From: an uncultured Candidatus Saccharibacteria bacterium
Lineage (GTDB): Bacteria > Patescibacteriota > Minisyncoccia > Phycocordibacterales > CAIZLB01
Reading direction: 5' to 3'
DNA: 64,000 nt
Assembly (NCBI GenBank): GCA_964550955.1
Contig: CAZKAF010000001.1
Span: 238,728 to 302,727 of the forward strand
The translations under genes and the position numbers were made by a program. Shown one piece after another: positions 1 through 64,000 of the stretch (position 1 is the first letter of the stretch; every line of letters starts with the position of its first letter). Below the pieces are notes generated by a model. That model worked only from the letters and a program-made list of their open reading frames with translations. It did no database searches and was not told where the DNA came from.

Positions 1-1605
1 GGCTATCTTCTGCAATTGGCCCTGCGATGGCTCGACGCCATCTTCGAATTCCCTGCTGACCTGCTGCTTGTATCCCTGCGGATATTCGTTGATGAATTCG
101 TCCGCGCCGGAGAGAAGCGCCGATTCCACGGCTTTGGCAGAGTCAATTTCGCCGTCAGGCAGTCCCATGGCAATGGCTCCTTCGATGCTGAACTCGTGGA
201 GGCTGTACTGCTGAAGAAGGACGGAGAGCGTCGCTGACCATCTTTGCGTAGGCAAGTCGCGGAGATCCGTTCCGTCTATGAGAATCGCCCCTTCCGTCGG
301 GTCGTATACGCGCATGAGGAGCTTTATGAGCGTGGACTTTCCCGCGCCATTTTGTCCCACCATGCCGATTTTCTCGCCCGGACGTATTTCAAAATTCAGA
401 TCCTTGAAGACCCAAGGGCTCGTTTCGGGATTTTTTGACGGATACTTGAAGCTGACGTTCCTGAATTCGACATGAGGCGGCTTCGAGAAAGGAACGCTGT
501 CAGTTTCGCCCCGCGAATCGGCCGCCTTGATGCTCTCGAGAATCCTTGGCGCCGTGTCGAACACCTCGAATATGTCTTTCACCGTGAGGCTCTTCTTGTA
601 CTGCGCCGCTATGTCCGTCAGGAAGCCGTTTATCGTCGCTACCAGGCTTTGCAGCGAATACACCGCGAATACGAGCGTGCCGGGAAGGATGTTTCCGACG
701 AGCACTTCGGCGATGACTTGATAGATGGCATATCCGATGCCGAGGGCCATGATCATGTTCGCGCCGATTCCGAGCCAGAGGCGCTTCTTGTCGGCGTTAA
801 GCTGGTCGGACAGGAAGGCGCTCATGATGCCGGTGATGGTCGTCAGGATCTTGTTCGAAGCCTGAAGCATCTTCGTCTGGATGATGTTCCGCTTGCCCTG
901 GATATGGTCTCGGAGGGCGTAATACTGCCTCTGCCTGACGCTGTTCTCGCTCCAGATTCCCCACATGTTGTAGCTGTATTTGAGCTCGATGACGAAATTC
1001 GGGATGGCCGAAAGCAAGCTTATGATGAGAAGCGAGGGGCTGATGCTGAAAACGATGGCGCTGGCCGCGATGATTCCGACGATATTTCCGATATTTCTGA
1101 TCTGGCCGAGCGCCAGCGAGTGCAGCGGCCATGTTCCCGTGTCGAACGCCCTGTTCATCAGGTTCTGGAATTCCGGGTCCTCGTAGTGGGCAATGTCCAG
1201 GCCGGCCTTTTTCTTGAGCGTGTACATGTCGAGCTGATGGTCCGCGGTGAGGTCCCATCTCTTGCTGATGTAGTTGCTCAATTCCCTGAAGATCGAGGAG
1301 ACGACCATGACGAGGACGTAGAGAAGGATGAATCCGAGTATGTACGTAATCGGGACGGTCGAGCCGTCAGGCAGGGGCTTCAGCGCCTCGGTTATCTCAT
1401 TGATGATTTTTCCGAAGAGGCCGTTCTGGATGAGCGGGAAAAATTCAAGCGATACGGTAATCACGATTAGCTGGATCGTCAGTTTTGGGGCCAGCTTCAG
1501 GCATAGCAAAAAGGCCCGCTTGACTGACTTGAGCAGGACGCGAAGGCTGGCTTTCGGCTTCGCCGCGGATTTCGAGTCAGAAGATTTTGATTTAGCTTCG
1601 GTCAT
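1..1605 (-). CDS. ABC transporter ATP-binding/permease (MsbA-like exporter), partial; 3' end runs off window
   Basis: My own reverse-strand translation starts MTEAKSKSS at 1605 and runs to the window edge without a stop. N-terminal TM region, then Walker A GQNGAGKST and an ABC signature region. Plus-strand ORFs here are antisense shadows. Confidence 0.85.
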   Translation of the reverse strand, partial: MTEAKSKSSDSKSAAKPKASLRVLLKSVKRAFLLCLKLAPKLTIQLIVITVSLEFFPLIQNGLFGKIINEITEALKPLPDGSTVPITYILGFILLYVLVMVVSSIFRELSNYISKRWDLTADHQLDMYTLKKKAGLDIAHYEDPEFQNLMNRAFDTGTWPLHSLALGQIRNIGNIVGIIAASAIVFSISPSLLIISLLSAIPNFVIELKYSYNMWGIWSENSVRQRQYYALRDHIQGKRNIIQTKMLQASNKILTTITGIMSAFLSDQLNADKKRLWLGIGANMIMALGIGYAIYQVIAEVLVGNILPGTLVFAVYSLQSLVATINGFLTDIAAQYKKSLTVKDIFEVFDTAPRILESIKAADSRGETDSVPFSKPPHVEFRNVSFKYPSKNPETSPWVFKDLNFEIRPGEKIGMVGQNGAGKSTLIKLLMRVYDPTEGAILIDGTDLRDLPTQRWSATLSVLLQQYSLHEFSIEGAIAMGLPDGEIDSAKAVESALLSGADEFINEYPQGYKQQVSREFEDGVEPSQGQLQKIA

Positions 1606-1804
1606 AATTTGGGCGGTATTGAGAATTTTAAGAAATGTCCCGAATTTTGAGTTTATGAAAAATCGACCTATTCAACCACTGACGGATGAGCCGCCAAGGC
1701 ATTACAGAATCAGGGCATGGATCAAAAGTCATTAATTTGCCAATTTAGCCTCCGCCCCTCCCTGCGCCGTCATAGCTTCAGCTCATGAGCCTGTCGGAGG
1801 GGTG

Positions 1805-2917
1805 CTACACGATGAGTCCGACAGCCTTCCTGACCTGATGCACGAGCGGATGCGTCTTTTCCCGCATGATGGCGCCATTTTGAGCCAAAAGGGTCCTGAC
1901 GGCGTCCTTGTCCTTTGCTATCTCGTCCCGGCGAGCTCGAAGCGGCGTTATGAAGGCGATAAGGTCATCGGCCAGCGCATCCTTCAGCGGCTTGTACTTC
2001 CCTTCGGTGCTTCTATAGAAAGATTTGAGGGATTCCTCATCCTTGAGATATGCCTTTCCGGCCGCGATCAGGTCCGCGTTGCCGATAAGGAGCTTGTGGA
2101 TGCCGAATACGTTCGCCGGGATTCCAGCCGTGTCCGCGGGAGTCGCAAGGGTCGCGTCCCCTCCGCCGTGTCCGCTCCCCGCGGCAGGCGCTCCCGAGTC
2201 GGTGACGATGGACGCGACAAGCTTTCTGATCTCGTCGTCCTCAGAGAAGAGCGGGATGTGGTTGCCATAGCTCTTGCTCATCTTCCGTCCGTCAATGCCG
2301 GGGACAGTCTCGACTTCGGCAAGAATGACCGGCTCCGGAAGCCTGAAAATCGCCTGGTCCTCCTCGTAGCTCTTGCCGTCGCCGCAGAAAATCCTGTTGA
2401 ATTTTTCAGCAGTGTCCCGTGCGAACTCCACATGCTGCTTCTGATCCTTTCCGACCGGCACGACATTGGCATTTTGAATGAGAATGTCGGCGGCCATGAG
2501 CATCGGATAATCGAACACCCCGACATTGATTTCCTTGTTCTTGGCTTCCGCGTCCTTGAAGGCATGCGCCCGCATAAGGTACGGCATGGTGGTGATGCAA
2601 TTGAAAATCCATGTGAGCTCCGTCAGTTCCGGAAGGTCCGACTGCTTGAAGATGGTCACGTGCTGCGGGTCAAGGCCGATGGCCAGATAGTCGATGGCAA
2701 GGTCGAGCGTCGACTCCGCAAGTTCGGGACCATTCTGGACGCTCGTAAGCGAGTGCAGATCCGCGATGAAGATTCGCGAATCTACCTCCTCGCCCTGCAT
2801 GTCTAGGTACTGTTTCATGGCGCCGAAATAGTTGCCGATATGAGGCCGGCCCGTGGATTTCACGCCCGAGAGGAGCACTTTTTTATGGGAAATATTTTGC
2901 GCGTCGTTTTGAGTCAT
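1805..2917 (-). CDS. trpS: tryptophanyl-tRNA synthetase
   Basis: HIGH-type motif TGRPHIGNY, KMSKS motif present, class I Rossmann core. 370 aa with a Gly/Ala-rich insertion after KMSKS. Confidence 0.9.
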   Translation of the reverse strand: MTQNDAQNISHKKVLLSGVKSTGRPHIGNYFGAMKQYLDMQGEEVDSRIFIADLHSLTSVQNGPELAESTLDLAIDYLAIGLDPQHVTIFKQSDLPELTELTWIFNCITTMPYLMRAHAFKDAEAKNKEINVGVFDYPMLMAADILIQNANVVPVGKDQKQHVEFARDTAEKFNRIFCGDGKSYEEDQAIFRLPEPVILAEVETVPGIDGRKMSKSYGNHIPLFSEDDEIRKLVASIVTDSGAPAAGSGHGGGDATLATPADTAGIPANVFGIHKLLIGNADLIAAGKAYLKDEESLKSFYRSTEGKYKPLKDALADDLIAFITPLRARRDEIAKDKDAVRTLLAQNGAIMREKTHPLVHQVRKAVGLIV

Positions 2918-3020
2918 GATGGCAACATTGTAGCAGATTTGACGGAATTATTCGAGCTAGCGTGTTTAATCATGCAAAGCAAATACTCAGGCTTGAGGGC
3001 TTAAGTAAGCATGAAATTAA

Positions 3021-3066
3021 AATAAAAAAACCGGCCTCGACAGATGTTGAATCTGCGAGACCGGGT
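3021..3066 (-). terminator. putative rho-independent terminator downstream of hydrolase gene
   Basis: Imperfect 9-bp stem (3031-3039 / 3056-3064) with a 16-nt loop, followed on the minus strand by a T7 run (plus-strand A-run 3023-3030). Confidence 0.4.
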
Positions 3067-3088
3067 GATGTGGAAGCCCGAGAGAGCT

Positions 3089-3919
3089 TCAGGCTGCGGC
3101 TGGAACCAGCTTTGCCGGGACCATGGCCTCCGGACGCTCGCTTGCCGAGTCTGTCGCCAGATAGTCGGCGGCAATCACTTGCTGGAGCAGGTTTGCCAGG
3201 GCCTCCTGCTTCTCCCCGACGAACATTCCAAGGTGGCTGGCATCTTTGAACGGAACGTACGTCGCGCCAAGCCGGCCGGCGGTCTTTCTCGAGACGAACT
3301 CGGGAATCATCCGGTCGGAGTAGCCATCGCCGCCGATGACGACGATTTCAATCCCGGCAAGCTTTCTCTTCCAGTTGAAGAAAAGCGGCCAGAGCCACGG
3401 GCACAGGAAGCTGAAAGTATTCTCCGCAATAAGCCGCGGGAACCACTCTTTCGCATGCTGCTCATGGAATGAGCCTTGCTTGTCGCCGGGCGTGTCAGGC
3501 CCGAACATGAGCCTGTCGCTGTCTTTCCGGTCGAGCCTGAATGGTTTCGCCCACGGCAGGCATTTAAGCCAGTACCGCGGGTTCTTCATCATCTGCCAGA
3601 CAAGATAGACAGGCATCATCGTTCCCAAAAGCGGGGGCGGTGCCAGCAGGACGATTTTCCTCGTCCGCGAGACTCCCATGCTCATGAGATGCAGGGCGTG
3701 GAAGAGCGCTACCAGGCATCCGGCCGAATGTCCCATGACGACGCCATGGTTCATTCCCTCGGTTCCGGTAAGCCCTTCCGCGCGCTGCGCCGCCTGCTTC
3801 CGAAAGCTGGAGTCAAGCAGCGGGATGCATAAGAATAATTCCTGCCATTTGCCAAGAAGCAGGTTTCCCATGTTCTGGCATCCTTGCCCCGTAAAGAAGG
3901 CAATCTGTTTGATATTCAT
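3089..3919 (-). CDS. alpha/beta-fold serine hydrolase (GHSAG nucleophile elbow)
   Basis: GHSAG motif and a C-terminal DASHLG (Asp/His) consistent with a catalytic triad. The N-terminal FFTGQGCQ is faintly FabD/acyltransferase-like. Confidence 0.5.
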   Translation of the reverse strand: MNIKQIAFFTGQGCQNMGNLLLGKWQELFLCIPLLDSSFRKQAAQRAEGLTGTEGMNHGVVMGHSAGCLVALFHALHLMSMGVSRTRKIVLLAPPPLLGTMMPVYLVWQMMKNPRYWLKCLPWAKPFRLDRKDSDRLMFGPDTPGDKQGSFHEQHAKEWFPRLIAENTFSFLCPWLWPLFFNWKRKLAGIEIVVIGGDGYSDRMIPEFVSRKTAGRLGATYVPFKDASHLGMFVGEKQEALANLLQQVIAADYLATDSASERPEAMVPAKLVPAAA

Positions 3920-4121
3920 AAAGAACGGTAGTTTGCTGAGTTTTGGTTTCTGAGTGATCTCAATGGCCGTTTTGCCATCAGACGTTACGTGTAAATTATA
4001 TCACATAACGAGCATAAGTGCAAATACTGCGTTGCGAATCCATGCCCTGAGCGACGCTGCGCAAGGATGAGGCGGAGGCCCCCCTATGGCCCCTGACCAG
4101 CCGGCCCTTCAGTCAGTGCGC

Positions 4122-5750
4122 CTATTCTCCCCTTTTCCCCAGCAGCTCAAGCTCAATGTTGAAAGTGGATCCCTTGTTCGGCCCCGGCGATTCCGCCCAA
4201 ATTCTTCCATGATGCGCCTCGATCATCTTCTTGGCCACGTATAATCCGAGTCCCGTGCCCATTATGTTCGTCTTGGACGCGTCCGGCGCCCGCGTGTATT
4301 TCGAGAAAAGATGCGGAAGAACGTCGAAATGGATCCCAACTCCGGTATCGGTGATGGATATGAGCGCTGTCCTCGTCGTGTTCTGCTTGACTGATACGCG
4401 GATGCCGCCTTGAGGAGTGTACTTGATGGAGTTGTCGATTATGTTGCTTATCACCTGCTTGATCTTTCCGTAGTCCGCGTTTACCAGGAAAAAGCCCTCC
4501 TCCTGCATGTGGTGCATGAATTGGAGATTCGCCTTTTCGAAGTTGGGCTGAAGCTGGGTGGTCACTTCCTCGACGAGGCTCCTGATGTCGAAGACGGTGA
4601 AGTCGTATTGCATCTTTCCCTGCTCTATGCTGGAGACGTCAAGATAGTCGCCGACGATTGTCACCAAGCCCTGGGCGGATTCGAATATCTTCTGGACCGC
4701 CTCCGTCTGGCTGCCGTCCATCTCGCCGAAGTCACCCTCGAGCACCATGGACGAATAGCCCTTGATGGCGGCGAGCGGCCCCCGGAGCTGATGGCTGGCG
4801 AGCGACACGAACTCGGACTTCTGGCCGTCGAGCAATATCAGCTGCCTGTTCACCTCCTCGAGATTGCTCGCGAGCTTTTCGATCTCGTTGCGGGCCTTGA
4901 TTTCCTGCCGCACGCTTCGGATGAGGAATATTCCGATCACGATAGTCGGTATGAGCAGGATGAAGTTGCCTATCTGCTCGTTGGTGTCGCTGGCGATGAG
5001 CGCCCTGAGGAAGATGAAAAGCCAGAGAGTGAAGGTAAAGAGCTCCACCGTGATTATTTTCGTGTCAAAAAGGCGCTGCTTGAAAACGGCATAGAGAATG
5101 ATCATCACGAGGGCGAGGCCGAAGATGGGGCCGGCCCAGACGTACACGTAGGTGTAGATGGGCAGGAGCAGGTTGAAATATACCCCGAAGATGTACGGGA
5201 CGATCGTTCCGAGAATCATGAACTTGAGCTGGCTCTTGAGCACGGGGTCCGACTTGAACTTGAAGTACGAGCGGATGAGGTTTATATACGCCCATATGAG
5301 CACGCCGACTATGTATATGCCGTAAAGGATGTAGCTCCCGAATGAGATGGTCACGCTTTTCGGATCCGTCATCTGCACGGATTCGATGATGAAGCCGTCT
5401 ATGATCAGTATGGCCAGGGACAGCGTCAGGAAGACGGACAGGCCGCCTATCTGATATGCTCTCGAAACCCGCCTGTTTTTGGGAAATGAGAGCGAGAAGA
5501 ACCAGAAGAAAAGCGGGATTCCTGCCGCGGCTATGTAGTAGAGCTTCACGAACATCATCGCGGTTTCCGGAGTTCCGGCGATGCTGAAGAACGCCAGTCC
5601 GTAAGACCAGAAGCAGATGGAGAGGATGAGGAATGCGAAGCAGAACGACGTGAAGTCCCTGTTCAGGTCTTTCTTTCCTTTTATGATGTAGTACCCCAAA
5701 TACGAGGTGATGATCGATACGATGAAAAGAAAGATGCTGGAGGTTTCCAT
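4122..5750 (-). CDS. sensor histidine kinase, N-terminal 7-TM (HisKA_7TM-like) domain
   Basis: About 270 aa of multi-TM region, then H-box SLASHQLRGPL and HATPase_c G-box GTGLGLYVAKKMIEAHHGRIWAES. Confidence 0.85.
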   Translation of the reverse strand: METSSIFLFIVSIITSYLGYYIIKGKKDLNRDFTSFCFAFLILSICFWSYGLAFFSIAGTPETAMMFVKLYYIAAAGIPLFFWFFSLSFPKNRRVSRAYQIGGLSVFLTLSLAILIIDGFIIESVQMTDPKSVTISFGSYILYGIYIVGVLIWAYINLIRSYFKFKSDPVLKSQLKFMILGTIVPYIFGVYFNLLLPIYTYVYVWAGPIFGLALVMIILYAVFKQRLFDTKIITVELFTFTLWLFIFLRALIASDTNEQIGNFILLIPTIVIGIFLIRSVRQEIKARNEIEKLASNLEEVNRQLILLDGQKSEFVSLASHQLRGPLAAIKGYSSMVLEGDFGEMDGSQTEAVQKIFESAQGLVTIVGDYLDVSSIEQGKMQYDFTVFDIRSLVEEVTTQLQPNFEKANLQFMHHMQEEGFFLVNADYGKIKQVISNIIDNSIKYTPQGGIRVSVKQNTTRTALISITDTGVGIHFDVLPHLFSKYTRAPDASKTNIMGTGLGLYVAKKMIEAHHGRIWAESPGPNKGSTFNIELELLGKRGE

Positions 5751-5821
5751 GTGTTGTCGGAGTTTTTAGTATATATCAAGATGCGAATTTTGGGATGTGG
5801 ATTGGCGGCAATGCCGCGGTC

Positions 5822-6139
5822 TCATGCGCGAGACTGCTTTGATTCTGGCTGGTACAATCTTTTGTTGAACTGGTAGTTTTCTTCTTTCTGTTCGGCCCAT
5901 CTTCTGTCGGATGATTCCGCATGCATTTTGAGGGCTTCGGCCACCATTCTGATTTCGCCTTTCAAGCTTTCGCCGAGCGCGCCGATATGTCGCTCGAATT
6001 CCCGTCTTTGCGTCTCGAACAGCACGTAAAAAGCTTGCTTGAATTCGCTCATTTCATCCTTGAAATCAATAAATTCTCCCCGGGTCACTGGTTCAGAAAG
6101 GCTTGCCGTATTTTGCTTCGAATTCGTTTTATCTGCCAT
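5822..6139 (-). CDS. hypothetical small charged/coiled-coil protein between two kinase paralogs
   Basis: 105-aa ORF, hydrophilic and helix-prone; no recognisable motif. Confidence 0.4.
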   Translation of the reverse strand: MADKTNSKQNTASLSEPVTRGEFIDFKDEMSEFKQAFYVLFETQRREFERHIGALGESLKGEIRMVAEALKMHAESSDRRWAEQKEENYQFNKRLYQPESKQSRA

Positions 6140-6288
6140 AATTTATACATATCTGTTATCGGATATGGAAAAAGTCTATCAGACTGACATGAAGAAAAGG
6201 TAAAATAAAGCTCAAGTTATACTTGCTCGGAAGATAAAACTAGGCAGGATAAAAAGCTTGCCGCGCGCGGGCATTTCCGTGCCGAACT

Positions 6289-7947
6289 CTAATTTATGAT
6301 TTGCCTGCTCGTTATCTCGCCGTCGTTCAGGATGGCCGGATCATTCGGATTCCTCGGGTCGACCTTGACTTGGTTGAGCTCGATGAAGAACGTCGAGCCC
6401 TTGCCGACTCCGGCCGATTCGGCCCATATCTGGCCCTGGTGAGCCTCTATCATCTTTTTAGCTACATACAGCCCAAGGCCGGTACCCATGATGTTCGTAC
6501 GCGAAGCGTCGGGCGCTCGGGTGAATTTCTCGAAAAGCCTCGGAAGAATTTCCGGATGGATGCCGACGCCGCTGTCGCTGATCGAGATGAGGATCTTTCC
6601 GGGCTTGTTGTTCGTCAGCCAGACGTGGATGCCGCCCTTTGGGGTGTACTTGATGGAATTGTCTATCAGGTTGCTGATTACCTGCTTTATTTTCCCCTGA
6701 TCGGCATTGACCTTGAACATGCCGGACATGTCGTAGTCGAAATCTATGGTCAATTTTGCCAAGTCCACGTTCGGCCGCAGTTCCGTCACGACGGTTCCGA
6801 CTATGTCGCGGGCGTCGAAGGTGCTGAAATCGTACTGCATCCTGCCCTGCTCGATTCTCGACACGTCGAGATAGTCCCCCACGAGAATTACCAGGTCCTG
6901 CGTGGACTTGAAGATCTTCTCGATGGCCTCCTTGACGCTGTCCCTGATCTCGCCGAAATCCCCGTCAAGAAGCATCGACGCGTAGCCTTTCACGGCCGTG
7001 AGGGGTCCTCGGAGCTGATGGCTGGCGAGCGACACGAACTCGGACTTCTGCTGGTCGAGTTCCCGGAGGCGCTCGTTGGTTTTTTCAAGTTCCTGCGCAA
7101 GGTTTTCAATTTTTTGCCGAGCCTTCACTTCCTCATTGATGCTTCGCACGAGAAGCAAGCTGAAGAAAGTGACGCACATGAAAATGATGAAGTTCGTAAT
7201 CCATTGGCTTATTTCCTCAGACCGGAGGACATTGAAGAGGAACACCATCACGAGAGCCGCTGAGAATATCTGCGCTGAAATGACCTTTGTGCTCAGAAGC
7301 TTGTATCGCAGTACCCCGTACACCATGAACACGATGAAGAGAATCACGAGGTAGTTTCCGTAAGGATACACATTAAAGTATTGTGGGAAGAAGTTCGTCG
7401 ATCCTCCGACGTATCCGAGAAGGCCTGCGATCATCGTGTTACGGATTTGTCCCCGGGCCATCTTGTTTCCCCACTGCTCAATCAATTTATAAACGAGGAT
7501 AATTGAGGCAATGACCCCGTGAATTCCGAAATATACCGGGAATATAAAATAGTAAGGACCCGGATTAATCCAGAAGAAGTCAAATTTTGGAACGACGCCC
7601 ACCTTGAAGAAGGGCGTGAAGCTGAAAACTGCCAAGATGCCAGCTATTGCCAAGAAGAAAATTCTCCAATTCCCGTTTTTAAACTTGAATAGTTCTGATA
7701 TGAAGATAAAATAAAGCGCCGGAAGAAATATTGCAGCGAGATCAAGAATATACTGCCAAACAAGGGCTATGTTTTGAGAGCTTGTCGACGTTACTCCGTA
7801 CAAGCCCAGTGCCCAGACTGAGAAAGATATCGATGAATACAGCCAGGCCTTGCTGACGCGATTGTGCTTGTCAGCTCTATAAACTATCAAACTGAAAAAG
7901 ATACTACTGAGACTCAATATGAGACTTGATGTACTGAACAGATTCAT
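6289..7947 (-). CDS. sensor histidine kinase, 7-TM N-terminal domain (paralog of 4122-5750)
   Basis: Same architecture: H-box SLASHQLRGPL and G-box GTGLGLYVAKKMIEAHQGQIWAES. Shares a 41-nt identical patch with the paralog. Start overlaps the stop of the upstream HAD gene by 44 nt, so the true start may differ. Confidence 0.85.
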   Translation of the reverse strand: MNLFSTSSLILSLSSIFFSLIVYRADKHNRVSKAWLYSSISFSVWALGLYGVTSTSSQNIALVWQYILDLAAIFLPALYFIFISELFKFKNGNWRIFFLAIAGILAVFSFTPFFKVGVVPKFDFFWINPGPYYFIFPVYFGIHGVIASIILVYKLIEQWGNKMARGQIRNTMIAGLLGYVGGSTNFFPQYFNVYPYGNYLVILFIVFMVYGVLRYKLLSTKVISAQIFSAALVMVFLFNVLRSEEISQWITNFIIFMCVTFFSLLLVRSINEEVKARQKIENLAQELEKTNERLRELDQQKSEFVSLASHQLRGPLTAVKGYASMLLDGDFGEIRDSVKEAIEKIFKSTQDLVILVGDYLDVSRIEQGRMQYDFSTFDARDIVGTVVTELRPNVDLAKLTIDFDYDMSGMFKVNADQGKIKQVISNLIDNSIKYTPKGGIHVWLTNNKPGKILISISDSGVGIHPEILPRLFEKFTRAPDASRTNIMGTGLGLYVAKKMIEAHQGQIWAESAGVGKGSTFFIELNQVKVDPRNPNDPAILNDGEITSRQIIN

Positions 7948-8611
7948 TTTTATCTAAGTATATCATATCGATTTTATTTTCAATTCCCCATTTCCTCATG
8001 GCTGATGCGGGGTTTGCGATAAATGCCTTGTCGGCAGAGAGCAGAAGATCCTGGTCGGAAATATGATCCGCAAGGGCCAACGTGTAAGCGCCTCCTGGAT
8101 ACTTTAAAGCAATGTAGTTTTCGGACTTAACTTTTTTCTGTTCGCCGTAAACCTGATTATCTATGACGTGCCCCGTATATTTTCCCAAACCATCGAGCTC
8201 GACTTGAGTGCAAATGTAATCGTCGGTTTTAAGCCTTTTTGAAATTATCTTGACAATCGGCTCTACCGCGGTTGAAAGTAGTACTGTCGTGTAGCCCTCT
8301 GACTTAAGCGTTGATATGGCCTCTTCACTGAACTTGTACAGTTTTGGCAGAATGCATTCCTCATAAAATCGATCCATCATCGCGTCAATTTTTGCATTTT
8401 CGACTCCTTTGAAGTTCCTCAGGGTAAAATTCAAGATGCGACCTGTATTGCTAGCAAGACCCGCTTTGTAGAGACCGAACCAGGTGAAGATGAGCGTAAA
8501 GTCAAAAAAACTCAAGAAGCCGGCTTTGTGCGTGAACTGTATGAAATATCTCTGGCTCTGCCCCTTTACGAGAGTTCCGTCAATGTCTATGAAAGCGACT
8601 TTATTCTTCAT
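7904..8611 (-). CDS. HAD-superfamily hydrolase (HAD-IB-like)
   Basis: N-terminal DIDGTL motif I and overall HAD fold pattern. Confidence 0.7.
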   Translation of the reverse strand: MKNKVAFIDIDGTLVKGQSQRYFIQFTHKAGFLSFFDFTLIFTWFGLYKAGLASNTGRILNFTLRNFKGVENAKIDAMMDRFYEECILPKLYKFSEEAISTLKSEGYTTVLLSTAVEPIVKIISKRLKTDDYICTQVELDGLGKYTGHVIDNQVYGEQKKVKSENYIALKYPGGAYTLALADHISDQDLLLSADKAFIANPASAMRKWGIENKIDMIYLDKNESVQYIKSHIESQ

Positions 8612-9278
8612 GATTTAGTTCGTAATGCGGATATTTTTTCCCTGACAGTCTTTCAATTTGCTTCATGACTTTCTCTGTCACGTATGTTCGAGCCTCCCTG
8701 TCGCTGTGATGCTCCCAGTGGTTTGGAAAATGCAGGGGGTGTCCTATATGAATTTCAATGCTCTTGATGAAATTAACTTTTTTGCCGTCTTTTGAAAGCA
8801 CCTCATGCGCACCCCTGATTCCCACAGGAATGATGGGTACTCGATGTTCCAGTGCGTATTTTGCTATACCTGTAAAAGCTTTCAGCATTTCATCCTTGAA
8901 TGGCGAGCGGGTTCCTTCCGGGAATATGCCCACCATGTGTCCTGCCTCCAAATGCTGCTTTACCCTGCTGTGCACGCCAGATTTGTCGTCCGCAGTCCTT
9001 TCTACTTTAATCTGCCCGCAAATAATCATCAATATTCTCCATAATTTGTGATTGAAGAACTTTTCAGCCGTCAAGAAATGGATATTTCGCGGCGCCACTA
9101 CGGCAAAAGTCAGAAAATCAAAAAAGCTCTGATGGTTCAAAGCAATTATGACCCCTCCTTTTTTTGGGATATTTTCCCTGCCTGTGACTTCTTTTACCCA
9201 AATTCCCTGCAGGATAGGCTTGAGTATAGTTCTTGTTATTCTGTAAGTTATCTTGGTCAGTCTGGAATGTGATTTCAT
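8601..9278 (-). CDS. 1-acyl-sn-glycerol-3-phosphate acyltransferase family (PlsC/LPLAT)
   Basis: NHQSFFD (HX4D) and FPEGTRS acyltransferase motifs. Confidence 0.75.
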   Translation of the reverse strand: MKSHSRLTKITYRITRTILKPILQGIWVKEVTGRENIPKKGGVIIALNHQSFFDFLTFAVVAPRNIHFLTAEKFFNHKLWRILMIICGQIKVERTADDKSGVHSRVKQHLEAGHMVGIFPEGTRSPFKDEMLKAFTGIAKYALEHRVPIIPVGIRGAHEVLSKDGKKVNFIKSIEIHIGHPLHFPNHWEHHSDREARTYVTEKVMKQIERLSGKKYPHYELNHEE

Positions 9279-9353
9279 GTATTGTGATTATATGCGAATC
9301 GCGTCGAAATTCAAAGCTTCAAATAGCTCAATTTGAATTTAACCTAGCGAGCT

Positions 9354-9905
9354 TTATTCCCTGATCATCTCCATTTCCGGTATGGACATGTGTCTCGCCT
9401 CCGTGAATCTTCTTCCGTTATCCTTGAAGCCGAGCTTCATATAAAAAGCTATTGCCTTCTTGTTGTAAGTGGCAACATGCACGATTGTTGGTTTTTCTCT
9501 GCCGGATAATTTTGAAAGCGCGAATTCCCACATCAAGGTTCCAATTCCCCGCCCTGTATGCTCCGGGAGTATGTATATTGACTGCATCTGATTCATTTCA
9601 GGCTTAAGCGACAGCGCGCAGAATCCGACAATCCGTTGCTGGAATTCGGCAACAACGGTAATGCTGCCCTTGGGGTTTTCAATAGAATCCTTTCTCAGCG
9701 CAATCGAATCTTCTGTAAAAGCCGGCTCTATCATTTTCTCGACGTCGCGCGTCATTATTCCATTTTTGCTATTTGGATAAGTGGCGATGAATGATTCCCT
9801 TATCACGTTCAAAATGCCGTCAGTATCTTCCGGCTTTGCCTCTCTTATGTAAATTTCCTGATCTTTGCTTTTCATTTTATAAAATGTCTCCCTGCCATGT
9901 TTCAT
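9354..9905 (-). CDS. GNAT family N-acetyltransferase
   Basis: Acetyl-CoA binding-like motif QRIVGF...GRGIGTLM; size about 180 aa. Confidence 0.7.
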   Translation of the reverse strand: MKHGRETFYKMKSKDQEIYIREAKPEDTDGILNVIRESFIATYPNSKNGIMTRDVEKMIEPAFTEDSIALRKDSIENPKGSITVVAEFQQRIVGFCALSLKPEMNQMQSIYILPEHTGRGIGTLMWEFALSKLSGREKPTIVHVATYNKKAIAFYMKLGFKDNGRRFTEARHMSIPEMEMIRE

Positions 9906-9914
9906 CGAAATACC

Positions 9915-10646
9915 TTATCTCATTATCTCTAAGATTTTCTGGTGCACGTCTTTGCTTTCTGCGGCAATGATTCCCTTGCATTCGCGTGTCAGAGGATTGC
10001 CGTCTGCATCCGTGAATATTCCGCCCGCCTCCTCCACGAGAAGCTTTCCGGCGAATTCAGGAAACGTATCCTTGTTGTTGCTGTATGCTGCCGAAGCTCT
10101 CCCGCAAGCCACGTAGGCATAATGCAGTCCTACCGAACCAAGAACCCTGATGGTTGCTGTCTCGAAAAGCTTCAGGAGCTTTTCATTGAAAATCTTTCTC
10201 TCAAAGCTGCCGCCGACAAGGCACGTCAAGTCTCCGCGACGCTTTACGCCGCTCTTTGCCTCATTAACGTAAAAACCCTTCCCTTTCTCCGCATGAAAGA
10301 GTTCTTTGGTCGCAGGATCATATACGGCGGCGAAAATTATCTCGCCTTCTCTCATGTGACTTGCTACCACGGTGTAATGGGGCAAGCCATTGATAAAATT
10401 ATACGTGCTGCTTATCGGATCGATAATCCAAACGCTATTTCCTGCTATGAAGTTGTCATGCAGCTCTTCGGCATAAATTCGAGCTTCAGGATCATGAGAG
10501 AGTATGAATTCCGAAAGCTTCGTTTCTATTTCCAAGTCTCGCTCAGTCAGCCATTGTTTTTCGGTGCCGATATCGCTTGCCGTGCCAGCTTCGGCCGATA
10601 TTTCATTTCCCAGCCGAACGATGAGTTTTTTGAGGTCGGTGTACAT
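9915..10646 (-). CDS. inositol monophosphatase family phosphatase (SuhB/CysQ-like)
   Basis: WIIDPISST (variant of the WxIDPIDGT motif) and an IMPase-like metal-binding pattern. Confidence 0.75.
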   Translation of the reverse strand: MYTDLKKLIVRLGNEISAEAGTASDIGTEKQWLTERDLEIETKLSEFILSHDPEARIYAEELHDNFIAGNSVWIIDPISSTYNFINGLPHYTVVASHMREGEIIFAAVYDPATKELFHAEKGKGFYVNEAKSGVKRRGDLTCLVGGSFERKIFNEKLLKLFETATIRVLGSVGLHYAYVACGRASAAYSNNKDTFPEFAGKLLVEEAGGIFTDADGNPLTRECKGIIAAESKDVHQKILEIMR

Positions 10647-10977
10647 GGCCAGATTGTACTACGGCAGGCGGTTATTAGAAACTCGCAGGCTTTTCATCGC
10701 TTTGCAGACTCTATGGCCCTAGCTTTATATTCCCCGTGACTTTCCAGCCCCATCCCCGCTCTCCTTTCGTCCAGATGCTCCTCGTCTCCGATTTCAATAA
10801 ATGTGATTTCTTTCGTGACGGGGTCAATCCTGTATTGAGTGCCGTACTTCTGGGGTTCGCCTTTCTGCACAAGGATCTTGTCTATCAGATAGGCTTTATC
10901 TTTCCAAGCCTGAATTCTTTAATTGAACTTTGGTCGGTGTCATACATTGATTCCAGTATTTTTGTCGAGGGGTGCAT

Positions 10978-11490
10978 TTAATTTGAGATATTTTTACCCA
11001 TCTCAATCACCCTGCCCATGACATGGTCGCCGATATGTCCCCAGTCAAAATATTGCTTGTAATCCTCGGGATTTATCAGGATAATTTCCTGAATCTCGCC
11101 GTCGGGGTCTGCCACGAACGGACCGTGCGGCTCGACGATGCAGAAAGACCGCGTTTGCCGTACAGTTCGGTCAGGCTCGTATATGTCCTGATATCCGATA
11201 AGCTCTTGGGAAAGGACCTTCATGTTCGTTTCTTCGGCAACCTCGCGCACGACGGCCTCTTCATATGTCTCCCCCGCTTCGATTCCTCCGCCTGCCGGCA
11301 TCCATCCGCTTTTAGGGTGCTTGACGAGCACGAGTTTCCCGTCGGTTTCAGGATCGCCGCTTTTGATGCAGCAAAACGCATGCACGCCCTGCATGATTTT
11401 ATCGCCTAAGCCTGTAAGCGGATCTTGCTCATAGTATTCAATATTTATCACTTGCCCGCTCTTGTTTGTCAGTTTCGATGTGAGTTTCAT
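10978..11490 (-). CDS. NUDIX hydrolase
   Basis: NUDIX box GGGIEAGETYEEAVVREVAEETNMKV. Confidence 0.8.
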   Translation of the reverse strand: MKLTSKLTNKSGQVINIEYYEQDPLTGLGDKIMQGVHAFCCIKSGDPETDGKLVLVKHPKSGWMPAGGGIEAGETYEEAVVREVAEETNMKVLSQELIGYQDIYEPDRTVRQTRSFCIVEPHGPFVADPDGEIQEIILINPEDYKQYFDWGHIGDHVMGRVIEMGKNISN

Positions 11491-11655
11491 TGTTTTCTGG
11501 CTAAATCAAGCTAATAATCTTTCTTATAATTCTTCCTTTATCACAATCACCGGATTCCGTCCGTCATCCTGAAGAATTTCGATAACCTTTCGAATATTTT
11601 GAGATCGAATCATTGCTCCATGATAACACTTTTTTGCACGTTGATAGGTCAGAGG

Positions 11656-12441
11656 CTACCCGACCAGTCTTGCCACCTTTTCTCTCAGGTCGTCGGCGTG
11701 TTCCTCATACGTCTTTCCTGTCTGAAGCCGTTCGATGGCTCCGATGTTTATGACGATTTTAGTTTTTCTTAATCCGATGAGGCTCAGAACCTTGCTCGCA
11801 AGCGTCTTGTCGGCGTTTTTGGTGATCTTGATGCCGATCGGGAGAATCGGCGCATGGGTCGAAAGCGCCAAGGCTGAAACGCCTCGCTTGAACATTCCGA
11901 TCTGCCCGCTGCGGTTCATTCTCCCTTCTGGAAACATGGCGATGATGCCCTTGTTTCGGATGATGGCCTTCGCTCTCTGGAGATTTTTCTGAAGTCCGAG
12001 CCCGTGCTGGACGACGAACACGCCGAAGAGCCCGTACGTGAACTGCACGACGCCTATTCTCCTCATCAGGTTCAGGAACGGATCGGCGAACTTGATGACT
12101 GCCATGAATCGCATCGGAAGGAGCCTTGAGAACGGCCCGACCGCCACCCTGAAGAGGAAGCTGTCATAGAAGCGGGAATGATTGGCGATCATGATCAGCG
12201 GCGACCGTACTCCCTTGAGGTTTTCCCTGCCGACTATCGCGAGATCGAAGAAGAGATTGAATGCCGGCCAGAAGAGCAGCCAGGAGAAGAGCTGCGTCGT
12301 TGCCGAGTAGGCCTTGATGGCGAAGCACTTGACCCAAATCGTCCCTCGGTAAATTTTCTTCCACAGGACTCGGATGAAAAGGATGAGCCCGTCATGGACT
12401 TCATGGGCAAAAAAAATGACGACTTTAGAAGGGTCGTTCAT
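11656..12441 (-). CDS. lysophospholipid acyltransferase family protein (second PlsC-like)
   Basis: NHSRFYD (HX4D) and FPEGRMN motifs. The longest ORF starts at 12573, but its first 44 aa are low-complexity, so Met45 (12441) is the preferred start. Confidence 0.65.
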   Translation of the reverse strand: MNDPSKVVIFFAHEVHDGLILFIRVLWKKIYRGTIWVKCFAIKAYSATTQLFSWLLFWPAFNLFFDLAIVGRENLKGVRSPLIMIANHSRFYDSFLFRVAVGPFSRLLPMRFMAVIKFADPFLNLMRRIGVVQFTYGLFGVFVVQHGLGLQKNLQRAKAIIRNKGIIAMFPEGRMNRSGQIGMFKRGVSALALSTHAPILPIGIKITKNADKTLASKVLSLIGLRKTKIVINIGAIERLQTGKTYEEHADDLREKVARLVG

Positions 12442-12709
12442 GGGACTGTCTATTTGTTGCAGGTGCTGGAGACTGTTTAAGGCGCCACCGTTTGCCTGTG
12501 GCTGTCTTATGCTGGGGCTTATCCTTCCCGGATCGCCCTTCATGGGGTATGTCTGAGGTCTATACTGGCTCATTTGGAGTATTCATATAATAGCACATTT
12601 TGTCTAAAAAGGCAAATCGTGGGAATTCGTCGGATTCGGGCGGCGCCTGTCAGGCTTTTGCCGACTCGGCATTTTTTGACTTTTCCTTTGCCCTTCTGGA
12701 ACCCTCTGG

Positions 12710-13186
12710 CTAATACCGCCTGCCCGTCATCCAATACAGGACTGCGACCGGCACCGCTATTGAAACAAAATAGCCTGAACTCCCGCTCAAGAAAGTCTGA
12801 AGGCTTTTGCTGAGCCCGAAGATGTCCTTGTACGGCAATATGTGAAGCGTCAGCGCGACGGTCAGAAGGACTACCGACACGGACAATGCGAGCGCGTCGA
12901 CGAAGCCGACTACGCCCGCCCTGTTCCCGTCAGAATGGACGATTCGCCGGGCGACGAAGAAGGACAGGATGAAGAACACGGCAAAGATGAGCGCGTGCGA
13001 GTAGAAGATCTGGTTCGCATTGTCGTTCATCAGGATGAATGTGCTTTTCCAGGGAAATGAAGCGTACAGGGCGGCCGCAGGATAGAAGCTGACGATGAGC
13101 GAAAAGAGCGTGACTTTTCCCTTGTAGAACGAGAACGCGGTCAGGAGCGCGATGACTGCGATGAGCGCGATATTGAATGTGAACAT
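12710..13186 (-). CDS. hypothetical polytopic membrane protein
   Basis: 158 aa with four predicted hydrophobic helices. Confidence 0.4.
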   Translation of the reverse strand: MFTFNIALIAVIALLTAFSFYKGKVTLFSLIVSFYPAAALYASFPWKSTFILMNDNANQIFYSHALIFAVFFILSFFVARRIVHSDGNRAGVVGFVDALALSVSVVLLTVALTLHILPYKDIFGLSKSLQTFLSGSSGYFVSIAVPVAVLYWMTGRRY

Positions 13187-13331
13187 GTTGGATTCATTAT
13201 ATGTTCAAAAAAGTTTTTTAACCAGCTTTTTTTGATAAAAAATGTAGATAATGAAACTTCGGCGCGCGCGCTCTGGAAAGGCAAGCGCAAGCGGCGGACG
13301 GGTGCGGCTAGGATTTTCCCTGACTGCTTTC

Positions 13332-13817
13332 CTATGGGCAGTTCGGAGCAAGCGGGATGGTGGGAAGCCCGCTGATCGTGCGGCCAAACACTTCGATGGT
13401 GTCCACGCTGCCGCAGGCTGCGGGGTTGGACCCTTCATATTGATTCGCATCCATGTTATACGGATTTCCCCACGGATCTCTGGCGAACCTCTCCAGGCCG
13501 CTCACGAGCCCTTTCGTGGCTGTCTGTATCTGCTGCAGCGCCATTTCCCAATTCTCCGTGCACTGCGAAGTGGTATAGCCGCCGGTGCAGCCGCATGCCA
13601 CGCAATTTGCATAATTGGCGAACGTGAAGAGCGGGCGGCCTCCCTGTTCTCCTTGCGCGATTATGATCGCGTTGCGAATCTCCCGTATCTCCTGCTTTGC
13701 GCGGGCTTCCCGGGCAGCATCCCTGGCTTGGGTAACTGACGCGAGCACGACAGAGGAAAGCACCCCGATAATGGAGATGACGACCAGCAGCTCAATCAGC
13801 GTGAAGCCCTTTTTCAT
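13332..13817 (-). CDS. type IV pilin / pseudopilin with class III signal peptide
   Basis: MKKGFTLIELLVVISIIGVL prepilin-peptidase site (G|FTLIE) and a Cys-rich C-terminal globular part. Start placed at the internal Met of the longer ORF that begins at 13844. Confidence 0.8.
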   Translation of the reverse strand: MKKGFTLIELLVVISIIGVLSSVVLASVTQARDAAREARAKQEIREIRNAIIIAQGEQGGRPLFTFANYANCVACGCTGGYTTSQCTENWEMALQQIQTATKGLVSGLERFARDPWGNPYNMDANQYEGSNPAACGSVDTIEVFGRTISGLPTIPLAPNCP

Positions 13818-13853
13818 ATTGATTTGTGAGCGCGACGTTCCCATGGATATGTT

Positions 13854-14174
13854 TTAGTATTTTCTAGGCAAATCTATAAGCTGTTCCGGCGTGAACAGAT
13901 GCTCAAGTTCGGGCGTGACATCCTCCCGGTAAATCACGGGCAGCCTGTTATTGCCGGCCGGGCCCGGAACCAGCACGATATAGACGATTATGGCAATAAG
14001 GATGCATATCCCGGATATGATCAAGTATATCTGGTTGAGCTGCTTGTCATCCTGCACGCCGGTCAGGCGCTTGACCAATTTGGCCAAGGAAGAATCTTTC
14101 GGCTCCGGGCTGCCGGCGTTCGGAGCATATCCCTGGAACTGGAATGATTCCCTGTCATCGAAAATTACGTTCAT
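13854..14174 (-). CDS. hypothetical small bitopic membrane protein
   Basis: 106 aa with one central TM helix (LIISGICILIAIIVYIVLV). Confidence 0.4.
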   Translation of the reverse strand: MNVIFDDRESFQFQGYAPNAGSPEPKDSSLAKLVKRLTGVQDDKQLNQIYLIISGICILIAIIVYIVLVPGPAGNNRLPVIYREDVTPELEHLFTPEQLIDLPRKY

Positions 14175-14293
14175 CAGCTAAAGTATAACTAATTTATGAA
14201 GATTTTAAAAACTGCTTATAAACCTCACGAACCTTCTTTGCCTGACCAGGGCGGAGATTTGCGAAGGAGGTCTTAAGGGCTTGAGCGAACCCT

Positions 14294-15457
14294 CTACAAG
14301 CCCTCGCCTCTCAATTCCTCGATCATTTTCTGCGCTTTCCTTGAAATCTTCTGGGGTATTTCTATTTTTACATGCAGCATCAGGTCCCCTCTTTTCGTCG
14401 AAGGATGCCGTGAGGCGCTTGGATTATTCGATCCCGGCCCGTGCGGCACGCCCTTGCCTCGAACCCGGAGAACTTCGCCGTGCCTGATTCCTTGCGGAAT
14501 GCTGACCGTCAGCTTCTCGTCGAGCGTTTCGACGTCGATGTCGCCCCCGAGCAGCGTATCCGTAAGCTTTATCGGCATGTCCATGACAAGATTCAGCCCG
14601 TCTTTCTTAAGGCCGTGCTTCGCATATTCCCCCGTCGGCTTCTTGACGTGGATTTTAATATACAGGTCGCCTGTCTTTCCGCCCGTAATCGCCTCGCCTT
14701 TTCCGGCAACCCGCAGCATTTCTCCCGGCTCTATGCCTGCCGGGATTACGGCCTTGATCGAATCCTTCAGGCTCTCGATTCCCTTGCCCTTGCAGCGCTT
14801 GCATTTTTCCTTCGGAATCTTCCCCGTGCCCATGCAGGCATCGCAGGCCCGCGCGGACTGGAATGATCCGAAGACGCTTCGCTTGATTTCCGTAACCTGG
14901 CCCGCGCCGTCGCAGGTCTTGCATGTTTCCATCGATGTTCCGGGCTCGCTCCGGGAACCGTTGCAATGCGAGCATTCGGCAGTCCTGTGGACTGAAAATT
15001 CCTTTTCCGCGCCAAACACCGATTCCTCGAATGAGATTTCGATGTCGACCTGTATGTCCGAGCCTTTCTTTTCCTTTGTCCGAGCCGATCTGCCTCCTCC
15101 GAACATTCCGCCAAAAATGTCGCCCAAGTCGAATTCCACGCCATCCTGTCCGAAGCCGCCGAAGCCCTGGCCTCCGAAACCGCTGAAGTCGAATCCGTCG
15201 AACCCTCCGAATCCTTGGCTGCCGCTTCCGCCTCCGCCGAAGCCCGGACCGGCGCTTCCGAACTGGTCGTATTGAGCCCGTTTCTGGTCGTCCGAAAGAA
15301 CCGAGTACGCCTCGTTGGCCTCCTTGAATTTCTTGTCATCGCCGCCGGTCTTGTCCGGATGATGCTCATGAGCTAATTTTCGGAACGCCTTCTTGATCTC
15401 GTCCTTGGACGCGTTTTTCTGGACTCCGAGAATCTGATAGTAATCTTTTTGGGACAT
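14294..15457 (-). CDS. dnaJ: molecular chaperone DnaJ (Hsp40)
   Basis: J-domain with HPD (YYQILGV...HHPDK), a Gly/Phe-rich linker, and four CxxCxGxG zinc-finger repeats. Confidence 0.92.
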
Positions 15458-15595
15458 GATTTTGGTTTATTTTTACTGCTTATACATCGTTCATGCGCGC
15501 TTCTTCATTTTCAGATGCTTTGCGCCGCGCATTTTCATTTTGCTGCTTGGAACCCATGCCGCGCGTCGAGCGCATGCAGGGGTTTTGAGGACACT

Positions 15596-17545
15596 TTACT
15601 TGGTTTCTGCGTCTCGCACGTTGCCCTCCGAACCTGCGTTTCCTTCCGCGCCGCTTGCGCTTCCCGCTCCAGCCCCTTCGTTTCCGGCTGCCGATGCGTC
15701 GCCGGGCGCATTGGCCGGGCTCTCCGCTTGAGCGGCTTTCGCCATCGCTTCGCCGATCTTCGACATCTCTGCCGAAAGCTCTTCCGTCGCCTTCTTGAGA
15801 GCCTCGATATCCGTACCCTCTTTGGCTGTCTTGAGTTCGGCAATCTTGGCCTCGACAGACGTCACTATTTCAGCCGGGATCTTGTCCTTGCTGTCCTTCA
15901 GCGCTTTCTCAGCCGAATACATGGTGTGGTCTGCGGTGTTCCTGACATCCACTTCATCCCGCTTCTTCTTGTCTTCGGCATCATGAGCCTCGGCGTCCTT
16001 CTTCATTTTTTCGATGTCTTCCGGCGTGAGTCCCGAGCTTGCCTCGATTCGAATGGACTGCTCCTTGTTCGTAGCCTTGTCCTTTGCTTTCACGTTTAAG
16101 ATGCCGTTTGCGTCAACGTCGAACGTTACTTCGACTTGCGGCATGCCTCGCGGCGCTGGCGGAATTCCATCAAGGATGAACCGGCCGAGCGACTTGTTGT
16201 CGGAAGCCATGGCCCGTTCGCCCTGAACGATATGAATCTCTACCGATGTCTGATTGTCAGCGGCAGTCGAGAATACCTGCGAGCGCGAAGCAGGAATAGT
16301 CGTATTTTTTTCAATGAGTTTGGTCCCGACTCCGCCCATCGTTTCAATGCCAAGCGAAAGCGGAATAACATCAAGAAGGAGAATGTCTTTCACGTCTCCG
16401 GCAATGATGCCTCCCTGAATGGCGGCGCCAAGGGCCACTACTTCGTCAGGGTTGATGCTCTTGTTCGGCTCCTTTCCGAAGAAGTCCTTAACCGCTTGCT
16501 GAATCTTCGGCATTCGAGTCTGTCCGCCCACGAGGATGACCTCGTTGATGTCAGATACTTTGAATGGAGAGGCTTCGATAGCTCGCTTCGTAATCTGCAT
16601 TGCCCGCTCGATGAACTCGTCCGCGATCTCGTCGAGTTTTGCCCGAGTGAGCTTCATCACCAAGTGCTTCGGCCCGTCAGCCCCCTGCGTGATGAACGGA
16701 ATGTTGATTTCAGTTTCAATGGAAGTCGAAAGCTCGATTTTCGCCTTTTCAGCCGCTTCGTCGAGCCTTTGCATCGCAAGAGCGTCGTTTCGAACGTCGA
16801 TGCCTTGGTCTTTCTTGAACTCATCCGCAATCCAGTTCAGGATCTTGTAGTCGATGTCCCGTCCTCCGAGTCGGTGGTCGCCGTCGGTTGCCTTTACTTC
16901 GACGACATCGTCGCCGACCTCAAGAATGGAGATGTCGAACGTTCCTCCTCCGAGGTCGAATACTGCCACTTTCTCATCTTTCTTCTTGTTGAATCCGTAT
17001 GCAAGCGCGGCCGCTGTCGGCTCGTTGATAATTCGCTTGACGTCAAGACCGGCGATTTTGCCCGCGTCTTTGGTTGCCTGCCTCTGCGAGTCATTGAAGT
17101 ATGCCGGAACGGTGATGATCGCTTCAGTCACCTTTTCGCCGAGCTTCGCCTCGACATCGTTCTTGATTTTAGTGAGGATCATGGCTGAAATTTCTTCAGG
17201 AGAATATTCTTTCGCGCCTTCCTTGTCGGACAGCGAGACTTTGACGCCGCCGTTTGCCGCTTTCACGACATCGTACGCGACGGTGGTCTTGTCCTGCTGA
17301 ACGCCCGATTCGTCGAAGCTGTGCCCGATGAATCGCTTGATTCCGTATACCGTGTTCTTGGGATTAGTCACTGCCTGCCGCTTTGCGAGAAGCCCGACGA
17401 GCCGCTCGCTGTTCTTTGAGATGGCCACGATCGAGGGAGTCGTTCGCGCGCCTTCCGCATTTTCCAGGATCTTGGGCTCGCCCGCTTCCATTACCGCGAC
17501 TGCCGAGTTTGTTGTACCGAGATCGATACCGATTATTTTTGCCAT
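15596..17545 (-). CDS. dnaK: molecular chaperone DnaK (Hsp70)
   Basis: [19 protein letters not shown]-terminus and a full Hsp70 ATPase plus substrate-binding domain. Start placed at the MAKIIG Met; the longer ORF begins at 17596. Confidence 0.95.
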
Positions 17546-17662
17546 AGTTTTTTGTGGGCAGATGCATGCGCTTCGGCATTTGATGACCGAAGGCACGGCA
17601 TGCGCCTTAATTTGGAGATTAAATTCTAATAGTTGATAAGAACCGCTGATGGTTGATCAGGA

Positions 17663-18061
17663 CTAGAAGAATGAGGACGGCGCCCTCGGTTTCTGGCGCG
17701 TAAGAAGCATTTCGCTTGATGGAAAATATGGAGACCTGACTATCTTGTATGAAATGGGCTTTGCAAAGGCCTTGGCTGCCTGCTTCGGACTTTCAAGGAG
17801 AAGCGCGTTCGAGGAATCCGCGCATGCCGCGACGGATTCGCCGGCTGTGCCCGACGAGGCGTTCGCGCCTGTCAGCTGGGCATGGACCGCGAACGCCTCG
17901 GCTTGGGTGAGCTCTTTCTGCAGCACGGTCTTGAACGAATTGCCCTTCTTGCCGCGGACAATCTGCCCGAAAACCAGAAAATACGAAGAAGCGACCTGCG
18001 TGAGGAGGATCAGGTTCTTGCCGTCAATCTTGTGAGCTAGAATTTTGTCGGTCGTAAGCAT
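17663..18061 (-). CDS. hypothetical protein (weak call; may be non-coding dnaK leader region)
   Basis: 132-aa ORF, low-complexity, no motif; the opposite strand carries an equally long ORF. Confidence 0.2.
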   Translation of the reverse strand: MLTTDKILAHKIDGKNLILLTQVASSYFLVFGQIVRGKKGNSFKTVLQKELTQAEAFAVHAQLTGANASSGTAGESVAACADSSNALLLESPKQAAKAFAKPISYKIVRSPYFPSSEMLLTRQKPRAPSSFF

Positions 18062-18265
18062 GGTGGATTGATGGGTTTCGGGCCTTGTCAGCCCGAACGG
18101 CTCTTATTCCGGCACATTATAAAACTTGGCAGAAATTTGGCAAGTCGGCTCCGCAATCTGCATTCTGCGCAAAACGCGCGGTGAACGATTCAATTATGCA
18201 ATATTCTCGCGCGCGGCATGTTCCCGGCGCCTAACTGCGGCAACTATGGCGAAGATTCGTGAATT

Positions 18266-19621
18266 TTAGATGAAATTTCTATTTTTCCCGATATCGGTCC
18301 TCATGTATTTGCCCTGAAAGTCGATGAGCGCCGCTGCCCTGTAGGCAAGCTCGAGCGCATTGTCGAGCGTATCCGCTTCGGCCGTGACGCCGAGCACCCT
18401 TCCGCCGTTCGTGACGAGCTTTCCCTCGTTCCATGCGGTTCCGGCATGAAAGACCTTGACGTTCGGATCTTTCTCCGCATCCTCGATGCCCCTGATTTCG
18501 AATCCTCTTTCAAAAGGGCCCGGATATCCCGACGAGGCCAATACGACCGTGCATGCGAAGCTGTCTTTCCAGGCGACCTTGTCTTCGGTCAGCGTCCCGT
18601 CAATGCAGGCGTCGATGACGGTCAGGAGATTGCTCTTGAGAAGGCGCATGTATGTCTGAGTTTCCGGGTCTCCGAATCGCGCATTGTATTCCAAAATCTT
18701 CGGCACCATGACGATGGAATCTCTCAGGCTCGCCGAGGTGACCGGCGCGGCAGGAGCGCCTTGGCCTGAAAGTTCTTCCGGGCTGGCGTATGTCAGCATC
18801 AGGCCGGGGTACAGGACGCCGGAAAACGGATAGCCTTCGGCGCTCATGGCGGAAATGGTCGGAGTAACTATGCCTGTCTTGATATGGGCCAGCTGCTCGG
18901 GGGTCACGTCCTGAACGGGAGCAACGCTGCCCATTCCTCCGGTATTCGGGCCGGTGTTGCTTTCGCCTATCGTCTTGTAGTCGCGGCTGGGCGGAAACAG
19001 GACGCTCTCTTTCCCGTCAGTGAATGCGTGAACGGACAATTCGGATCCGACCAGGAATTCCTCGACTACCACCTCGTTGCCCGAATCGCCGAACTTCCTG
19101 TCGATCATTATTTCCTTGAGCGCCGCTGCCGCCTCTTCCTTGGTGCGGCAAATGGACACCCCTTTTCCAAGCGCCAGCCCGCTCGCCTTGACGACGACGG
19201 GCAAAGGATGCCCTTCGAGATATGCCAGCGCCTCCGCATGTATTGAAAAATTCTTGAACCGGGCGGTCGGAAGGCTGTTTCGCTCCATGAAGGCTTTTGA
19301 AAAGGCCTTCGACCATTCCAGGACTGACGCCGCTTTCGTCGGGCCGAAAATGCGGAGATTGTTCTGCCTGAAGATGTCGACTATTCCGCTCGCGAGGCAG
19401 TCATCGGGAATTGCCAGGGTCAGGTCTATCTGCTGTTCCGCGGCGAAGCCCAGGAGCTCGCTTGTCTCGGTCGATTTCAGCTGCGTATTGATGCCGAGCA
19501 TCGCGGTGCCGCCGTTTCCCGGCGCAAAAAAGAACTCGACGTCGTGATTGTCCTGCTTTATCTTCCACGCGATCGCATGTTCCCTTCCTCCTCCGCCTAT
19601 TATAAGTATTTTCTTCATCAT
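18266..19621 (-). CDS. purD: phosphoribosylamine--glycine ligase
   Basis: N-terminus KILIIGGGGREHAIAWK and an ATP-grasp pattern typical of GAR synthetase. Confidence 0.9.
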   Translation of the reverse strand: MMKKILIIGGGGREHAIAWKIKQDNHDVEFFFAPGNGGTAMLGINTQLKSTETSELLGFAAEQQIDLTLAIPDDCLASGIVDIFRQNNLRIFGPTKAASVLEWSKAFSKAFMERNSLPTARFKNFSIHAEALAYLEGHPLPVVVKASGLALGKGVSICRTKEEAAAALKEIMIDRKFGDSGNEVVVEEFLVGSELSVHAFTDGKESVLFPPSRDYKTIGESNTGPNTGGMGSVAPVQDVTPEQLAHIKTGIVTPTISAMSAEGYPFSGVLYPGLMLTYASPEELSGQGAPAAPVTSASLRDSIVMVPKILEYNARFGDPETQTYMRLLKSNLLTVIDACIDGTLTEDKVAWKDSFACTVVLASSGYPGPFERGFEIRGIEDAEKDPNVKVFHAGTAWNEGKLVTNGGRVLGVTAEADTLDNALELAYRAAALIDFQGKYMRTDIGKNRNFI

Positions 19622-19635
19622 GATTTTATGATCTT

Positions 19636-21177
19636 TTACGCAAAAACTTGCTGCTCATGCCCCACCACGTCTATGATGCCTTCAATTGCTATTTGGTCTT
19701 CCGGCACGTTTCGGCTGAAAGCCTCCTCCTTCTCGAAGAGCGGAATCGGATATTCTCCCGTAAACGAGGACAGCGAGAATCGGTCGCGCGGATGGCCGGT
19801 AGCCCTGACCATGTTTTCCACGCTGAGATACGCGAGGGATGTCGCGGTCAGGTATTCCCGCACCTGCTCGATGGTTCTGCCCGACGCGATAAGGTCGTCC
19901 TGGTTCGGAGTGTCTATGCCGTAAAAGTCAGGAAAGCGGATCGGCGCGGACGTCACGAGAAAATGAACCTCGGTAGCTCCGGCCTCGAAAAGCATCTTGA
20001 CGATGCGCTTGCTGGTCGTGCCGCGCACGATCGAGTCGTCTATGACAGCCACTCTCTTGCCCGCGATGGTTCGCTTGAGCGGAAGCAGCTTCATTCTGAC
20101 CTTGGTATCCCTGTCGTTCTGAGTCGGCTGGATGAATGTCCTGTGTATGTACCTGTTCTTCGTCAGGCCGAATTCGAGCGGCACGCCGCTTGCCTGCGAA
20201 TAGCCTATGGCGGCAGGCACGGCGGTTTCCGGAACGGGAATGACGATATCCACGTCAAGCGAGTGCTGCTTCGCCAGGAGCTCGCCGAAGCGCTTTCTCA
20301 CCTCGTACACCTCTTCGCCCAGCAGGACGCTGTCATGCCGGGCAAAATACACGAATTCGAAGATATCGAATTTCGGATCAACTTGCTGCATGCAGGGATT
20401 CGATTCGACGGCCACTTGGCCGACCGTGCCATTTGCATGGCTTTGCCTGAACGTGATGATTTCCCCGGGCTCGACGTCCCGCAAGAACTCAGCTCCCAGA
20501 GTATCGAGAGCGCAGGTTTCCGACGCCACGACGTACGCTTCGGTTCCGTCTTCCAGGGATTTCTTCCCTACCGAGAGAGGTCTCATTCCCCACGGATCGC
20601 GAAAGGCGATGAGCTCGTCCCTCGACAGAAGCACGCAGGAAAAGGCGCCCGTGACCGAAGCGTACATCTGCTTCACCGCTTCCTGCAGTGACAAGCCGTC
20701 CTCATGGTGAGCATGTATGATTTCCGCCATGAGCTTCGAATCGCTGCATCCTTCGGTCTCGATGCCTCGCTCGCCCAGGAAGCTGATCATGCCCTGGACG
20801 CTCGGTATGTTGCCATTATGGGCAAGCGAGAACAAGGGCGTCTCGATCGGCTGCGCATGCCTCAGCCCCTCTCCGCTCGAAGTTGAGTATCTGTTATGGC
20901 CGATGGCGCCATGACCTTTCAATTCTCCCAAGACAGTTTCGCTGTAGACCGAGCTGACCAGGCCCTCGCCCTTATGCATGCTGAACGAGGAGCCGTCCGT
21001 GCAGACGATTCCTGAACTTTCCTGTCCCCTGTGCTGCAAAGAAAAAAGCCCGAAATATGCATCGCGGGCCGCATCCTTGCTGTTCCAAATTCCGACTACT
21101 GCGCATTTTTCATTAAGCTCTCTCGCAAAAGATTCCGAAGTCTCATTCCCGTCGGTTTCGAAACTCGATAAATGCAT
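19636..21177 (-). CDS. purF: amidophosphoribosyltransferase (glutamine PRPP amidotransferase)
   Basis: Ntn-type catalytic Cys in CAVVGIW, preceded by a 24-aa putative propeptide, plus a PRTase domain. Confidence 0.9.
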   Translation of the reverse strand: MHLSSFETDGNETSESFARELNEKCAVVGIWNSKDAARDAYFGLFSLQHRGQESSGIVCTDGSSFSMHKGEGLVSSVYSETVLGELKGHGAIGHNRYSTSSGEGLRHAQPIETPLFSLAHNGNIPSVQGMISFLGERGIETEGCSDSKLMAEIIHAHHEDGLSLQEAVKQMYASVTGAFSCVLLSRDELIAFRDPWGMRPLSVGKKSLEDGTEAYVVASETCALDTLGAEFLRDVEPGEIITFRQSHANGTVGQVAVESNPCMQQVDPKFDIFEFVYFARHDSVLLGEEVYEVRKRFGELLAKQHSLDVDIVIPVPETAVPAAIGYSQASGVPLEFGLTKNRYIHRTFIQPTQNDRDTKVRMKLLPLKRTIAGKRVAVIDDSIVRGTTSKRIVKMLFEAGATEVHFLVTSAPIRFPDFYGIDTPNQDDLIASGRTIEQVREYLTATSLAYLSVENMVRATGHPRDRFSLSSFTGEYPIPLFEKEEAFSRNVPEDQIAIEGIIDVVGHEQQVFA

Positions 21178-21248
21178 ATATACAGACAGTATATATCGAA
21201 TCTTGATGCGGCGCCTGAAAGATATTCACAGGGCCGCGAGAAAGGCCC

Positions 21249-21914
21249 TTAAGCCTCGAAAACTCGCACCATGGCGGGCCGGATGACCTTTCCGCTGAGC
21301 ATGTATCCTTTCTGCAGGACTTCGGCCACGGCCCCTTCTTTCGATTTGTCATCGGTGCTTACCACGGAGATGGACTGGTGCAGGTTGGGATCAAACGCGT
21401 CGCCTATCGCGCCGAAGCCCGTCACGCCCTGCTTGGCGAGAATGCCCGAAAGCTGGCCGTAAATGCCCTCGATGCCCTTTCTCCATTCTTCGGAAACTGA
21501 TTCCCATGAAGCCTTGTTGCTCATGGCCGTGTCGAAGCTGTCGAATACCGGAAGCAGGTCTTCTATGACCGCCTGCTTTGCGAACTTGAGGAAATCGGCT
21601 TTTGATTCCTCGTCCCTTCTTCGCGCGTTCACGAATTCGGCCTTGTCGCGCTGCCAGCCGTTAAGATACGCCTGTTTTTCTTCTACGGCAGTCTTGAGCT
21701 TGGCTCGCAGCCGCTTGAGCGCCTCGGCGGGGCCCAGTTCGGATTCCTCGTCAAATACTACGTCATCCTCGGCATCGCCTTCCTGAGCCTGAGCAGCGTC
21801 AGCGTCAAAGCCCGCATCGGCCCGGCCCGCCTTCTTGCCGCCCTCCTGTTCAAGCTCGTTCAAAGCTTCTTCCAGCGATTCTTCCGCGTTTGTTTTCTTC
21901 AGATCATCATTCAT
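21249..21914 (-). CDS. grpE: nucleotide exchange factor GrpE
   Basis: Acidic N-terminus, coiled-coil and C-terminal beta domain pattern. Confidence 0.88.
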   Translation of the reverse strand: MNDDLKKTNAEESLEEALNELEQEGGKKAGRADAGFDADAAQAQEGDAEDDVVFDEESELGPAEALKRLRAKLKTAVEEKQAYLNGWQRDKAEFVNARRRDEESKADFLKFAKQAVIEDLLPVFDSFDTAMSNKASWESVSEEWRKGIEGIYGQLSGILAKQGVTGFGAIGDAFDPNLHQSISVVSTDDKSKEGAVAEVLQKGYMLSGKVIRPAMVRVFEA

Positions 21915-22040
21915 ATGCGGGACATTTTAACGGCCCTGCCTGGACATGTCAAACCGAGGGAAAAATCCGCCCAGCTTAAAACTTAAAAAGAGAATGCGTA
22001 TTTCATGAAAACATAATAACATGAAGGGCGCGATTCCGGA

Positions 22041-22068
22041 CAAAAGAAAAAGCCCCGCGTTGGGGACT
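22041..22068 (-). terminator. weak putative intrinsic terminator downstream of rpsI
   Basis: CCCC-gcgtt-GGGG hairpin (22052-22066) followed on the minus strand by CTTTTTCTTTT. Confidence 0.3.
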
Positions 22069-22141
22069 TTTCTCGTCTTGCGATTATCGCTTTGGTCCGC
22101 GTACGGTCGTTGTCTTCGGCATCCGAGTAAACGATAAACTG

Positions 22142-22549
22142 TTATCGTTTACTCCACTGAGGAGCCTTTCGAGCCTTCTTGAGGCCGAACTTTCGTCGTT
22201 CCTTGGCTCGCTGGTCTCGAGTGAGAAGTCCTTCCTTCTTGAGCACGCCTCGGAGGTTCTTGTCGTACCCTTCGATAGCTCGCGCCAGGCCATGAGAGAG
22301 CGCCTGAGCCTGCGAGCTGATTCCGCCGCCAACGATCTGGGCAGTAATCATGAACTTCTGCTCGATGCCGGACTTGCTGATCGGCTCGATAGCCGTAACC
22401 TGAAGCGAGAGAGTCTTGAAGTACTCGTTAAGTTCCTTGTTGTTGACCACGATAGTCTGCTTTGCCGCAGGCGTGATTCGAACTCGGGCCGTAGACGTCT
22501 TTCGTCGTCCGTTCGCTTGGATGTATTTGTGTTTAGTTTCTGTTGACAT
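22142..22549 (-). CDS. rpsI: 30S ribosomal protein S9
   Basis: GRRKTSTARV motif and the C-terminal ...KAPQWSKR. Confidence 0.92.
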   Translation of the reverse strand: MSTETKHKYIQANGRRKTSTARVRITPAAKQTIVVNNKELNEYFKTLSLQVTAIEPISKSGIEQKFMITAQIVGGGISSQAQALSHGLARAIEGYDKNLRGVLKKEGLLTRDQRAKERRKFGLKKARKAPQWSKR

Positions 22550-22578
22550 AATTTTATTGAAATTTAATACTCGACCGA

Positions 22579-22926
22579 TTATTGAGTAATCGTAAGCTTG
22601 GTCATCATGACAGCCTTCAGCTTGTTATCAGGAAGCATCCCCTTGACCGCCCTTCTGAACGCCTCTTCCACGCCCTTTCGATCGATGAGCTTGTGAAGCT
22701 TTTCGTTCTTCTGTCCTCCGGGATAGCCTGAGTACGTGAGGTAGAATTTCTCGTTCTTCTTCTTTTCAGAAATGTCAGCCTTGGAAGTGTTGATGATTTC
22801 AACGTGAACGTCAGGGACGATGTTTCGCGCGAACTCGGGAGTGTTCTTGCCCATGAGAAGGATGGCCGCTTCCGAAGCGACTCGTCCCAGCTTTTTGTTT
22901 TGTGCGTCAATGATATGCTTTGTCAT
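22579..22926 (-). CDS. rplM: 50S ribosomal protein L13
   Basis: N-terminus LGRVASEAAILLMGK is L13-like, and it sits immediately upstream of rpsI as in the rplM-rpsI operon. Short at 115 aa. Confidence 0.88.
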   Translation of the reverse strand: MTKHIIDAQNKKLGRVASEAAILLMGKNTPEFARNIVPDVHVEIINTSKADISEKKKNEKFYLTYSGYPGGQKNEKLHKLIDRKGVEEAFRRAVKGMLPDNKLKAVMMTKLTITQ

Positions 22927-22949
22927 GTTATTGGAATTAGGTATGGTTT

Positions 22950-23303
22950 CTACTTAACAAGCTCAATAGCAGCCATCTTGCTACCATCAGTCAGTCGTCG
23001 TTCCAGCTTGATAATTCTCGTGTAGCCGCCGTTTCGTTCCTTGTACTCCGGAGCGATGATGTCGACAAGCTTCTTCACGATGATGTTGTTCGCGAGCCGG
23101 GCCGCGACAAGCCTTTTTGCCGAGAGGTCGCCAACGCGAGCGATCGTGATGAGTTCCTCGGCGAAAGGCCGCACTTCCTTAGCTTTAGCTTCCGTCGTCA
23201 CGATCTTGCCATGGAGAAAGAGCTCCCTTGCGAGCGATCGAAGGAGGGCGTTTCTCTGGTCTGTCTTTCGTCCGAATTTTCTGTTTGCGTTGTGATGTCT
23301 CAT
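22950..23303 (-). CDS. rplQ: 50S ribosomal protein L17
   Basis: MRHHNANRKFGRKTDQRNALLRSLA N-terminus. Confidence 0.92.
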   Translation of the reverse strand: MRHHNANRKFGRKTDQRNALLRSLARELFLHGKIVTTEAKAKEVRPFAEELITIARVGDLSAKRLVAARLANNIIVKKLVDIIAPEYKERNGGYTRIIKLERRLTDGSKMAAIELVK

Positions 23304-23332
23304 GGCGTTTTACTTAATAGATAACTACAATA

Positions 23333-24301
23333 CTATGCTTTTAGAGATAAGCCAAGCCCTTCAAGGACTGTCTTGATTTCCTCAAGTCCCTTTGAGCCGA
23401 GTCCCTCGATTTCGAGGATGTCCTTCTCCTTCTTTCTGATAAGGCCTCCTACCGTTCGAATGTTGGCGCTGACAAGGGCGTTTGCAGTCCTCTGGGAGAG
23501 TTCCACCGACTCGATTCTCGTCTTGAGGGCGTCATCGAGAGCCTCCTTGTCTTCGGCTGTTTCCTCGGGAGTCGGAATGTGAGCGGGAGCCGCCACTTCG
23601 ACTTCAGTTTCCTTGAAACCGATGATGGCCTTCAGCTGCGTGATCATGATTTCAACGGACTTTTCAAAAGCGTCTCTCGGAGAGATCGTTCCGTCAGTCT
23701 TGATGTACATCTTCAGCTTGTTGAAGTCTGTTCGGTCGCCGACTCGCATCTGCTCCACGTCATAGTTAGCGAGAAGAACCGGAGAAAAAGCCGCATCGAG
23801 GGCAATGCTGCCGATATCGACTCGGTCCTTATGAAGAATTTCTTTTGCCAGGAATCCGATGCCTTTCTCAACCGTAACTTCCATGTCAATTTCCGTGTCC
23901 TTGTCCGTGATGCTCATGATGTGATGCTCCGGGTTCGCGAGCTCGACTTGTCCGGGAAGCTTGAAGTCCGCAGCCGTGATTTCCTTGATGCCTTTTGCCT
24001 TGAGGCTGACCGTCTGAGCTTCGTCGCCTGAGATGCTGAATCGGATCTTCTTGAGGTTGAGGATGATATTGATCACGTCTTCCTTGACGCCGTCGATCGT
24101 GGCGAATTCGTGGCTCACGCCGTTGATCTTGACGCTCGTGATGGCCGCGCCGGGAAGCGAGGAAAGGATGATTCTTCGGAGCGAGTTCCCGAGCGTGTGA
24201 CCGTAGCCAGGATAAAGACCGTCGATCTCATAGTGACCGTAGTTCGCAGTCTCTTCTACTGCTCTAGGCTTTGATGGTAGTACAATGTGTATCTCAGACA
24301 T
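23333..24301 (-). CDS. rpoA: DNA-directed RNA polymerase subunit alpha
   Basis: N-terminal dimerisation domain and C-terminal alpha-CTD (ELSQRTANAL), in the conserved S4-rpoA-L17 context. Confidence 0.93.
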   Translation of the reverse strand: MSEIHIVLPSKPRAVEETANYGHYEIDGLYPGYGHTLGNSLRRIILSSLPGAAITSVKINGVSHEFATIDGVKEDVINIILNLKKIRFSISGDEAQTVSLKAKGIKEITAADFKLPGQVELANPEHHIMSITDKDTEIDMEVTVEKGIGFLAKEILHKDRVDIGSIALDAAFSPVLLANYDVEQMRVGDRTDFNKLKMYIKTDGTISPRDAFEKSVEIMITQLKAIIGFKETEVEVAAPAHIPTPEETAEDKEALDDALKTRIESVELSQRTANALVSANIRTVGGLIRKKEKDILEIEGLGSKGLEEIKTVLEGLGLSLKA

Positions 24302-24320
24302 GATGTTTAAAATTAATTTA

Positions 24321-24929
24321 TTATCGCTTGTAATATTCCAGTACAGCGCTCAAGTCGAACAGAAGGTCCTGATTTTCAATGCTCGGGATTCTAAGCATCG
24401 ATGCCTGCTTTCTTTCATTATTCCACGTAATCCAAACCGGGGTCTCGAGAGTCTTGAGCTTTTCGTCGAACTCCTTGAAGATTCCGTTTGCCTTGCTTCC
24501 TTCGCGAAGGGAGATGGTGTCGCCGGCCTTGACGACATAAGAAGGGACGTTGAGCTTTCGCCCGTTCACGAGAATGTGGCCGTGAGAGACGACCTGTCGG
24601 GCGAACCGTCGGGTTGCCGCGAGGCCGAGCCGGTAGATGACGTTGTCGAGCCGAGTTTCGAGCTTCTGGAAAAGGTCAGATGTCGGAGTATGGCTGCCGG
24701 ATTCGATGACATCCTTTGCGTATTTTGAAAACTGTCGCTCAGAAACGCCGTAGGTGAATCGAGCTTTCTGCTTTTCGATAAGCTGTCGCGCGAAATCGCT
24801 TTTGGCGCCGCCTCTCTTTCCGCCCGGTCGAACTTCCTTGACTGTAGCCTTGAACTTGGCAGTCTGAGTCTTTTCGAATATTGGTGCACCGAGTCTTCGT
24901 GCAATTTTGAATTTTGGTCCGATTTTCAT
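24321..24929 (-). CDS. rpsD: 30S ribosomal protein S4
   Basis: KIARRLG N-terminus and an S4 RNA-binding domain. Confidence 0.93.
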   Translation of the reverse strand: MKIGPKFKIARRLGAPIFEKTQTAKFKATVKEVRPGGKRGGAKSDFARQLIEKQKARFTYGVSERQFSKYAKDVIESGSHTPTSDLFQKLETRLDNVIYRLGLAATRRFARQVVSHGHILVNGRKLNVPSYVVKAGDTISLREGSKANGIFKEFDEKLKTLETPVWITWNNERKQASMLRIPSIENQDLLFDLSAVLEYYKR

Positions 24930-24953
24930 ATTTTTATATAAATACTATGGTTA

Positions 24954-25379
24954 CTAGATTCTTCTAGGCTTAGGTGGCTTAGGTCCGTTATGCGGAACAG
25001 GAGTCATGTCCTGTACTCCAACGAGTCCAATACCTTTAGTAATAAAAGATCTGATAGCAGATTCTCGGCCTGAACCTACACCTTTAACTACTACTGAGAT
25101 CTCTTTCATACCCATAGCGATCGCTTTGTCAGCGAGGATTTCTCCTACTTTAGCAGCTGCGAAAGGAGTACCCTTTTTCGCGCCTTTGAATCCAAGTGAA
25201 CCACTTGAAGACCATGCTAATGCATTACCCTTAGTATCAGTAAGAACGAGCTTAGTGTTGTTGTACGTAGACTGTACGCAAAGAATACCTGCGTCCACTT
25301 TTCGCTTAGATGAATTTGATCCACCTTTTTTTGCTGAAGAATCATTCGATTCAGTTGTTGCAATTCGTTTCTTTCCCAT
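24954..25379 (-). CDS. rpsK: 30S ribosomal protein S11
   Basis: WSSSGSLGFKGAKKGTPFAA and TPVPHNGPKPPKPRR motifs. Confidence 0.93.
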   Translation of the reverse strand: MGKKRIATTESNDSSAKKGGSNSSKRKVDAGILCVQSTYNNTKLVLTDTKGNALAWSSSGSLGFKGAKKGTPFAAAKVGEILADKAIAMGMKEISVVVKGVGSGRESAIRSFITKGIGLVGVQDMTPVPHNGPKPPKPRRI

Positions 25380-25403
25380 AATGTGGTGTTAATTATTAAT
25401 AGA

Positions 25404-25781
25404 TTACTTCTTAGTTTCTTTCTTTCGTCCTGAACCCATAGTCTTTTTAGGACCCTTCAAAGTTCTAGCGTTAGTTTTAGTTCGCTGACCTCGAGCTGGA
25501 AGGCGTCGAGCATGTCTTGAACCTCTGTAAGACTTGATATCTTTAAGTCGTTTGATGTTTGAAGAAACTTCTCGTTTAAGATCAGCTTCTAACTTTAGGC
25601 TCTCAACGATGAGTCTGATTTTCGCCTCGTCATCAGTAGAAATATCCTTAGTCGTCTGACTAAAGTCTACTCCTGCTTCTTGAAGGATTTTTTGAGCTCG
25701 AGACCGGCCGATGCCATAAAGAGCAGTCAAAGCCATTTCGAGTCGTTTGTTTTCTGGAATTGTAATACCTAGGATACGCAT
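25404..25781 (-). CDS. rpsM: 30S ribosomal protein S13
   Basis: MRILGITIPENKRLEMALTALYGIG N-terminus. Confidence 0.93.
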   Translation of the reverse strand: MRILGITIPENKRLEMALTALYGIGRSRAQKILQEAGVDFSQTTKDISTDDEAKIRLIVESLKLEADLKREVSSNIKRLKDIKSYRGSRHARRLPARGQRTKTNARTLKGPKKTMGSGRKKETKK

Positions 25782-25793
25782 AGTGTAATGATA

Positions 25794-25910
25794 TTAGCCT
25801 TGCTTTTGCTTATGGCGAATATTGGCCTTGCAGGTAACGTATAAAACCCCGTTTCTTCGGACTACTTTACACTGTGCACATTTCTTTTTTACTGAAGCTT
25901 TTACTCGCAT
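25794..25910 (-). CDS. rpmJ: 50S ribosomal protein L36
   Basis: Not in the ORF track because it is under 60 aa. My own translation gives [38 protein letters not shown], 38 aa with the C-x2-C...C...H zinc ribbon, sitting between infA and rpsM as expected. Confidence 0.85.
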
Positions 25911-25981
25911 AAACTCAATCAAAATAATAATAAAAAGTCGTGATGGTCATATTACTATAACCATGGTCAATTGTAAAGCGC

Positions 25982-26206
25982 TTACATTCTTCGTGTAATA
26001 CGCGCTTTCCCACCGTATGGATCAATGTCGAGCATTACTCGGTCTCCAATGACTACTCGGATACGATTATGCGTCATTTTACCTCCAAGAAATGAGAGTA
26101 CGAGATTATCGCTTTCATCGCCATCCAACTTCACCTTAAAAAGTGCGTTTGGTAACGATTCCATAACTATGCCGTAAACTACTGGTTTATCTTTCTTGTT
26201 GTTCAT
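25982..26206 (-). CDS. infA: translation initiation factor IF-1
   Basis: 74 aa, S1-like OB fold, sequence ...GKMTHNRIRVVIGDRVMLDIDPYG. Confidence 0.9.
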   Translation of the reverse strand: MNNKKDKPVVYGIVMESLPNALFKVKLDGDESDNLVLSFLGGKMTHNRIRVVIGDRVMLDIDPYGGKARITRRM

Positions 26207-26313
26207 GATTCACGATTGTGTACGCTCTATAGTATCAGAAAAATAGCCATACTGTCAAAATATAGGCTGAAATAATGCCGGCAGAATGGGCCGAGATCCG
26301 CGCCGCTGGTGGA

Positions 26314-27885
26314 TTATTGCTCGATTTCAACAAAGACCCGCTTGGAAGCTGCCGGAAGCTTGCTCTTCCACCACGGCTTTATGGAAACCTCGATGGACTC
26401 GAGCTCGACGAGCTGCTTTATGGCAGGAATGGCCTGTTCCCGCGTGAGGCCGCTGACGGCCTTGGCGATGCGCAGCGTGTCGATGCTCGAACTGATGGTG
26501 GACGTGCCGGATGTCATCACGTATGCATTGTCTTTTGTCAGGTCTTCGGGAATCGTGTCGGTCGGCAGCTTGATGAAGAGCTTGCTGAGATTCCCCGTGT
26601 ACACGATGTCAGTGCTCGTAGCCTGCTCTTCCTGATTTTGAGTTTTTATGAGAAATTCGGATACCTCGCTTCTGTTAAAAATGATGGCCTTGGCGGTAGC
26701 CTTCTGGGACATCGTGAGAACGGCGCCGTCCTGCGACACTTCCTGCTTCAGGGCCTCATAAACCGGCACTATCGCGTCCTCGATAAACACTTCGCCCTTG
26801 CTCTCGGATACCTCTTTCAGGACCTCGGCCTTGAGCTTGGCCAGAAGCTCCTGCCTCAGGCTTTGGCTGGTGGATGCGACCTGGGCAGTCGCGACGTTCG
26901 GCACTTCGCCGACGTATCCGTTGCCGATAGAAGTCTTTGTCCGGCCGTAAATGGCGTCGTATCGATCCGAGCCCCTGTACGCGACCAATTTGAAATCCTT
27001 GAATCCGACATTGTACTTGTCGCCGGCAACATCGGCCGTGACATTCACTTCGACGCTGCCCGGCACGGCTTTTCCGTTTTCCATCTTTTGCCCGGGAATC
27101 GTGACAGGAGCGTCAGTCTTGAAAACCAGCCCTTCGGGAGTTTCGAGCCTCGTGTTTATCACAAGCCTCTGCTCGGTGCTGCTAAATGCATTATAAAGGA
27201 CGACTCTTCCCGTGGCCTTTCTGCTTACCTGCATTGTTCCTTTGGCCTCTGCCGTAGCGCTCACGCTCGCCTCGACTTCGACGACGCGGTGCGCCACTTC
27301 ATTCAAATACATGCGCGAAGAATTCACGGCCACCTCATGCGTCACGGGATTGATGCGGATGGTCGCTGACGCATACTGCACGGAAAGGAAAAATAGCGCG
27401 AAAAGCGCGATCGCTCCGAGCGCCGCATATAATTTCCAGCTCTTTTTTCCCTTGTTATGCCGGCTCCAGGCATCGAAGGATTCATCCTCTTCGCCTGCGA
27501 AATCTTCAGCTCTCCCCTCATACATGGCAGGCTCGGCTATGCCCGATGCGGTTTCTGCCCCGCCCTGCGAAAAATCTTCCGATTCCTGGGAAAAATCCTC
27601 ATCATTTGCTGCCGCGGCGCCTGCCGCGCTTGCAGGGACAGCCGGCGCCTTGCGCCTTGTTCGGGTCGATCTTTTGACGCCGTCCATGCTTACCGGATGA
27701 TGAGCGACGCTTATGGTCTGGTCGGTCACGTGCTCCGTGTGGATGGAAACGGAGTCATCGGTAGCCTTGACCGAGAAGCTGTCCTGGATTATCTCTTGCT
27801 TCTTCAAGGGCAACGGGATGTTCCTGATGCTCCGCTTTTCCTGAGGTATGATGTCGTAGAACTTTTTTTTCATAAATATATTCAA
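26314..27885 (-). CDS. hypothetical bitopic membrane protein (about 150-aa acidic cytoplasmic N-terminus, one TM, large extracytoplasmic domain)
   Basis: 523 aa with a single TM (LYAALGAIALFALFFLSV) and no catalytic motifs. Immediately downstream of a possible actin-like ATPase gene. Confidence 0.5.
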   Translation of the reverse strand: MNIFMKKKFYDIIPQEKRSIRNIPLPLKKQEIIQDSFSVKATDDSVSIHTEHVTDQTISVAHHPVSMDGVKRSTRTRRKAPAVPASAAGAAAANDEDFSQESEDFSQGGAETASGIAEPAMYEGRAEDFAGEEDESFDAWSRHNKGKKSWKLYAALGAIALFALFFLSVQYASATIRINPVTHEVAVNSSRMYLNEVAHRVVEVEASVSATAEAKGTMQVSRKATGRVVLYNAFSSTEQRLVINTRLETPEGLVFKTDAPVTIPGQKMENGKAVPGSVEVNVTADVAGDKYNVGFKDFKLVAYRGSDRYDAIYGRTKTSIGNGYVGEVPNVATAQVASTSQSLRQELLAKLKAEVLKEVSESKGEVFIEDAIVPVYEALKQEVSQDGAVLTMSQKATAKAIIFNRSEVSEFLIKTQNQEEQATSTDIVYTGNLSKLFIKLPTDTIPEDLTKDNAYVMTSGTSTISSSIDTLRIAKAVSGLTREQAIPAIKQLVELESIEVSIKPWWKSKLPAASKRVFVEIEQ

Positions 27886-27904
27886 TTAATTCTGCACAAC
27901 GTTC

Positions 27905-29065
27905 CTACATTGTAGCATGTAAGATTTTATTGTTGAACACGGACCCCAAGGTCAGCGTCAGGTCCGGCAGTATTCCAGGAACGCTTGCGCAAAGGGATGA
28001 AAAATCTGCTGATTTCACTTCTATGACCTTGAACTCTCCTTCGGCGAAGGAGAACTGCTGGTATTCTTCGCTCAGGATGTAGTCGGAAAAAATCCTGCCG
28101 ACATTTCGCGCGGGAAACACGTAGAACGTGCTCGGAAGCGAGGAGCTGGCAGACATTACCGAGAGGGATTCGGTCAGCTCCTTCAGCCAGACCTTGCGCG
28201 CCTTCTCAAGCGCCGCGTCCACTTTCTTCAGAAGCTCCGGCTCGATCTGCCCGCTATTTTTCAGCTTGAGCAGCGATTCGGCAACCTCCGGAGTCAGGCC
28301 GAGCTCGGTCGCGATGGTCCTTTCGAGGAATCTCTTCCCTTTCGGGAACGATGACGCTTCCGAGATGACGCCTTTCCGGACGGATACGAGTTCCGTCAGC
28401 TCCGAGGTAATGTCGGCGATGATGTACTGCGACGCCTCCTTCCAGTTGTCGCTGATGATCGAGAATGCCATGAGCGACTGCGAATGAATGTCGACCGCCT
28501 TCGTGTGAAAGTGCTTGTCTATCAGGAGCCGTATCTGCTCAAGCGACGAATGCCGGGCAAAGCTCGTGTAAACGTTCATGTCCAGGGACTGGGCCTTCTT
28601 CTTCAGCGGCTCGAATGTCGGATATCCGTTCAGCGCGATTCGGATTATTTTCTGCTCCAAGACGGCCACGTCGACCTTATGGGCGTCGCGGTACGCCTTG
28701 GCGATATTCTCCTTCGAAGAATTGATCAGCTGCTCCGTGACGACGAAGGGCTTCTGCTCCTTGATCTTGATGACGGAGGTTTCCGCGACGTACCAGGGAG
28801 ACGAGAGCATCACGCAGGCATTGTGAATCTTGATCTTGAGCTTCGATGCGTGCTGAAAGTCCGCATTTTTCATGTCGGAGAGGAGGGACGCGAATTCCTG
28901 AAGAATCTTGCTCTCGAGGTGGTCCCTGTCCCGCTCGTGGAACCGCGGAAGCTCCCTGACGCGAGACGTCAGAATCTTGGGCGGCTTGCCGCTTTCATGG
29001 GCGACAATCGCGCCCTTTACGACGCTATTTCCAATATAAAAAACAAGGGACCCGGTAAGCTTCAT
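27905..29065 (-). CDS. hypothetical protein, possible actin-like ATPase fold (FtsA/PilM-like), uncertain
   Basis: 386 aa. Spaced hydrophobic and Gly-containing segments (LVFYIGNSVVKG, YIIADITSELTELV) resemble the phosphate-1 and phosphate-2 motifs of actin-like ATPases. Weak. Confidence 0.4.
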   Translation of the reverse strand: MKLTGSLVFYIGNSVVKGAIVAHESGKPPKILTSRVRELPRFHERDRDHLESKILQEFASLLSDMKNADFQHASKLKIKIHNACVMLSSPWYVAETSVIKIKEQKPFVVTEQLINSSKENIAKAYRDAHKVDVAVLEQKIIRIALNGYPTFEPLKKKAQSLDMNVYTSFARHSSLEQIRLLIDKHFHTKAVDIHSQSLMAFSIISDNWKEASQYIIADITSELTELVSVRKGVISEASSFPKGKRFLERTIATELGLTPEVAESLLKLKNSGQIEPELLKKVDAALEKARKVWLKELTESLSVMSASSSLPSTFYVFPARNVGRIFSDYILSEEYQQFSFAEGEFKVIEVKSADFSSLCASVPGILPDLTLTLGSVFNNKILHATM

Positions 29066-29209
29066 ATTGCATTACAGTATAGCAAAGCATTCGCCCATTC
29101 GTGCACGCTCTTGTACACATATTCATGAAGATTGAAGCCTTGCCGGCAAAAAATATTCCCGTCGCCCGGCGAATCAGCGAGCAAATGGCTGAAACCAGAT
29201 TAGCTAAGA

Positions 29210-31078
29210 CTAGCTGAGAACCGCCTTGATTCTCCTGACGCCCTGAGACACCGCTTCTTCTTTCTGAATCTTAAACGCGCCGAGTTCCGAGGTGTTCTTG
29301 ACGTGAGGGCCTCCGCAGAATTCTTTCGAGAACGCGTTCTCGATGTTGGTTCCCTTTTCATCGGCCAGCTCGCCGACATAATAAACGGTGACCATGTCGC
29401 CGTATTTTTCTCCGAAGAAATGCAAAGCGCCGGTTTTTTCAGCTTCGGCGAGCGGCAAGCTGACAACGGCGACGGGCAGGCTTGCCTGAATTTTCTCATT
29501 TACAAGGTCTTCGACCCGCTTTTTCTCGTCCTCGGTCATCTTTCCCGCATGCGCAAAATCGAATCTGAGCCTTTCGGGGTTGATGTTGCTGCCCTTCTGC
29601 TGGACATGCTCTCCCAGCACCTCACGCAAGGCCTGATGCAGCAAGTGCGTCGCCGTATGATACTTGACCGACATTTCGCTCGTGTCTCCGAGCCCTCCCT
29701 TGAATTTCTGTTCCGAACCCGCGCGGGAAAGCGACTTATGCTCTTCGAACAGCTTCTCATACCCTTCGGCATCGGTTTCAAAGCCTTGTTCCCGCGCGAT
29801 TTCCTTGACCATTTCAAACGGAAAGCCGTACGTGGTGACGAGCTTGAACGCCAAATCGGCCGAAACGGCTGTTGCGCCGTCAGCTCGGAGCTTGGCAATG
29901 CTCTTATTAAATTCTTTCAGTCCGCCAGACAGCGTATTCCTGAACTTCTTTTCTTCCGTGTCGATTGCAACTTTTATGGTCTCGCGCATGCGCCCGACAT
30001 TTTCGTATACGTCTTTGTACTGATCGATGATGACGTCTGCAATCCAAAAGAGCGAGCCGGGCTTCATTCCAAGCTCGTCCGCATGTCGAACGGCCCTTCT
30101 GAGCAGCCTTCGAAGGATGTATCCCTGGTCCGAGTTGGAAGGAGAAACGCCGTCAGCGATGAGCATCACCGAGGTCCGAACATGATCGGCGATGATACGC
30201 TTTGACTTGAGGTCGACTTCTTTCAGCCTGCCTGATCCGCCGGACAGTTCGTCAATTTTTGTAAAAGTAGATTCGAAAATATCCGTGCTGAAAATGTCCT
30301 TCTTTCCCTGGAGCACCATTGCCACTCGCTCGAAGCCGGAACCCGTGTCCACGTTTCTTGAATCCAGCTTGCCGATGACCTTGCCGTCCTTGCTGACGTA
30401 TTCCATGAACACGTCATTCCATATCTCGACAACCTGCTGCTTGTCGTCTGCTTCAAGATACTGCTCCTTAGTAAGGCCTTCGGCGAATTCGCCCGTCACG
30501 TCGTAGAACATCTCCGTATCAGGACCGCACGGGCCGTTGTCGCCGGGACTCCACCAGTTGTTCTCGGCCGGCATGAAGTATATCCGCTCGCCGGTCACGT
30601 TGTTCTTGGCAAAGATTCCCTTCCAGATTTCCGCAGACTCATCGTCCCGCGGCGCGTTTTCGTCGCCCTCAAAACATGTGACATAGAGCCGCTGAGGATC
30701 GAGGCCGAATCCCTCTTCCCTGTCCGTAAGGAGCTCGTAGCTCCACTCGATGGCTTCCTTCTTGAAGTAGTCGCCGAGAGACCAGTTGCCCATCATTTCA
30801 AAGAAGGTCGCATGCGTATTGTCGCCGATATCGTCGATGTCTACCGTCCGGACGCATTTTTGGAAATTTGCCAGGCGCGTCCCGAGCGGATGCGTTTCGC
30901 CGAGAAGGTACGGGACGAGAGGCTGCATGCCGGCCGTATTGAAAAGCACCGAAGGGTCGTTTTCAGGAACAAGCGGAGCACTCGGAAGGATGGCATGGCC
31001 CCGCTTTTCGAAAAAAGATAAAAACCGTCGTCTTATTTCAGATGAAGGCATGCGCGAGGGTGTTATTTCTGGTTCCAT
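29210..31078 (-). CDS. alaS: alanyl-tRNA synthetase, short form lacking C-terminal C-Ala domain
   Basis: Class II catalytic core (FNTAGMQP), the editing-domain HxxxH (HTATHLLHQALR), and CGGPHV. Only 622 aa; the ORF ends straight after the editing domain. Confidence 0.88.
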   Translation of the reverse strand: MEPEITPSRMPSSEIRRRFLSFFEKRGHAILPSAPLVPENDPSVLFNTAGMQPLVPYLLGETHPLGTRLANFQKCVRTVDIDDIGDNTHATFFEMMGNWSLGDYFKKEAIEWSYELLTDREEGFGLDPQRLYVTCFEGDENAPRDDESAEIWKGIFAKNNVTGERIYFMPAENNWWSPGDNGPCGPDTEMFYDVTGEFAEGLTKEQYLEADDKQQVVEIWNDVFMEYVSKDGKVIGKLDSRNVDTGSGFERVAMVLQGKKDIFSTDIFESTFTKIDELSGGSGRLKEVDLKSKRIIADHVRTSVMLIADGVSPSNSDQGYILRRLLRRAVRHADELGMKPGSLFWIADVIIDQYKDVYENVGRMRETIKVAIDTEEKKFRNTLSGGLKEFNKSIAKLRADGATAVSADLAFKLVTTYGFPFEMVKEIAREQGFETDAEGYEKLFEEHKSLSRAGSEQKFKGGLGDTSEMSVKYHTATHLLHQALREVLGEHVQQKGSNINPERLRFDFAHAGKMTEDEKKRVEDLVNEKIQASLPVAVVSLPLAEAEKTGALHFFGEKYGDMVTVYYVGELADEKGTNIENAFSKEFCGGPHVKNTSELGAFKIQKEEAVSQGVRRIKAVLS

Positions 31079-32031
31079 GGTGAAATGGATTCTAGCATAT
31101 TTAAGGTCGTTTCCAAACCATCCTTCAATGACGCTTTTGCCTCAAAACCGAGCATTTCTGTCGCCTTGCTGACATCGGCCAAGCTCGCTTCTATGTCTCC
31201 GGGACGCTTTTCTGCATATGCGGGCTTCATGTCAATTTGCTTTATTTCGCAAAGAACATTCCACAGCTCATCGAGCGTGGTCGGCTTGCCGGTCGCGATA
31301 TTGAAAACCTGAAATGAGCCGGCATTCTCCGTGCCCGCATCAGCCTCGGCCGCAAGCCGAATGGCCCGAGCGACATCCTTCACGTACACGAAATCACGGG
31401 AGATGCTTCCAGAACCGTTTATGCTCGGAGCGACGCCAGCAAGCGCTTTCTTGATGAATACCGGTATGACTGATGCGTATCCTCCCTCGGCTTTCTGGCG
31501 CGGACCATACACGTTGAAGAACCTCAGGAACACCGTCTTGAGTCCGTAGAGATCCGAGTAGAGCTTTCCATACTGCTCATTGATGCTCTTGTGCAGCCCG
31601 TACGGAGAAAGGCATTCGTGCGGGAAGCTTTCCGGAGTAGGGACAGGAGCATGAGAACCGTATACGGCAGCAGATGAAGCCGAGACAAACTTCTTCGCGC
31701 CTTTCGCCTTTGACGCGACGAGCAGCGCGTGCGTGCCGTCCACGTTTATGCGATGAGCCGTTTCCGGATCCTCGATGCTTTCCGGCACCGATATCTGCGC
31801 CGCGAGGTTGACGACGACCGTGTCGGAATCAACAAGCGATTCGACCAGGGCAGAATCGCAGATGTCGCCCTCGACGAACCGGATCCTGTCCATGACGTGC
31901 CGGATGTTCGAGACGTCGCCGGTTCGAAGAGCGTCGAGTACCGTCACCTCGTAGCCGTTTTCCAGAAACTCATCGACTGCATGTGAGCCGATGAATCCCG
32001 CGCCTCCGGTGATAAGTGCTTTCTTCTTCAT
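31063..32031 (-). CDS. NAD-dependent epimerase/dehydratase (UDP-sugar 4-epimerase-like SDR)
   Basis: ITGGAGFIGSH Rossmann motif and YxxxK-type extended SDR pattern. Confidence 0.85.
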   Translation of the reverse strand: MKKKALITGGAGFIGSHAVDEFLENGYEVTVLDALRTGDVSNIRHVMDRIRFVEGDICDSALVESLVDSDTVVVNLAAQISVPESIEDPETAHRINVDGTHALLVASKAKGAKKFVSASSAAVYGSHAPVPTPESFPHECLSPYGLHKSINEQYGKLYSDLYGLKTVFLRFFNVYGPRQKAEGGYASVIPVFIKKALAGVAPSINGSGSISRDFVYVKDVARAIRLAAEADAGTENAGSFQVFNIATGKPTTLDELWNVLCEIKQIDMKPAYAEKRPGDIEASLADVSKATEMLGFEAKASLKDGLETTLNMLESISPWNQK

Positions 32032-32037
32032 GGAACG

Positions 32038-33876
32038 TTAGATCATCTTGTTCTTTTTCATCAATTTCTCAAGCTTCTCGATGTCATTCTGAATGCTGTC
32101 CAGTCCCGCCTTGTAGAAAGCAGGATTTGTCACGTCAACGCCGATGCTCTTGAAAATGTCCTCAGGCGACATGCTTTGCCCGGCTTTCATGAACTGATCG
32201 ACTTTCTTGAAATATTCCTTGTCTTCTTTGCATTTTTGGAAAAGCGAGCGGCTTATGAGCGCCCCGTATGCGTATGAATACACATAGAAAAACCTGCGGA
32301 TATGACCCCATGCTTCAAAGAAATATTTGTCAGAATCGGACATCTTGACGGCAGGTCCAAGATATTTGGACATGTTCTTGTTGTGCAGCTCGCCTATCTC
32401 CTCAGCGGTAAGGGAGCCTTTTTCCCTGATAGCATTATGCAGGTCCAGCTCAAAATTGAAGCAGGAAACCTGCCTTTGGATCGTCTGAACATAATCTGCG
32501 ATCCTGTCATACAAGGCCACTATTTTTTCCCTGTCAGAAAGCGTCTCGAACATTTCCTCAAAAGCGAGGTTTTCAAAGAAAGTGCTGGCCACTTCGGCAA
32601 CTGATATCGTGTAATGCTCATAAAGCGGCGGCTGCCCCTTTGAAAGCTCGGAATGTATCGCGTGACCCATTTCATGGGCGAGCGTCATGACGTCGTCAGA
32701 GCTGTTATTGTAATTCAGCATGACGATGGTGGGAACGCCTTCTCCGCCCCAGCAATACGCGCCTCCCTGCTTGCCCTTTTTCGGATAGACGTCTATTCGC
32801 CCGTTCTTGAGCATCGTATCGAATATGTCCACATAGTGCTGCCCGGCCTTGCCGAATGAAGTCCTGATTACCGACACCGCCTCATCAAAGGAAACCTTCC
32901 TGGCATTTTTGCCTATCCCGACCGCCCTATCGGCATATCTCAGGGTTTTTTCACCCAAGGCTTTGGCCTTAAGCTTGAAGAATTTATGAGAAATGGAAAA
33001 ATTCTCAGTTACCGTCTTTACGAGCAGCTCGATGTTCGCCACGTCGTTCTGATACCCGAGTATTGATTCCGAGTATGGCTTGTCATATCCCCTTAATTTG
33101 TCATTTATCTTCTTGTTCGTATAAATGGCGTTTATTTCAGCTTCCGCAAAAGGACTGATGCCTTTCAGGACTTTCATGCATTCATCATGAAGAGCCCGCC
33201 GATCCCTTGTCGGCAGCTGGTGAATCAGGGTCATGGCCTTGGCCAAAGGCATCGTCTCTTTCTTGAAAGTCACGACCTGATTCGAGCACAGTTTGCTGAA
33301 GCCGTCGACCCACATGGAGTGCGCGGGCGTCGACTTCAGATTCATTACCTGTTCGACATTCTCAGGCAAATCATATTTCGCGTTGTCGAAAATAAGCTTG
33401 AGAAAGTACCTGAAATCGGACAGCTTCGAGCTCGCAAGAAACTTCTTCTGCGTCTCGGCAGGAATGGACGCGAGCTTGAGCGAAAAGAAAAGGGTCTTGT
33501 TGCCAGCCTCGATCAGTCTCGGCGAGAGCTTGTTGATGCCGGCGTTTACGTGCTTGTTCTGGCTGTCAATTGACTGGAGATTCTGCAAATACCAAACCGG
33601 CCCGCATACGCCGACTTTCTTGGTCAAGGTCTCCCAATCTTTAATGGCCGAGTGCAATTTCGTTTCATCGGAAAGATACGACTCATCCTTTGAGTATTTC
33701 TTGGCGAACGCATCGTATAATTTTTCAATATCAACGATGTCTCGCTCAAGCTTGGGATCGGTCGGCCCCTTATACAAGTCCCTGAAATCCCATTCCACTT
33801 TATAAGCCGTTTTTTTGGCAGCGGCCTTTCCAGCACGCCCGGTTTTGCTGTTTTTCATATTCCCAAATACTAGCAC
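32038..33876 (-). CDS. pepF: oligoendopeptidase F (M3 family metallopeptidase)
   Basis: HEMGHAIH zinc motif, about 610 aa, M3B-like. Confidence 0.88.
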   Translation of the reverse strand: MLVFGNMKNSKTGRAGKAAAKKTAYKVEWDFRDLYKGPTDPKLERDIVDIEKLYDAFAKKYSKDESYLSDETKLHSAIKDWETLTKKVGVCGPVWYLQNLQSIDSQNKHVNAGINKLSPRLIEAGNKTLFFSLKLASIPAETQKKFLASSKLSDFRYFLKLIFDNAKYDLPENVEQVMNLKSTPAHSMWVDGFSKLCSNQVVTFKKETMPLAKAMTLIHQLPTRDRRALHDECMKVLKGISPFAEAEINAIYTNKKINDKLRGYDKPYSESILGYQNDVANIELLVKTVTENFSISHKFFKLKAKALGEKTLRYADRAVGIGKNARKVSFDEAVSVIRTSFGKAGQHYVDIFDTMLKNGRIDVYPKKGKQGGAYCWGGEGVPTIVMLNYNNSSDDVMTLAHEMGHAIHSELSKGQPPLYEHYTISVAEVASTFFENLAFEEMFETLSDREKIVALYDRIADYVQTIQRQVSCFNFELDLHNAIREKGSLTAEEIGELHNKNMSKYLGPAVKMSDSDKYFFEAWGHIRRFFYVYSYAYGALISRSLFQKCKEDKEYFKKVDQFMKAGQSMSPEDIFKSIGVDVTNPAFYKAGLDSIQNDIEKLEKLMKKNKMI

Positions 33877-33969
33877 AAGAAGCCGCCGCGGGCGATGCGA
33901 GGGTGCAAAAAATGGCGGCGGATGAGAAACGTGAGAAATACGCGATGTACATGCAATACGCGCAATTTC

Positions 33970-34755
33970 CTAAGCCTTTTTCTTCGCTCCGAACTTTGCA
34001 ACATGCTTCTTGAAAGCTTCGCCCGCATCGGTTCGGTACCTGCAGTGCTCGCAGTCAGGATTTTCCTTCGGAATGGCATCGCCGTCGAGGCACGTCTTGA
34101 TTCGAAGGAGAACGCCGTCGATCCAGTCCGCCTTGCCGTCATACGGGATGAGGTTCACGTCGAACTCAAGCTTGCCGTCAAAGGCTTTCGGGTCTTTTCG
34201 CCCGTTTACATATACGAAGTATCCCGTATCGGAAACCTTGAGTTCATTGTGACGAAGAAGCCATTGATACACTTCCATCTGCCGTCGATACTGATCGTGC
34301 CATCTCGTATCCTCAAGCTCGGTCACCGCATTGTCCTTGCTCGTCGCCTTGTAATCCACCACGTATACCGTGCTATTTTCATCAACCCAGATATCGTCCA
34401 CTGCCCCGAAAATTAGAAAGTTAGTTTCCTCGTGAAGCGACTGCACGCCGACGAAGTTTTCCCGCCAGTCGGGAAGCTTCGGATGCTGAAACGGAACGAG
34501 CTTCAGGCCATATGCTTCGAGCAAAGGATGCGTAGTCTTGCCGGAGCGATGAATGTCGAACTCCTTTTTGAGCAAATGGTCCACCGCGTTATTGAGCGTA
34601 AAGGGCGCCATGCTCGGCCGCCCTACCCCGAGCCTTCGGTCAAGATAAAAGCAGCGAGGACATTCCAAAAACATGTCTATCTTCGAGCGGCTCAGCTTGA
34701 AGGCATCTTTCTGTCCAGGCTCGTAAATTTTCTTCTTATAAGGTGTCCATGCCAT
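33970..34755 (-). CDS. Cas4/RecB-like PD-(D/E)XK nuclease with Cys cluster (putative Fe-S)
   Basis: N-terminal CPRC, a VVDYK core (D...E/D-x-K pattern), and C-terminal C...CEHC. Has the DUF83/Cas4-like Cys arrangement. Confidence 0.7.
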   Translation of the reverse strand: MAWTPYKKKIYEPGQKDAFKLSRSKIDMFLECPRCFYLDRRLGVGRPSMAPFTLNNAVDHLLKKEFDIHRSGKTTHPLLEAYGLKLVPFQHPKLPDWRENFVGVQSLHEETNFLIFGAVDDIWVDENSTVYVVDYKATSKDNAVTELEDTRWHDQYRRQMEVYQWLLRHNELKVSDTGYFVYVNGRKDPKAFDGKLEFDVNLIPYDGKADWIDGVLLRIKTCLDGDAIPKENPDCEHCRYRTDAGEAFKKHVAKFGAKKKA

Positions 34756-34826
34756 ATTTTTTTGATATTTTTAGCGCATTAATATTAAAATTTCCATCCG
34801 TCGCGCGCAACGGAATTACCGGTCAA

Positions 34827-35714
34827 TTATCTGTCAGCCGGAACGAGATTTATGACGTTGCTGATTTCCTCCATTACCTCCATGATCTTGCCGTCGGAAA
34901 ACCCCAGCTTCTTCAGTATCGACCGGTTGCTGTACACGGACTTGCAAAGCACGATTCCGTTCTTGACCAGCAGATGCTTCTCGTTCTGGGTCAGGCTGAG
35001 CAGGCACGTTATGGGATGAAGCTTCGCGCCCTCGATCATCGAGAAGAGATTCTTCTCTTCAGGATACGACCAGCTCATGAGCTTCAGGCCCTTGCACTCG
35101 GCATACTTGATAGCCGTATCCGTGAAGCGGGTGTTCGTGATGAGGAGCCATTCGTCTATCTTCCGGTCCTTCATGCCCTCATACCTGAATACGACGTCCC
35201 TCAGGTCATCGTAGCGCGCCTTCACGTAAAGCGCCGCCTTGGTATCGGTCTTGCCCGCAAGCTCGTTGTGATACTTGAGTTCCGCCATGATAAGCTCGTT
35301 TTCCTTCCAGGCCACGACGTCGACTTCATGCGGAACGCAGCCGCCGAATACCATCTGGCCGGTCAGCGACTTGTATCCGTATGCCTTGTAAAGCTCGCTC
35401 ACGTATTCTTCGAACGGGAACCCTGTCGGGCCGAACTGCATGATCGACCTTCGGAGCGAGTAGCGCGCCGCTGCCGTCGCCGACAGATTGGTCAGCATCT
35501 CATACGCCTTCTTGTGTATCGCGTGCACCGAGCAGACGCCGCCTTTCGGATTATCAGGATCGCAAACGCCCCGCTCTATCTCCTCGACGATAGTCTTGAT
35601 GATTTTCGAGGCAATCTGAAGCGATGCGCCCGACCTGAGAAGCGACCTTTCAAGCTTTGCCGGCACGAATTCTTCCAAAGAACCGTCTTCCTTGATAATC
35701 TGGATGGGCGTCAT
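34827..35714 (-). CDS. ATP-cone domain fused to Mrr-like (PD-(D/E)XK) restriction endonuclease domain
   Basis: N-terminus MTPIQIIKEDGSLEEFVPAKLERSL is the ATP-cone consensus. The C-terminal half has HEVDVVAW...ELIMAELKY (D-(D/E)xK). The longer ORF starts at 35744, but Met11 (35714) abuts the mnmA stop. Confidence 0.7.
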   Translation of the reverse strand: MTPIQIIKEDGSLEEFVPAKLERSLLRSGASLQIASKIIKTIVEEIERGVCDPDNPKGGVCSVHAIHKKAYEMLTNLSATAAARYSLRRSIMQFGPTGFPFEEYVSELYKAYGYKSLTGQMVFGGCVPHEVDVVAWKENELIMAELKYHNELAGKTDTKAALYVKARYDDLRDVVFRYEGMKDRKIDEWLLITNTRFTDTAIKYAECKGLKLMSWSYPEEKNLFSMIEGAKLHPITCLLSLTQNEKHLLVKNGIVLCKSVYSNRSILKKLGFSDGKIMEVMEEISNVINLVPADR

Positions 35715-35716
35715 GT

Positions 35717-36895
35717 CTATTCCAGTATACCACCTCCTATGCACACCTCGTCAATGTAGAAAACTGCCGATTGGCCCGGCGCGATGGCCGATTGAGGCTC
35801 GGCAAACGCGAGGACTGCGGTGCCTGCATTCAGGTCAATGCCCGTCACGACGCATTTCTGCTTTGCCTGCCGATATCTGACGCGAACGCCGCATGCTATT
35901 TCAGCTCCTCCGTCCGCCTTGTTATCAAATTCCCCCACTTTCTTTCGAACGGCCTCGGAAAATAGGCATCTGGTCAGATTGGCCGTCGCGTGCCGCATGG
36001 CGGCTGAATCTTTCCGGTACTCGGATTCCGGCAGCACGGTAATGGTATTTTTCTCAAGATCCTTCTTTACCACGTAGTGTGGCTCGCGAGCCGCGGTGTC
36101 GGTGAAAATTGAGAATCCGTGCCGCTCGCCGTGCGTATACAGCGCCGCGCCGTCATGCTCGCCGATTATCGTGCCGTTCGCGTCCAGCACGTTTCCTTTC
36201 CTCGTCTCAATATGCTCCTTCAAGAATGACTTCATGTCCAAATGCCCGATGAAGCAGACCCCTTGGCTGTCCTTCTTGTCAAAAACCGGCAAGCTGAATT
36301 TTTTGGCCAAATCCCTCACCTCGCTTTTCTGCAAATGCCCGATCGGAAAAAGCACGCGCTTCAGATCATCGGAAGCGAGCGTCCAGAGAAAATAGCTCTG
36401 ATCCTTGCTGGCATCGGCGCCCTCTTTCAAGAACCATGACTGCGTCTCGGAATCGAATTCATTTCGGGCATAATGGCCTGTCGCGACATAATCCGCGCCC
36501 CTTGCCTTCGCCTCGTCCAGGAACGAGCCGAATTTCACGTGCCTGTTGCACATGACATCCGGGTTCGGAGTCCGGCCCAGCCGGTATTCCTCGATCATGT
36601 AATCGACGACTTCCTTCTTGTATCGCTCGCTGAAATCAAGCGTCAGGAAAGGAATGTCCAGAACCGCGCAGACGCGCATGGCATCGCGCCTCTCGTCCTT
36701 CCATCCGCAGTCGGTCGAATCCGGCTGCCAGACTTTTATGAAAACGCCCGTCACGTCGCATCCCTGCTCCTTGAGCAATGCGGCCGAAACGGAAGAGTCC
36801 ACGCCGCCCGACATGCCGACATAGACCTTCTTTCGAGGCGCGGCCGAAACGGGCTTATCTGAGATATTTGTCCCTGAGCTTGAGATGTTCTGCAT
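35717..36895 (-). CDS. mnmA: tRNA-specific 2-thiouridylase MnmA
   Basis: PP-loop SGGVDSSV and catalytic Cys pattern, about 390 aa. Confidence 0.9.
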   Translation of the reverse strand: MQNISSSGTNISDKPVSAAPRKKVYVGMSGGVDSSVSAALLKEQGCDVTGVFIKVWQPDSTDCGWKDERRDAMRVCAVLDIPFLTLDFSERYKKEVVDYMIEEYRLGRTPNPDVMCNRHVKFGSFLDEAKARGADYVATGHYARNEFDSETQSWFLKEGADASKDQSYFLWTLASDDLKRVLFPIGHLQKSEVRDLAKKFSLPVFDKKDSQGVCFIGHLDMKSFLKEHIETRKGNVLDANGTIIGEHDGAALYTHGERHGFSIFTDTAAREPHYVVKKDLEKNTITVLPESEYRKDSAAMRHATANLTRCLFSEAVRKKVGEFDNKADGGAEIACGVRVRYRQAKQKCVVTGIDLNAGTAVLAFAEPQSAIAPGQSAVFYIDEVCIGGGILE

Positions 36896-37838
36896 ATGTT
36901 CTTGAGAAATGAGTTATACCATCTTTGTCGGAAAGATAAAACACGTACGGGTTCGGAGTCGGATTCAGGGCGGCCAGGATGCTTCGGATGCCGGGATTTC
37001 CGATGGCAGTCGGAGGCAGGCCCTTTCTGGTGTACGTATTGTAAAGATGATCGGTCCTGAGGTCGGTCAAGGTAAGCTCGGCGGAACCGCGGCCGGTCAC
37101 GTACATGAGCGTGGCGTCAACCTGCAGCGGCATGCCCATCCGCATGCGGCGAAGCAGGAGGTCCGCGACCATGCTCATGTCCTCGGAAGTCTGAACTTCG
37201 CGCTCGAGGATGGAAGCCAGTATGATTATCTCATCGAGAGTTCTTCCCGACCGCTCGACTGCTTCCAGATGCGGCCGCATCTGGTTGTCGAACTGAAGGC
37301 TCATGGCCCTCACAATCTCCTCGGCCGTGACTATCGGCGAGAAGAAATACGTCTCGGGAAACAGGTACCCTTCCTTTTCCCGCGCAAGCTGAAGCAGCGT
37401 CGAAGTTGAAACGTGCGGGAATCTCTGCTCTGCGGCGGAAGCTATTCTCTTGCTGTCAGCGCCCTCAGCGACCGTGAACCTCACGGGAGTGTAGCCGAAA
37501 TCCCCCGCGACGATTCGCTTTGCCACGGCAAAAGCGGGCTGCGGCTCGGCAAACTCGTAGTAGCCGGCCTTGACCTTGTTCTCGCCGCCGAGGAAAAGTA
37601 TGAGCGACTGCACGACGCTTGCCGACTTCACCACGCCGCTTTCCTTGAGCTGCCGGGATACGCCTTTGACATTTTGGCCCTTTTCTATGATGACCGCCGT
37701 CGGCTTCTCCGCGAAGTTCGCCTGCGACGGCGATCCGAGAACCGAATTGACCAAAAGCCAGCCAAGGCTGAAGAAGCCCGCGAACAGAAGGACGGTCGCC
37801 AGGATTGCATATTTTTTATTGAAACGAAATGACGGCAT
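36855..37838 (-). CDS. mltG: endolytic murein transglycosylase MltG (YceG-like)
   Basis: N-terminal TM, then a YceG domain with ...YNTYTRKGLPPTAIGNPG.... Confidence 0.85.
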   Translation of the reverse strand: MPSFRFNKKYAILATVLLFAGFFSLGWLLVNSVLGSPSQANFAEKPTAVIIEKGQNVKGVSRQLKESGVVKSASVVQSLILFLGGENKVKAGYYEFAEPQPAFAVAKRIVAGDFGYTPVRFTVAEGADSKRIASAAEQRFPHVSTSTLLQLAREKEGYLFPETYFFSPIVTAEEIVRAMSLQFDNQMRPHLEAVERSGRTLDEIIILASILEREVQTSEDMSMVADLLLRRMRMGMPLQVDATLMYVTGRGSAELTLTDLRTDHLYNTYTRKGLPPTAIGNPGIRSILAALNPTPNPYVFYLSDKDGITHFSRTYAEHLKLRDKYLR

Positions 37839-37886
37839 GTGGTTGAATGAATGAGTATGAAGCCTGAAAGCGGCAGGAACGCGGCC

Positions 37887-39137
37887 TTATATGGGAAGAT
37901 TGGACGGCGGCTCGACCTTCTTGGCGACGACGCGCGAAAGCGTAGGGGTTCTTGAAACGTCTCCAGGAAAATGATAGATGGTCGCCAGCTCTTCCGTATT
38001 CATGACGAATGTTTTCCCGGCATATCCCACCGGTATGAATTCATTATAAAAGAAAGCCCTGTTCTTGTATCTGCTGAACAGCTTTTTCTTCTGGCCGAGA
38101 GCCTTTTTGCCGCTCCGGTCCTGCCACGGATATTTCGATCCGGGCGCATTCTCGGTCTTGAAGCCGTTCAGGTTCTGCGAGCCGAACTGCCTGAAGGCGC
38201 CGCTGATGGCAGCCTGCGTCGTGCTTCTGAAGGCGTTTTCCTTGGCGACGTACATGGCCCTGATGCCGCAGTCAAACGGAATCTTCGAGATGCTTCGCTC
38301 GATTGCCTCGACGGCATCCTTCTCGCCCTTCGTAAGCGACATGAGCGCCGGATTGATTGGCTTCTCCTTGTCTATCTTGACGTCGCGCTTCGTCCGCTTC
38401 TTGATGTCCTCGTTCGCATCGAACTTCCAATCGACCATGTCGAACCATGTGCCGGGCTTGACCTTGTCCTTGCCGTGAGCCCGTATGCAAATCTGAATCC
38501 AGGCCTGCTCGCCCTTTCGGAGCGATCCGAGAAATTCGAGGACGGGAGTGATGGGATCGACCTTGTACTCTTCTTTCTGATCATCGGCCAAGCCGTAGTC
38601 CGTATACGTCTTTATGGGCAAATGAGAAGGCCCTGACTTGATGAATTCGCAGCCCCAATACTGGTAGTTCTCGGGATCGAACGGGATTGATTTTGCATAG
38701 TCCTTGTCCGTAACGTCGAGAATCTCGATGTCCGGGAATTGAGAATACAGCTGAGTCTCGATCATGTCCTTGAACTTTTCCTTGGACCAGATGAAGAACC
38801 GGACCGAGCCGTCGATGGAAACTATTTCCAGCGAGAACCACGAGCGGACCGAGCCGTCCCAATATTTTCCGATGACGTCCCCTTCGCCTCCCGGCTGAAA
38901 GAGCGACGTGATGAATATTTCCATGGCCAAGGGAGACTTCGTGATTCCCTTCGGAATCTTGAGCTCGAGGGTCACGTATTTCTGCTTGGCGAAGAAGATT
39001 GACCTGACGTATTTTACCCAGCTTTCCCAAAAGACCTGCGCGAGGTAAATCGGCACGGCGATGATGGCAATGAAATAGACAAGCTTGAGCGCAAGAAGTA
39101 TCAAACCGTTCAATTCACCTTGTGAAGACGCGTCCAT
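37887..39137 (-). CDS. hypothetical membrane-anchored protein
   Basis: 416 aa with an N-terminal TM (LILLALKLVYFIAIIAVPIYL); no recognisable motif. Confidence 0.45.
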   Translation of the reverse strand: MDASSQGELNGLILLALKLVYFIAIIAVPIYLAQVFWESWVKYVRSIFFAKQKYVTLELKIPKGITKSPLAMEIFITSLFQPGGEGDVIGKYWDGSVRSWFSLEIVSIDGSVRFFIWSKEKFKDMIETQLYSQFPDIEILDVTDKDYAKSIPFDPENYQYWGCEFIKSGPSHLPIKTYTDYGLADDQKEEYKVDPITPVLEFLGSLRKGEQAWIQICIRAHGKDKVKPGTWFDMVDWKFDANEDIKKRTKRDVKIDKEKPINPALMSLTKGEKDAVEAIERSISKIPFDCGIRAMYVAKENAFRSTTQAAISGAFRQFGSQNLNGFKTENAPGSKYPWQDRSGKKALGQKKKLFSRYKNRAFFYNEFIPVGYAGKTFVMNTEELATIYHFPGDVSRTPTLSRVVAKKVEPPSNLPI

Positions 39138-39200
39138 GTGTATGAATATTTTATCCTATATCAGGGGAACTACCAAATAGCGCCAATGGCGCTATCGGGG

Positions 39201-40244
39201 TTACTTGGATTCGGCGATGTAGTATTTGCCGTCCTTGTCCTTTTTGAAAACTTTTGAGTTCTGGAGATTGACGAGAATGGTGTTCTCCTTGACGTATCGC
39301 TCCTTCATCACTTTCTGGATGATTTCTTCCTTCGTGAGAGGCCCGTGCTTGTTGATCATCTTCTGAATGACGTCCTTGACCACGCCGCTTGCGTATCCCC
39401 ATTCGGTAAGGGCATAGAGGCCCCGTCCGACGAGTACGAACCTCTTGTCCTTGATGAGCTCGTTGTGAGTCGTTGCGATGTGAGCCTTCTTGTCGAAGAG
39501 CTTCTCGATAAGCTTGGCAATGTCGCGGAAATGGATAGGCGAGCCGTGCTTTCTCATGGCGAGAAACGCATAGTCCCGGATGCCCTTGGTCTTGACGTTC
39601 TGAGAAGTTGCCTTGCCCCATTCGCCGAGAGGGTTCTTGGCCATGTGCTTTGAAATCTGGAGCCATCGCTTCGCGACTTCCTCGTTTCGGTACTTTTCAT
39701 TGACGTCCTTGAGGTGTTCCAGGAACGTTTCGATCATTTCTGATTCAGGGACGAGGTCGTCGTCGTTCAGGTTCTTGTAGAGCTTTCGAAGGGCTTCGTG
39801 GATTTTCTTGGACAGCTGGACGTCGACATGCCATCGATGCTTGAACTCGGGATCTTCCTTTTCCTTCTTGAACGCGTCGCCGACCACCAGGAGAAAATGA
39901 AGGTGATTCTGCGCAGACTCGTCCTTTGAGAAATGAGCGAGGAGCTCTTCTTCGGAAACCATGCCTCCGAGCTCGTGCACGTGCGAGACAAGCTCCTCGA
40001 ATACGGCTTTCTCCTGCTTGTAATACGCGGACTTCCGAATGTTCTGAAGCGCGGCATGCTCGATCTGTCGAACCCGCTCTCGCGTGATGCTGTACATTTC
40101 GCCAATGGCCTCAAGGGTCATTCGCTCATTGTTCTTGTCCAGTCCGTATCGCTTGGTAACCACGAGCCGAGCCCGTTCCGGCAAAGCCGCAAGGAGTCGC
40201 TTCGTGACATTCTTTGGTTTGAAACTGAGTGTGAGAGTTGCCAT
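39201..40244 (-). CDS. sigma-70 region-4 HTH domain protein with C-terminal HARE-HTH-like domain (putative transcription factor)
   Basis: N-terminus LPERARLVVTKRYGL...MTLEAIGEMYSITRERVRQIEHAALQNIRK is a textbook sigma-70 region 4.2. C-terminus ...FVLVGRGLYALTEWGY matches the HARE-HTH (RNAP delta N-terminal) consensus. No sigma regions 2 or 3. Confidence 0.6.
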   Translation of the reverse strand: MATLTLSFKPKNVTKRLLAALPERARLVVTKRYGLDKNNERMTLEAIGEMYSITRERVRQIEHAALQNIRKSAYYKQEKAVFEELVSHVHELGGMVSEEELLAHFSKDESAQNHLHFLLVVGDAFKKEKEDPEFKHRWHVDVQLSKKIHEALRKLYKNLNDDDLVPESEMIETFLEHLKDVNEKYRNEEVAKRWLQISKHMAKNPLGEWGKATSQNVKTKGIRDYAFLAMRKHGSPIHFRDIAKLIEKLFDKKAHIATTHNELIKDKRFVLVGRGLYALTEWGYASGVVKDVIQKMINKHGPLTKEEIIQKVMKERYVKENTILVNLQNSKVFKKDKDGKYYIAESK

Positions 40245-40346
40245 GTGTTTGATGTGTTATTTGTAGCATGTACGCTTGACGAAGTCAAGGATTCGGGGTG
40301 TTTGCGTTTTTGCGGGCCTTGTGCGTATCCCCTCTTTCTTAGCCTT

Positions 40347-42878
40347 TTAGCCGACTACGAGGTTAATAAGCTTCCCGCTGACATAGAAGGTTTTCGACGG
40401 CGATTTCCCTTCCAGCTTCTGGATTATCTCGGGCAGCGCGAGGGCCTTTTCAAGCACGTCGGACTCTTCATCGCTCGCGGTTTCAAAGACAGCCCTGACC
40501 TTGCTGTTTATCTGCACCACTATCTTGAACGTTCCCGATTCGAGCTTTTCCGGGTCATACGCAGGCCAAGATTCAAGATGAATGCTCTTCTTGTTGCCCA
40601 ATGCCGACCAGAGTTCTTCCGTGACATGAGGGGCGAACGGCGCGAGAAGCTTGAGGAGAGTTTCGTACGCTTCCCGGCTCACCTTTTCTTCCTTTTCAAA
40701 TGCATTGAGCAGAATCATAAGAGAGGAAACAGCCGTATTGAAACCAAGAGACTCTATATCGTCCCCCACCTTCTTGATCGTCTTATGAAGGAGAGATTCA
40801 GTTTCCTTATTCGTTGATAAATCTGCAGCCTTGTCGATTTTGGCAAATATGGAATATGCCCTTTCGATAAATCGCCTTGAGCCAATCATGCTTGCCGTAT
40901 TCCAGGCAATAGCTTGGTCAAACGGACCCATGAAGAGCTGGTAAACTCGCAGCGTATCGGCTCCGTAAATCTTGATGAGATCATCCGGATTCACGACATT
41001 TCCAATTGATTTGGACATCTTTACGCCGCCCTCTGCGAGAATCAGCCCATGCGAAGTTCGCTTTTGATACGGCTCCTTGGTATTTACCACGCCAATGTCA
41101 TAAAGAAATTTGTGCCAGAACCTTGAGTACAGGAGGTGCAGCGTCGTATGCTCCATTCCGCCGTTATACCAGTCGACAGGAAGCCAGTCAGCCATCTTTT
41201 TCGGATTAACTATTGCTTTCTTGTTTTTCGGATCTGCGTATCGAAGATAATACCAGCTCGAGCCAGCCCAGTTAGGCATGGTATCCGTTTCCCTCTTCGC
41301 GGGCTTCTTGCAAGCAGGACACTTAGTATTTACCCACGAAGAAATGGATGAGAGCGGGGACTCGCCGTCGTCAGTTGGTTCGTATTTTTTAACCTCAGGA
41401 AGCTTGACTGGCAAATCTTTCTCAGGGACGGGTACCCATCCGCACTCCTCGCATCGAATCATCGGAATCGGTTCGCCCCAATATCTCTGTCTTGAGAAAA
41501 TCCAGTCCCGGAGCTTGTATTTAGTGACGATCTTTCCGCCAACGGCTTCCGTTATGGCGATTCGAGCTTCCGCTGACGACATTCCGTCAAACTTTCCCGA
41601 GTTCACAAGAAAACCGTCCTGGGCTCTGATATGAGAAAACCATTCAGCGCTGTCAAAAGCCGAAAGATCCTCAAAAGGCACTTCCGATTCAGAGACTTTT
41701 TTAGGTGCGACAACCAACGGCATTTTCATTTTGTATTTCTGAGCAAATTGGAAATCCCTTTCGTCATGCGCAGGAACCGCCATGACAGCGCCCGTTCCAT
41801 AGGAGGCTAACACATAGTCAGCGATCCAAACCGGAACCTCCTCTCCGTTTGCAGGATTGATTGCCACAACCCCTTTGAGCTCAACGCCTGTCTTTTCTTT
41901 GCCTTCGGCCGTCCTGTCCATTTCCTCCTTCTTGCTTGATGCCTGGATATAAGACCTCGCTTCATCAGCATTCTTGATTGAAGGCAGGAGCCGCTTCACG
42001 AGTTCAGATTCAGGGGCGAGCACGACGTACGTCACGCCGAAAAGCGTATCCGCTCGCGTAGTGAACACGTTGATAGCTTCTTCTGAATTCTTAATCCTGA
42101 AGGAAAGCTCGGACCCTTCGCTTCGTCCAATCCAATTTCGCTGCTGAATTTTTATTTTATCCCAATAATCGACATCATCGAGATCCTTGTCGAGCCTGTC
42201 CGCATATTTGGTGATGGCGAGAACCCATTGATCCTTGTCGCGCTTTTCAACCTGAGTTCCGCATCGCTCGCAGCAGCCATTTACTACCTCTTCATTTGCA
42301 AGACCAATTTTGTCTTTCGGGCACCAGTTGATGGTGAGTCTTGACTTATAAGCCAGACCCTCTTTGTACATCTGCAAGAAAATCCACTGCGTCCACTTAT
42401 AATACGCAGGGTCGGTCGTATTGATTTCGCGAGACCAGTCAAAAGAAATTCCTACAGCCTTAAGCTGCCGCCTGAACGTATCAGCATTTTGCTTCGTCGC
42501 TTTTTGCGGGGATATACCCGTCTTGATGGCGTAATTTTCCGTAGGAAGGCCGAATGCATCCCAGCCTATTGGAAAGAGGACGTTCTGCCCTTCCGCTCGC
42601 CTTTTTCTTGAAACAACATCCATGGCTGTATAGCTTCTAGTATGGCCAGTATGCAAACCTGCACCGGACGGAAACGGAAACTCAACAAGCACAAACATTT
42701 TTTTAGGAGCATCCGGACCTTTCTTGGCCGCCAGCTTGTCATCCGCCCTATAAAACTTTTTTGCCTCCCAGTATTTTTGCCACTTCTTCTCGACCTTCAA
42801 ATGGTCGTATGGCTTGAGAACGACAATCTTCTTTGCCTTATCTTGCCCGGTCTTATTTTGAGCCTTCTGTTTCTTCAT
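40347..42878 (-). CDS. leuS: leucyl-tRNA synthetase
   Basis: HTGHTRSY (HIGH-class motif), KMSKS, a CP1 editing domain, and Zn-binding Cys pairs. Confidence 0.93.
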   Translation of the reverse strand: MKKQKAQNKTGQDKAKKIVVLKPYDHLKVEKKWQKYWEAKKFYRADDKLAAKKGPDAPKKMFVLVEFPFPSGAGLHTGHTRSYTAMDVVSRKRRAEGQNVLFPIGWDAFGLPTENYAIKTGISPQKATKQNADTFRRQLKAVGISFDWSREINTTDPAYYKWTQWIFLQMYKEGLAYKSRLTINWCPKDKIGLANEEVVNGCCERCGTQVEKRDKDQWVLAITKYADRLDKDLDDVDYWDKIKIQQRNWIGRSEGSELSFRIKNSEEAINVFTTRADTLFGVTYVVLAPESELVKRLLPSIKNADEARSYIQASSKKEEMDRTAEGKEKTGVELKGVVAINPANGEEVPVWIADYVLASYGTGAVMAVPAHDERDFQFAQKYKMKMPLVVAPKKVSESEVPFEDLSAFDSAEWFSHIRAQDGFLVNSGKFDGMSSAEARIAITEAVGGKIVTKYKLRDWIFSRQRYWGEPIPMIRCEECGWVPVPEKDLPVKLPEVKKYEPTDDGESPLSSISSWVNTKCPACKKPAKRETDTMPNWAGSSWYYLRYADPKNKKAIVNPKKMADWLPVDWYNGGMEHTTLHLLYSRFWHKFLYDIGVVNTKEPYQKRTSHGLILAEGGVKMSKSIGNVVNPDDLIKIYGADTLRVYQLFMGPFDQAIAWNTASMIGSRRFIERAYSIFAKIDKAADLSTNKETESLLHKTIKKVGDDIESLGFNTAVSSLMILLNAFEKEEKVSREAYETLLKLLAPFAPHVTEELWSALGNKKSIHLESWPAYDPEKLESGTFKIVVQINSKVRAVFETASDEESDVLEKALALPEIIQKLEGKSPSKTFYVSGKLINLVVG

Positions 42879-43866
42879 GGATGTATTTTTTGTTTAGATA
42901 ATATGTAGCATATCCCAGTCCAATAATCAAAAATCCGATGAGAACCAGCAGAAGCGCCCATCCAATACTGTCAGAGAAATATTCGGCTGAAATCTTTACG
43001 AGGTATACGGCGATAGCCAGCGCCGAAACAATAAGCGCGGGCGTTGACCTCAAGTTGATGCTGAGCGCGACCGCTCCGACGAGAACGAATGCGTAGAGGA
43101 GATTCCAGACGCCTGACAGGAAGAGGGCCGAGCCCAGGAACAGGGCGAAAGCCGCAAACGTATACAGCTTGTGCAATCGCATCAGGCCGAACTTGGATTT
43201 CAGCCATGAGCCGTATGAGAGGTATCCGAGAGCGAGAATCATCGACGTGTATACGAAGATGTCTTTCAAGAAAGAGAACGTGAATCCGGATCCCTGTATC
43301 ATCCTCGAAACAAACGCGTAGACGAACCATGTGGCAAATGCCGTCGAGATGACATGCAGGATGCTTTTTCTCGTGGCCCAAAGCGCGGATGCGAATACGG
43401 CGAGAGAGATTCCGCTCACGAACATGTGAGCGGCCGAGCCCGTGACGCCCGGCAAAAACCAAGGCTCGCTGAGAAGCACCGCGAAGCCGGCAGGAGCGAG
43501 AGCGGCGGATACCGCGAAATAAGCGGAGGATTCGCCGTTCTTTTCTTTTCGGAATGAAGATATCGCGAGCGCATACGAAGCCAAGGAAATGCCCAGCGTG
43601 GAAATGATTCTTCCGGCAAAGCCTATTTCCTCCCAGTTCTGGCCGAGAAGGATGATGACTCCGACAACCGCGATGAGTCCTCCGATGCCGAAGAGAACCT
43701 TGCTCACGAGAGAATTTGTAGCTGACCGCTTTGCGGAGACGGAAGCGGCGGAAGTGACGCCTGCGCCAAGGTCAGGCGCGCCGATAAGGTTCTGCAAGTC
43801 AGCCTTCGTAATTTCGCCGCTTCTGATTGACTCCTGGATCGTCCTGAGCAATTCTTGGTTTGTCAT
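42853..43866 (-). CDS. hypothetical polytopic membrane protein
   Basis: 337 aa, soluble N-terminal about 50 aa, then 8 or more hydrophobic helices. Confidence 0.5.
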   Translation of the reverse strand: MTNQELLRTIQESIRSGEITKADLQNLIGAPDLGAGVTSAASVSAKRSATNSLVSKVLFGIGGLIAVVGVIILLGQNWEEIGFAGRIISTLGISLASYALAISSFRKEKNGESSAYFAVSAALAPAGFAVLLSEPWFLPGVTGSAAHMFVSGISLAVFASALWATRKSILHVISTAFATWFVYAFVSRMIQGSGFTFSFLKDIFVYTSMILALGYLSYGSWLKSKFGLMRLHKLYTFAAFALFLGSALFLSGVWNLLYAFVLVGAVALSINLRSTPALIVSALAIAVYLVKISAEYFSDSIGWALLLVLIGFLIIGLGYATYYLNKKYIHEETEGSK

Positions 43867-43960
43867 GTTTTTTTTCGTTAGTTTTTTATTAAATGAGTTT
43901 TTTCTTCAGCTCGGGCTGTCATTTTTGCGCCCTGCCAAAGTCATGCCGCCCTTCCCTCTC

Positions 43961-44554
43961 TTACCTTACCCAGCCGATGAACCTGAAGTCCCGACTTCCG
44001 TACGCGCTTTCATCGGTGGTTTCCAGATTCAAGGTTCGAATCGGGCCGTTTTTTATCAGATAAATGCCGCTCCTGTCGTTGCTGCTGCCGAACAGCTCGA
44101 AAATGCCGTTATGGCCGTATCTGTACGCGACCTGGAATCCGTCCGGGGATTCCTTCTCAGAGACGATCGTATGCTGGCCGACGGATTCCGGAGCAATTTT
44201 AGACGACGTGTCGGTCACGAAGTCATACAGATACAGATCAGGCGCGTCCTTGAATGCCGTCGGAAAGCCGTTGCACGGCTTCTTCAGGTCCTCCTCAGGC
44301 GCGTCCGAGAACGGAGAAACATAGAAATCCTTCATGATTATCTTGTTGGCAGAATCGAGCTCGTAGTATTTTCGGTAAATCGTGCAAATGTTGTTGCCGA
44401 ATGCGTAGTACCTGCTCCCGATATCTTCGGTGTATACGAACTTGTATTCGGGCTTGCTTAAATATTTGGGCAGCAAGGCAAAAAGCGCCACGATGATTAT
44501 TAAAAGTATTGGCAATCCGATGGCCACTATCAAGGGCAGGTTCTCTTTTTTCAT
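43961..44554 (-). CDS. hypothetical membrane-anchored/secreted protein
   Basis: 197 aa with an N-terminal signal anchor (LPLIVAIGLPILLIIIVALFALL). Confidence 0.4.
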   Translation of the reverse strand: MKKENLPLIVAIGLPILLIIIVALFALLPKYLSKPEYKFVYTEDIGSRYYAFGNNICTIYRKYYELDSANKIIMKDFYVSPFSDAPEEDLKKPCNGFPTAFKDAPDLYLYDFVTDTSSKIAPESVGQHTIVSEKESPDGFQVAYRYGHNGIFELFGSSNDRSGIYLIKNGPIRTLNLETTDESAYGSRDFRFIGWVR

Positions 44555-44654
44555 ATGCGGACATTATACCACTTCGAAGAGATGAGGGTAAGGCGGGTTC
44601 CGAGGCCGCCCCTGTCATTGATTTTTGCTTTTGCGGAAGGCGCGCGGCGTCGAA

Positions 44655-45227
44655 TTAATCAGCAAATTCTATCGAATCGAACACTTTTTCCATGTCGTCC
44701 GGGAAAGACGGCTGATTGGCCTTGTTTTTGGAATTGATGAAAGTCACGATCGAGAACGCCTTGCCCGCATGATCCAGGTAGATGGCAGTCTCATATACGT
44801 CCGAGTCGAGATTCGTGAATTTTGTTTTCAGCACCGCGTCTATCCTGATCGCGCTTTTGCCGCCGACCGTGACATTTCTAGGGGAGCTGAATTCTGCATA
44901 ATCAGTCGGGATAAGGCCGCTCGACTGTTCCATGTCGGCAACGGCTTCCGCCGCAGTCCCTTCCAACGCCCCTATAAGAAGCGACCCCTCCAGGGGATCC
45001 TGCACCGAGCCGAGTCTCAGATGCACCTGGACGGCCTCGCCCTCGCCTTCCGGCGAGTCAACCAAGTTCATGTAGCTCGGATATGAAAATTTGATTGCCA
45101 AATCGCCGCCTTCGTATGCGCGCCAATTATCTGCCCTGAAATATGCCCAGCCGGCAATGGACAGCGCGACGACGGCCAGCGTTGCTGACAGAACTGCCAC
45201 AATCAAGGCTTTTCTTTTGTTTTTCAT
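44655..45227 (-). CDS. hypothetical membrane-anchored/secreted protein
   Basis: 190 aa with an N-terminal signal anchor (ALIVAVLSATLAVVALSIAGWAY). Confidence 0.4.
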   Translation of the reverse strand: MKNKRKALIVAVLSATLAVVALSIAGWAYFRADNWRAYEGGDLAIKFSYPSYMNLVDSPEGEGEAVQVHLRLGSVQDPLEGSLLIGALEGTAAEAVADMEQSSGLIPTDYAEFSSPRNVTVGGKSAIRIDAVLKTKFTNLDSDVYETAIYLDHAGKAFSIVTFINSKNKANQPSFPDDMEKVFDSIEFAD

Positions 45228-45270
45228 AATGAATCAATTATATCCTGCAAAGGCCGGGATTCAAAAGAAT

Positions 45271-46377
45271 CTAGACCCGGAATTCCATCACATCTCCATC
45301 CTTAACGATGTACTCCTTTCCTTCCGTTCGTAGAAGTCCTTTTTCTCGTGCAGCTGCAAATGAGCCGGCATCAAGAAGCTCGCTCCAGAGAATGACTTCG
45401 GCTCGGATAAATTTATCCTTGAAGTCCGTATGAATGGCGGTTCCTGCCATCGGGGCATTCCAGCCTTTTCCGATAGTCCACGCCCTAGTCTCCTTCTCGC
45501 CTGTCGTAAAGTACGTATGCAGGTTCAAGAGGTCGTATCCAGTCTTTATCAGGTTATCGATGCCGTCGTCCGAAGCGCCAAGTTCCTGTCTGAACATTGC
45601 TTTCTCCTCGCCTTCCATATCCATGAGCTCATGCTCGACTTTCGCATCAACAATCACCCACTTGGCATTTCGCGCGGCCAGGTAATCCGTAAGCGCCTTG
45701 AATCGGGGGTCGCCGCCCCCAGCAAGCTCGTCGAGGTTCGCTCCGCCCGACTTCTTGTTCAAGACATACATGATCGGCTTCATTGTAAGAAGCTGAAGAT
45801 TCTTGATGGATTCTTTCTCGTCGTCAGTGAGAGCGGCAGTCTGAGCCAATTCTCCCACATCGAGAACAACCTTGATCTTCTCAAGCGCCTCTTTCTCAGC
45901 GATAGCCGCCTTGTCGCCTCGCTTGGCATCCTTCTCGACGCTGCCGAGCCGCTTGGTGACCGTCTGGGCATCGGCGAGAATAAGCTCAAAGTTAATGACC
46001 TGGATGTCATCGACAGGGCTTACCTTGCCGTCCACATGAATCACATTCTGATCTTCGAAGATTCGCACCACTTCGGCAATGGCATCAACCTCTCGAATAT
46101 GAGAGAGGAATTGGTTTCCGAGACCTTCGCCTTCTGAAGCGCCCTTCACGAGGCCTGCGATGTCCACAAACTCGACAGCTGCCGGAACGGTCTTCTGGGT
46201 CTGCGAGAACGCAGCAAGCTTGTGGAGCCGCTCGTCAGGAACGGCAACGACGCCGACCGAAGGGTCGATGGTGCAGAACGGGTAGTTCTCCGCCGGAACG
46301 GACTTCTTTGTGAGCGCATTGAAAAGCGTGGACTTTCCGACGTTCGGAAGGCCTACGATGCCGATTGATAGTTTCAT
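45271..46377 (-). CDS. ychF: ribosome-binding ATPase YchF (Obg-family)
   Basis: GIVGLPNVGKSTLFNAL G1 motif, and a C-terminal TGS domain pattern. Confidence 0.92.
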   Translation of the reverse strand: MKLSIGIVGLPNVGKSTLFNALTKKSVPAENYPFCTIDPSVGVVAVPDERLHKLAAFSQTQKTVPAAVEFVDIAGLVKGASEGEGLGNQFLSHIREVDAIAEVVRIFEDQNVIHVDGKVSPVDDIQVINFELILADAQTVTKRLGSVEKDAKRGDKAAIAEKEALEKIKVVLDVGELAQTAALTDDEKESIKNLQLLTMKPIMYVLNKKSGGANLDELAGGGDPRFKALTDYLAARNAKWVIVDAKVEHELMDMEGEEKAMFRQELGASDDGIDNLIKTGYDLLNLHTYFTTGEKETRAWTIGKGWNAPMAGTAIHTDFKDKFIRAEVILWSELLDAGSFAAAREKGLLRTEGKEYIVKDGDVMEFRV

Positions 46378-46488
46378 AGACTAGGAGTGTAACACATCGC
46401 GCTTTGGGACGGAAATTCTAATTTCTGCAAATAAGCAAATATGTTTCTGGAGTTTTTATGCACGCAATTTTACATGCAAAAAAACTAT

Positions 46489-46517
46489 TTGACCACACAC
46501 CCTTCATTGACTACTAT
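46489..46517 (+). promoter_or_regulatory. candidate sigma-70-type promoter for plus-strand islet genes
   Basis: TTGACC (46489-46494), a 17-nt spacer, then TACTAT (46512-46517), 14 nt before the ATG at 46532. Sits in AT-rich sequence, so specificity is low. Confidence 0.25.
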
Positions 46518-46531
46518 TTAGCTCACAAATT

Positions 46532-46897
46532 ATGAACAATGACAACCATACCGCAACAAGTATCGAGGAGACGAATTACACTGATTTCACAGCCTTACTC
46601 AAGGAAATGAATCACTGTCCAGGCGGCAAGAAGACGATTAATGACTTCGAACTCTATTTTGAAGAATCGCACGCCTTATCATCGAGAGATGATAAGGATA
46701 TCGCCGAATATGTTGATTATTTTTTGCAAAAAGATCATATCAAGCACATGCAATCAGATGTGAAGAATGCCATCAAAGACAAATGGATGAATATCCTCAA
46801 AGTATTCAATGAGAATCACAAATATCTAGGCTACGACATAATTATTTTCAGAAAGAGACTTGAGCCTGAGGAGCCAGAATTATTCATCAGTAAATAA
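46532..46897 (+). CDS. hypothetical protein (in low-GC islet)
   Basis: 121-aa plus-strand ORF in an AT-rich segment; no motif. Confidence 0.4.
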   Translation: MNNDNHTATSIEETNYTDFTALLKEMNHCPGGKKTINDFELYFEESHALSSRDDKDIAEYVDYFLQKDHIKHMQSDVKNAIKDKWMNILKVFNENHKYLGYDIIIFRKRLEPEEPELFISK

Positions 46898-46919
46898 ACA
46901 TCTAAACTACTTTAAAACT

Positions 46920-47336
46920 ATGACAAATCATTTTGCAGTCAACACCGAGGCAGCTATTTATAAAGACGGGAAATGGCTCGTGGGAGTTAGATCAGAAAAG
47001 GAAAGTGAAGGGGCGGGACTTCTCGCTTTTGTCGGAGGAACCGTTGAGCACGGTGATGCGCTTGTCGATACTCTTGAGAGTGCGGTTATACGAGAAGTTC
47101 AGGAAGAAATCGGAGTCAAGGTGAAGGTGCTTGATTTCGTAAACAGCACCTCATTCGTCTCAAAAAAAGGCAATCATGTGATCAATATAGTATTTCTATG
47201 CGAGATAGAGAATGGAGAAGTACCGAAGGTAGTAAGCGAGGATGAAATGAGCTCGCTATTTATGGCTAACAACCGACGAAATCATCAACTATCCCAACTC
47301 ACCAAAATGGCTCTGGGCAAGTCTCAAGAAGGCTAA
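46920..47336 (+). CDS. NUDIX hydrolase (in low-GC islet)
   Basis: NUDIX box GGTVEHGDALVDTLESAVIREVQEEIGV. Start placed at the MTNHFAVN Met; the longer ORF begins at 46860. Confidence 0.7.
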   Translation: MTNHFAVNTEAAIYKDGKWLVGVRSEKESEGAGLLAFVGGTVEHGDALVDTLESAVIREVQEEIGVKVKVLDFVNSTSFVSKKGNHVINIVFLCEIENGEVPKVVSEDEMSSLFMANNRRNHQLSQLTKMALGKSQEG

Positions 47337-47363
47337 TGAGCTCGCTCGTAAAATTTTCAATTC

Positions 47364-47555
47364 TTAAGAGAGTAAATCCACAGTCTCGAGCCATTCTTCT
47401 TTTGGTATTTTATCTTTTACAATTCGTTCCTCTACCAATAATTGCAAGATGCTTATTTTTTCAGCATCAATATTCCTTTTTTCAATCAAATTTTCAAAAG
47501 AATCAGACGCGATAGGCTCAGAAGAATGTTCAAAATGAGTATGTTTTTCTGACAT
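47364..47555 (-). CDS. hypothetical small protein
   Basis: 63-aa ORF in AT-rich sequence; weak. Confidence 0.2.
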   Translation of the reverse strand: MSEKHTHFEHSSEPIASDSFENLIEKRNIDAEKISILQLLVEERIVKDKIPKEEWLETVDLLS

Positions 47556-47580
47556 TTCAATAATTACATTAAATGTATGT

Positions 47581-47823
47581 TTACTTCCCCTGCCTTTGCA
47601 TCAGTTTCTGGAGCTCGCCTTGATGCTTTCGCATCACTTCCATGGTCGCGGCCATCTGGTTCTTGCCCTGCTTAGTCAGTGCTTCGACTTCTTTTGCGAT
47701 ATTCTCGAAAAATTCAGGGTTCTTCTCTACGAGGGAAATAATGCGCTCTTGCTCAGCTTCGGGCACGCCCTTCATCTGCCGCTTGAGCATCTGCTTCATT
47801 AAAAAGTTTTTGAAAAATGCCAT
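47581..47823 (-). CDS. hypothetical small basic protein
   Basis: 80-aa ORF, Lys/Met/Gln-rich; no motif. Confidence 0.3.
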   Translation of the reverse strand: MAFFKNFLMKQMLKRQMKGVPEAEQERIISLVEKNPEFFENIAKEVEALTKQGKNQMAATMEVMRKHQGELQKLMQRQGK

Positions 47824-47943
47824 ATGGGTAGAATAGTATCACAGAACGACTTCGCGGCAAAAGGCGCCGGACTCCGGGCAAGCATGACGCCCCTCAGGAA
47901 AGTTCGAGATTCGCGGCCAGTAAGGGAGTGCCGCAAGAGCGTG

Positions 47944-49509
47944 TTATTCGAGCGGCAGCGCCACGTTGAACGTCGCGCCCTTGCCTTCGCCCTCGGACTC
48001 CACCCAGATGCGCCCCTTGTGCTTCTCGATCGTGTCCTTGGCGATGTACAGGCCGATGCCCATGCCTTCCGTGTCCGCATGGCGCGCGTTCGGCGCCCTG
48101 AAGAATTTTGAAAACACATGCGTGATGTCGTCAGCGGAAATGCCGATGCCGGAATCCTTGAACGCGATGACCACTTCGGCAGCGGTTTTCTTCACGGAAA
48201 TGAGAATCGTGCCGCTTTCAGGCGTATAGATAAGCGCGTTCTCGAAGAGAATCTGCAGGGCAAACTGCAATCGGGCCTTGTCCGCCCGAACCGTCGTGAC
48301 CTGCTCGTCGATGCCGTACACGACTTTCAGCTTCTTGCTCACTATCTGATCCTTGTGAGCCTTGTCGATGGCGCGAATGAGCTCCTTGACGTCCACGTCT
48401 ATGAACCGGTACAGCGCGAGGTCGTTCGTGTTTTTCGAGGCGTCGATGACGGCGCTCGTCAATTCGAAGAGCCTCATACTCGCGAACTGGATCTGATCAA
48501 CCGCCCTGTTTCGCTCCTCGGCGGAATCAATGTCCCGAAGCTCTTCGGCGAGCCATCTGATATGCGTGAGCGGAGTCCTGAACTTGTGGCTGATATTGTT
48601 GATGAACTCGTATTTAAGGAGATCCGACTGGCGCAGCTGGTTCCAAACGATGAATCCGACAAACAATACCAGGAAGCCCGAGACGATGGGCAGGATCCAG
48701 ATGGGAAAATCCGGATACAATGTCTGCACGTACTGATTCGAGAAGCCCGCGGCCATCACCGATCCGCCCACGAAGACGATGAAGAATCCGTAAAACAAGG
48801 CGTTCTTCACCACGACGTTTATGTTCAGCAAATCATACTTGAAGACGCCGTACGCGAGCGGAATCGAATGCAATCCGATGAGAGGCGCCAGAAGTATGGC
48901 CTTGTCGCCGTACGGCATGTCCAATATCATCATGTAAATGGGAACGGACCATGCGTATGCCCAGCCGAACGCCAGGAAGAAATACTTCATGCGGTTCTGC
49001 TCGTTCAGGTCGACTTTCTTGTAGTGCCTGATGAGCACCGTAAAAAAATAGCCGATGACCATGAAGTAAAAGGCGCAATAAAACAGATAATACGGGCCAG
49101 GGATGAAGAAGTTCGGAAAATAGGATTTCGGCTCGGAAATGAGCCTTACGGCCGAAGGGTTTATTGCAAAAAAGGCATACATCGCCAGAAGGCTTCCGTA
49201 CATTATTCGTATGCCTCTCTTGTGGGCGCCCGCGATGTTGAACGTCTCGAAGGCCAGATGCGCGCTGAAGCATGTCGTGGAAGCCGCCACGATCATCAGG
49301 AACGCGAACACGCTCGACAATTCAGAATCGGGAATGTTCACCGCCAGAAGATACATCAGGCAGTAAAGCGAGAAAGTGAGGACCGCATAAAAATACAATC
49401 GGTGCGTCTTCCTCCTCCAGTCTTTCAGGAGAATGAAAAGTCCGAGAAAGAAGCTCAGGAGCCCGGTGCAGACATGACCGATATTATTTATAAGGAGTTC
49501 TATGGGCAC
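47944..49509 (-). CDS. sensor histidine kinase, 7-TM N-terminal domain (third paralog)
   Basis: Multi-TM N-terminus, H-box ISHKFRTPLTHI, G-box GMGIGLYIAKDTIEKHKGRIWVESEGEGKGATF. Confidence 0.85.
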   Translation of the reverse strand: MPIELLINNIGHVCTGLLSFFLGLFILLKDWRRKTHRLYFYAVLTFSLYCLMYLLAVNIPDSELSSVFAFLMIVAASTTCFSAHLAFETFNIAGAHKRGIRIMYGSLLAMYAFFAINPSAVRLISEPKSYFPNFFIPGPYYLFYCAFYFMVIGYFFTVLIRHYKKVDLNEQNRMKYFFLAFGWAYAWSVPIYMMILDMPYGDKAILLAPLIGLHSIPLAYGVFKYDLLNINVVVKNALFYGFFIVFVGGSVMAAGFSNQYVQTLYPDFPIWILPIVSGFLVLFVGFIVWNQLRQSDLLKYEFINNISHKFRTPLTHIRWLAEELRDIDSAEERNRAVDQIQFASMRLFELTSAVIDASKNTNDLALYRFIDVDVKELIRAIDKAHKDQIVSKKLKVVYGIDEQVTTVRADKARLQFALQILFENALIYTPESGTILISVKKTAAEVVIAFKDSGIGISADDITHVFSKFFRAPNARHADTEGMGIGLYIAKDTIEKHKGRIWVESEGEGKGATFNVALPLE

Positions 49510-49622
49510 GTACTAAGTATAACCAAATGCATGAAATATGCCTTGTTTTCTTATCCACATGAATTTTCCGGACTTAAGCCAATTTTCGCCGAGGAGCGAA
49601 ACAGGGCGCGGGCGAATGAAAG

Positions 49623-50804
49623 CTAGATGGCCCCTTTCGAATACACCCTCAGCTTGGCCTTGGCCGCAAGCTTCTTCGCTTTCTCCGCGTATCGCCACGA
49701 AGCGAGGATTTCCTCGTATTCTGCAAATACGCTCCTGTCGCCCAGCATGGCTCGCTCGAAAACCGTCACGTATGCGTCCTTGGATCCGTATCCGTTCACG
49801 GGAATGGTCACCGAATTCTTGTCATTCATCGAAATCACGACGGAGCTGTCATCAGCCGACGTGGCTTTCCCGGCCTCAAGATCGACTTCAACGTCCTCGA
49901 ATGTGTTCTTCGCATAAAAATATGTCTCGGTCTGGGATTCGGGATTGACGCCCGGCTCGTTCCTGAATCCCCTGTATTGGCCGATCGAGACGGAGCGAGG
50001 CCTTAACTTGGAAATGATGTCGGACCTTTTCAGCTTGTTCTTTTCAGATTTTTTTGGATTGAATTTCATTGCAAGCAGAATACTGGTCAGCATTCGGAGA
50101 ACGTGATTCTGCCCGACATCCTTCAGCGTCCCGATGCTGTCGTACAGGACTCCCCGCCCGCCCGCATCTTTCTTCTCCTTCAAAGTAACCTTGATTTTCT
50201 TGACCAGGTCCGTCTTGTACAAATCCTGAAAGAAGCCCGTCTTGGCAAACGTCTCGAGCTCCATGACCGACTGCTTCGCCCCGTAGTGGTCTACGAGATA
50301 CAGGCTGTCAGTGCCGACCAGGCTTGAAATCTTTTTCCAAAGATCCTTCGCGCTCTTCTCGTCGACGCCGAAAGGCTTCTCCAGAACGATTTTCGGAACA
50401 CCCTTAGTCGCAGCGCCTTTTGACGCCGGCTTCGGATTTTTGCCCAAGAGACCGACAGAAGCGAGGCCTGAAATCACGTCCATGTGAAACTGAGGAGGGA
50501 GCGAGACGTACAGAAGAATGTCGCCGCCTTTGCCGGCGCGGCCTGCAAGTTCCCTGTACCCTTTCCTGTCATCGAGTTCAGAGCGAACATAGCTCCATCT
50601 TTCCGCGAAGCCCTTCTTTAAGCCGGCATCGAGCGCGGCAGCATGCTCTGCGATAAAATTATGAAAATCCTTGGCCGAAAAATCTTTCCTGCCAAATCCT
50701 ACGTATTTAAAATCCTGACCGCCCTTATATATCTCGGCGAGGGCCGGAATCAGCTTTTTCTTTGCCAAATCGCCCGTTATGCCGAAAAGTATGATCGTGG
50801 TCAT
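49623..50804 (-). CDS. glucose-6-phosphate dehydrogenase-like protein (short, divergent)
   Basis: N-terminus ILFGITGDLAKKKLIPAL (G6PD dinucleotide-binding motif), EKPFGVDEKSAKDL, and LVDHYGAK (variant of RIDHYLGK). Only 393 aa. Confidence 0.6.
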   Translation of the reverse strand: MTTIILFGITGDLAKKKLIPALAEIYKGGQDFKYVGFGRKDFSAKDFHNFIAEHAAALDAGLKKGFAERWSYVRSELDDRKGYRELAGRAGKGGDILLYVSLPPQFHMDVISGLASVGLLGKNPKPASKGAATKGVPKIVLEKPFGVDEKSAKDLWKKISSLVGTDSLYLVDHYGAKQSVMELETFAKTGFFQDLYKTDLVKKIKVTLKEKKDAGGRGVLYDSIGTLKDVGQNHVLRMLTSILLAMKFNPKKSEKNKLKRSDIISKLRPRSVSIGQYRGFRNEPGVNPESQTETYFYAKNTFEDVEVDLEAGKATSADDSSVVISMNDKNSVTIPVNGYGSKDAYVTVFERAMLGDRSVFAEYEEILASWRYAEKAKKLAAKAKLRVYSKGAI

Positions 50805-50807
50805 ATG

Positions 50808-52064
50808 CTAGTTTGAATTCCCTTGCGTCTGCACGGCAGCGCTAGTGCTTGCAGTCGAGGTGGCCTGAGTAGACGTGGCGCTTGTCGTGCTCGCATTCGT
50901 TGATGAAGCGGAGAGGCTGGCAGCCGTCACGCTCATGATGAGCTCGGATGACGATGTCGAAAGCGGAGTCAGGCTCAAGGTCGCCGCGGACATGGCAGAC
51001 ACTGCGGAATCCCGAACAGTGCCGTCAGTCGTGAGGACAGCGGAGAGAAGAACCTCGGCATCGGTGGCGTATTGGAATGCAGATTGCGCAAGGGCAAGCG
51101 CCTCGAGATAGAGCTGTTTGGCGATTTTCTCATTTGCAAAACCGACAAGCCTTGTCGCCTCGGCCACATACAGCCTCGTAGTCGACGCGGTGCTCGTGCC
51201 GACCGAAGTGCTCGCAACCAGCGTCTTGATTTCAAGAAGCTTCTTGTTCACTTCGCCGAGCCGAACTTCTATTTTCGCCTTGTTGTCGGTATTGGCAGCA
51301 AGAACTATTTCCCTGGCCTGAATGTCGTTTCGGGAAGCCGTCGTGGTGGCGATTTCAGTTTTAAGGGCAAAAATAAGATTATCTATCTGGGCAATGTTTG
51401 CCGAGCTGACCTGAGCCCGCTCGTCGGATATTCTTTCGAGAATCAATTCATGCGCCCTGAGCGACGACTCGAAATTGACCGCAATTTCCTGCGCGGCGCG
51501 CAGATTGTTAGTGGAAACGAGAGAGGCTACCTGGAATTTGACCTGGTTAGCCTGCCTGTTCAGCTGCTTCTTGATGATTTCTCCAGTTTGAGTGTTCAAT
51601 TTTCCGCTTTGCGACAGGATAGCGGCCTCCTTAAGTCGCTTGTCAGTCACTTCAAGCGCGAACTTGGCTTTCGCTTCGGGAGTTACGGCAACGAATGACT
51701 TTACGGATTCATTGACATTCACCTTAAGCGAGTACAGCGCGTCGCCGGGAAGGGATCCTTCGGCAGCAAGAGAGACGCCTCCGGTACAAACGAGCACGAA
51801 AAGAAGCGCTACGGAAGGAACGAATTTCCTTTGAGAAACATACTGATACCAGGTAGTATAAAAATTGGTCTTGACCTTCTGTCCGAACGCCTCGACCGGC
51901 GAAGCGACGAACGGAACCTGATCAACTTTAGATTCGAATACGAAATTTGATTCCATTTTCTCGACGACGTCGAAAACTCGATGGAGCACATCGTTCTTTT
52001 CTTCGCGAGTCATTTTTACTGACTGCAAGTCCTCTATTAAGCTTTGGAATTTTTTATCGATCAT
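50808..52064 (-). CDS. putative anti-sigma factor / DUF5667-like bitopic protein cotranscribed with ECF sigma
   Basis: Single TM (LLFVLVCTGGVSLAA), a long helical extracytoplasmic region and a Ser/Thr/Ala-rich tail. Overlaps the sigma gene by 11 nt. Confidence 0.5.
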   Translation of the reverse strand: MIDKKFQSLIEDLQSVKMTREEKNDVLHRVFDVVEKMESNFVFESKVDQVPFVASPVEAFGQKVKTNFYTTWYQYVSQRKFVPSVALLFVLVCTGGVSLAAEGSLPGDALYSLKVNVNESVKSFVAVTPEAKAKFALEVTDKRLKEAAILSQSGKLNTQTGEIIKKQLNRQANQVKFQVASLVSTNNLRAAQEIAVNFESSLRAHELILERISDERAQVSSANIAQIDNLIFALKTEIATTTASRNDIQAREIVLAANTDNKAKIEVRLGEVNKKLLEIKTLVASTSVGTSTASTTRLYVAEATRLVGFANEKIAKQLYLEALALAQSAFQYATDAEVLLSAVLTTDGTVRDSAVSAMSAATLSLTPLSTSSSELIMSVTAASLSASSTNASTTSATSTQATSTASTSAAVQTQGNSN

Positions 52065-52581
52065 TGTTGTTTTCGAAAAGCTCCTGCAAATCCTTGTGCG
52101 CCCGATGAAGCTTTACCGAGACGGTGTTTTCGCGCTCTTCGAGTATTTCCGCAATTTCCTTGACCGAGAGGCCGTCGACGTATTTCATCAGGACGATGTC
52201 CCTGATGGGCGCGTCCAGCTTCTGGACCAGCGCCAAGGCCGTCTGGCTGTCCACGCTTCGCACGAGCCTGTGCTGCGTGTCGTGATCAGCCGGATCGAAC
52301 CCTTCTTCAGCCAGCGAATCGAGCGAAATGTCCTTTTTCTTCCGATAGTGGTCAATTATGGCGTTCGTGGTGATTCTGAAAAGAAACGCCTTGACATTAT
52401 CGACTTTGCCGTCAGTCGCCACGTATTCCCAATACCTAACGAAGGTATCCTGAACGACGTCCTTGGCTTTTTCCCTGTCGGAGAGCTTGTAGAACGAATA
52501 CCTGAACAAGGCGTCGGCATGCTCCTGATAAGCCATATGGAAGTCTTTTTTGAGACTTTCGTACTGTTTTCTGTTCGGCAT
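52054..52581 (-). CDS. RNA polymerase sigma factor, ECF (sigma-24) subfamily
   Basis: Region 2 (DVVQDTFVRYW) and region 4 (LSVKEIAEILEERENTVSVKLHRAHKDL). Confidence 0.85.
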   Translation of the reverse strand: MPNRKQYESLKKDFHMAYQEHADALFRYSFYKLSDREKAKDVVQDTFVRYWEYVATDGKVDNVKAFLFRITTNAIIDHYRKKKDISLDSLAEEGFDPADHDTQHRLVRSVDSQTALALVQKLDAPIRDIVLMKYVDGLSVKEIAEILEERENTVSVKLHRAHKDLQELFENNNDR

Positions 52582-52636
52582 AGTTAATGACGGTAAAAAC
52601 TCGCGTTTATTACATCATGTCATATAATAGTATCAT

Positions 52637-53503
52637 ATGAAGAAACAAAGAGTAACATATCGGCGAAGGAAAAACGCGAAGTTTAGACTCTATATTCTCT
52701 CAGCCATCCTTATTTTTTCGGTCTTTTTCGGAATATCGAGCATTTACATTTCAAAAACGATGGACATGACCCCCCTTGCATTTTACGCGAACTTGGCTAA
52801 CCCCAACATGCGATATGTCACGATTCCGGCCGGATTGAGGAAAGAGCAGATAGCCGAGCGATTCGCCAAGGCGCTTTCGTGGAACAAGGAGGAAGTCCGG
52901 AATTTCATAAAAACCGGCCCCTTGAACGAAGACGGAACGATTCTCGACGGGTATTTCATGCCCGGGTCATATTGGGTACAGCTGACGGACGGAGGCGACG
53001 ACGTGGCCATCATGATGATGAAAAACTTCAACAAGGTGGTCGGCGACCGGATACTGGGCCCGCAGCTGCTGTCAAAGTCCCCGACTGGCGCCAAAATCAA
53101 CCTCGACACGGCCGTTCGCATCGCCTCGCTCCTCCAGAAGGAAGCGGCAGGCGGCAAGGACGCCCGAATCATCTCGGGAATCATCTGGAACAGGATGTTC
53201 AGCGGAATGACGCTCGACATCGACGCCACGCTTCAGTACGCCAAGGGAACTGAGGAAAATTGGTGGCCGAGGCCCCGAAGCGAGGACAAGTACATCGACT
53301 CCCCTTTCAACACGTACAGAAACAAGGGGCTTCCTCCGACAGCCATCGCCAATCCTGACTGGAAAATGATCGAGGCCGCCTTGAATCCAACAAAGACAGA
53401 CTGCATTTTCTATATCCATGACAACAACCGAGGCTTCCACTGCACAAAGACATACGAGGCGCATAAGCAGAATGTGCAGAGATATCTCATAGGACAGATA
53501 TAA
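52637..53503 (+). CDS. YceG/MltG-like endolytic transglycosylase paralog
   Basis: N-terminal TM plus ...FNTYRNKGLPPTAIANPD..., parallel to mltG at 36855-37838. Confidence 0.75.
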   Translation: MKKQRVTYRRRKNAKFRLYILSAILIFSVFFGISSIYISKTMDMTPLAFYANLANPNMRYVTIPAGLRKEQIAERFAKALSWNKEEVRNFIKTGPLNEDGTILDGYFMPGSYWVQLTDGGDDVAIMMMKNFNKVVGDRILGPQLLSKSPTGAKINLDTAVRIASLLQKEAAGGKDARIISGIIWNRMFSGMTLDIDATLQYAKGTEENWWPRPRSEDKYIDSPFNTYRNKGLPPTAIANPDWKMIEAALNPTKTDCIFYIHDNNRGFHCTKTYEAHKQNVQRYLIGQI

Positions 53504-53744
53504 ACCTATAAACCATAGGCTCCGCCACGAGGCTTCCCGCCCAATCAAGTGCCTTTGTTGCATGGAATGCATTAAGCCCCTGTTCTGGAAAATAAAAATA
53601 TCAAAAGCGATATAGCAAAAATGCTATATCAATCTCGAAGAAATTAAAAAAACTCCCGTATGCGCAAAGCGCTGGGAGTTTTTTCCATATTTTTTCCAGA
53701 AAAACCCGACGCAAGACAATCACAAGACGGTCGAACCTCGCCCC

Positions 53745-54734
53745 TTACTTGTCAGTATTATGAGCCTTCGTGTCCACTTCGTACGCCGTGTTCTGCGCTT
53801 CGAAGAAGTTTACGAGCTCGTATACGTCAGTCGCGGTTGCCATCCATTTTGCAGGGTTGGCTACGCCAAAATGTTTCTCCAAGCCAAGCTCTTCAAGTCG
53901 TCGGTCAGCCACGTACTGCACGTACTGGTTCACATAGTCGGCGTTGAGGCCGAGGATGCCGTTCGGGAACAGCTCCTTATTGTACGCGATTTCGCAGTTC
54001 ACGCCTTCGATGACAATGTCTCGGATTTCGTCAGCGAATTCAGGCGTAAGAAGTTCAGGGCTCTCTTCGAGGATGGTATGAATAAGGTTCATGCCGAACT
54101 TGAGGTGCAGACTTTCGTCTCGAAGCACCCAGTTGATCATGGAGGCGAAGTTTCGAAGCTGGTTTCGCTGCCTGAACGACATGACCACCATGAATCCGCT
54201 GTAGAACCAGATGCCTTCCATCACCAAGTTTGTCGCGACAAGGTTTCTTACGAAATCCTTCTTTCCCTCCGTCGTTTCGATGTCGAGATGAACTTCCGTC
54301 ATCCTCTTGAGGTATTTCTCGATGAATGCCTCCTTCGCGATCATCGAAGCGGTCTGAAGGTGATTGTTGTAAACCTTCTCTTTATTGAACGGGAATGTCT
54401 CAAGAACGTATTCGAAGGAAACGCAATGGTTCGCCTCTTCCCACATCCATTTGGCCAGGAACAGGTGCGCTTCCGGAGACTTGAGATACGGATAGATGCC
54501 GAGCGCGATGGAACGGTTCACGATCAGCTCGGCCGGATTGAAGAAAGACATCACGAACTCTACCGCATGGCGCTCATCTTCCGTCATCTTGGCGAAGTCC
54601 TGAAGGTCTTCCTTGAGCGCGATTTCGTGCGGAAACCACGTATTTCGCACTGCCTGATTATACAGCTCATATGCCCACTTATATTTAATCGGATGAAGCG
54701 TCGTATCTGTTGGTGATGGTTTTCCTACAATCAT
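53745..54734 (-). CDS. nrdB: ribonucleotide reductase small subunit (R2), class Ic-like metal site
   Basis: Ferritin-like ligand motifs: PAE...(31 aa)...EANH, then MEG and DESLH. First ligand is Glu and the H+4 position is Phe (HCVSF) rather than Tyr. Confidence 0.88.
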   Translation of the reverse strand: MIVGKPSPTDTTLHPIKYKWAYELYNQAVRNTWFPHEIALKEDLQDFAKMTEDERHAVEFVMSFFNPAELIVNRSIALGIYPYLKSPEAHLFLAKWMWEEANHCVSFEYVLETFPFNKEKVYNNHLQTASMIAKEAFIEKYLKRMTEVHLDIETTEGKKDFVRNLVATNLVMEGIWFYSGFMVVMSFRQRNQLRNFASMINWVLRDESLHLKFGMNLIHTILEESPELLTPEFADEIRDIVIEGVNCEIAYNKELFPNGILGLNADYVNQYVQYVADRRLEELGLEKHFGVANPAKWMATATDVYELVNFFEAQNTAYEVDTKAHNTDK

Positions 54735-54831
54735 GTTTTTGCTTGCTATAAAATTTATAATTTGTTGAGGGACTCTTCAGCTCCTTCAGGCCATTATACC
54801 TGAACGGTTGCCGAAAGTCCGAATCTTGCTG

Positions 54832-57534
54832 CTACTGGCAGCCGTCGCATACCGTCGCGTCAGCAGGGTCTACGCCAAAGTCCCGAGGATCAATGACGTT
54901 TGGCCGCTTGATCTGTTCAGCCTGAAAATTCTGGGGAACGTTAGGGTGATTTGCCGGCGGATTAATCTTCGCCTCAAGGTCAACCGTGATGGCGGAAGTG
55001 CTCGGATCAACGTGAGCTGAGGCCTGAACGCTTGCAGTAGCAGTTTCAGTTGCAGATTCTTGCGCTACGGCCATGGTCACCGGCTGCTCGACTGAAGCGA
55101 AGACAGGAGCTGCCATCCGCATCGCGCCGAAGCCTTTCTTGCCCATCTGCTGGCCCTTGTTAATGCTGACGGTGCTCTGCTCAGCGTTATGCTGCGGCTT
55201 CATGTGGAGGTAATACGTGGACTTCAGGCCCTTCTTCCATGCAGTGCTGTAAATATGGATAAGCTGGTTGATATCCCGAGTCTCAAGATACATGTTTCGG
55301 GAAAGTGCCTGATCAACCCATTTCTGCGCCCGCGCAGCAACTTCTATGACAGCGTACGGAGATACCGAGAACGATGTCTGATACACCTTCTTGATGCTGT
55401 CCGGAATCTCCTCAATGGACTCGATGTCGCCTCGGTTCTCGATGATTCGCCCTCGAACTTTCTCCCAGATGCCGAGCGCCTCCAAGTCCTTTACGAGGTT
55501 ATGGTTGATGTCCAAGTACTTGCCGGAGAACTTGTTTCGGGAGAACGCCTGAGCGAATCGGACGTCGATGCCGGGAACAGTTCCTGCGAGAAGCCCGATA
55601 TTTGCGTTAGGAGCGACAGCCATAAGCGTGGCATTTCGAATTCCCTTCTTGACCTTCGCTCGGAGCTTGTCCCAATCGAGGTCCGTACCGAATCTTTCCT
55701 TCGTCACGAGAAGCTGCTCGCCTCGGTCCTCCTCAAGCTTCGCGATGGTGTCGATAGGCACGAATCCTTTGGACCACATGGAGCCTTCGAAGTTGTCGTA
55801 TGAGCCTCGCTCAACTGCCAAATCGGCGCTTTCGTCGATAGCCATATAGCTGACGAACTCGAACATCTTATCTACCAAGTTGAATGCCTCCTCGCTGTCA
55901 TATGCATAGCCAAGCTTTTCGAACAGGTCCGAAAAGCCCATCACGCCAAGACCGACTGCCCGGTTTTCCTTGTCTGACTTCGCAGCCTCCTTCACGGGCG
56001 GCATGTTGATGTCAATGAGGTTATCGAGATGTCGAATGGCGAGTCGAGTCGATTTTTCAAGCTCTTTCCAATCGATTTCCTTGTATGCCGTAACTTTGCC
56101 GCCGAGGTCGGTCGAGGTCTTCTCAACAAGATGGGCCACGATGTTCAGCGAAGCGAGGTTGCAGACGGCGATATTGTCCTTGTCCTGCGGAAGGCAGATT
56201 TCCGTGCAAAGATTCGACATGTGGATGGTGCCCGTATTGTTATTGAGCGCCCGAACGTTAATGGTGTCCTTCCATGTCAGCCAAGGATGCGAAGTTGTCT
56301 GCAAGGACACGAGCATCTGCCGGTAAAGCTCTTCGGCCGGCATCTTTTTCCACATTCTCATTTTTCCGGCTTCCGCCATCTCAACGTATTCGGCGTATCG
56401 CTTGCTGAACTCTTGTCCGTACAGCTCGTTTAGGTCCGGAGTTTCCTTAGGGTCGAAGAAATACCACTGCTCGCTCTGAGAAACTCGCTTCATGAATTCG
56501 TCCGGGATGTACGCAGCGGTGTTCGCCGTTCTCATTCGAACGTAGTCGTCGCCGGCATTATGCCTCCAATGAATATAGTCGGGGAAATCGTAATGCCAGT
56601 TTTCCATGTAGAAGCAGAGGGCGCCTTTCTTCTTGCCACCTCGTACAATGGCGTGTATGGCGGTATCCATGATTTTAGCGAACGGAGTCGGGCCGCTCGA
56701 CGTAGTGTTGCTAGAATGCAAAATAGAGCCTGTAGCGCGAAGTTTAGTCAGCGATACGCCAAGACCGCCCGTCCCTTTGGAGATAAGCATGACGTCGGAC
56801 ACGGACTTGGCGATATGGTCCATGCTGTCGTGCACTTCGAGCAGGTAGCAGTTCGAAAGCGCCGGCCGAAGAGTTCCCGCGGTAAGGTTTGTCGAGCCGC
56901 CGGCGATGTACTTGAGCTGCGACATCTGGGTATAGAACTCGATGGCTTGAGCCGTCGGATCCTTCTCATGATATGACATGCCCATGGCCACTCGCATGAA
57001 GAAGTACTGGGGAGCCTCGATAGGCTTCTGAGACGTGTCCTTGATTGAATATCGATGAAGGAACGTCGAGAGGCCGGAGTACATGAACAGCTCGTCGCGC
57101 TCGATGATGAGAGCCTTGGAAAGCTTGACCAGGTCGAACTTGTCCTTCATGTCAGGATGGAGGAGCTTCTTCTCAACCGCGCCTTCGATATACGTGATGA
57201 AGGACTTGTGATGCTTTGCCGCGAGGTCCTTGCCTATTTCCTTGTCGTATTCGCCGATAACGCGCCGGTACACCGTCTTCAGCAGGAGCCGGGTGGCAAT
57301 CTTGTCATACATGATGTCGTCCTGAACGTTCTGGAGCGCCGCGTTGATGGTCGCCTGGTCGAGTTCCTCCGTCGTGATTCCATCGTACAGCGTCAATTGA
57401 GTTTCGCTGGCAATCTGCATTACATAGCTCGCGGAATTATCTAAATCGTGACAAGCTCGGGCAATGGACTGGTTGATTTTGTCGGCATTGAATAATTCCT
57501 TTGTTCCGTCTTGCTTTGTAACTGTAATGTTCAT
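54832..57534 (-). CDS. nrdA: ribonucleotide reductase large subunit (class I R1) with N-terminal ATP-cone
   Basis: ATP-cone VTKQDGTKELFNADKINQSI, a 10-stranded barrel region, and a C-terminal tail ending CDGCQ. Confidence 0.92.
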   Translation of the reverse strand: MNITVTKQDGTKELFNADKINQSIARACHDLDNSASYVMQIASETQLTLYDGITTEELDQATINAALQNVQDDIMYDKIATRLLLKTVYRRVIGEYDKEIGKDLAAKHHKSFITYIEGAVEKKLLHPDMKDKFDLVKLSKALIIERDELFMYSGLSTFLHRYSIKDTSQKPIEAPQYFFMRVAMGMSYHEKDPTAQAIEFYTQMSQLKYIAGGSTNLTAGTLRPALSNCYLLEVHDSMDHIAKSVSDVMLISKGTGGLGVSLTKLRATGSILHSSNTTSSGPTPFAKIMDTAIHAIVRGGKKKGALCFYMENWHYDFPDYIHWRHNAGDDYVRMRTANTAAYIPDEFMKRVSQSEQWYFFDPKETPDLNELYGQEFSKRYAEYVEMAEAGKMRMWKKMPAEELYRQMLVSLQTTSHPWLTWKDTINVRALNNNTGTIHMSNLCTEICLPQDKDNIAVCNLASLNIVAHLVEKTSTDLGGKVTAYKEIDWKELEKSTRLAIRHLDNLIDINMPPVKEAAKSDKENRAVGLGVMGFSDLFEKLGYAYDSEEAFNLVDKMFEFVSYMAIDESADLAVERGSYDNFEGSMWSKGFVPIDTIAKLEEDRGEQLLVTKERFGTDLDWDKLRAKVKKGIRNATLMAVAPNANIGLLAGTVPGIDVRFAQAFSRNKFSGKYLDINHNLVKDLEALGIWEKVRGRIIENRGDIESIEEIPDSIKKVYQTSFSVSPYAVIEVAARAQKWVDQALSRNMYLETRDINQLIHIYSTAWKKGLKSTYYLHMKPQHNAEQSTVSINKGQQMGKKGFGAMRMAAPVFASVEQPVTMAVAQESATETATASVQASAHVDPSTSAITVDLEAKINPPANHPNVPQNFQAEQIKRPNVIDPRDFGVDPADATVCDGCQ

Positions 57535-57957
57535 AACGCAGATCTAATATTATGTATTTTTTAATGGAAACTCGATTAGCCGCCAGACAGACCGCTCCCA
57601 TCAAGGGAGACAGGTCGCATGGAGTGATTAATCTTGTACGAGAAATTTTACACCCGCGGCGTCATTCTGTGATGTGGATAAGTAGCAAAAAGTGAACTTG
57701 AGCACACCTCAAAAAATGCGCAATAGGTTTGGACCTTTTAAACTTATTTTTAAAATATTTTTATGAAATTTTAACGAATTAGAGCGGTTTTACAGTCTGT
57801 CAGCGGATCTTTGAATCTGCAGAAAATTTTTGCTTGAATCGAGTTGCGGAAAATAAAAAAACGCCGGCATCGCGTGTGGATGCCGGCGGAATGAGACGCT
57901 CTCACTCAAGCGTAATTGATTTGACAAACGTAAGCGCGCCAAGAAGCAAGAAAACCG

Positions 57958-58608
57958 TCACGGATTCTTGACCACGAGAAGCCTGAGCCCGTCGCGAGAC
58001 AGCCTCATGGATTCCTCGACCATGAGATGCAGTTCGGAATCCCCGACTTGCATTCCCTTGAACGAGTCTTCATTTTGCGGATCAGCATACAGCGCGCGCA
58101 CGGCCCACTGACTGGCTCCGGGAAAGATGAAAGACGTTCCGAGAGCCCAGAAAGGCCTCTTGTTGCCAGCCGCAGCCTTGAGGCTGTCGCCGAGACAGGC
58201 CATCTCAGGCCCCGTGGCCGGACGGTACCCGGCCAGAGCGAGTTCCTCCAGGATTACGTGGAAGTATGCTTCTTCCTGCTTCTTCATCCGAGCGATTTCT
58301 GGATTGCTTTTTTCAAGCTTCTCGAATGAGTACTCGACCAAAGCCAGGCTTAATTTGCCTGTCTTCGACGGATCGGAAAAATGCTCCATGTGAGCATTTG
58401 GCGGAGCCGTGGTCCTGATCGTTTCGAAAGCTCCGAAGCCCGGACTCTTGGGAGTCACGTCGAGGTCGGGAGTTTCTCCCAAGACGACGATTTCCGGTTC
58501 CGGAACGGCCTCCGCGGCAGAGTCGCCTTGCGCCTGGGCGAAGACAACCTGCATGGCGAGGATTCCGCAGAGAGTGAGCAGCACGGGCGAGATGAGTATG
58601 AGAATAAG
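57958..58608 (-). CDS. hypothetical secreted protein
   Basis: Signal peptide MKRLILILISPVLLTLCGILAMQVVFAQA. Start placed at the MKRL Met; the longer ORF begins at 58698. Confidence 0.45.
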   Translation of the reverse strand, partial: LILILISPVLLTLCGILAMQVVFAQAQGDSAAEAVPEPEIVVLGETPDLDVTPKSPGFGAFETIRTTAPPNAHMEHFSDPSKTGKLSLALVEYSFEKLEKSNPEIARMKKQEEAYFHVILEELALAGYRPATGPEMACLGDSLKAAAGNKRPFWALGTSFIFPGASQWAVRALYADPQNEDSFKGMQVGDSELHLMVEESMRLSRDGLRLLVVKNP

Positions 58609-58817
58609 ACGTTTCATTTCTGTATTTCTGTATTTCTGGGTTGCTGAGAGGTTGATGGATGTTTCGATTTGCCTTCGTATCAAGCTCGTCGCTGACAAAG
58701 AAAGAACGCAAGCCGGACCGGCTTGCGAATTCGTTTCGTCGATTGCAAAGAGCTTGAACCGGAGACCACCGTATCACAGCGAAAAGATTATGTCGATAGG
58801 ACGCCGGGCGGCGCTTG

Positions 58818-59903
58818 CTAGCTGTCCCTTCCGGCCGAATCCGGCCTCAATTTTCGTATAAAAAGAGTGGTTCCGTTATGAGTATTGGCGGTATACGCGT
58901 TAAATTGAGGAGAATCGAGCAGGACTTTTACCTGCTTAACAAATTCATCGTAACATTCGCCGTCTTGCCCGTCTTCCCGAGACGAAATGGGGAATATCCG
59001 GGCAACCCCGCCTTCGTCCAAGGTTTCGGTTATGGTTTCGAACATGCCCTCTATTTCTTCCGGAGTGGACAGATAGTATGGCACGGAGAATGATGCCCAT
59101 ATCTCGTCAACCTTCGGCGCGCCTATCCGCCCCAATTCTTGACGCACCATATCCGGGTCTTCGGCCTTTACGGGGATTGAAACATAAGGATATTTTGATC
59201 CTTTCTCCGCCCTTTCCTGATGCAGATACGGATCAGCGTTTATCATGATTTCAGGCATGATTTCCTTCTCGATCAAGTCTTCGGCTGAATGGCCGCCGCC
59301 AAGCATCAGTACCCTCTTTCCGGCAATCTTGCCCTGCAGATACGTCACTGATTCGGGCGTGACCGTGCCGACCTCGAACAGCGTCTGCATGTACGGAACG
59401 TTATCGAATCCGCGCGCCTGACCGAAAAATTTCCTCGACTGATTCGTATGCTCGAATGTGGTATGGCCGTCCTCCCTCGTCTTTCCGTAATTCTCCGAGT
59501 ATTTATAGGACATTTTCACGGATTCCAGCACGAAAGCGTTTTTCTCATCGTCGAACTTGGCATCAAGCCCTCGCTGAAATTCGGCTGTTCCCTGAACCTC
59601 ATTGAGATACGCCAGCGATTTTTGGTAAAAATTAGCATACTCGGGATAGCCAGCCGCGTTCAGGCCCTTGACAAGCATCGCGTTGCCGTCCTTTCTTTCT
59701 ATGTCGCTCACGAACAGCTCGTTGACCCGCTCAAGATATTCCTCGGGCTGCTCGCCTTCCGTGACAGGCAGCGCTTCGGCATTCTCGAAATCAAAGGGTT
59801 CATTTTCAAAATCCGAAGCCTCTTCGATGCCTGAAATATCGAGTCCTCTTTCGTCGTCCGGAGTGTCCGGCTGATTCTTTTCAAAATTAGATTCTGGGTT
59901 CAT
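58818..59903 (-). CDS. hypothetical protein, acidic N-terminus; possible Rossmann-like (VLMLGGGHS) domain
   Basis: 361 aa, a D/E-rich first 60 aa, and a Gly-rich loop reminiscent of MTase motif I. Weak. Confidence 0.4.
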   Translation of the reverse strand: MNPESNFEKNQPDTPDDERGLDISGIEEASDFENEPFDFENAEALPVTEGEQPEEYLERVNELFVSDIERKDGNAMLVKGLNAAGYPEYANFYQKSLAYLNEVQGTAEFQRGLDAKFDDEKNAFVLESVKMSYKYSENYGKTREDGHTTFEHTNQSRKFFGQARGFDNVPYMQTLFEVGTVTPESVTYLQGKIAGKRVLMLGGGHSAEDLIEKEIMPEIMINADPYLHQERAEKGSKYPYVSIPVKAEDPDMVRQELGRIGAPKVDEIWASFSVPYYLSTPEEIEGMFETITETLDEGGVARIFPISSREDGQDGECYDEFVKQVKVLLDSPQFNAYTANTHNGTTLFIRKLRPDSAGRDS

Positions 59904-59990
59904 GGGCTACAGTATAGCAGAAATGCTATATGGAACATGTCCTGCCGAGGCAAACGCATCGAACGGTCCAAAACTGGGGCAAGCTGCAAA

Positions 59991-61232
59991 CTACAGGCTC
60001 TCGCTGCTCGTGCCAATCGCCCGCGATTCGCCCGCCGACCCTCGCATGGCCGACGTGCCGAGCGTCAAGACGGACGTGATGATCAGAATCATGCAGGTAA
60101 CTTCGAACGCCTGCTTCTTGTGAGCGCCGAACGAATGCCCGAGCTTGGCCAAAAATGCAAGAATGCCTTTTCTTTCATGGCTGCCGGACGCTGACGAATG
60201 ACCATGCGCCGCATGGCTGATTGAAAATATTAAAATGCCCGACATCAGGACCATCATCCCGAGAAGAATGTTCTTCGCGAGCTCTTTCTGATTCACGAAT
60301 ACGGACGTGAAAATTTTCTCCATGAGAGGGTTTCGCCCATCCGCCGCGCCCGCATCTGGCGCGGCCACCAAGGAACCGCTCACGATCTGCTCGTCCTGCT
60401 CTCCGCCCTCTGTGCCGAGAACGAAGGATGCGGTGCTCGTCGGCGCGGAATCTCCGGCCGGTTCGCCGAAAGCTACCAGCGCGGTCGTCGTGGCAGGACC
60501 CGAACTTGAAGCCGCGACGCCCTGAGCAGATGCGACCAGGCTCGCGCTGACGGGATTAGCCGGAGGCTGCAACGCTAGGTCCGCCTGCGCGGCCCTCAGC
60601 GGCGCATTGATCACTGCCGAAGATCCCGACGGCGCGGCAAAGAACTGCACCACGAAGATAGTGGACCTTCCTTCATACATGCCCTCTGCGGTGCCTATGC
60701 CGGTCTCGGTAAATCGCGGATTGGCGAGATTCTTCTTATGGGCAGGCGAATTGATCCAGGCCTGCGTCACGTCGGACGATTCCGTGAAATTAATCGCCAG
60801 ATTCTCGCCGGCATATGAAAAATTGTACCCGGCCCTCTGCATCCAGACCCACGGCTTTTCATTTTCAGGACCGAGATGCGAAAAATATCCTTTCTGCGCC
60901 ATGTCTTCCGCCTTCATCTTGGCAGCCCGCGCAAGAACCGGATTCTCAGCCAGTGCCAGAATCTGATTTTCCTGCCTATACTGATTTGTCTGGGAATTCA
61001 GGACGCCCGGCAAGACCGCTCCGAGCATCGCCTGAAAATTGGGAATGCTCGCCAGAATGGGCTTGAGGGCGCCGGAAAGGAGCACGACTTGGGAAACCAG
61101 GGTCAGGCCGAGCAGAAAAAACAGAATTTCCGTCTTCAGGAGATGAGGAATACCGCCGTTGTCATCCGTTCGCACGAAAAAGTGCTTGGCCTTGTGCCAG
61201 AGAGTGTTTCTAGGATTTTCGCCCTGATTCAT
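59991..61232 (-). CDS. CAP/SCP (YkwD-like) domain protein, membrane-anchored
   Basis: N-terminal TM, a CAP-domain motif pattern (GYFSH, YAGENLA, WINSPAHKKN), and a low-complexity Ala/Ser linker. Confidence 0.7.
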   Translation of the reverse strand: MNQGENPRNTLWHKAKHFFVRTDDNGGIPHLLKTEILFFLLGLTLVSQVVLLSGALKPILASIPNFQAMLGAVLPGVLNSQTNQYRQENQILALAENPVLARAAKMKAEDMAQKGYFSHLGPENEKPWVWMQRAGYNFSYAGENLAINFTESSDVTQAWINSPAHKKNLANPRFTETGIGTAEGMYEGRSTIFVVQFFAAPSGSSAVINAPLRAAQADLALQPPANPVSASLVASAQGVAASSSGPATTTALVAFGEPAGDSAPTSTASFVLGTEGGEQDEQIVSGSLVAAPDAGAADGRNPLMEKIFTSVFVNQKELAKNILLGMMVLMSGILIFSISHAAHGHSSASGSHERKGILAFLAKLGHSFGAHKKQAFEVTCMILIITSVLTLGTSAMRGSAGESRAIGTSSESL

Positions 61233-61347
61233 AAAGACATGTTACTACAATTCTGTAAAGTACACAAAAACCCCGGCCTCCTGCCGGGGTTTTTGTGATG
61301 CGGGCCTGACAGGCGTCAGTGTCCCCTAAATGCTGGATGCTTTCAGG

Positions 61348-63366
61348 CTATCGGTTGAGCGCGGCTCGCGTAAGCGGACCGACGAAGCCCGAAACAGGAT
61401 TAATCTGATTCGTCGCCTGGTACAGCTTTAACGAGAAGAGCGTAATCGGACCGAAGTAGCCGGTCGGATTGACCTTGAAGAATCCTTCCGCCGCCAGTCG
61501 CTTCTGAAGCTCGAGAACGTCGTTGTTTCTCATGCCATATCGAAGGTTCTGGGCAAAGTTGAATGTCTCGATACCGAGCACCTGTCCGATTGATCCGGTT
61601 GTCGGAGCCGGAGCGGAAATTACCGTAGGGAAAAAGCCTACAGGAGCGCCTCCCCCGCCAGTTCGAACTCCCACCCCGTCAGGAAATGTCGGAGTTGCTG
61701 GTCCGGGAGCGACAGGATCCGCGTAAAGCGTCGTCAGGCCGGCATCAATATACCAAGGCTTGGTCGAGATAGTTCCCGTTGCCGTCGTGGTGGCAAAATC
61801 AGGAGCTGCGCTTCCCCACCAGTTTTCAGTGGCATTAAGCGCGTTAGCCGTGTCGAGATTCTTGATCTTGAATCCGTCCATGCTGTTTCGCTTGAACGTG
61901 ATCTGCGAAGCGTCGGCGACCACCGAGTTGGAGCTTGACCAGTCTGCACTGAAGTCATACTCATCTCCCGTAGCGCTTGAAACGCCCGTGATGCTGTTGT
62001 TGGTGATAGTCACATTCTTCGGAACGATCGCGCTTCCGCCAGTCGGAGTCACTTCGATTCCTCGAGCCCATCCCTTAGATACGATTGAGTCGATCTTGTT
62101 GCCATCGACAGTCACGCCGTCAACGACGCCCTGCACCATGATGCCGTATGCGCCGCTGGTGTTGGCATTGTTCACGGACGTCATGATGTTGTTTGAAACG
62201 TTCACGTTGCTTAGGACGGTGCCTGCGCTATAGACATGAACGCCCTTCACTGAGGCTCCGCTCCAAGACGGATTAGTTATCGTGAATCCCTTGAAAGACA
62301 CGTCGCTTGAATAAATAGCAACTTGGCCAGTGATGACAGCCTCGGCCGCTCGAGATCCCGTGCCGGCTACGCCAGCATTAGGGCCAGCAACCGTAACTGC
62401 CTTGCTGATAGTCACATTTTCATTGTATGCACCAGCCGCGACATTGATAGTTCCGCCCGCGCCGACCCGAGGAAGAGCCTCGGCAATCGTCTTGTATGGA
62501 GAATCCTTGAGACCGTTTCCTGTAGAAGTTACGCTTGAATCAACATACACAGTAGCCAAAACAGCGTTATTCTTAACAGGCGTCTGATTTTCAACCGCAG
62601 CGTTGTTGTTTGCAACTGACAAGGAAACAATATCCGCGTAATTGTTAGCAGCAGGACAAGTTGCCGAATCAGCAACAAGCGTAGGGCAAACAATTGCAAT
62701 ATCGACTGCATTTCCACTGAACGTATTGTCTGTGAAAGTTGCACCAGCATCTGAAACCACAACCCAACCCCTTGTTCCAGACACTTCGTTGTTTGAAACA
62801 GTACCTACTGCATTATTTATGTATGCAGGCTGCCTGACTCCTGAAATAGTATTCCCTGAAACTGTAAATCCAGCTGCCGTTCCGCTAATTTCCAGGGCCC
62901 TGACCGTTTCAGGATCACCCAAAACATAGTCGCCGATGAATATATTATTGGAAATTGTTACATTTGCAGCCTGAACTTGAACCAGATTAACGGTCCCGGT
63001 CTTGTCAGTTTTCACAAACTGCAAATCTGAAATTATTACATTTGGAGCTGTAATCGTAAAAACGTTGCCACCGCCGGAAGTCTCAATCTTTCCTGAATTT
63101 ACTCCCTTAATGGTAATCTCCTTGTTTACAGTAACTGAACTCGTCGTGACGATAGTTCCGTCGATAATGATCGAGTCGCCATCGACGGCAACAGCCATCG
63201 CGTCCCCAATAGTTGGGTACGGATTGTCGGATGTTCCGATGTCCGCTCCGGAATCAGCGATTGTAGTTCCCACATAAATGTCTGTAATGGCGCGTGCCGT
63301 CCCGGGAAGAGACAAAGCGATTGCGAACAATCCAGACACGAAAGCAACTTTGAATAAAGTTTTCAT
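61348..63366 (-). CDS. secreted right-handed beta-helix repeat protein with C-terminal peptidoglycan-binding (PG_binding_1-like) domain
   Basis: Signal peptide, then repetitive G/N/T/V-rich beta-helix-like turns (NN-I, GN-I motifs), and C-terminal ...LQKRLAAEGFF...GYFGPITLFSLKLYQ.... Confidence 0.65.
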   Translation of the reverse strand: MKTLFKVAFVSGLFAIALSLPGTARAITDIYVGTTIADSGADIGTSDNPYPTIGDAMAVAVDGDSIIIDGTIVTTSSVTVNKEITIKGVNSGKIETSGGGNVFTITAPNVIISDLQFVKTDKTGTVNLVQVQAANVTISNNIFIGDYVLGDPETVRALEISGTAAGFTVSGNTISGVRQPAYINNAVGTVSNNEVSGTRGWVVVSDAGATFTDNTFSGNAVDIAIVCPTLVADSATCPAANNYADIVSLSVANNNAAVENQTPVKNNAVLATVYVDSSVTSTGNGLKDSPYKTIAEALPRVGAGGTINVAAGAYNENVTISKAVTVAGPNAGVAGTGSRAAEAVITGQVAIYSSDVSFKGFTITNPSWSGASVKGVHVYSAGTVLSNVNVSNNIMTSVNNANTSGAYGIMVQGVVDGVTVDGNKIDSIVSKGWARGIEVTPTGGSAIVPKNVTITNNSITGVSSATGDEYDFSADWSSSNSVVADASQITFKRNSMDGFKIKNLDTANALNATENWWGSAAPDFATTTATGTISTKPWYIDAGLTTLYADPVAPGPATPTFPDGVGVRTGGGGAPVGFFPTVISAPAPTTGSIGQVLGIETFNFAQNLRYGMRNNDVLELQKRLAAEGFFKVNPTGYFGPITLFSLKLYQATNQINPVSGFVGPLTRAALNR

Positions 63367-63611
63367 GAATCTTTTTATATTTTAAATTTAGGCCCAGGAT
63401 TTTAGCTCTGAACCAAGCTAATAAAGTAAGCCAAGACTACTCTTCATGAATTGCGTTGTCAACGCAAAAAAGTGAAAATTTGATAAGGAAAAAGTAAAAA
63501 ACATTACCAGGAAACAGAAAACTGAGACGCGCAACACTTGCGCATAAAATCCCCATTTTCAGAGGCTTTTAAATTGCACGAGGAAAATGCGAGGCAAAAA
63601 GGAGAGCTCTT

Positions 63612-64000
63612 CTACCCAAAGATGATGAACGCGCTAACGAGACCGACGAGAATGGCCAAGCCCAAGACCAGGCAGAGCGCCAAGGCGCCTATCGAAGCGA
63701 TGCTGAGCGCGCTTCCCTTTTCACCGGTGACGCTGATCTGCCTGAGAGAAAGGCCTGCCGATATCAGGATGGTTGCCGGCGCGAGCACCGCCATCATCAT
63801 GATCGTTCTGGAGCTTATGTTGAAGATGCCGCTGACCGCGACCGGCATGTAAAGCACGAAAAAAACCGTCGTCGCGAAGCTCAGGACAGAAAGCTTGTTG
63901 AAGCCCTTGAGAAGGCTCATTTTCCTGAATTCCCGCTTGAGCTCGGAGAGAGCCTTTTGGAAATTCTTCCTGTTCGATTGTGCGATGGTTATTGTTGACA
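63612..64000 (-). CDS. membrane protein, C-terminal fragment (possibly FtsX-like permease); 5' end outside window
   Basis: The reading frame stays open to the window edge upstream of the annotated Met. The C-terminus has 3 TM helices. Confidence 0.4.
   Translation of the reverse strand, partial: STITIAQSNRKNFQKALSELKREFRKMSLLKGFNKLSVLSFATTVFFVLYMPVAVSGIFNISSRTIMMMAVLAPATILISAGLSLRQISVTGEKGSALSIASIGALALCLVLGLAILVGLVSAFIIFG

What the first reader, a model, noticed from the sequence alone, without database searches (positions are those of the whole stretch)
33970..35744. ATP-cone::Mrr-like endonuclease fusion adjacent to a Cas4-like Fe-S PD-(D/E)XK nuclease, a possible nucleotide-sensing nuclease module
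ATP-cone domains are allosteric ATP/dATP sensors in class I RNRs and NrdR. The ORF at 34827-35714 opens with a canonical ATP-cone (MTPIQIIKEDGSLEEF...) and ends with an Mrr-type catalytic core (VDVVAW...ELIMAELKY), which would couple nuclease activity to the (d)NTP pool. The next gene (33970-34755) is a second PD-(D/E)XK nuclease with a Cas4/RecB-like Cys cluster (CPRC...C...CEHC). Two nucleases of different classes, one carrying a nucleotide sensor, sit between the housekeeping genes mnmA and pepF. This resembles a compact defence or DNA-processing cassette, not a metabolic locus. No methyltransferase partner is visible, so a methylation-dependent (Mrr-like) or nucleotide-depletion-triggered mechanism is conceivable. 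The window also contains a class I RNR with its own ATP-cone, so dATP/ATP sensing may be a shared theme.
Basis: partly seen in the sequence, partly recalled or inferred. Interest (0 to 1): 0.7.

Follow-up and report, generated by a model that had tools for sequence, protein, structure and literature searches.

The report
ATP-cone nuclease in housekeeping gene block
The window really encodes a nuclease fused to an ATP/dATP-sensing domain, next to a Cas4-like exonuclease, but the fusion is a conserved core gene of small-genome Patescibacteria whose neighbours handle DNA and nucleotide upkeep, not a phage-defence cassette.

Summary

The fusion is no artefact. It is a single-architecture family of 638 clusters at 50% identity, found in Patescibacteria, Bacteroidota and Chlamydiota.

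The defence reading is not supported:
- In 80 Patescibacteria species, gene A sits in a fixed block mltG-mnmA-A-[variable slot]-UDG-alaS. mnmA lies upstream in 93% of loci.
- Gene A diverges as slowly as its housekeeping neighbours.
- It has no phage or viral relatives.
- Gene B follows it in only about 37% of loci. Elsewhere the slot holds YfbR-like 5'-deoxynucleotidase, ExoX, MazG, Nudix or ITPase-type genes.
- In Bacteroidota, gene A precedes a beta-CASP nuclease, an AMP-phosphorylase-like enzyme, Prs and PPK2.

Best reading, inferred and untested: an adenine-nucleotide-gated endonuclease for housekeeping nucleic-acid turnover linked to the nucleotide pool.

The parts
34827..35714 (-). Gene A: ATP-cone / PD-(D/E)XK (Mrr_cat, AF1548-type) / HhH-like three-domain protein, 295 aa
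35448..35705 (-). ATP-cone domain of gene A (residues 4-89)
   Evidence: PF03477 at E 4.7e-7, above the gathering score. The fold matches the ATP-cones of NrdR, NrdB and NrdD. K20 is invariant and K8 nearly invariant across phyla. The register agrees with the NrdR motif V.K..G..E.F...K, but that sequence-level alignment is weak.
35076..35423 (-). PD-(D/E)XK nuclease core of gene A (residues 98-213), with catalytic D132, E145 and K147
   Evidence: PF04471 at E 1.8e-6. H129, E130, D132, E145, K147, H149, D157 and K159 are invariant in 40 sequences from two phyla, Patescibacteria and Bacteroidota; they also hold when the Chlamydiota homologue is added. These residues correspond to the D38/E51/K53 predicted for AF1548 (PMC1821046).
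34851..35015 (-). AF1548-like C-terminal helical (HhH/SAM-like) domain of gene A (residues 234-288)
33970..34755 (-). Gene B: RecB/Cas4/Dna2-fold PD-(D/E)XK exonuclease with a CX2C...CX2C metal site, 261 aa
35717..36895 (-). mnmA (tRNA 2-thiouridylase), the conserved upstream neighbour; its stop codon is 2 nt from the gene A start
   Evidence: Pfam tRNA_Me_trans at E 2.6e-76. Sequence. Upstream of gene A in 64/69 loci.
32038..33876 (-). M3 oligoendopeptidase (PepF-like), downstream neighbour
   Evidence: Peptidase_M3 at E 4e-38. Present downstream in a minority of related loci.
29210..31078 (-). alaS, the distal end of the conserved block
   Evidence: Found downstream of gene A in 57 of 80 loci; within 4 kb in 46 of 64 loci.

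Best explanation
Gene A encodes a DNA-type endonuclease of the Mrr/AF1548 PD-(D/E)XK kind. Its catalytic site (D132, E145, K147) is intact. It carries a C-terminal HhH-like nucleic-acid-binding domain and an N-terminal ATP-cone. I propose that ATP and/or dATP binding to the cone switches the nuclease on or off, most likely by changing its oligomeric state, as ATP-cones do in NrdR and ribonucleotide reductase. I further propose that the enzyme serves a housekeeping role: it makes the first cuts in nucleic-acid turnover, and exonucleases then trim the products to mononucleotides for the nucleotide pool (salvage or recycling). The partner exonuclease would be gene B in this genome, an ExoX-like enzyme in other Patescibacteria and a beta-CASP enzyme in Bacteroidota. 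Gene B is an independent and more widespread Cas4/Dna2-fold 5'-3' exonuclease with a four-cysteine metal site. It is one of several alternative neighbours, not an obligate partner. Shown here: the domain architecture, the conservation of catalytic and cone residues, the synteny, the themes of the neighbouring genes and the absence from phage data. Inferred: the ligand, the direction of regulation, the substrate and the pathway role.
For: Architecture and fold. Catalytic and cone residues are invariant across Patescibacteria and Bacteroidota in A3 and also in the Chlamydiota homologue in A2. Single-architecture family: 638 clusters at 50% identity with E <= 1e-30, nearly all 270-300 aa; 3260 and 7522 clusters at 90% identity found with the two queries. 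Core-gene behaviour in Patescibacteria: fixed block orf347-orf416-mltG-mnmA-A-...-alaS, with mnmA upstream in 64/69 loci, and identity comparable to the housekeeping neighbours. Theme of the variable slot downstream of gene A, in 64 loci: UDG 40, gene B 23, HD/YfbR-like 5'-deoxynucleotidase 12, ExoX-like exonuclease 2, plus MazG-like, Nudix, NTPase_I-T and cytidylate kinase. At least one such gene lies within 4 kb in 54/64 loci. Independent context in Bacteroidota and Chlamydiota: gene A is followed by a beta-CASP nuclease (in 35/80 loci), an archaeal-type thymidine/AMP-phosphorylase-like enzyme (25), Prs (21), PPK2, Usp and glycolytic genes. The MBL-Prs-phosphorylase trio is induced under microoxia in Bradyrhizobium (PMC6515984). 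Patescibacteria lack de novo nucleotide synthesis (PMC10633639). Precedent for ATP-cone control through oligomerisation: NrdR forms DNA-binding tetramers with dATP plus ATP and non-binding oligomers with ATP alone (abstract of 10.1101/2024.05.27.596032).
Against: There is no biochemical evidence for any member of the family; literature searches found none. The Patescibacteria block could reflect inherited gene order only, without functional coupling. The window itself has none of the salvage or repair neighbours except gene B. In Bacteroidota the adjacent beta-CASP enzyme scores as an aCPSF1-like ribonuclease, which suggests RNA rather than DNA. The same islands carry heavy-metal efflux genes and P-type ATPases that this model does not explain. 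In Southlakia the DNA-uptake genes were not needed for fitness (PMC10633639), which weakens the version that relies on imported DNA. The canonical Arg after the first cone Lys is Glu or Ala here, so the ligand may not be ATP/dATP.
Confidence: 0.5

Rival explanations
1. Gene A is a DNA-repair or recombination endonuclease. It would cut at base-excision intermediates, deaminated bases or branched DNA, working with UDG and the exonucleases (gene B, ExoX). The ATP-cone would permit incision only when dNTPs are available for resynthesis.
Against: The Bacteroidota and Chlamydiota homologues sit with a beta-CASP RNase-like gene, an AMP-phosphorylase-like gene, Prs, PPK2 and glycolytic genes, not with repair genes. 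The fold similarities are generic for PD-(D/E)XK enzymes. No lesion-recognition module is evident.
Confidence: 0.25
2. Gene A acts on RNA. It would be an energy-charge-gated endoribonuclease that starts RNA (for example rRNA) breakdown, followed by a beta-CASP RNase and nucleotide phosphorolysis during energy stress.
For: A beta-CASP enzyme that scores as aCPSF1-like lies immediately downstream in many Bacteroidota loci. It is followed by an AMP-phosphorylase-like enzyme, Prs and PPK2, with Usp and glycolytic genes nearby. That trio is induced under microoxia in Bradyrhizobium.
Against: The Mrr_cat/AF1548 fold and the HhH-like domain are typical DNA-enzyme features. The partners in Patescibacteria are DNA enzymes (UDG, Cas4-fold exonuclease, ExoX, 5'-deoxynucleotidase).
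Confidence: 0.1
3. One reading: genes A and B form a compact anti-phage or type IV (Mrr-like) restriction cassette, triggered by methylated DNA or by nucleotide depletion.
For: Gene A has an Mrr_cat domain. Its closest nuclease folds include the modification-dependent enzymes AspBHI and MspJI and the ligand-activated defence nucleases Can2, Cdn1 and NucC. PADLOC gives domain-level hits to the ZorD nuclease domain and to Cas4. Gene B has phage relatives (phrog_31195 at E 5e-21). Two homologues of gene A are plasmid-borne.
Against: Gene A keeps a fixed position in a housekeeping block across 80 species and diverges at housekeeping rates. It has no homologues in 50,697 phage records, IMG/VR or PHROGs. 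It has no Mrr_N reader domain. No cas genes or tandem arrays occur in the window. The pair is not obligate. The plasmid copies sit in metabolic operons.
Confidence: 0.07
4. Gene A is an NrdR-like, nucleotide-responsive DNA-binding regulator. The nuclease fold and the HhH domain would serve only to bind DNA, without cleavage.
Against: The whole catalytic constellation is invariant across phyla, which would be unexpected for a protein that only binds. There is no zinc ribbon, and the TIGR00244 score is 17 against a cutoff of 124.65. No association with nrd genes was seen in about 170 loci. Absence of NrdR from the whole genome was not tested.
Confidence: 0.05

Closest known systems
AF1548 of Archaeoglobus fulgidus (PDB 1Y88), Pfam Mrr_cat plus AF1548-like_C
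   Different: The solved AF1548 chain (199 aa in the PDB sequence file) aligns only with residues 104-288 of gene A, so it has no ATP-cone. Its function has never been determined; it is a structural-genomics entry predicted to be a restriction endonuclease.
NrdR and the ATP-cones of ribonucleotide reductases
   Different: The output domain here is a PD-(D/E)XK nuclease with an HhH domain, not a zinc ribbon or a reductase. The protein scores far below the NrdR cutoff. The canonical K-R pair is K-E or K-A here. No link to nrd genes was seen.
Ligand-sensor plus PD-(D/E)XK effector nucleases (Can1/Can2/Card1/Cdn1 with CARF; NucC; Cap4 with SAVED)
   Different: The sensor here is an ATP-cone, not CARF or SAVED. 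There is no CRISPR or CBASS context. The gene is a syntenic core gene, not part of a defence island.
Type IV restriction enzymes Mrr, MspJI and AspBHI
   Different: Gene A has no modification-reader domain (Mrr_N or SRA-like). Its position is conserved in a housekeeping block, and it has no mobile or variable context.
Cas4, AddB/AdnAB, Dna2 and EXO5 'iron-staple' RecB-family exonucleases (for gene B)
   Different: Gene B scores below the Cas4 thresholds. Its cysteines are arranged CX2C...CX2C, whereas from memory Cas4 has one N-terminal Cys plus CX2CX5C. It has no cas1, cas2, CRISPR or helicase partner, and it is a conserved stand-alone gene in Patescibacteria.

Membership tests
ATP-cone (PF03477) | Profile match above the curated threshold | tested here: met
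   30.7 bits against a cutoff of 25.8, E 4.7e-7, residues 4-89.
ATP-cone (PF03477) | Beta-hairpin plus helical-bundle fold that superposes on known cones | tested here: met
ATP-cone (PF03477) | Conserved nucleotide-contacting residues (the Lys of V.K+.G, the Glu before the Phe, and the second Lys) | tested here: inconclusive
   K20 is invariant and K8 nearly invariant across phyla. E14 is invariant only in Patescibacteria, and the Arg next to K8 is replaced by Glu or Ala. The register against NrdR rests on a weak alignment (E 2.3) and on recalled residue roles.
ATP-cone (PF03477) | Binds ATP/dATP and transmits an allosteric signal | not testable with these tools
   Needs binding and activity assays.
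Mrr-type (type IV) restriction endonuclease | Mrr_cat catalytic domain with D...(D/E)xK | tested here: met
   PF04471 at 28.5 bits against a cutoff of 21. D132, E145 and K147 are invariant.
Mrr-type (type IV) restriction endonuclease | N-terminal domain that recognises modified DNA (Mrr_N winged helix) | tested here: not met
   The N-terminus is an ATP-cone. Pfam reports no other domain.
Mrr-type (type IV) restriction endonuclease | Patchy, island-like, horizontally mobile distribution typical of restriction genes | tested here: not met
   Fixed syntenic position in 80 species and housekeeping-level identity. No phage or viral hits.
AF1548-like family (PDB 1Y88; PF22357 C-terminal domain) | Sequence and structural match across the nuclease and C-terminal domains | tested here: met
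NrdR | N-terminal zinc ribbon plus ATP-cone; score above the TIGR00244 cutoff | tested here: not met
   17.4 bits against a cutoff of 124.65, and the match covers only the cone. No Cys4 ribbon precedes residue 4.
Cas4 (for gene B) | Profile score above the curated Cas4 thresholds | tested here: not met
   PF01930 at 17 bits against 22.7; TIGR00372 at 26.1 against 65. PADLOC Cas4 models match at E 1.3e-9, but that library has no curated cutoff.
Cas4 (for gene B) | RecB nuclease motifs and fold | tested here: met
Cas4 (for gene B) | Four cysteines that ligate an Fe-S cluster | tested here: inconclusive
   Four invariant Cys are present, but in a 2+2 pattern (C32, C35 / C235, C238). The identity of the metal cannot be tested here.
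Cas4 (for gene B) | Genomic association with cas1/cas2 and a CRISPR array | tested here: not met
   The neighbours are gene A and pepF. No tandem arrays occur in the window. The homologues checked sit next to gene A (L093) or among ribosomal, membrane and unassigned genes (L092, L094), with no cas gene called.
Known anti-phage defence systems (PADLOC-DB 2.0) | Match to a system-specific protein model, with the system's partner genes nearby | tested here: not met
   Gene A matches only the terminal nuclease domain of ZorD (E 8e-4). Gene B matches only the generic Cas4 models. No partner genes are present in the neighbourhood.

The most novel reading that the evidence does not exclude
The family would be the first nuclease placed under direct ATP/dATP (ATP-cone) control. 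It would act as a nucleotide-pool-gated recycling switch that cuts the cell's own or acquired nucleic acid only when adenine nucleotides signal need. Such a switch would be central to the nucleotide economy of Patescibacteria, which cannot make nucleotides de novo. In Bacteroidota and Chlamydiota it would have been recruited into energy-stress or hypoxia survival islands, together with a beta-CASP nuclease, an AMP-phosphorylase-like enzyme, Prs and PPK2.
Probability: 0.3. Interest if true: 0.75.

Novelty: new variant of a known kind. Interest (0 to 1): 0.5.

Why it matters
ATP-cones are understood almost only as regulators of ribonucleotide reductase and of its repressor NrdR. A conserved family in which the same sensor is wired to an intact restriction-fold nuclease would extend adenine-nucleotide allostery to DNA or RNA cleavage. 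The family is large (638 clusters at 50% identity; thousands of sequences in Patescibacteria, Bacteroidota and Chlamydiota). For Patescibacteria, which depend on scavenged nucleotides, a core nuclease that reads the nucleotide pool could be a missing piece of their metabolism. For Bacteroidota it marks an uncharacterised stress island built from archaeal-type enzymes. The proteins are small (about 290 aa) and model with high confidence, and homologues exist in cultured organisms (Pontibacter, Sporocytophaga, Flavobacterium), so the hypothesis can be tested directly. It also matters as a caution: two adjacent nucleases between housekeeping genes are not in themselves a defence system.

Tried and rejected
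- Frameshift or artefact fusion: rejected. The architecture is uniform in thousands of homologues and the model is confident.
- Defence cassette: PADLOC, PHROGs, the phage database and IMG/VR gave nothing for gene A. Synteny argues against it.
- CRISPR-linked Cas4: no tandem arrays and no cas neighbours.
- NrdR-like regulator: a search for the NrdR-box consensus (up to 3 mismatches) found no sites in the window, and no zinc-ribbon/ATP-cone ORF was found. This neither supports nor fully excludes the idea.
- BLASTP of the gene A cone against the NrdA cone of the same window: no alignment. The cone assignment therefore rests on the profile and on structure, and recent duplication from the RNR is excluded.
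- Promoter and terminator scan of 33700-37000: counts no higher than in shuffled sequence, so it says nothing about operon structure.
- Rfam scan of 31500-37500: no RNA element.
- Literature: searches for ATP-cone with 'restriction endonuclease', 'nuclease' or 'Mrr', and for 'ATP cone domain-containing protein', found no study of this architecture.
- One Pfam call failed because of an off-by-one error in my ORF coordinates and was repeated.
- The stress-island genes seen in Bacteroidota were looked for in the Patescibacteria loci and in the window. They are absent, apart from one P-type ATPase.
Full report
**1. The observation**

Both ORFs exist on the minus strand. Gene A runs from 34827 to 35714 (295 aa from the ATG). 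The finding's end at 35744 is a GTG-extended reading that overlaps the end of mnmA. The mnmA stop codon lies 2 nt before the ATG, and homologues begin near that ATG. Gene B runs from 33970 to 34755 (261 aa).

Pfam places three domains in gene A, all above their gathering scores:

| Domain | Residues | E-value |
|---|---|---|
| ATP-cone | 4-89 | 4.7e-7 |
| Mrr_cat | 98-213 | 1.8e-6 |
| AF1548-like_C | 234-288 | 1.4e-5 |

The only solved relative by sequence is AF1548 (PDB 1Y88), at E 4.9e-27 over residues 104-288. Gene B matches PDDEXK_1 at E 3.2e-15. It falls below the curated Cas4 thresholds: PF01930 gives 17 bits against 22.7, and TIGR00372 gives 26.1 against 65. The flanking genes are mnmA and an M3/PepF peptidase. 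The class I RNR with its own ATP-cone is confirmed at 54832-57534, with nrdB at 53745-54734.

**2. Structure**

- Nuclease core: the domains of AspBHI (10.8), MspJI, FokI and NucS (9.8), and the ligand-activated nucleases Can2, Cdn1 and NucC.
- N-terminal domain: the ATP-cones of NrdR (10.4), NrdB (9.6) and NrdD (8.6).
- C-terminal domain: HhH/SAM-like modules (N-terminal domains of RAD51 paralogues, NusA AR2, PolX).

The three-domain reading is therefore secure.

In 20 homologues of gene B, C32, C35, C235 and C238 are invariant and C222 nearly so. The RecB motifs D120/D121, D134-Y-K136 and Q159...Y163 are also invariant. Whether the site holds Fe-S or Zn cannot be decided here.

**3. The fusion is a family, not an accident**

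The window protein finds 3260 clusters at 90% identity, essentially all about 295 aa, from Patescibacteria (Taylorbacteria, Paceibacteria and Parcubacteria labels). A Pontibacter homologue, used as query, finds another 7522, mostly Bacteroidota. Sources name them 'ATP cone domain-containing protein', 'restriction endonuclease' or 'ATPase'.

A profile search of 1.84 billion representatives gives 638 clusters at 50% identity with E <= 1e-30. Nearly all are 270-300 aa and match end to end.

Across Patescibacteria and Bacteroidota the catalytic constellation is invariant: H129, E130, D132, E145, K147, H149, D157 and K159. It also holds when the Chlamydiota homologue is added. D132, E145 and K147 correspond to the D38/E51/K53 predicted for AF1548 (PMC1821046). 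In the cone, K20 is invariant and K8 nearly so. The register agrees with the NrdR motif, but only in a weak alignment. The Arg that normally follows the first Lys is Glu or Ala here.

**4. Genomic context in Patescibacteria**

I fetched 80 species-level loci and mapped the window's genes and other reference proteins onto them. The order is strikingly constant and co-directional:

sigma-r4/HARE-HTH protein (orf347) - orf416 - mltG - mnmA - gene A - [variable slot] - UDG - [M3 or M29 peptidase] - alaS

- mnmA is immediately upstream in 64 of 69 loci that have enough flank.
- Gene B follows in only 26 of 69 loci, or 23 of 64.
- In some loci alaS or pepF directly follows gene A.

Where gene B is missing, the slot holds other genes. 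Pfam confirmed them:
- HD_3/YfbR-like 5'-deoxynucleotidase (12 of 64 loci);
- RNase_T/ExoX-like exonuclease (2 of 64);
- MazG-like, Nudix, NTPase_I-T and cytidylate kinase;
- MgtC (15 of 64), which has no evident link to DNA.

A UDG-superfamily glycosylase lies within 4 kb in 40 of 64 loci. At least one DNA- or nucleotide-metabolism gene lies within 4 kb downstream in 54 of 64 loci.

Median identity to the window proteins across these loci is typical of housekeeping genes:

| Gene | Median identity (%) |
|---|---|
| gene A | 44.7 |
| mnmA | 49.0 |
| pepF | 45.1 |
| mltG | 37.4 |
| gene B | 57.8 |
| alaS | 56.5 |

Gene B also occurs without gene A in a Komeilibacteria contig and in one other Patescibacteria contig. 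It occurs with gene A in L093.

The window itself carries none of the other slot genes.

**5. Genomic context outside Patescibacteria**

Two plasmid-borne homologues, in Criblamydia and Pontibacter, head the same operon: ATP-cone protein - MBL-fold hydrolase - thymidine-phosphorylase family - ribose-phosphate pyrophosphokinase.

Eight further genome contexts and 80 metagenome loci show a recurring co-directional island:

type II GAPDH / SDF / DUF3347 / PFK / 2-hydroxyacid dehydrogenase / Usp - gene A - beta-CASP MBL - phosphorylase - Prs - unknown 227-aa protein - PPK2 - P-type ATPase (- AAA_28 - RND/CusB)

Counts in the 80 metagenome loci are: beta-CASP 35, P-type ATPase 34, phosphorylase 25, Prs 21, Usp 18. 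Gene B, mnmA and alaS were not found in any of them.

NCBIfam identifies the partners as an aCPSF1-like beta-CASP ribonuclease, an archaeal-type putative thymidine phosphorylase close to AMP phosphorylase, PRK07199-type Prs, PPK2 and type II GAPDH. The MBL-Prs-phosphorylase trio is induced under microoxia in Bradyrhizobium diazoefficiens (PMC6515984).

None of these island genes occurs in the Patescibacteria loci or in the window, apart from one P-type ATPase.

**6. Defence reading**

The evidence does not support a defence role:
- Gene A has no relatives in 50,697 phage records, IMG/VR or PHROGs.
- PADLOC gives only a weak match to the ZorD nuclease domain for gene A and generic Cas4 matches for gene B.
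- The window has no tandem or CRISPR-like array.
- Gene A has no Mrr_N reader domain.

Gene B does have phage relatives (phrog_31195 at E 5e-21), as is usual for RecB-family exonucleases. It has no hit in the phage genome collection.

Fixed synteny, housekeeping divergence rates and metabolic or repair neighbours are the opposite of what defence islands show.

**7. Interpretation**

In two evolutionarily independent contexts the same three-domain protein sits beside the same kinds of gene. One is an exonuclease: RecB/Cas4-fold or ExoX in Patescibacteria, beta-CASP in Bacteroidota. The others are enzymes that process mononucleotides: 5'-deoxynucleotidase, MazG, Nudix, ITPase-type enzymes and cytidylate kinase in one context; an AMP-phosphorylase-like enzyme, Prs and PPK2 in the other.

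Three facts point the same way. The cone is an adenine-nucleotide sensor. The catalytic site is invariant. Patescibacteria lack de novo nucleotide synthesis (PMC10633639). Together they point to an ATP/dATP-gated endonuclease that starts housekeeping nucleic-acid turnover feeding the nucleotide pool.

By analogy with NrdR, control probably works through nucleotide-dependent oligomerisation. NrdR forms DNA-binding tetramers with dATP plus ATP and non-binding oligomers with ATP alone (10.1101/2024.05.27.596032).

All of this beyond architecture and context is inference. The main alternative is a repair nuclease that works with UDG and the exonucleases. An RNA substrate, a defence role and a non-catalytic regulator are progressively less likely.

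Several caveats apply:
- The Patescibacteria block may be inherited gene order only.
- This window has only gene B as a thematically related neighbour.
- The Bacteroidota partner looks like an RNase.
- The metal-efflux genes in the same islands are unexplained.
- Competence genes were dispensable in Southlakia.

**8. Novelty and verdict**

The architecture is catalogued in public databases, and one relative has a solved structure. I found no functional study.

The finding is a real and well-observed feature. Its mechanistic core, a nucleotide-sensing nuclease, survives. Its framing as a two-nuclease defence cassette does not.

I rate it a new variant of a known kind: a sensor-gated restriction-fold nuclease in which an ATP-cone acts as an allosteric module. 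Interest is moderate (0.5). The family is large, uncharacterised and easy to test, but this locus is an ordinary member of it.

Noticed in passing
window 37887-40244 (-), and L001-L080: A 347-aa protein with Sigma70_r4 and HARE-HTH domains (39201-40244) and a 416-aa protein with no Pfam match (37887-39137) lie upstream of mltG-mnmA-gene A in 47-57 of 80 Patescibacteria species. The 347-aa protein keeps a median 64.7% identity, higher than alaS.
   Followed up: partly
L008:8827-9273 and 14 other loci among L001-L080: An MgtC-family membrane protein is the commonest gene immediately downstream of gene A (15 of 64 loci), often between gene A and gene B. No link to nuclease function is evident, beyond the Mg2+/ATP themes attached to MgtC elsewhere.
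   Followed up: partly
L088:1-12855; L098, L108, L122, L130, L153, L156, L157: Bacteroidota carry a recurring island that mixes archaeal-type enzymes (type II GAPDH, an AMP-phosphorylase-like 'putative thymidine phosphorylase', an aCPSF1-like beta-CASP nuclease) with PFK, 2-hydroxyacid dehydrogenase, Usp, PPK2, an unknown 227-aa protein, P-type ATPases and Cus/Czc efflux genes. It resembles the gene sets induced by hypoxia or microoxia in Bradyrhizobium.
   Followed up: partly
window 35528-35569 (-), gene A residues 49-62: The ATP-cone carries a clade-specific loop insertion, GVCDPDNPKGGVCS, with two cysteines. It is present only in the closest relatives (Taylorbacteria-like) and absent in other Patescibacteria and in Bacteroidota. 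Model confidence drops there (block mean pLDDT 69).
   Followed up: no
window 52637-53503 (+): A second MltG/YceG-like ORF (33% identical to the mltG at 36855-37838) lies next to the nrdAB genes.
   Followed up: no
window 29210-31078 (-): The alanyl-tRNA synthetase ORF is only 622 aa. From memory, bacterial AlaRS is usually about 870 aa, which suggests loss of the C-terminal region.
   Followed up: no
window 33970-34755 (-): Gene B matches PHROG family phrog_31195 (unknown function) over its full length at E 5e-21. A 44%-identical homologue lies on a Flagellatimonas plasmid, among hypothetical genes, a nucleotide-kinase-domain protein and a helicase-related protein (L087).
   Followed up: partly
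window 57535-57960: The region upstream of nrdA has no NrdR box (no match to the consensus within 3 mismatches anywhere in the window), and no NrdR-like ORF was found in the 64 kb.
   Followed up: partly
window 60923-60968: This is the only tandem repeat in the window: a 24-bp unit in 1.9 copies, inside the ORF 59991-61232, which encodes a CAP-domain protein.
   Followed up: no
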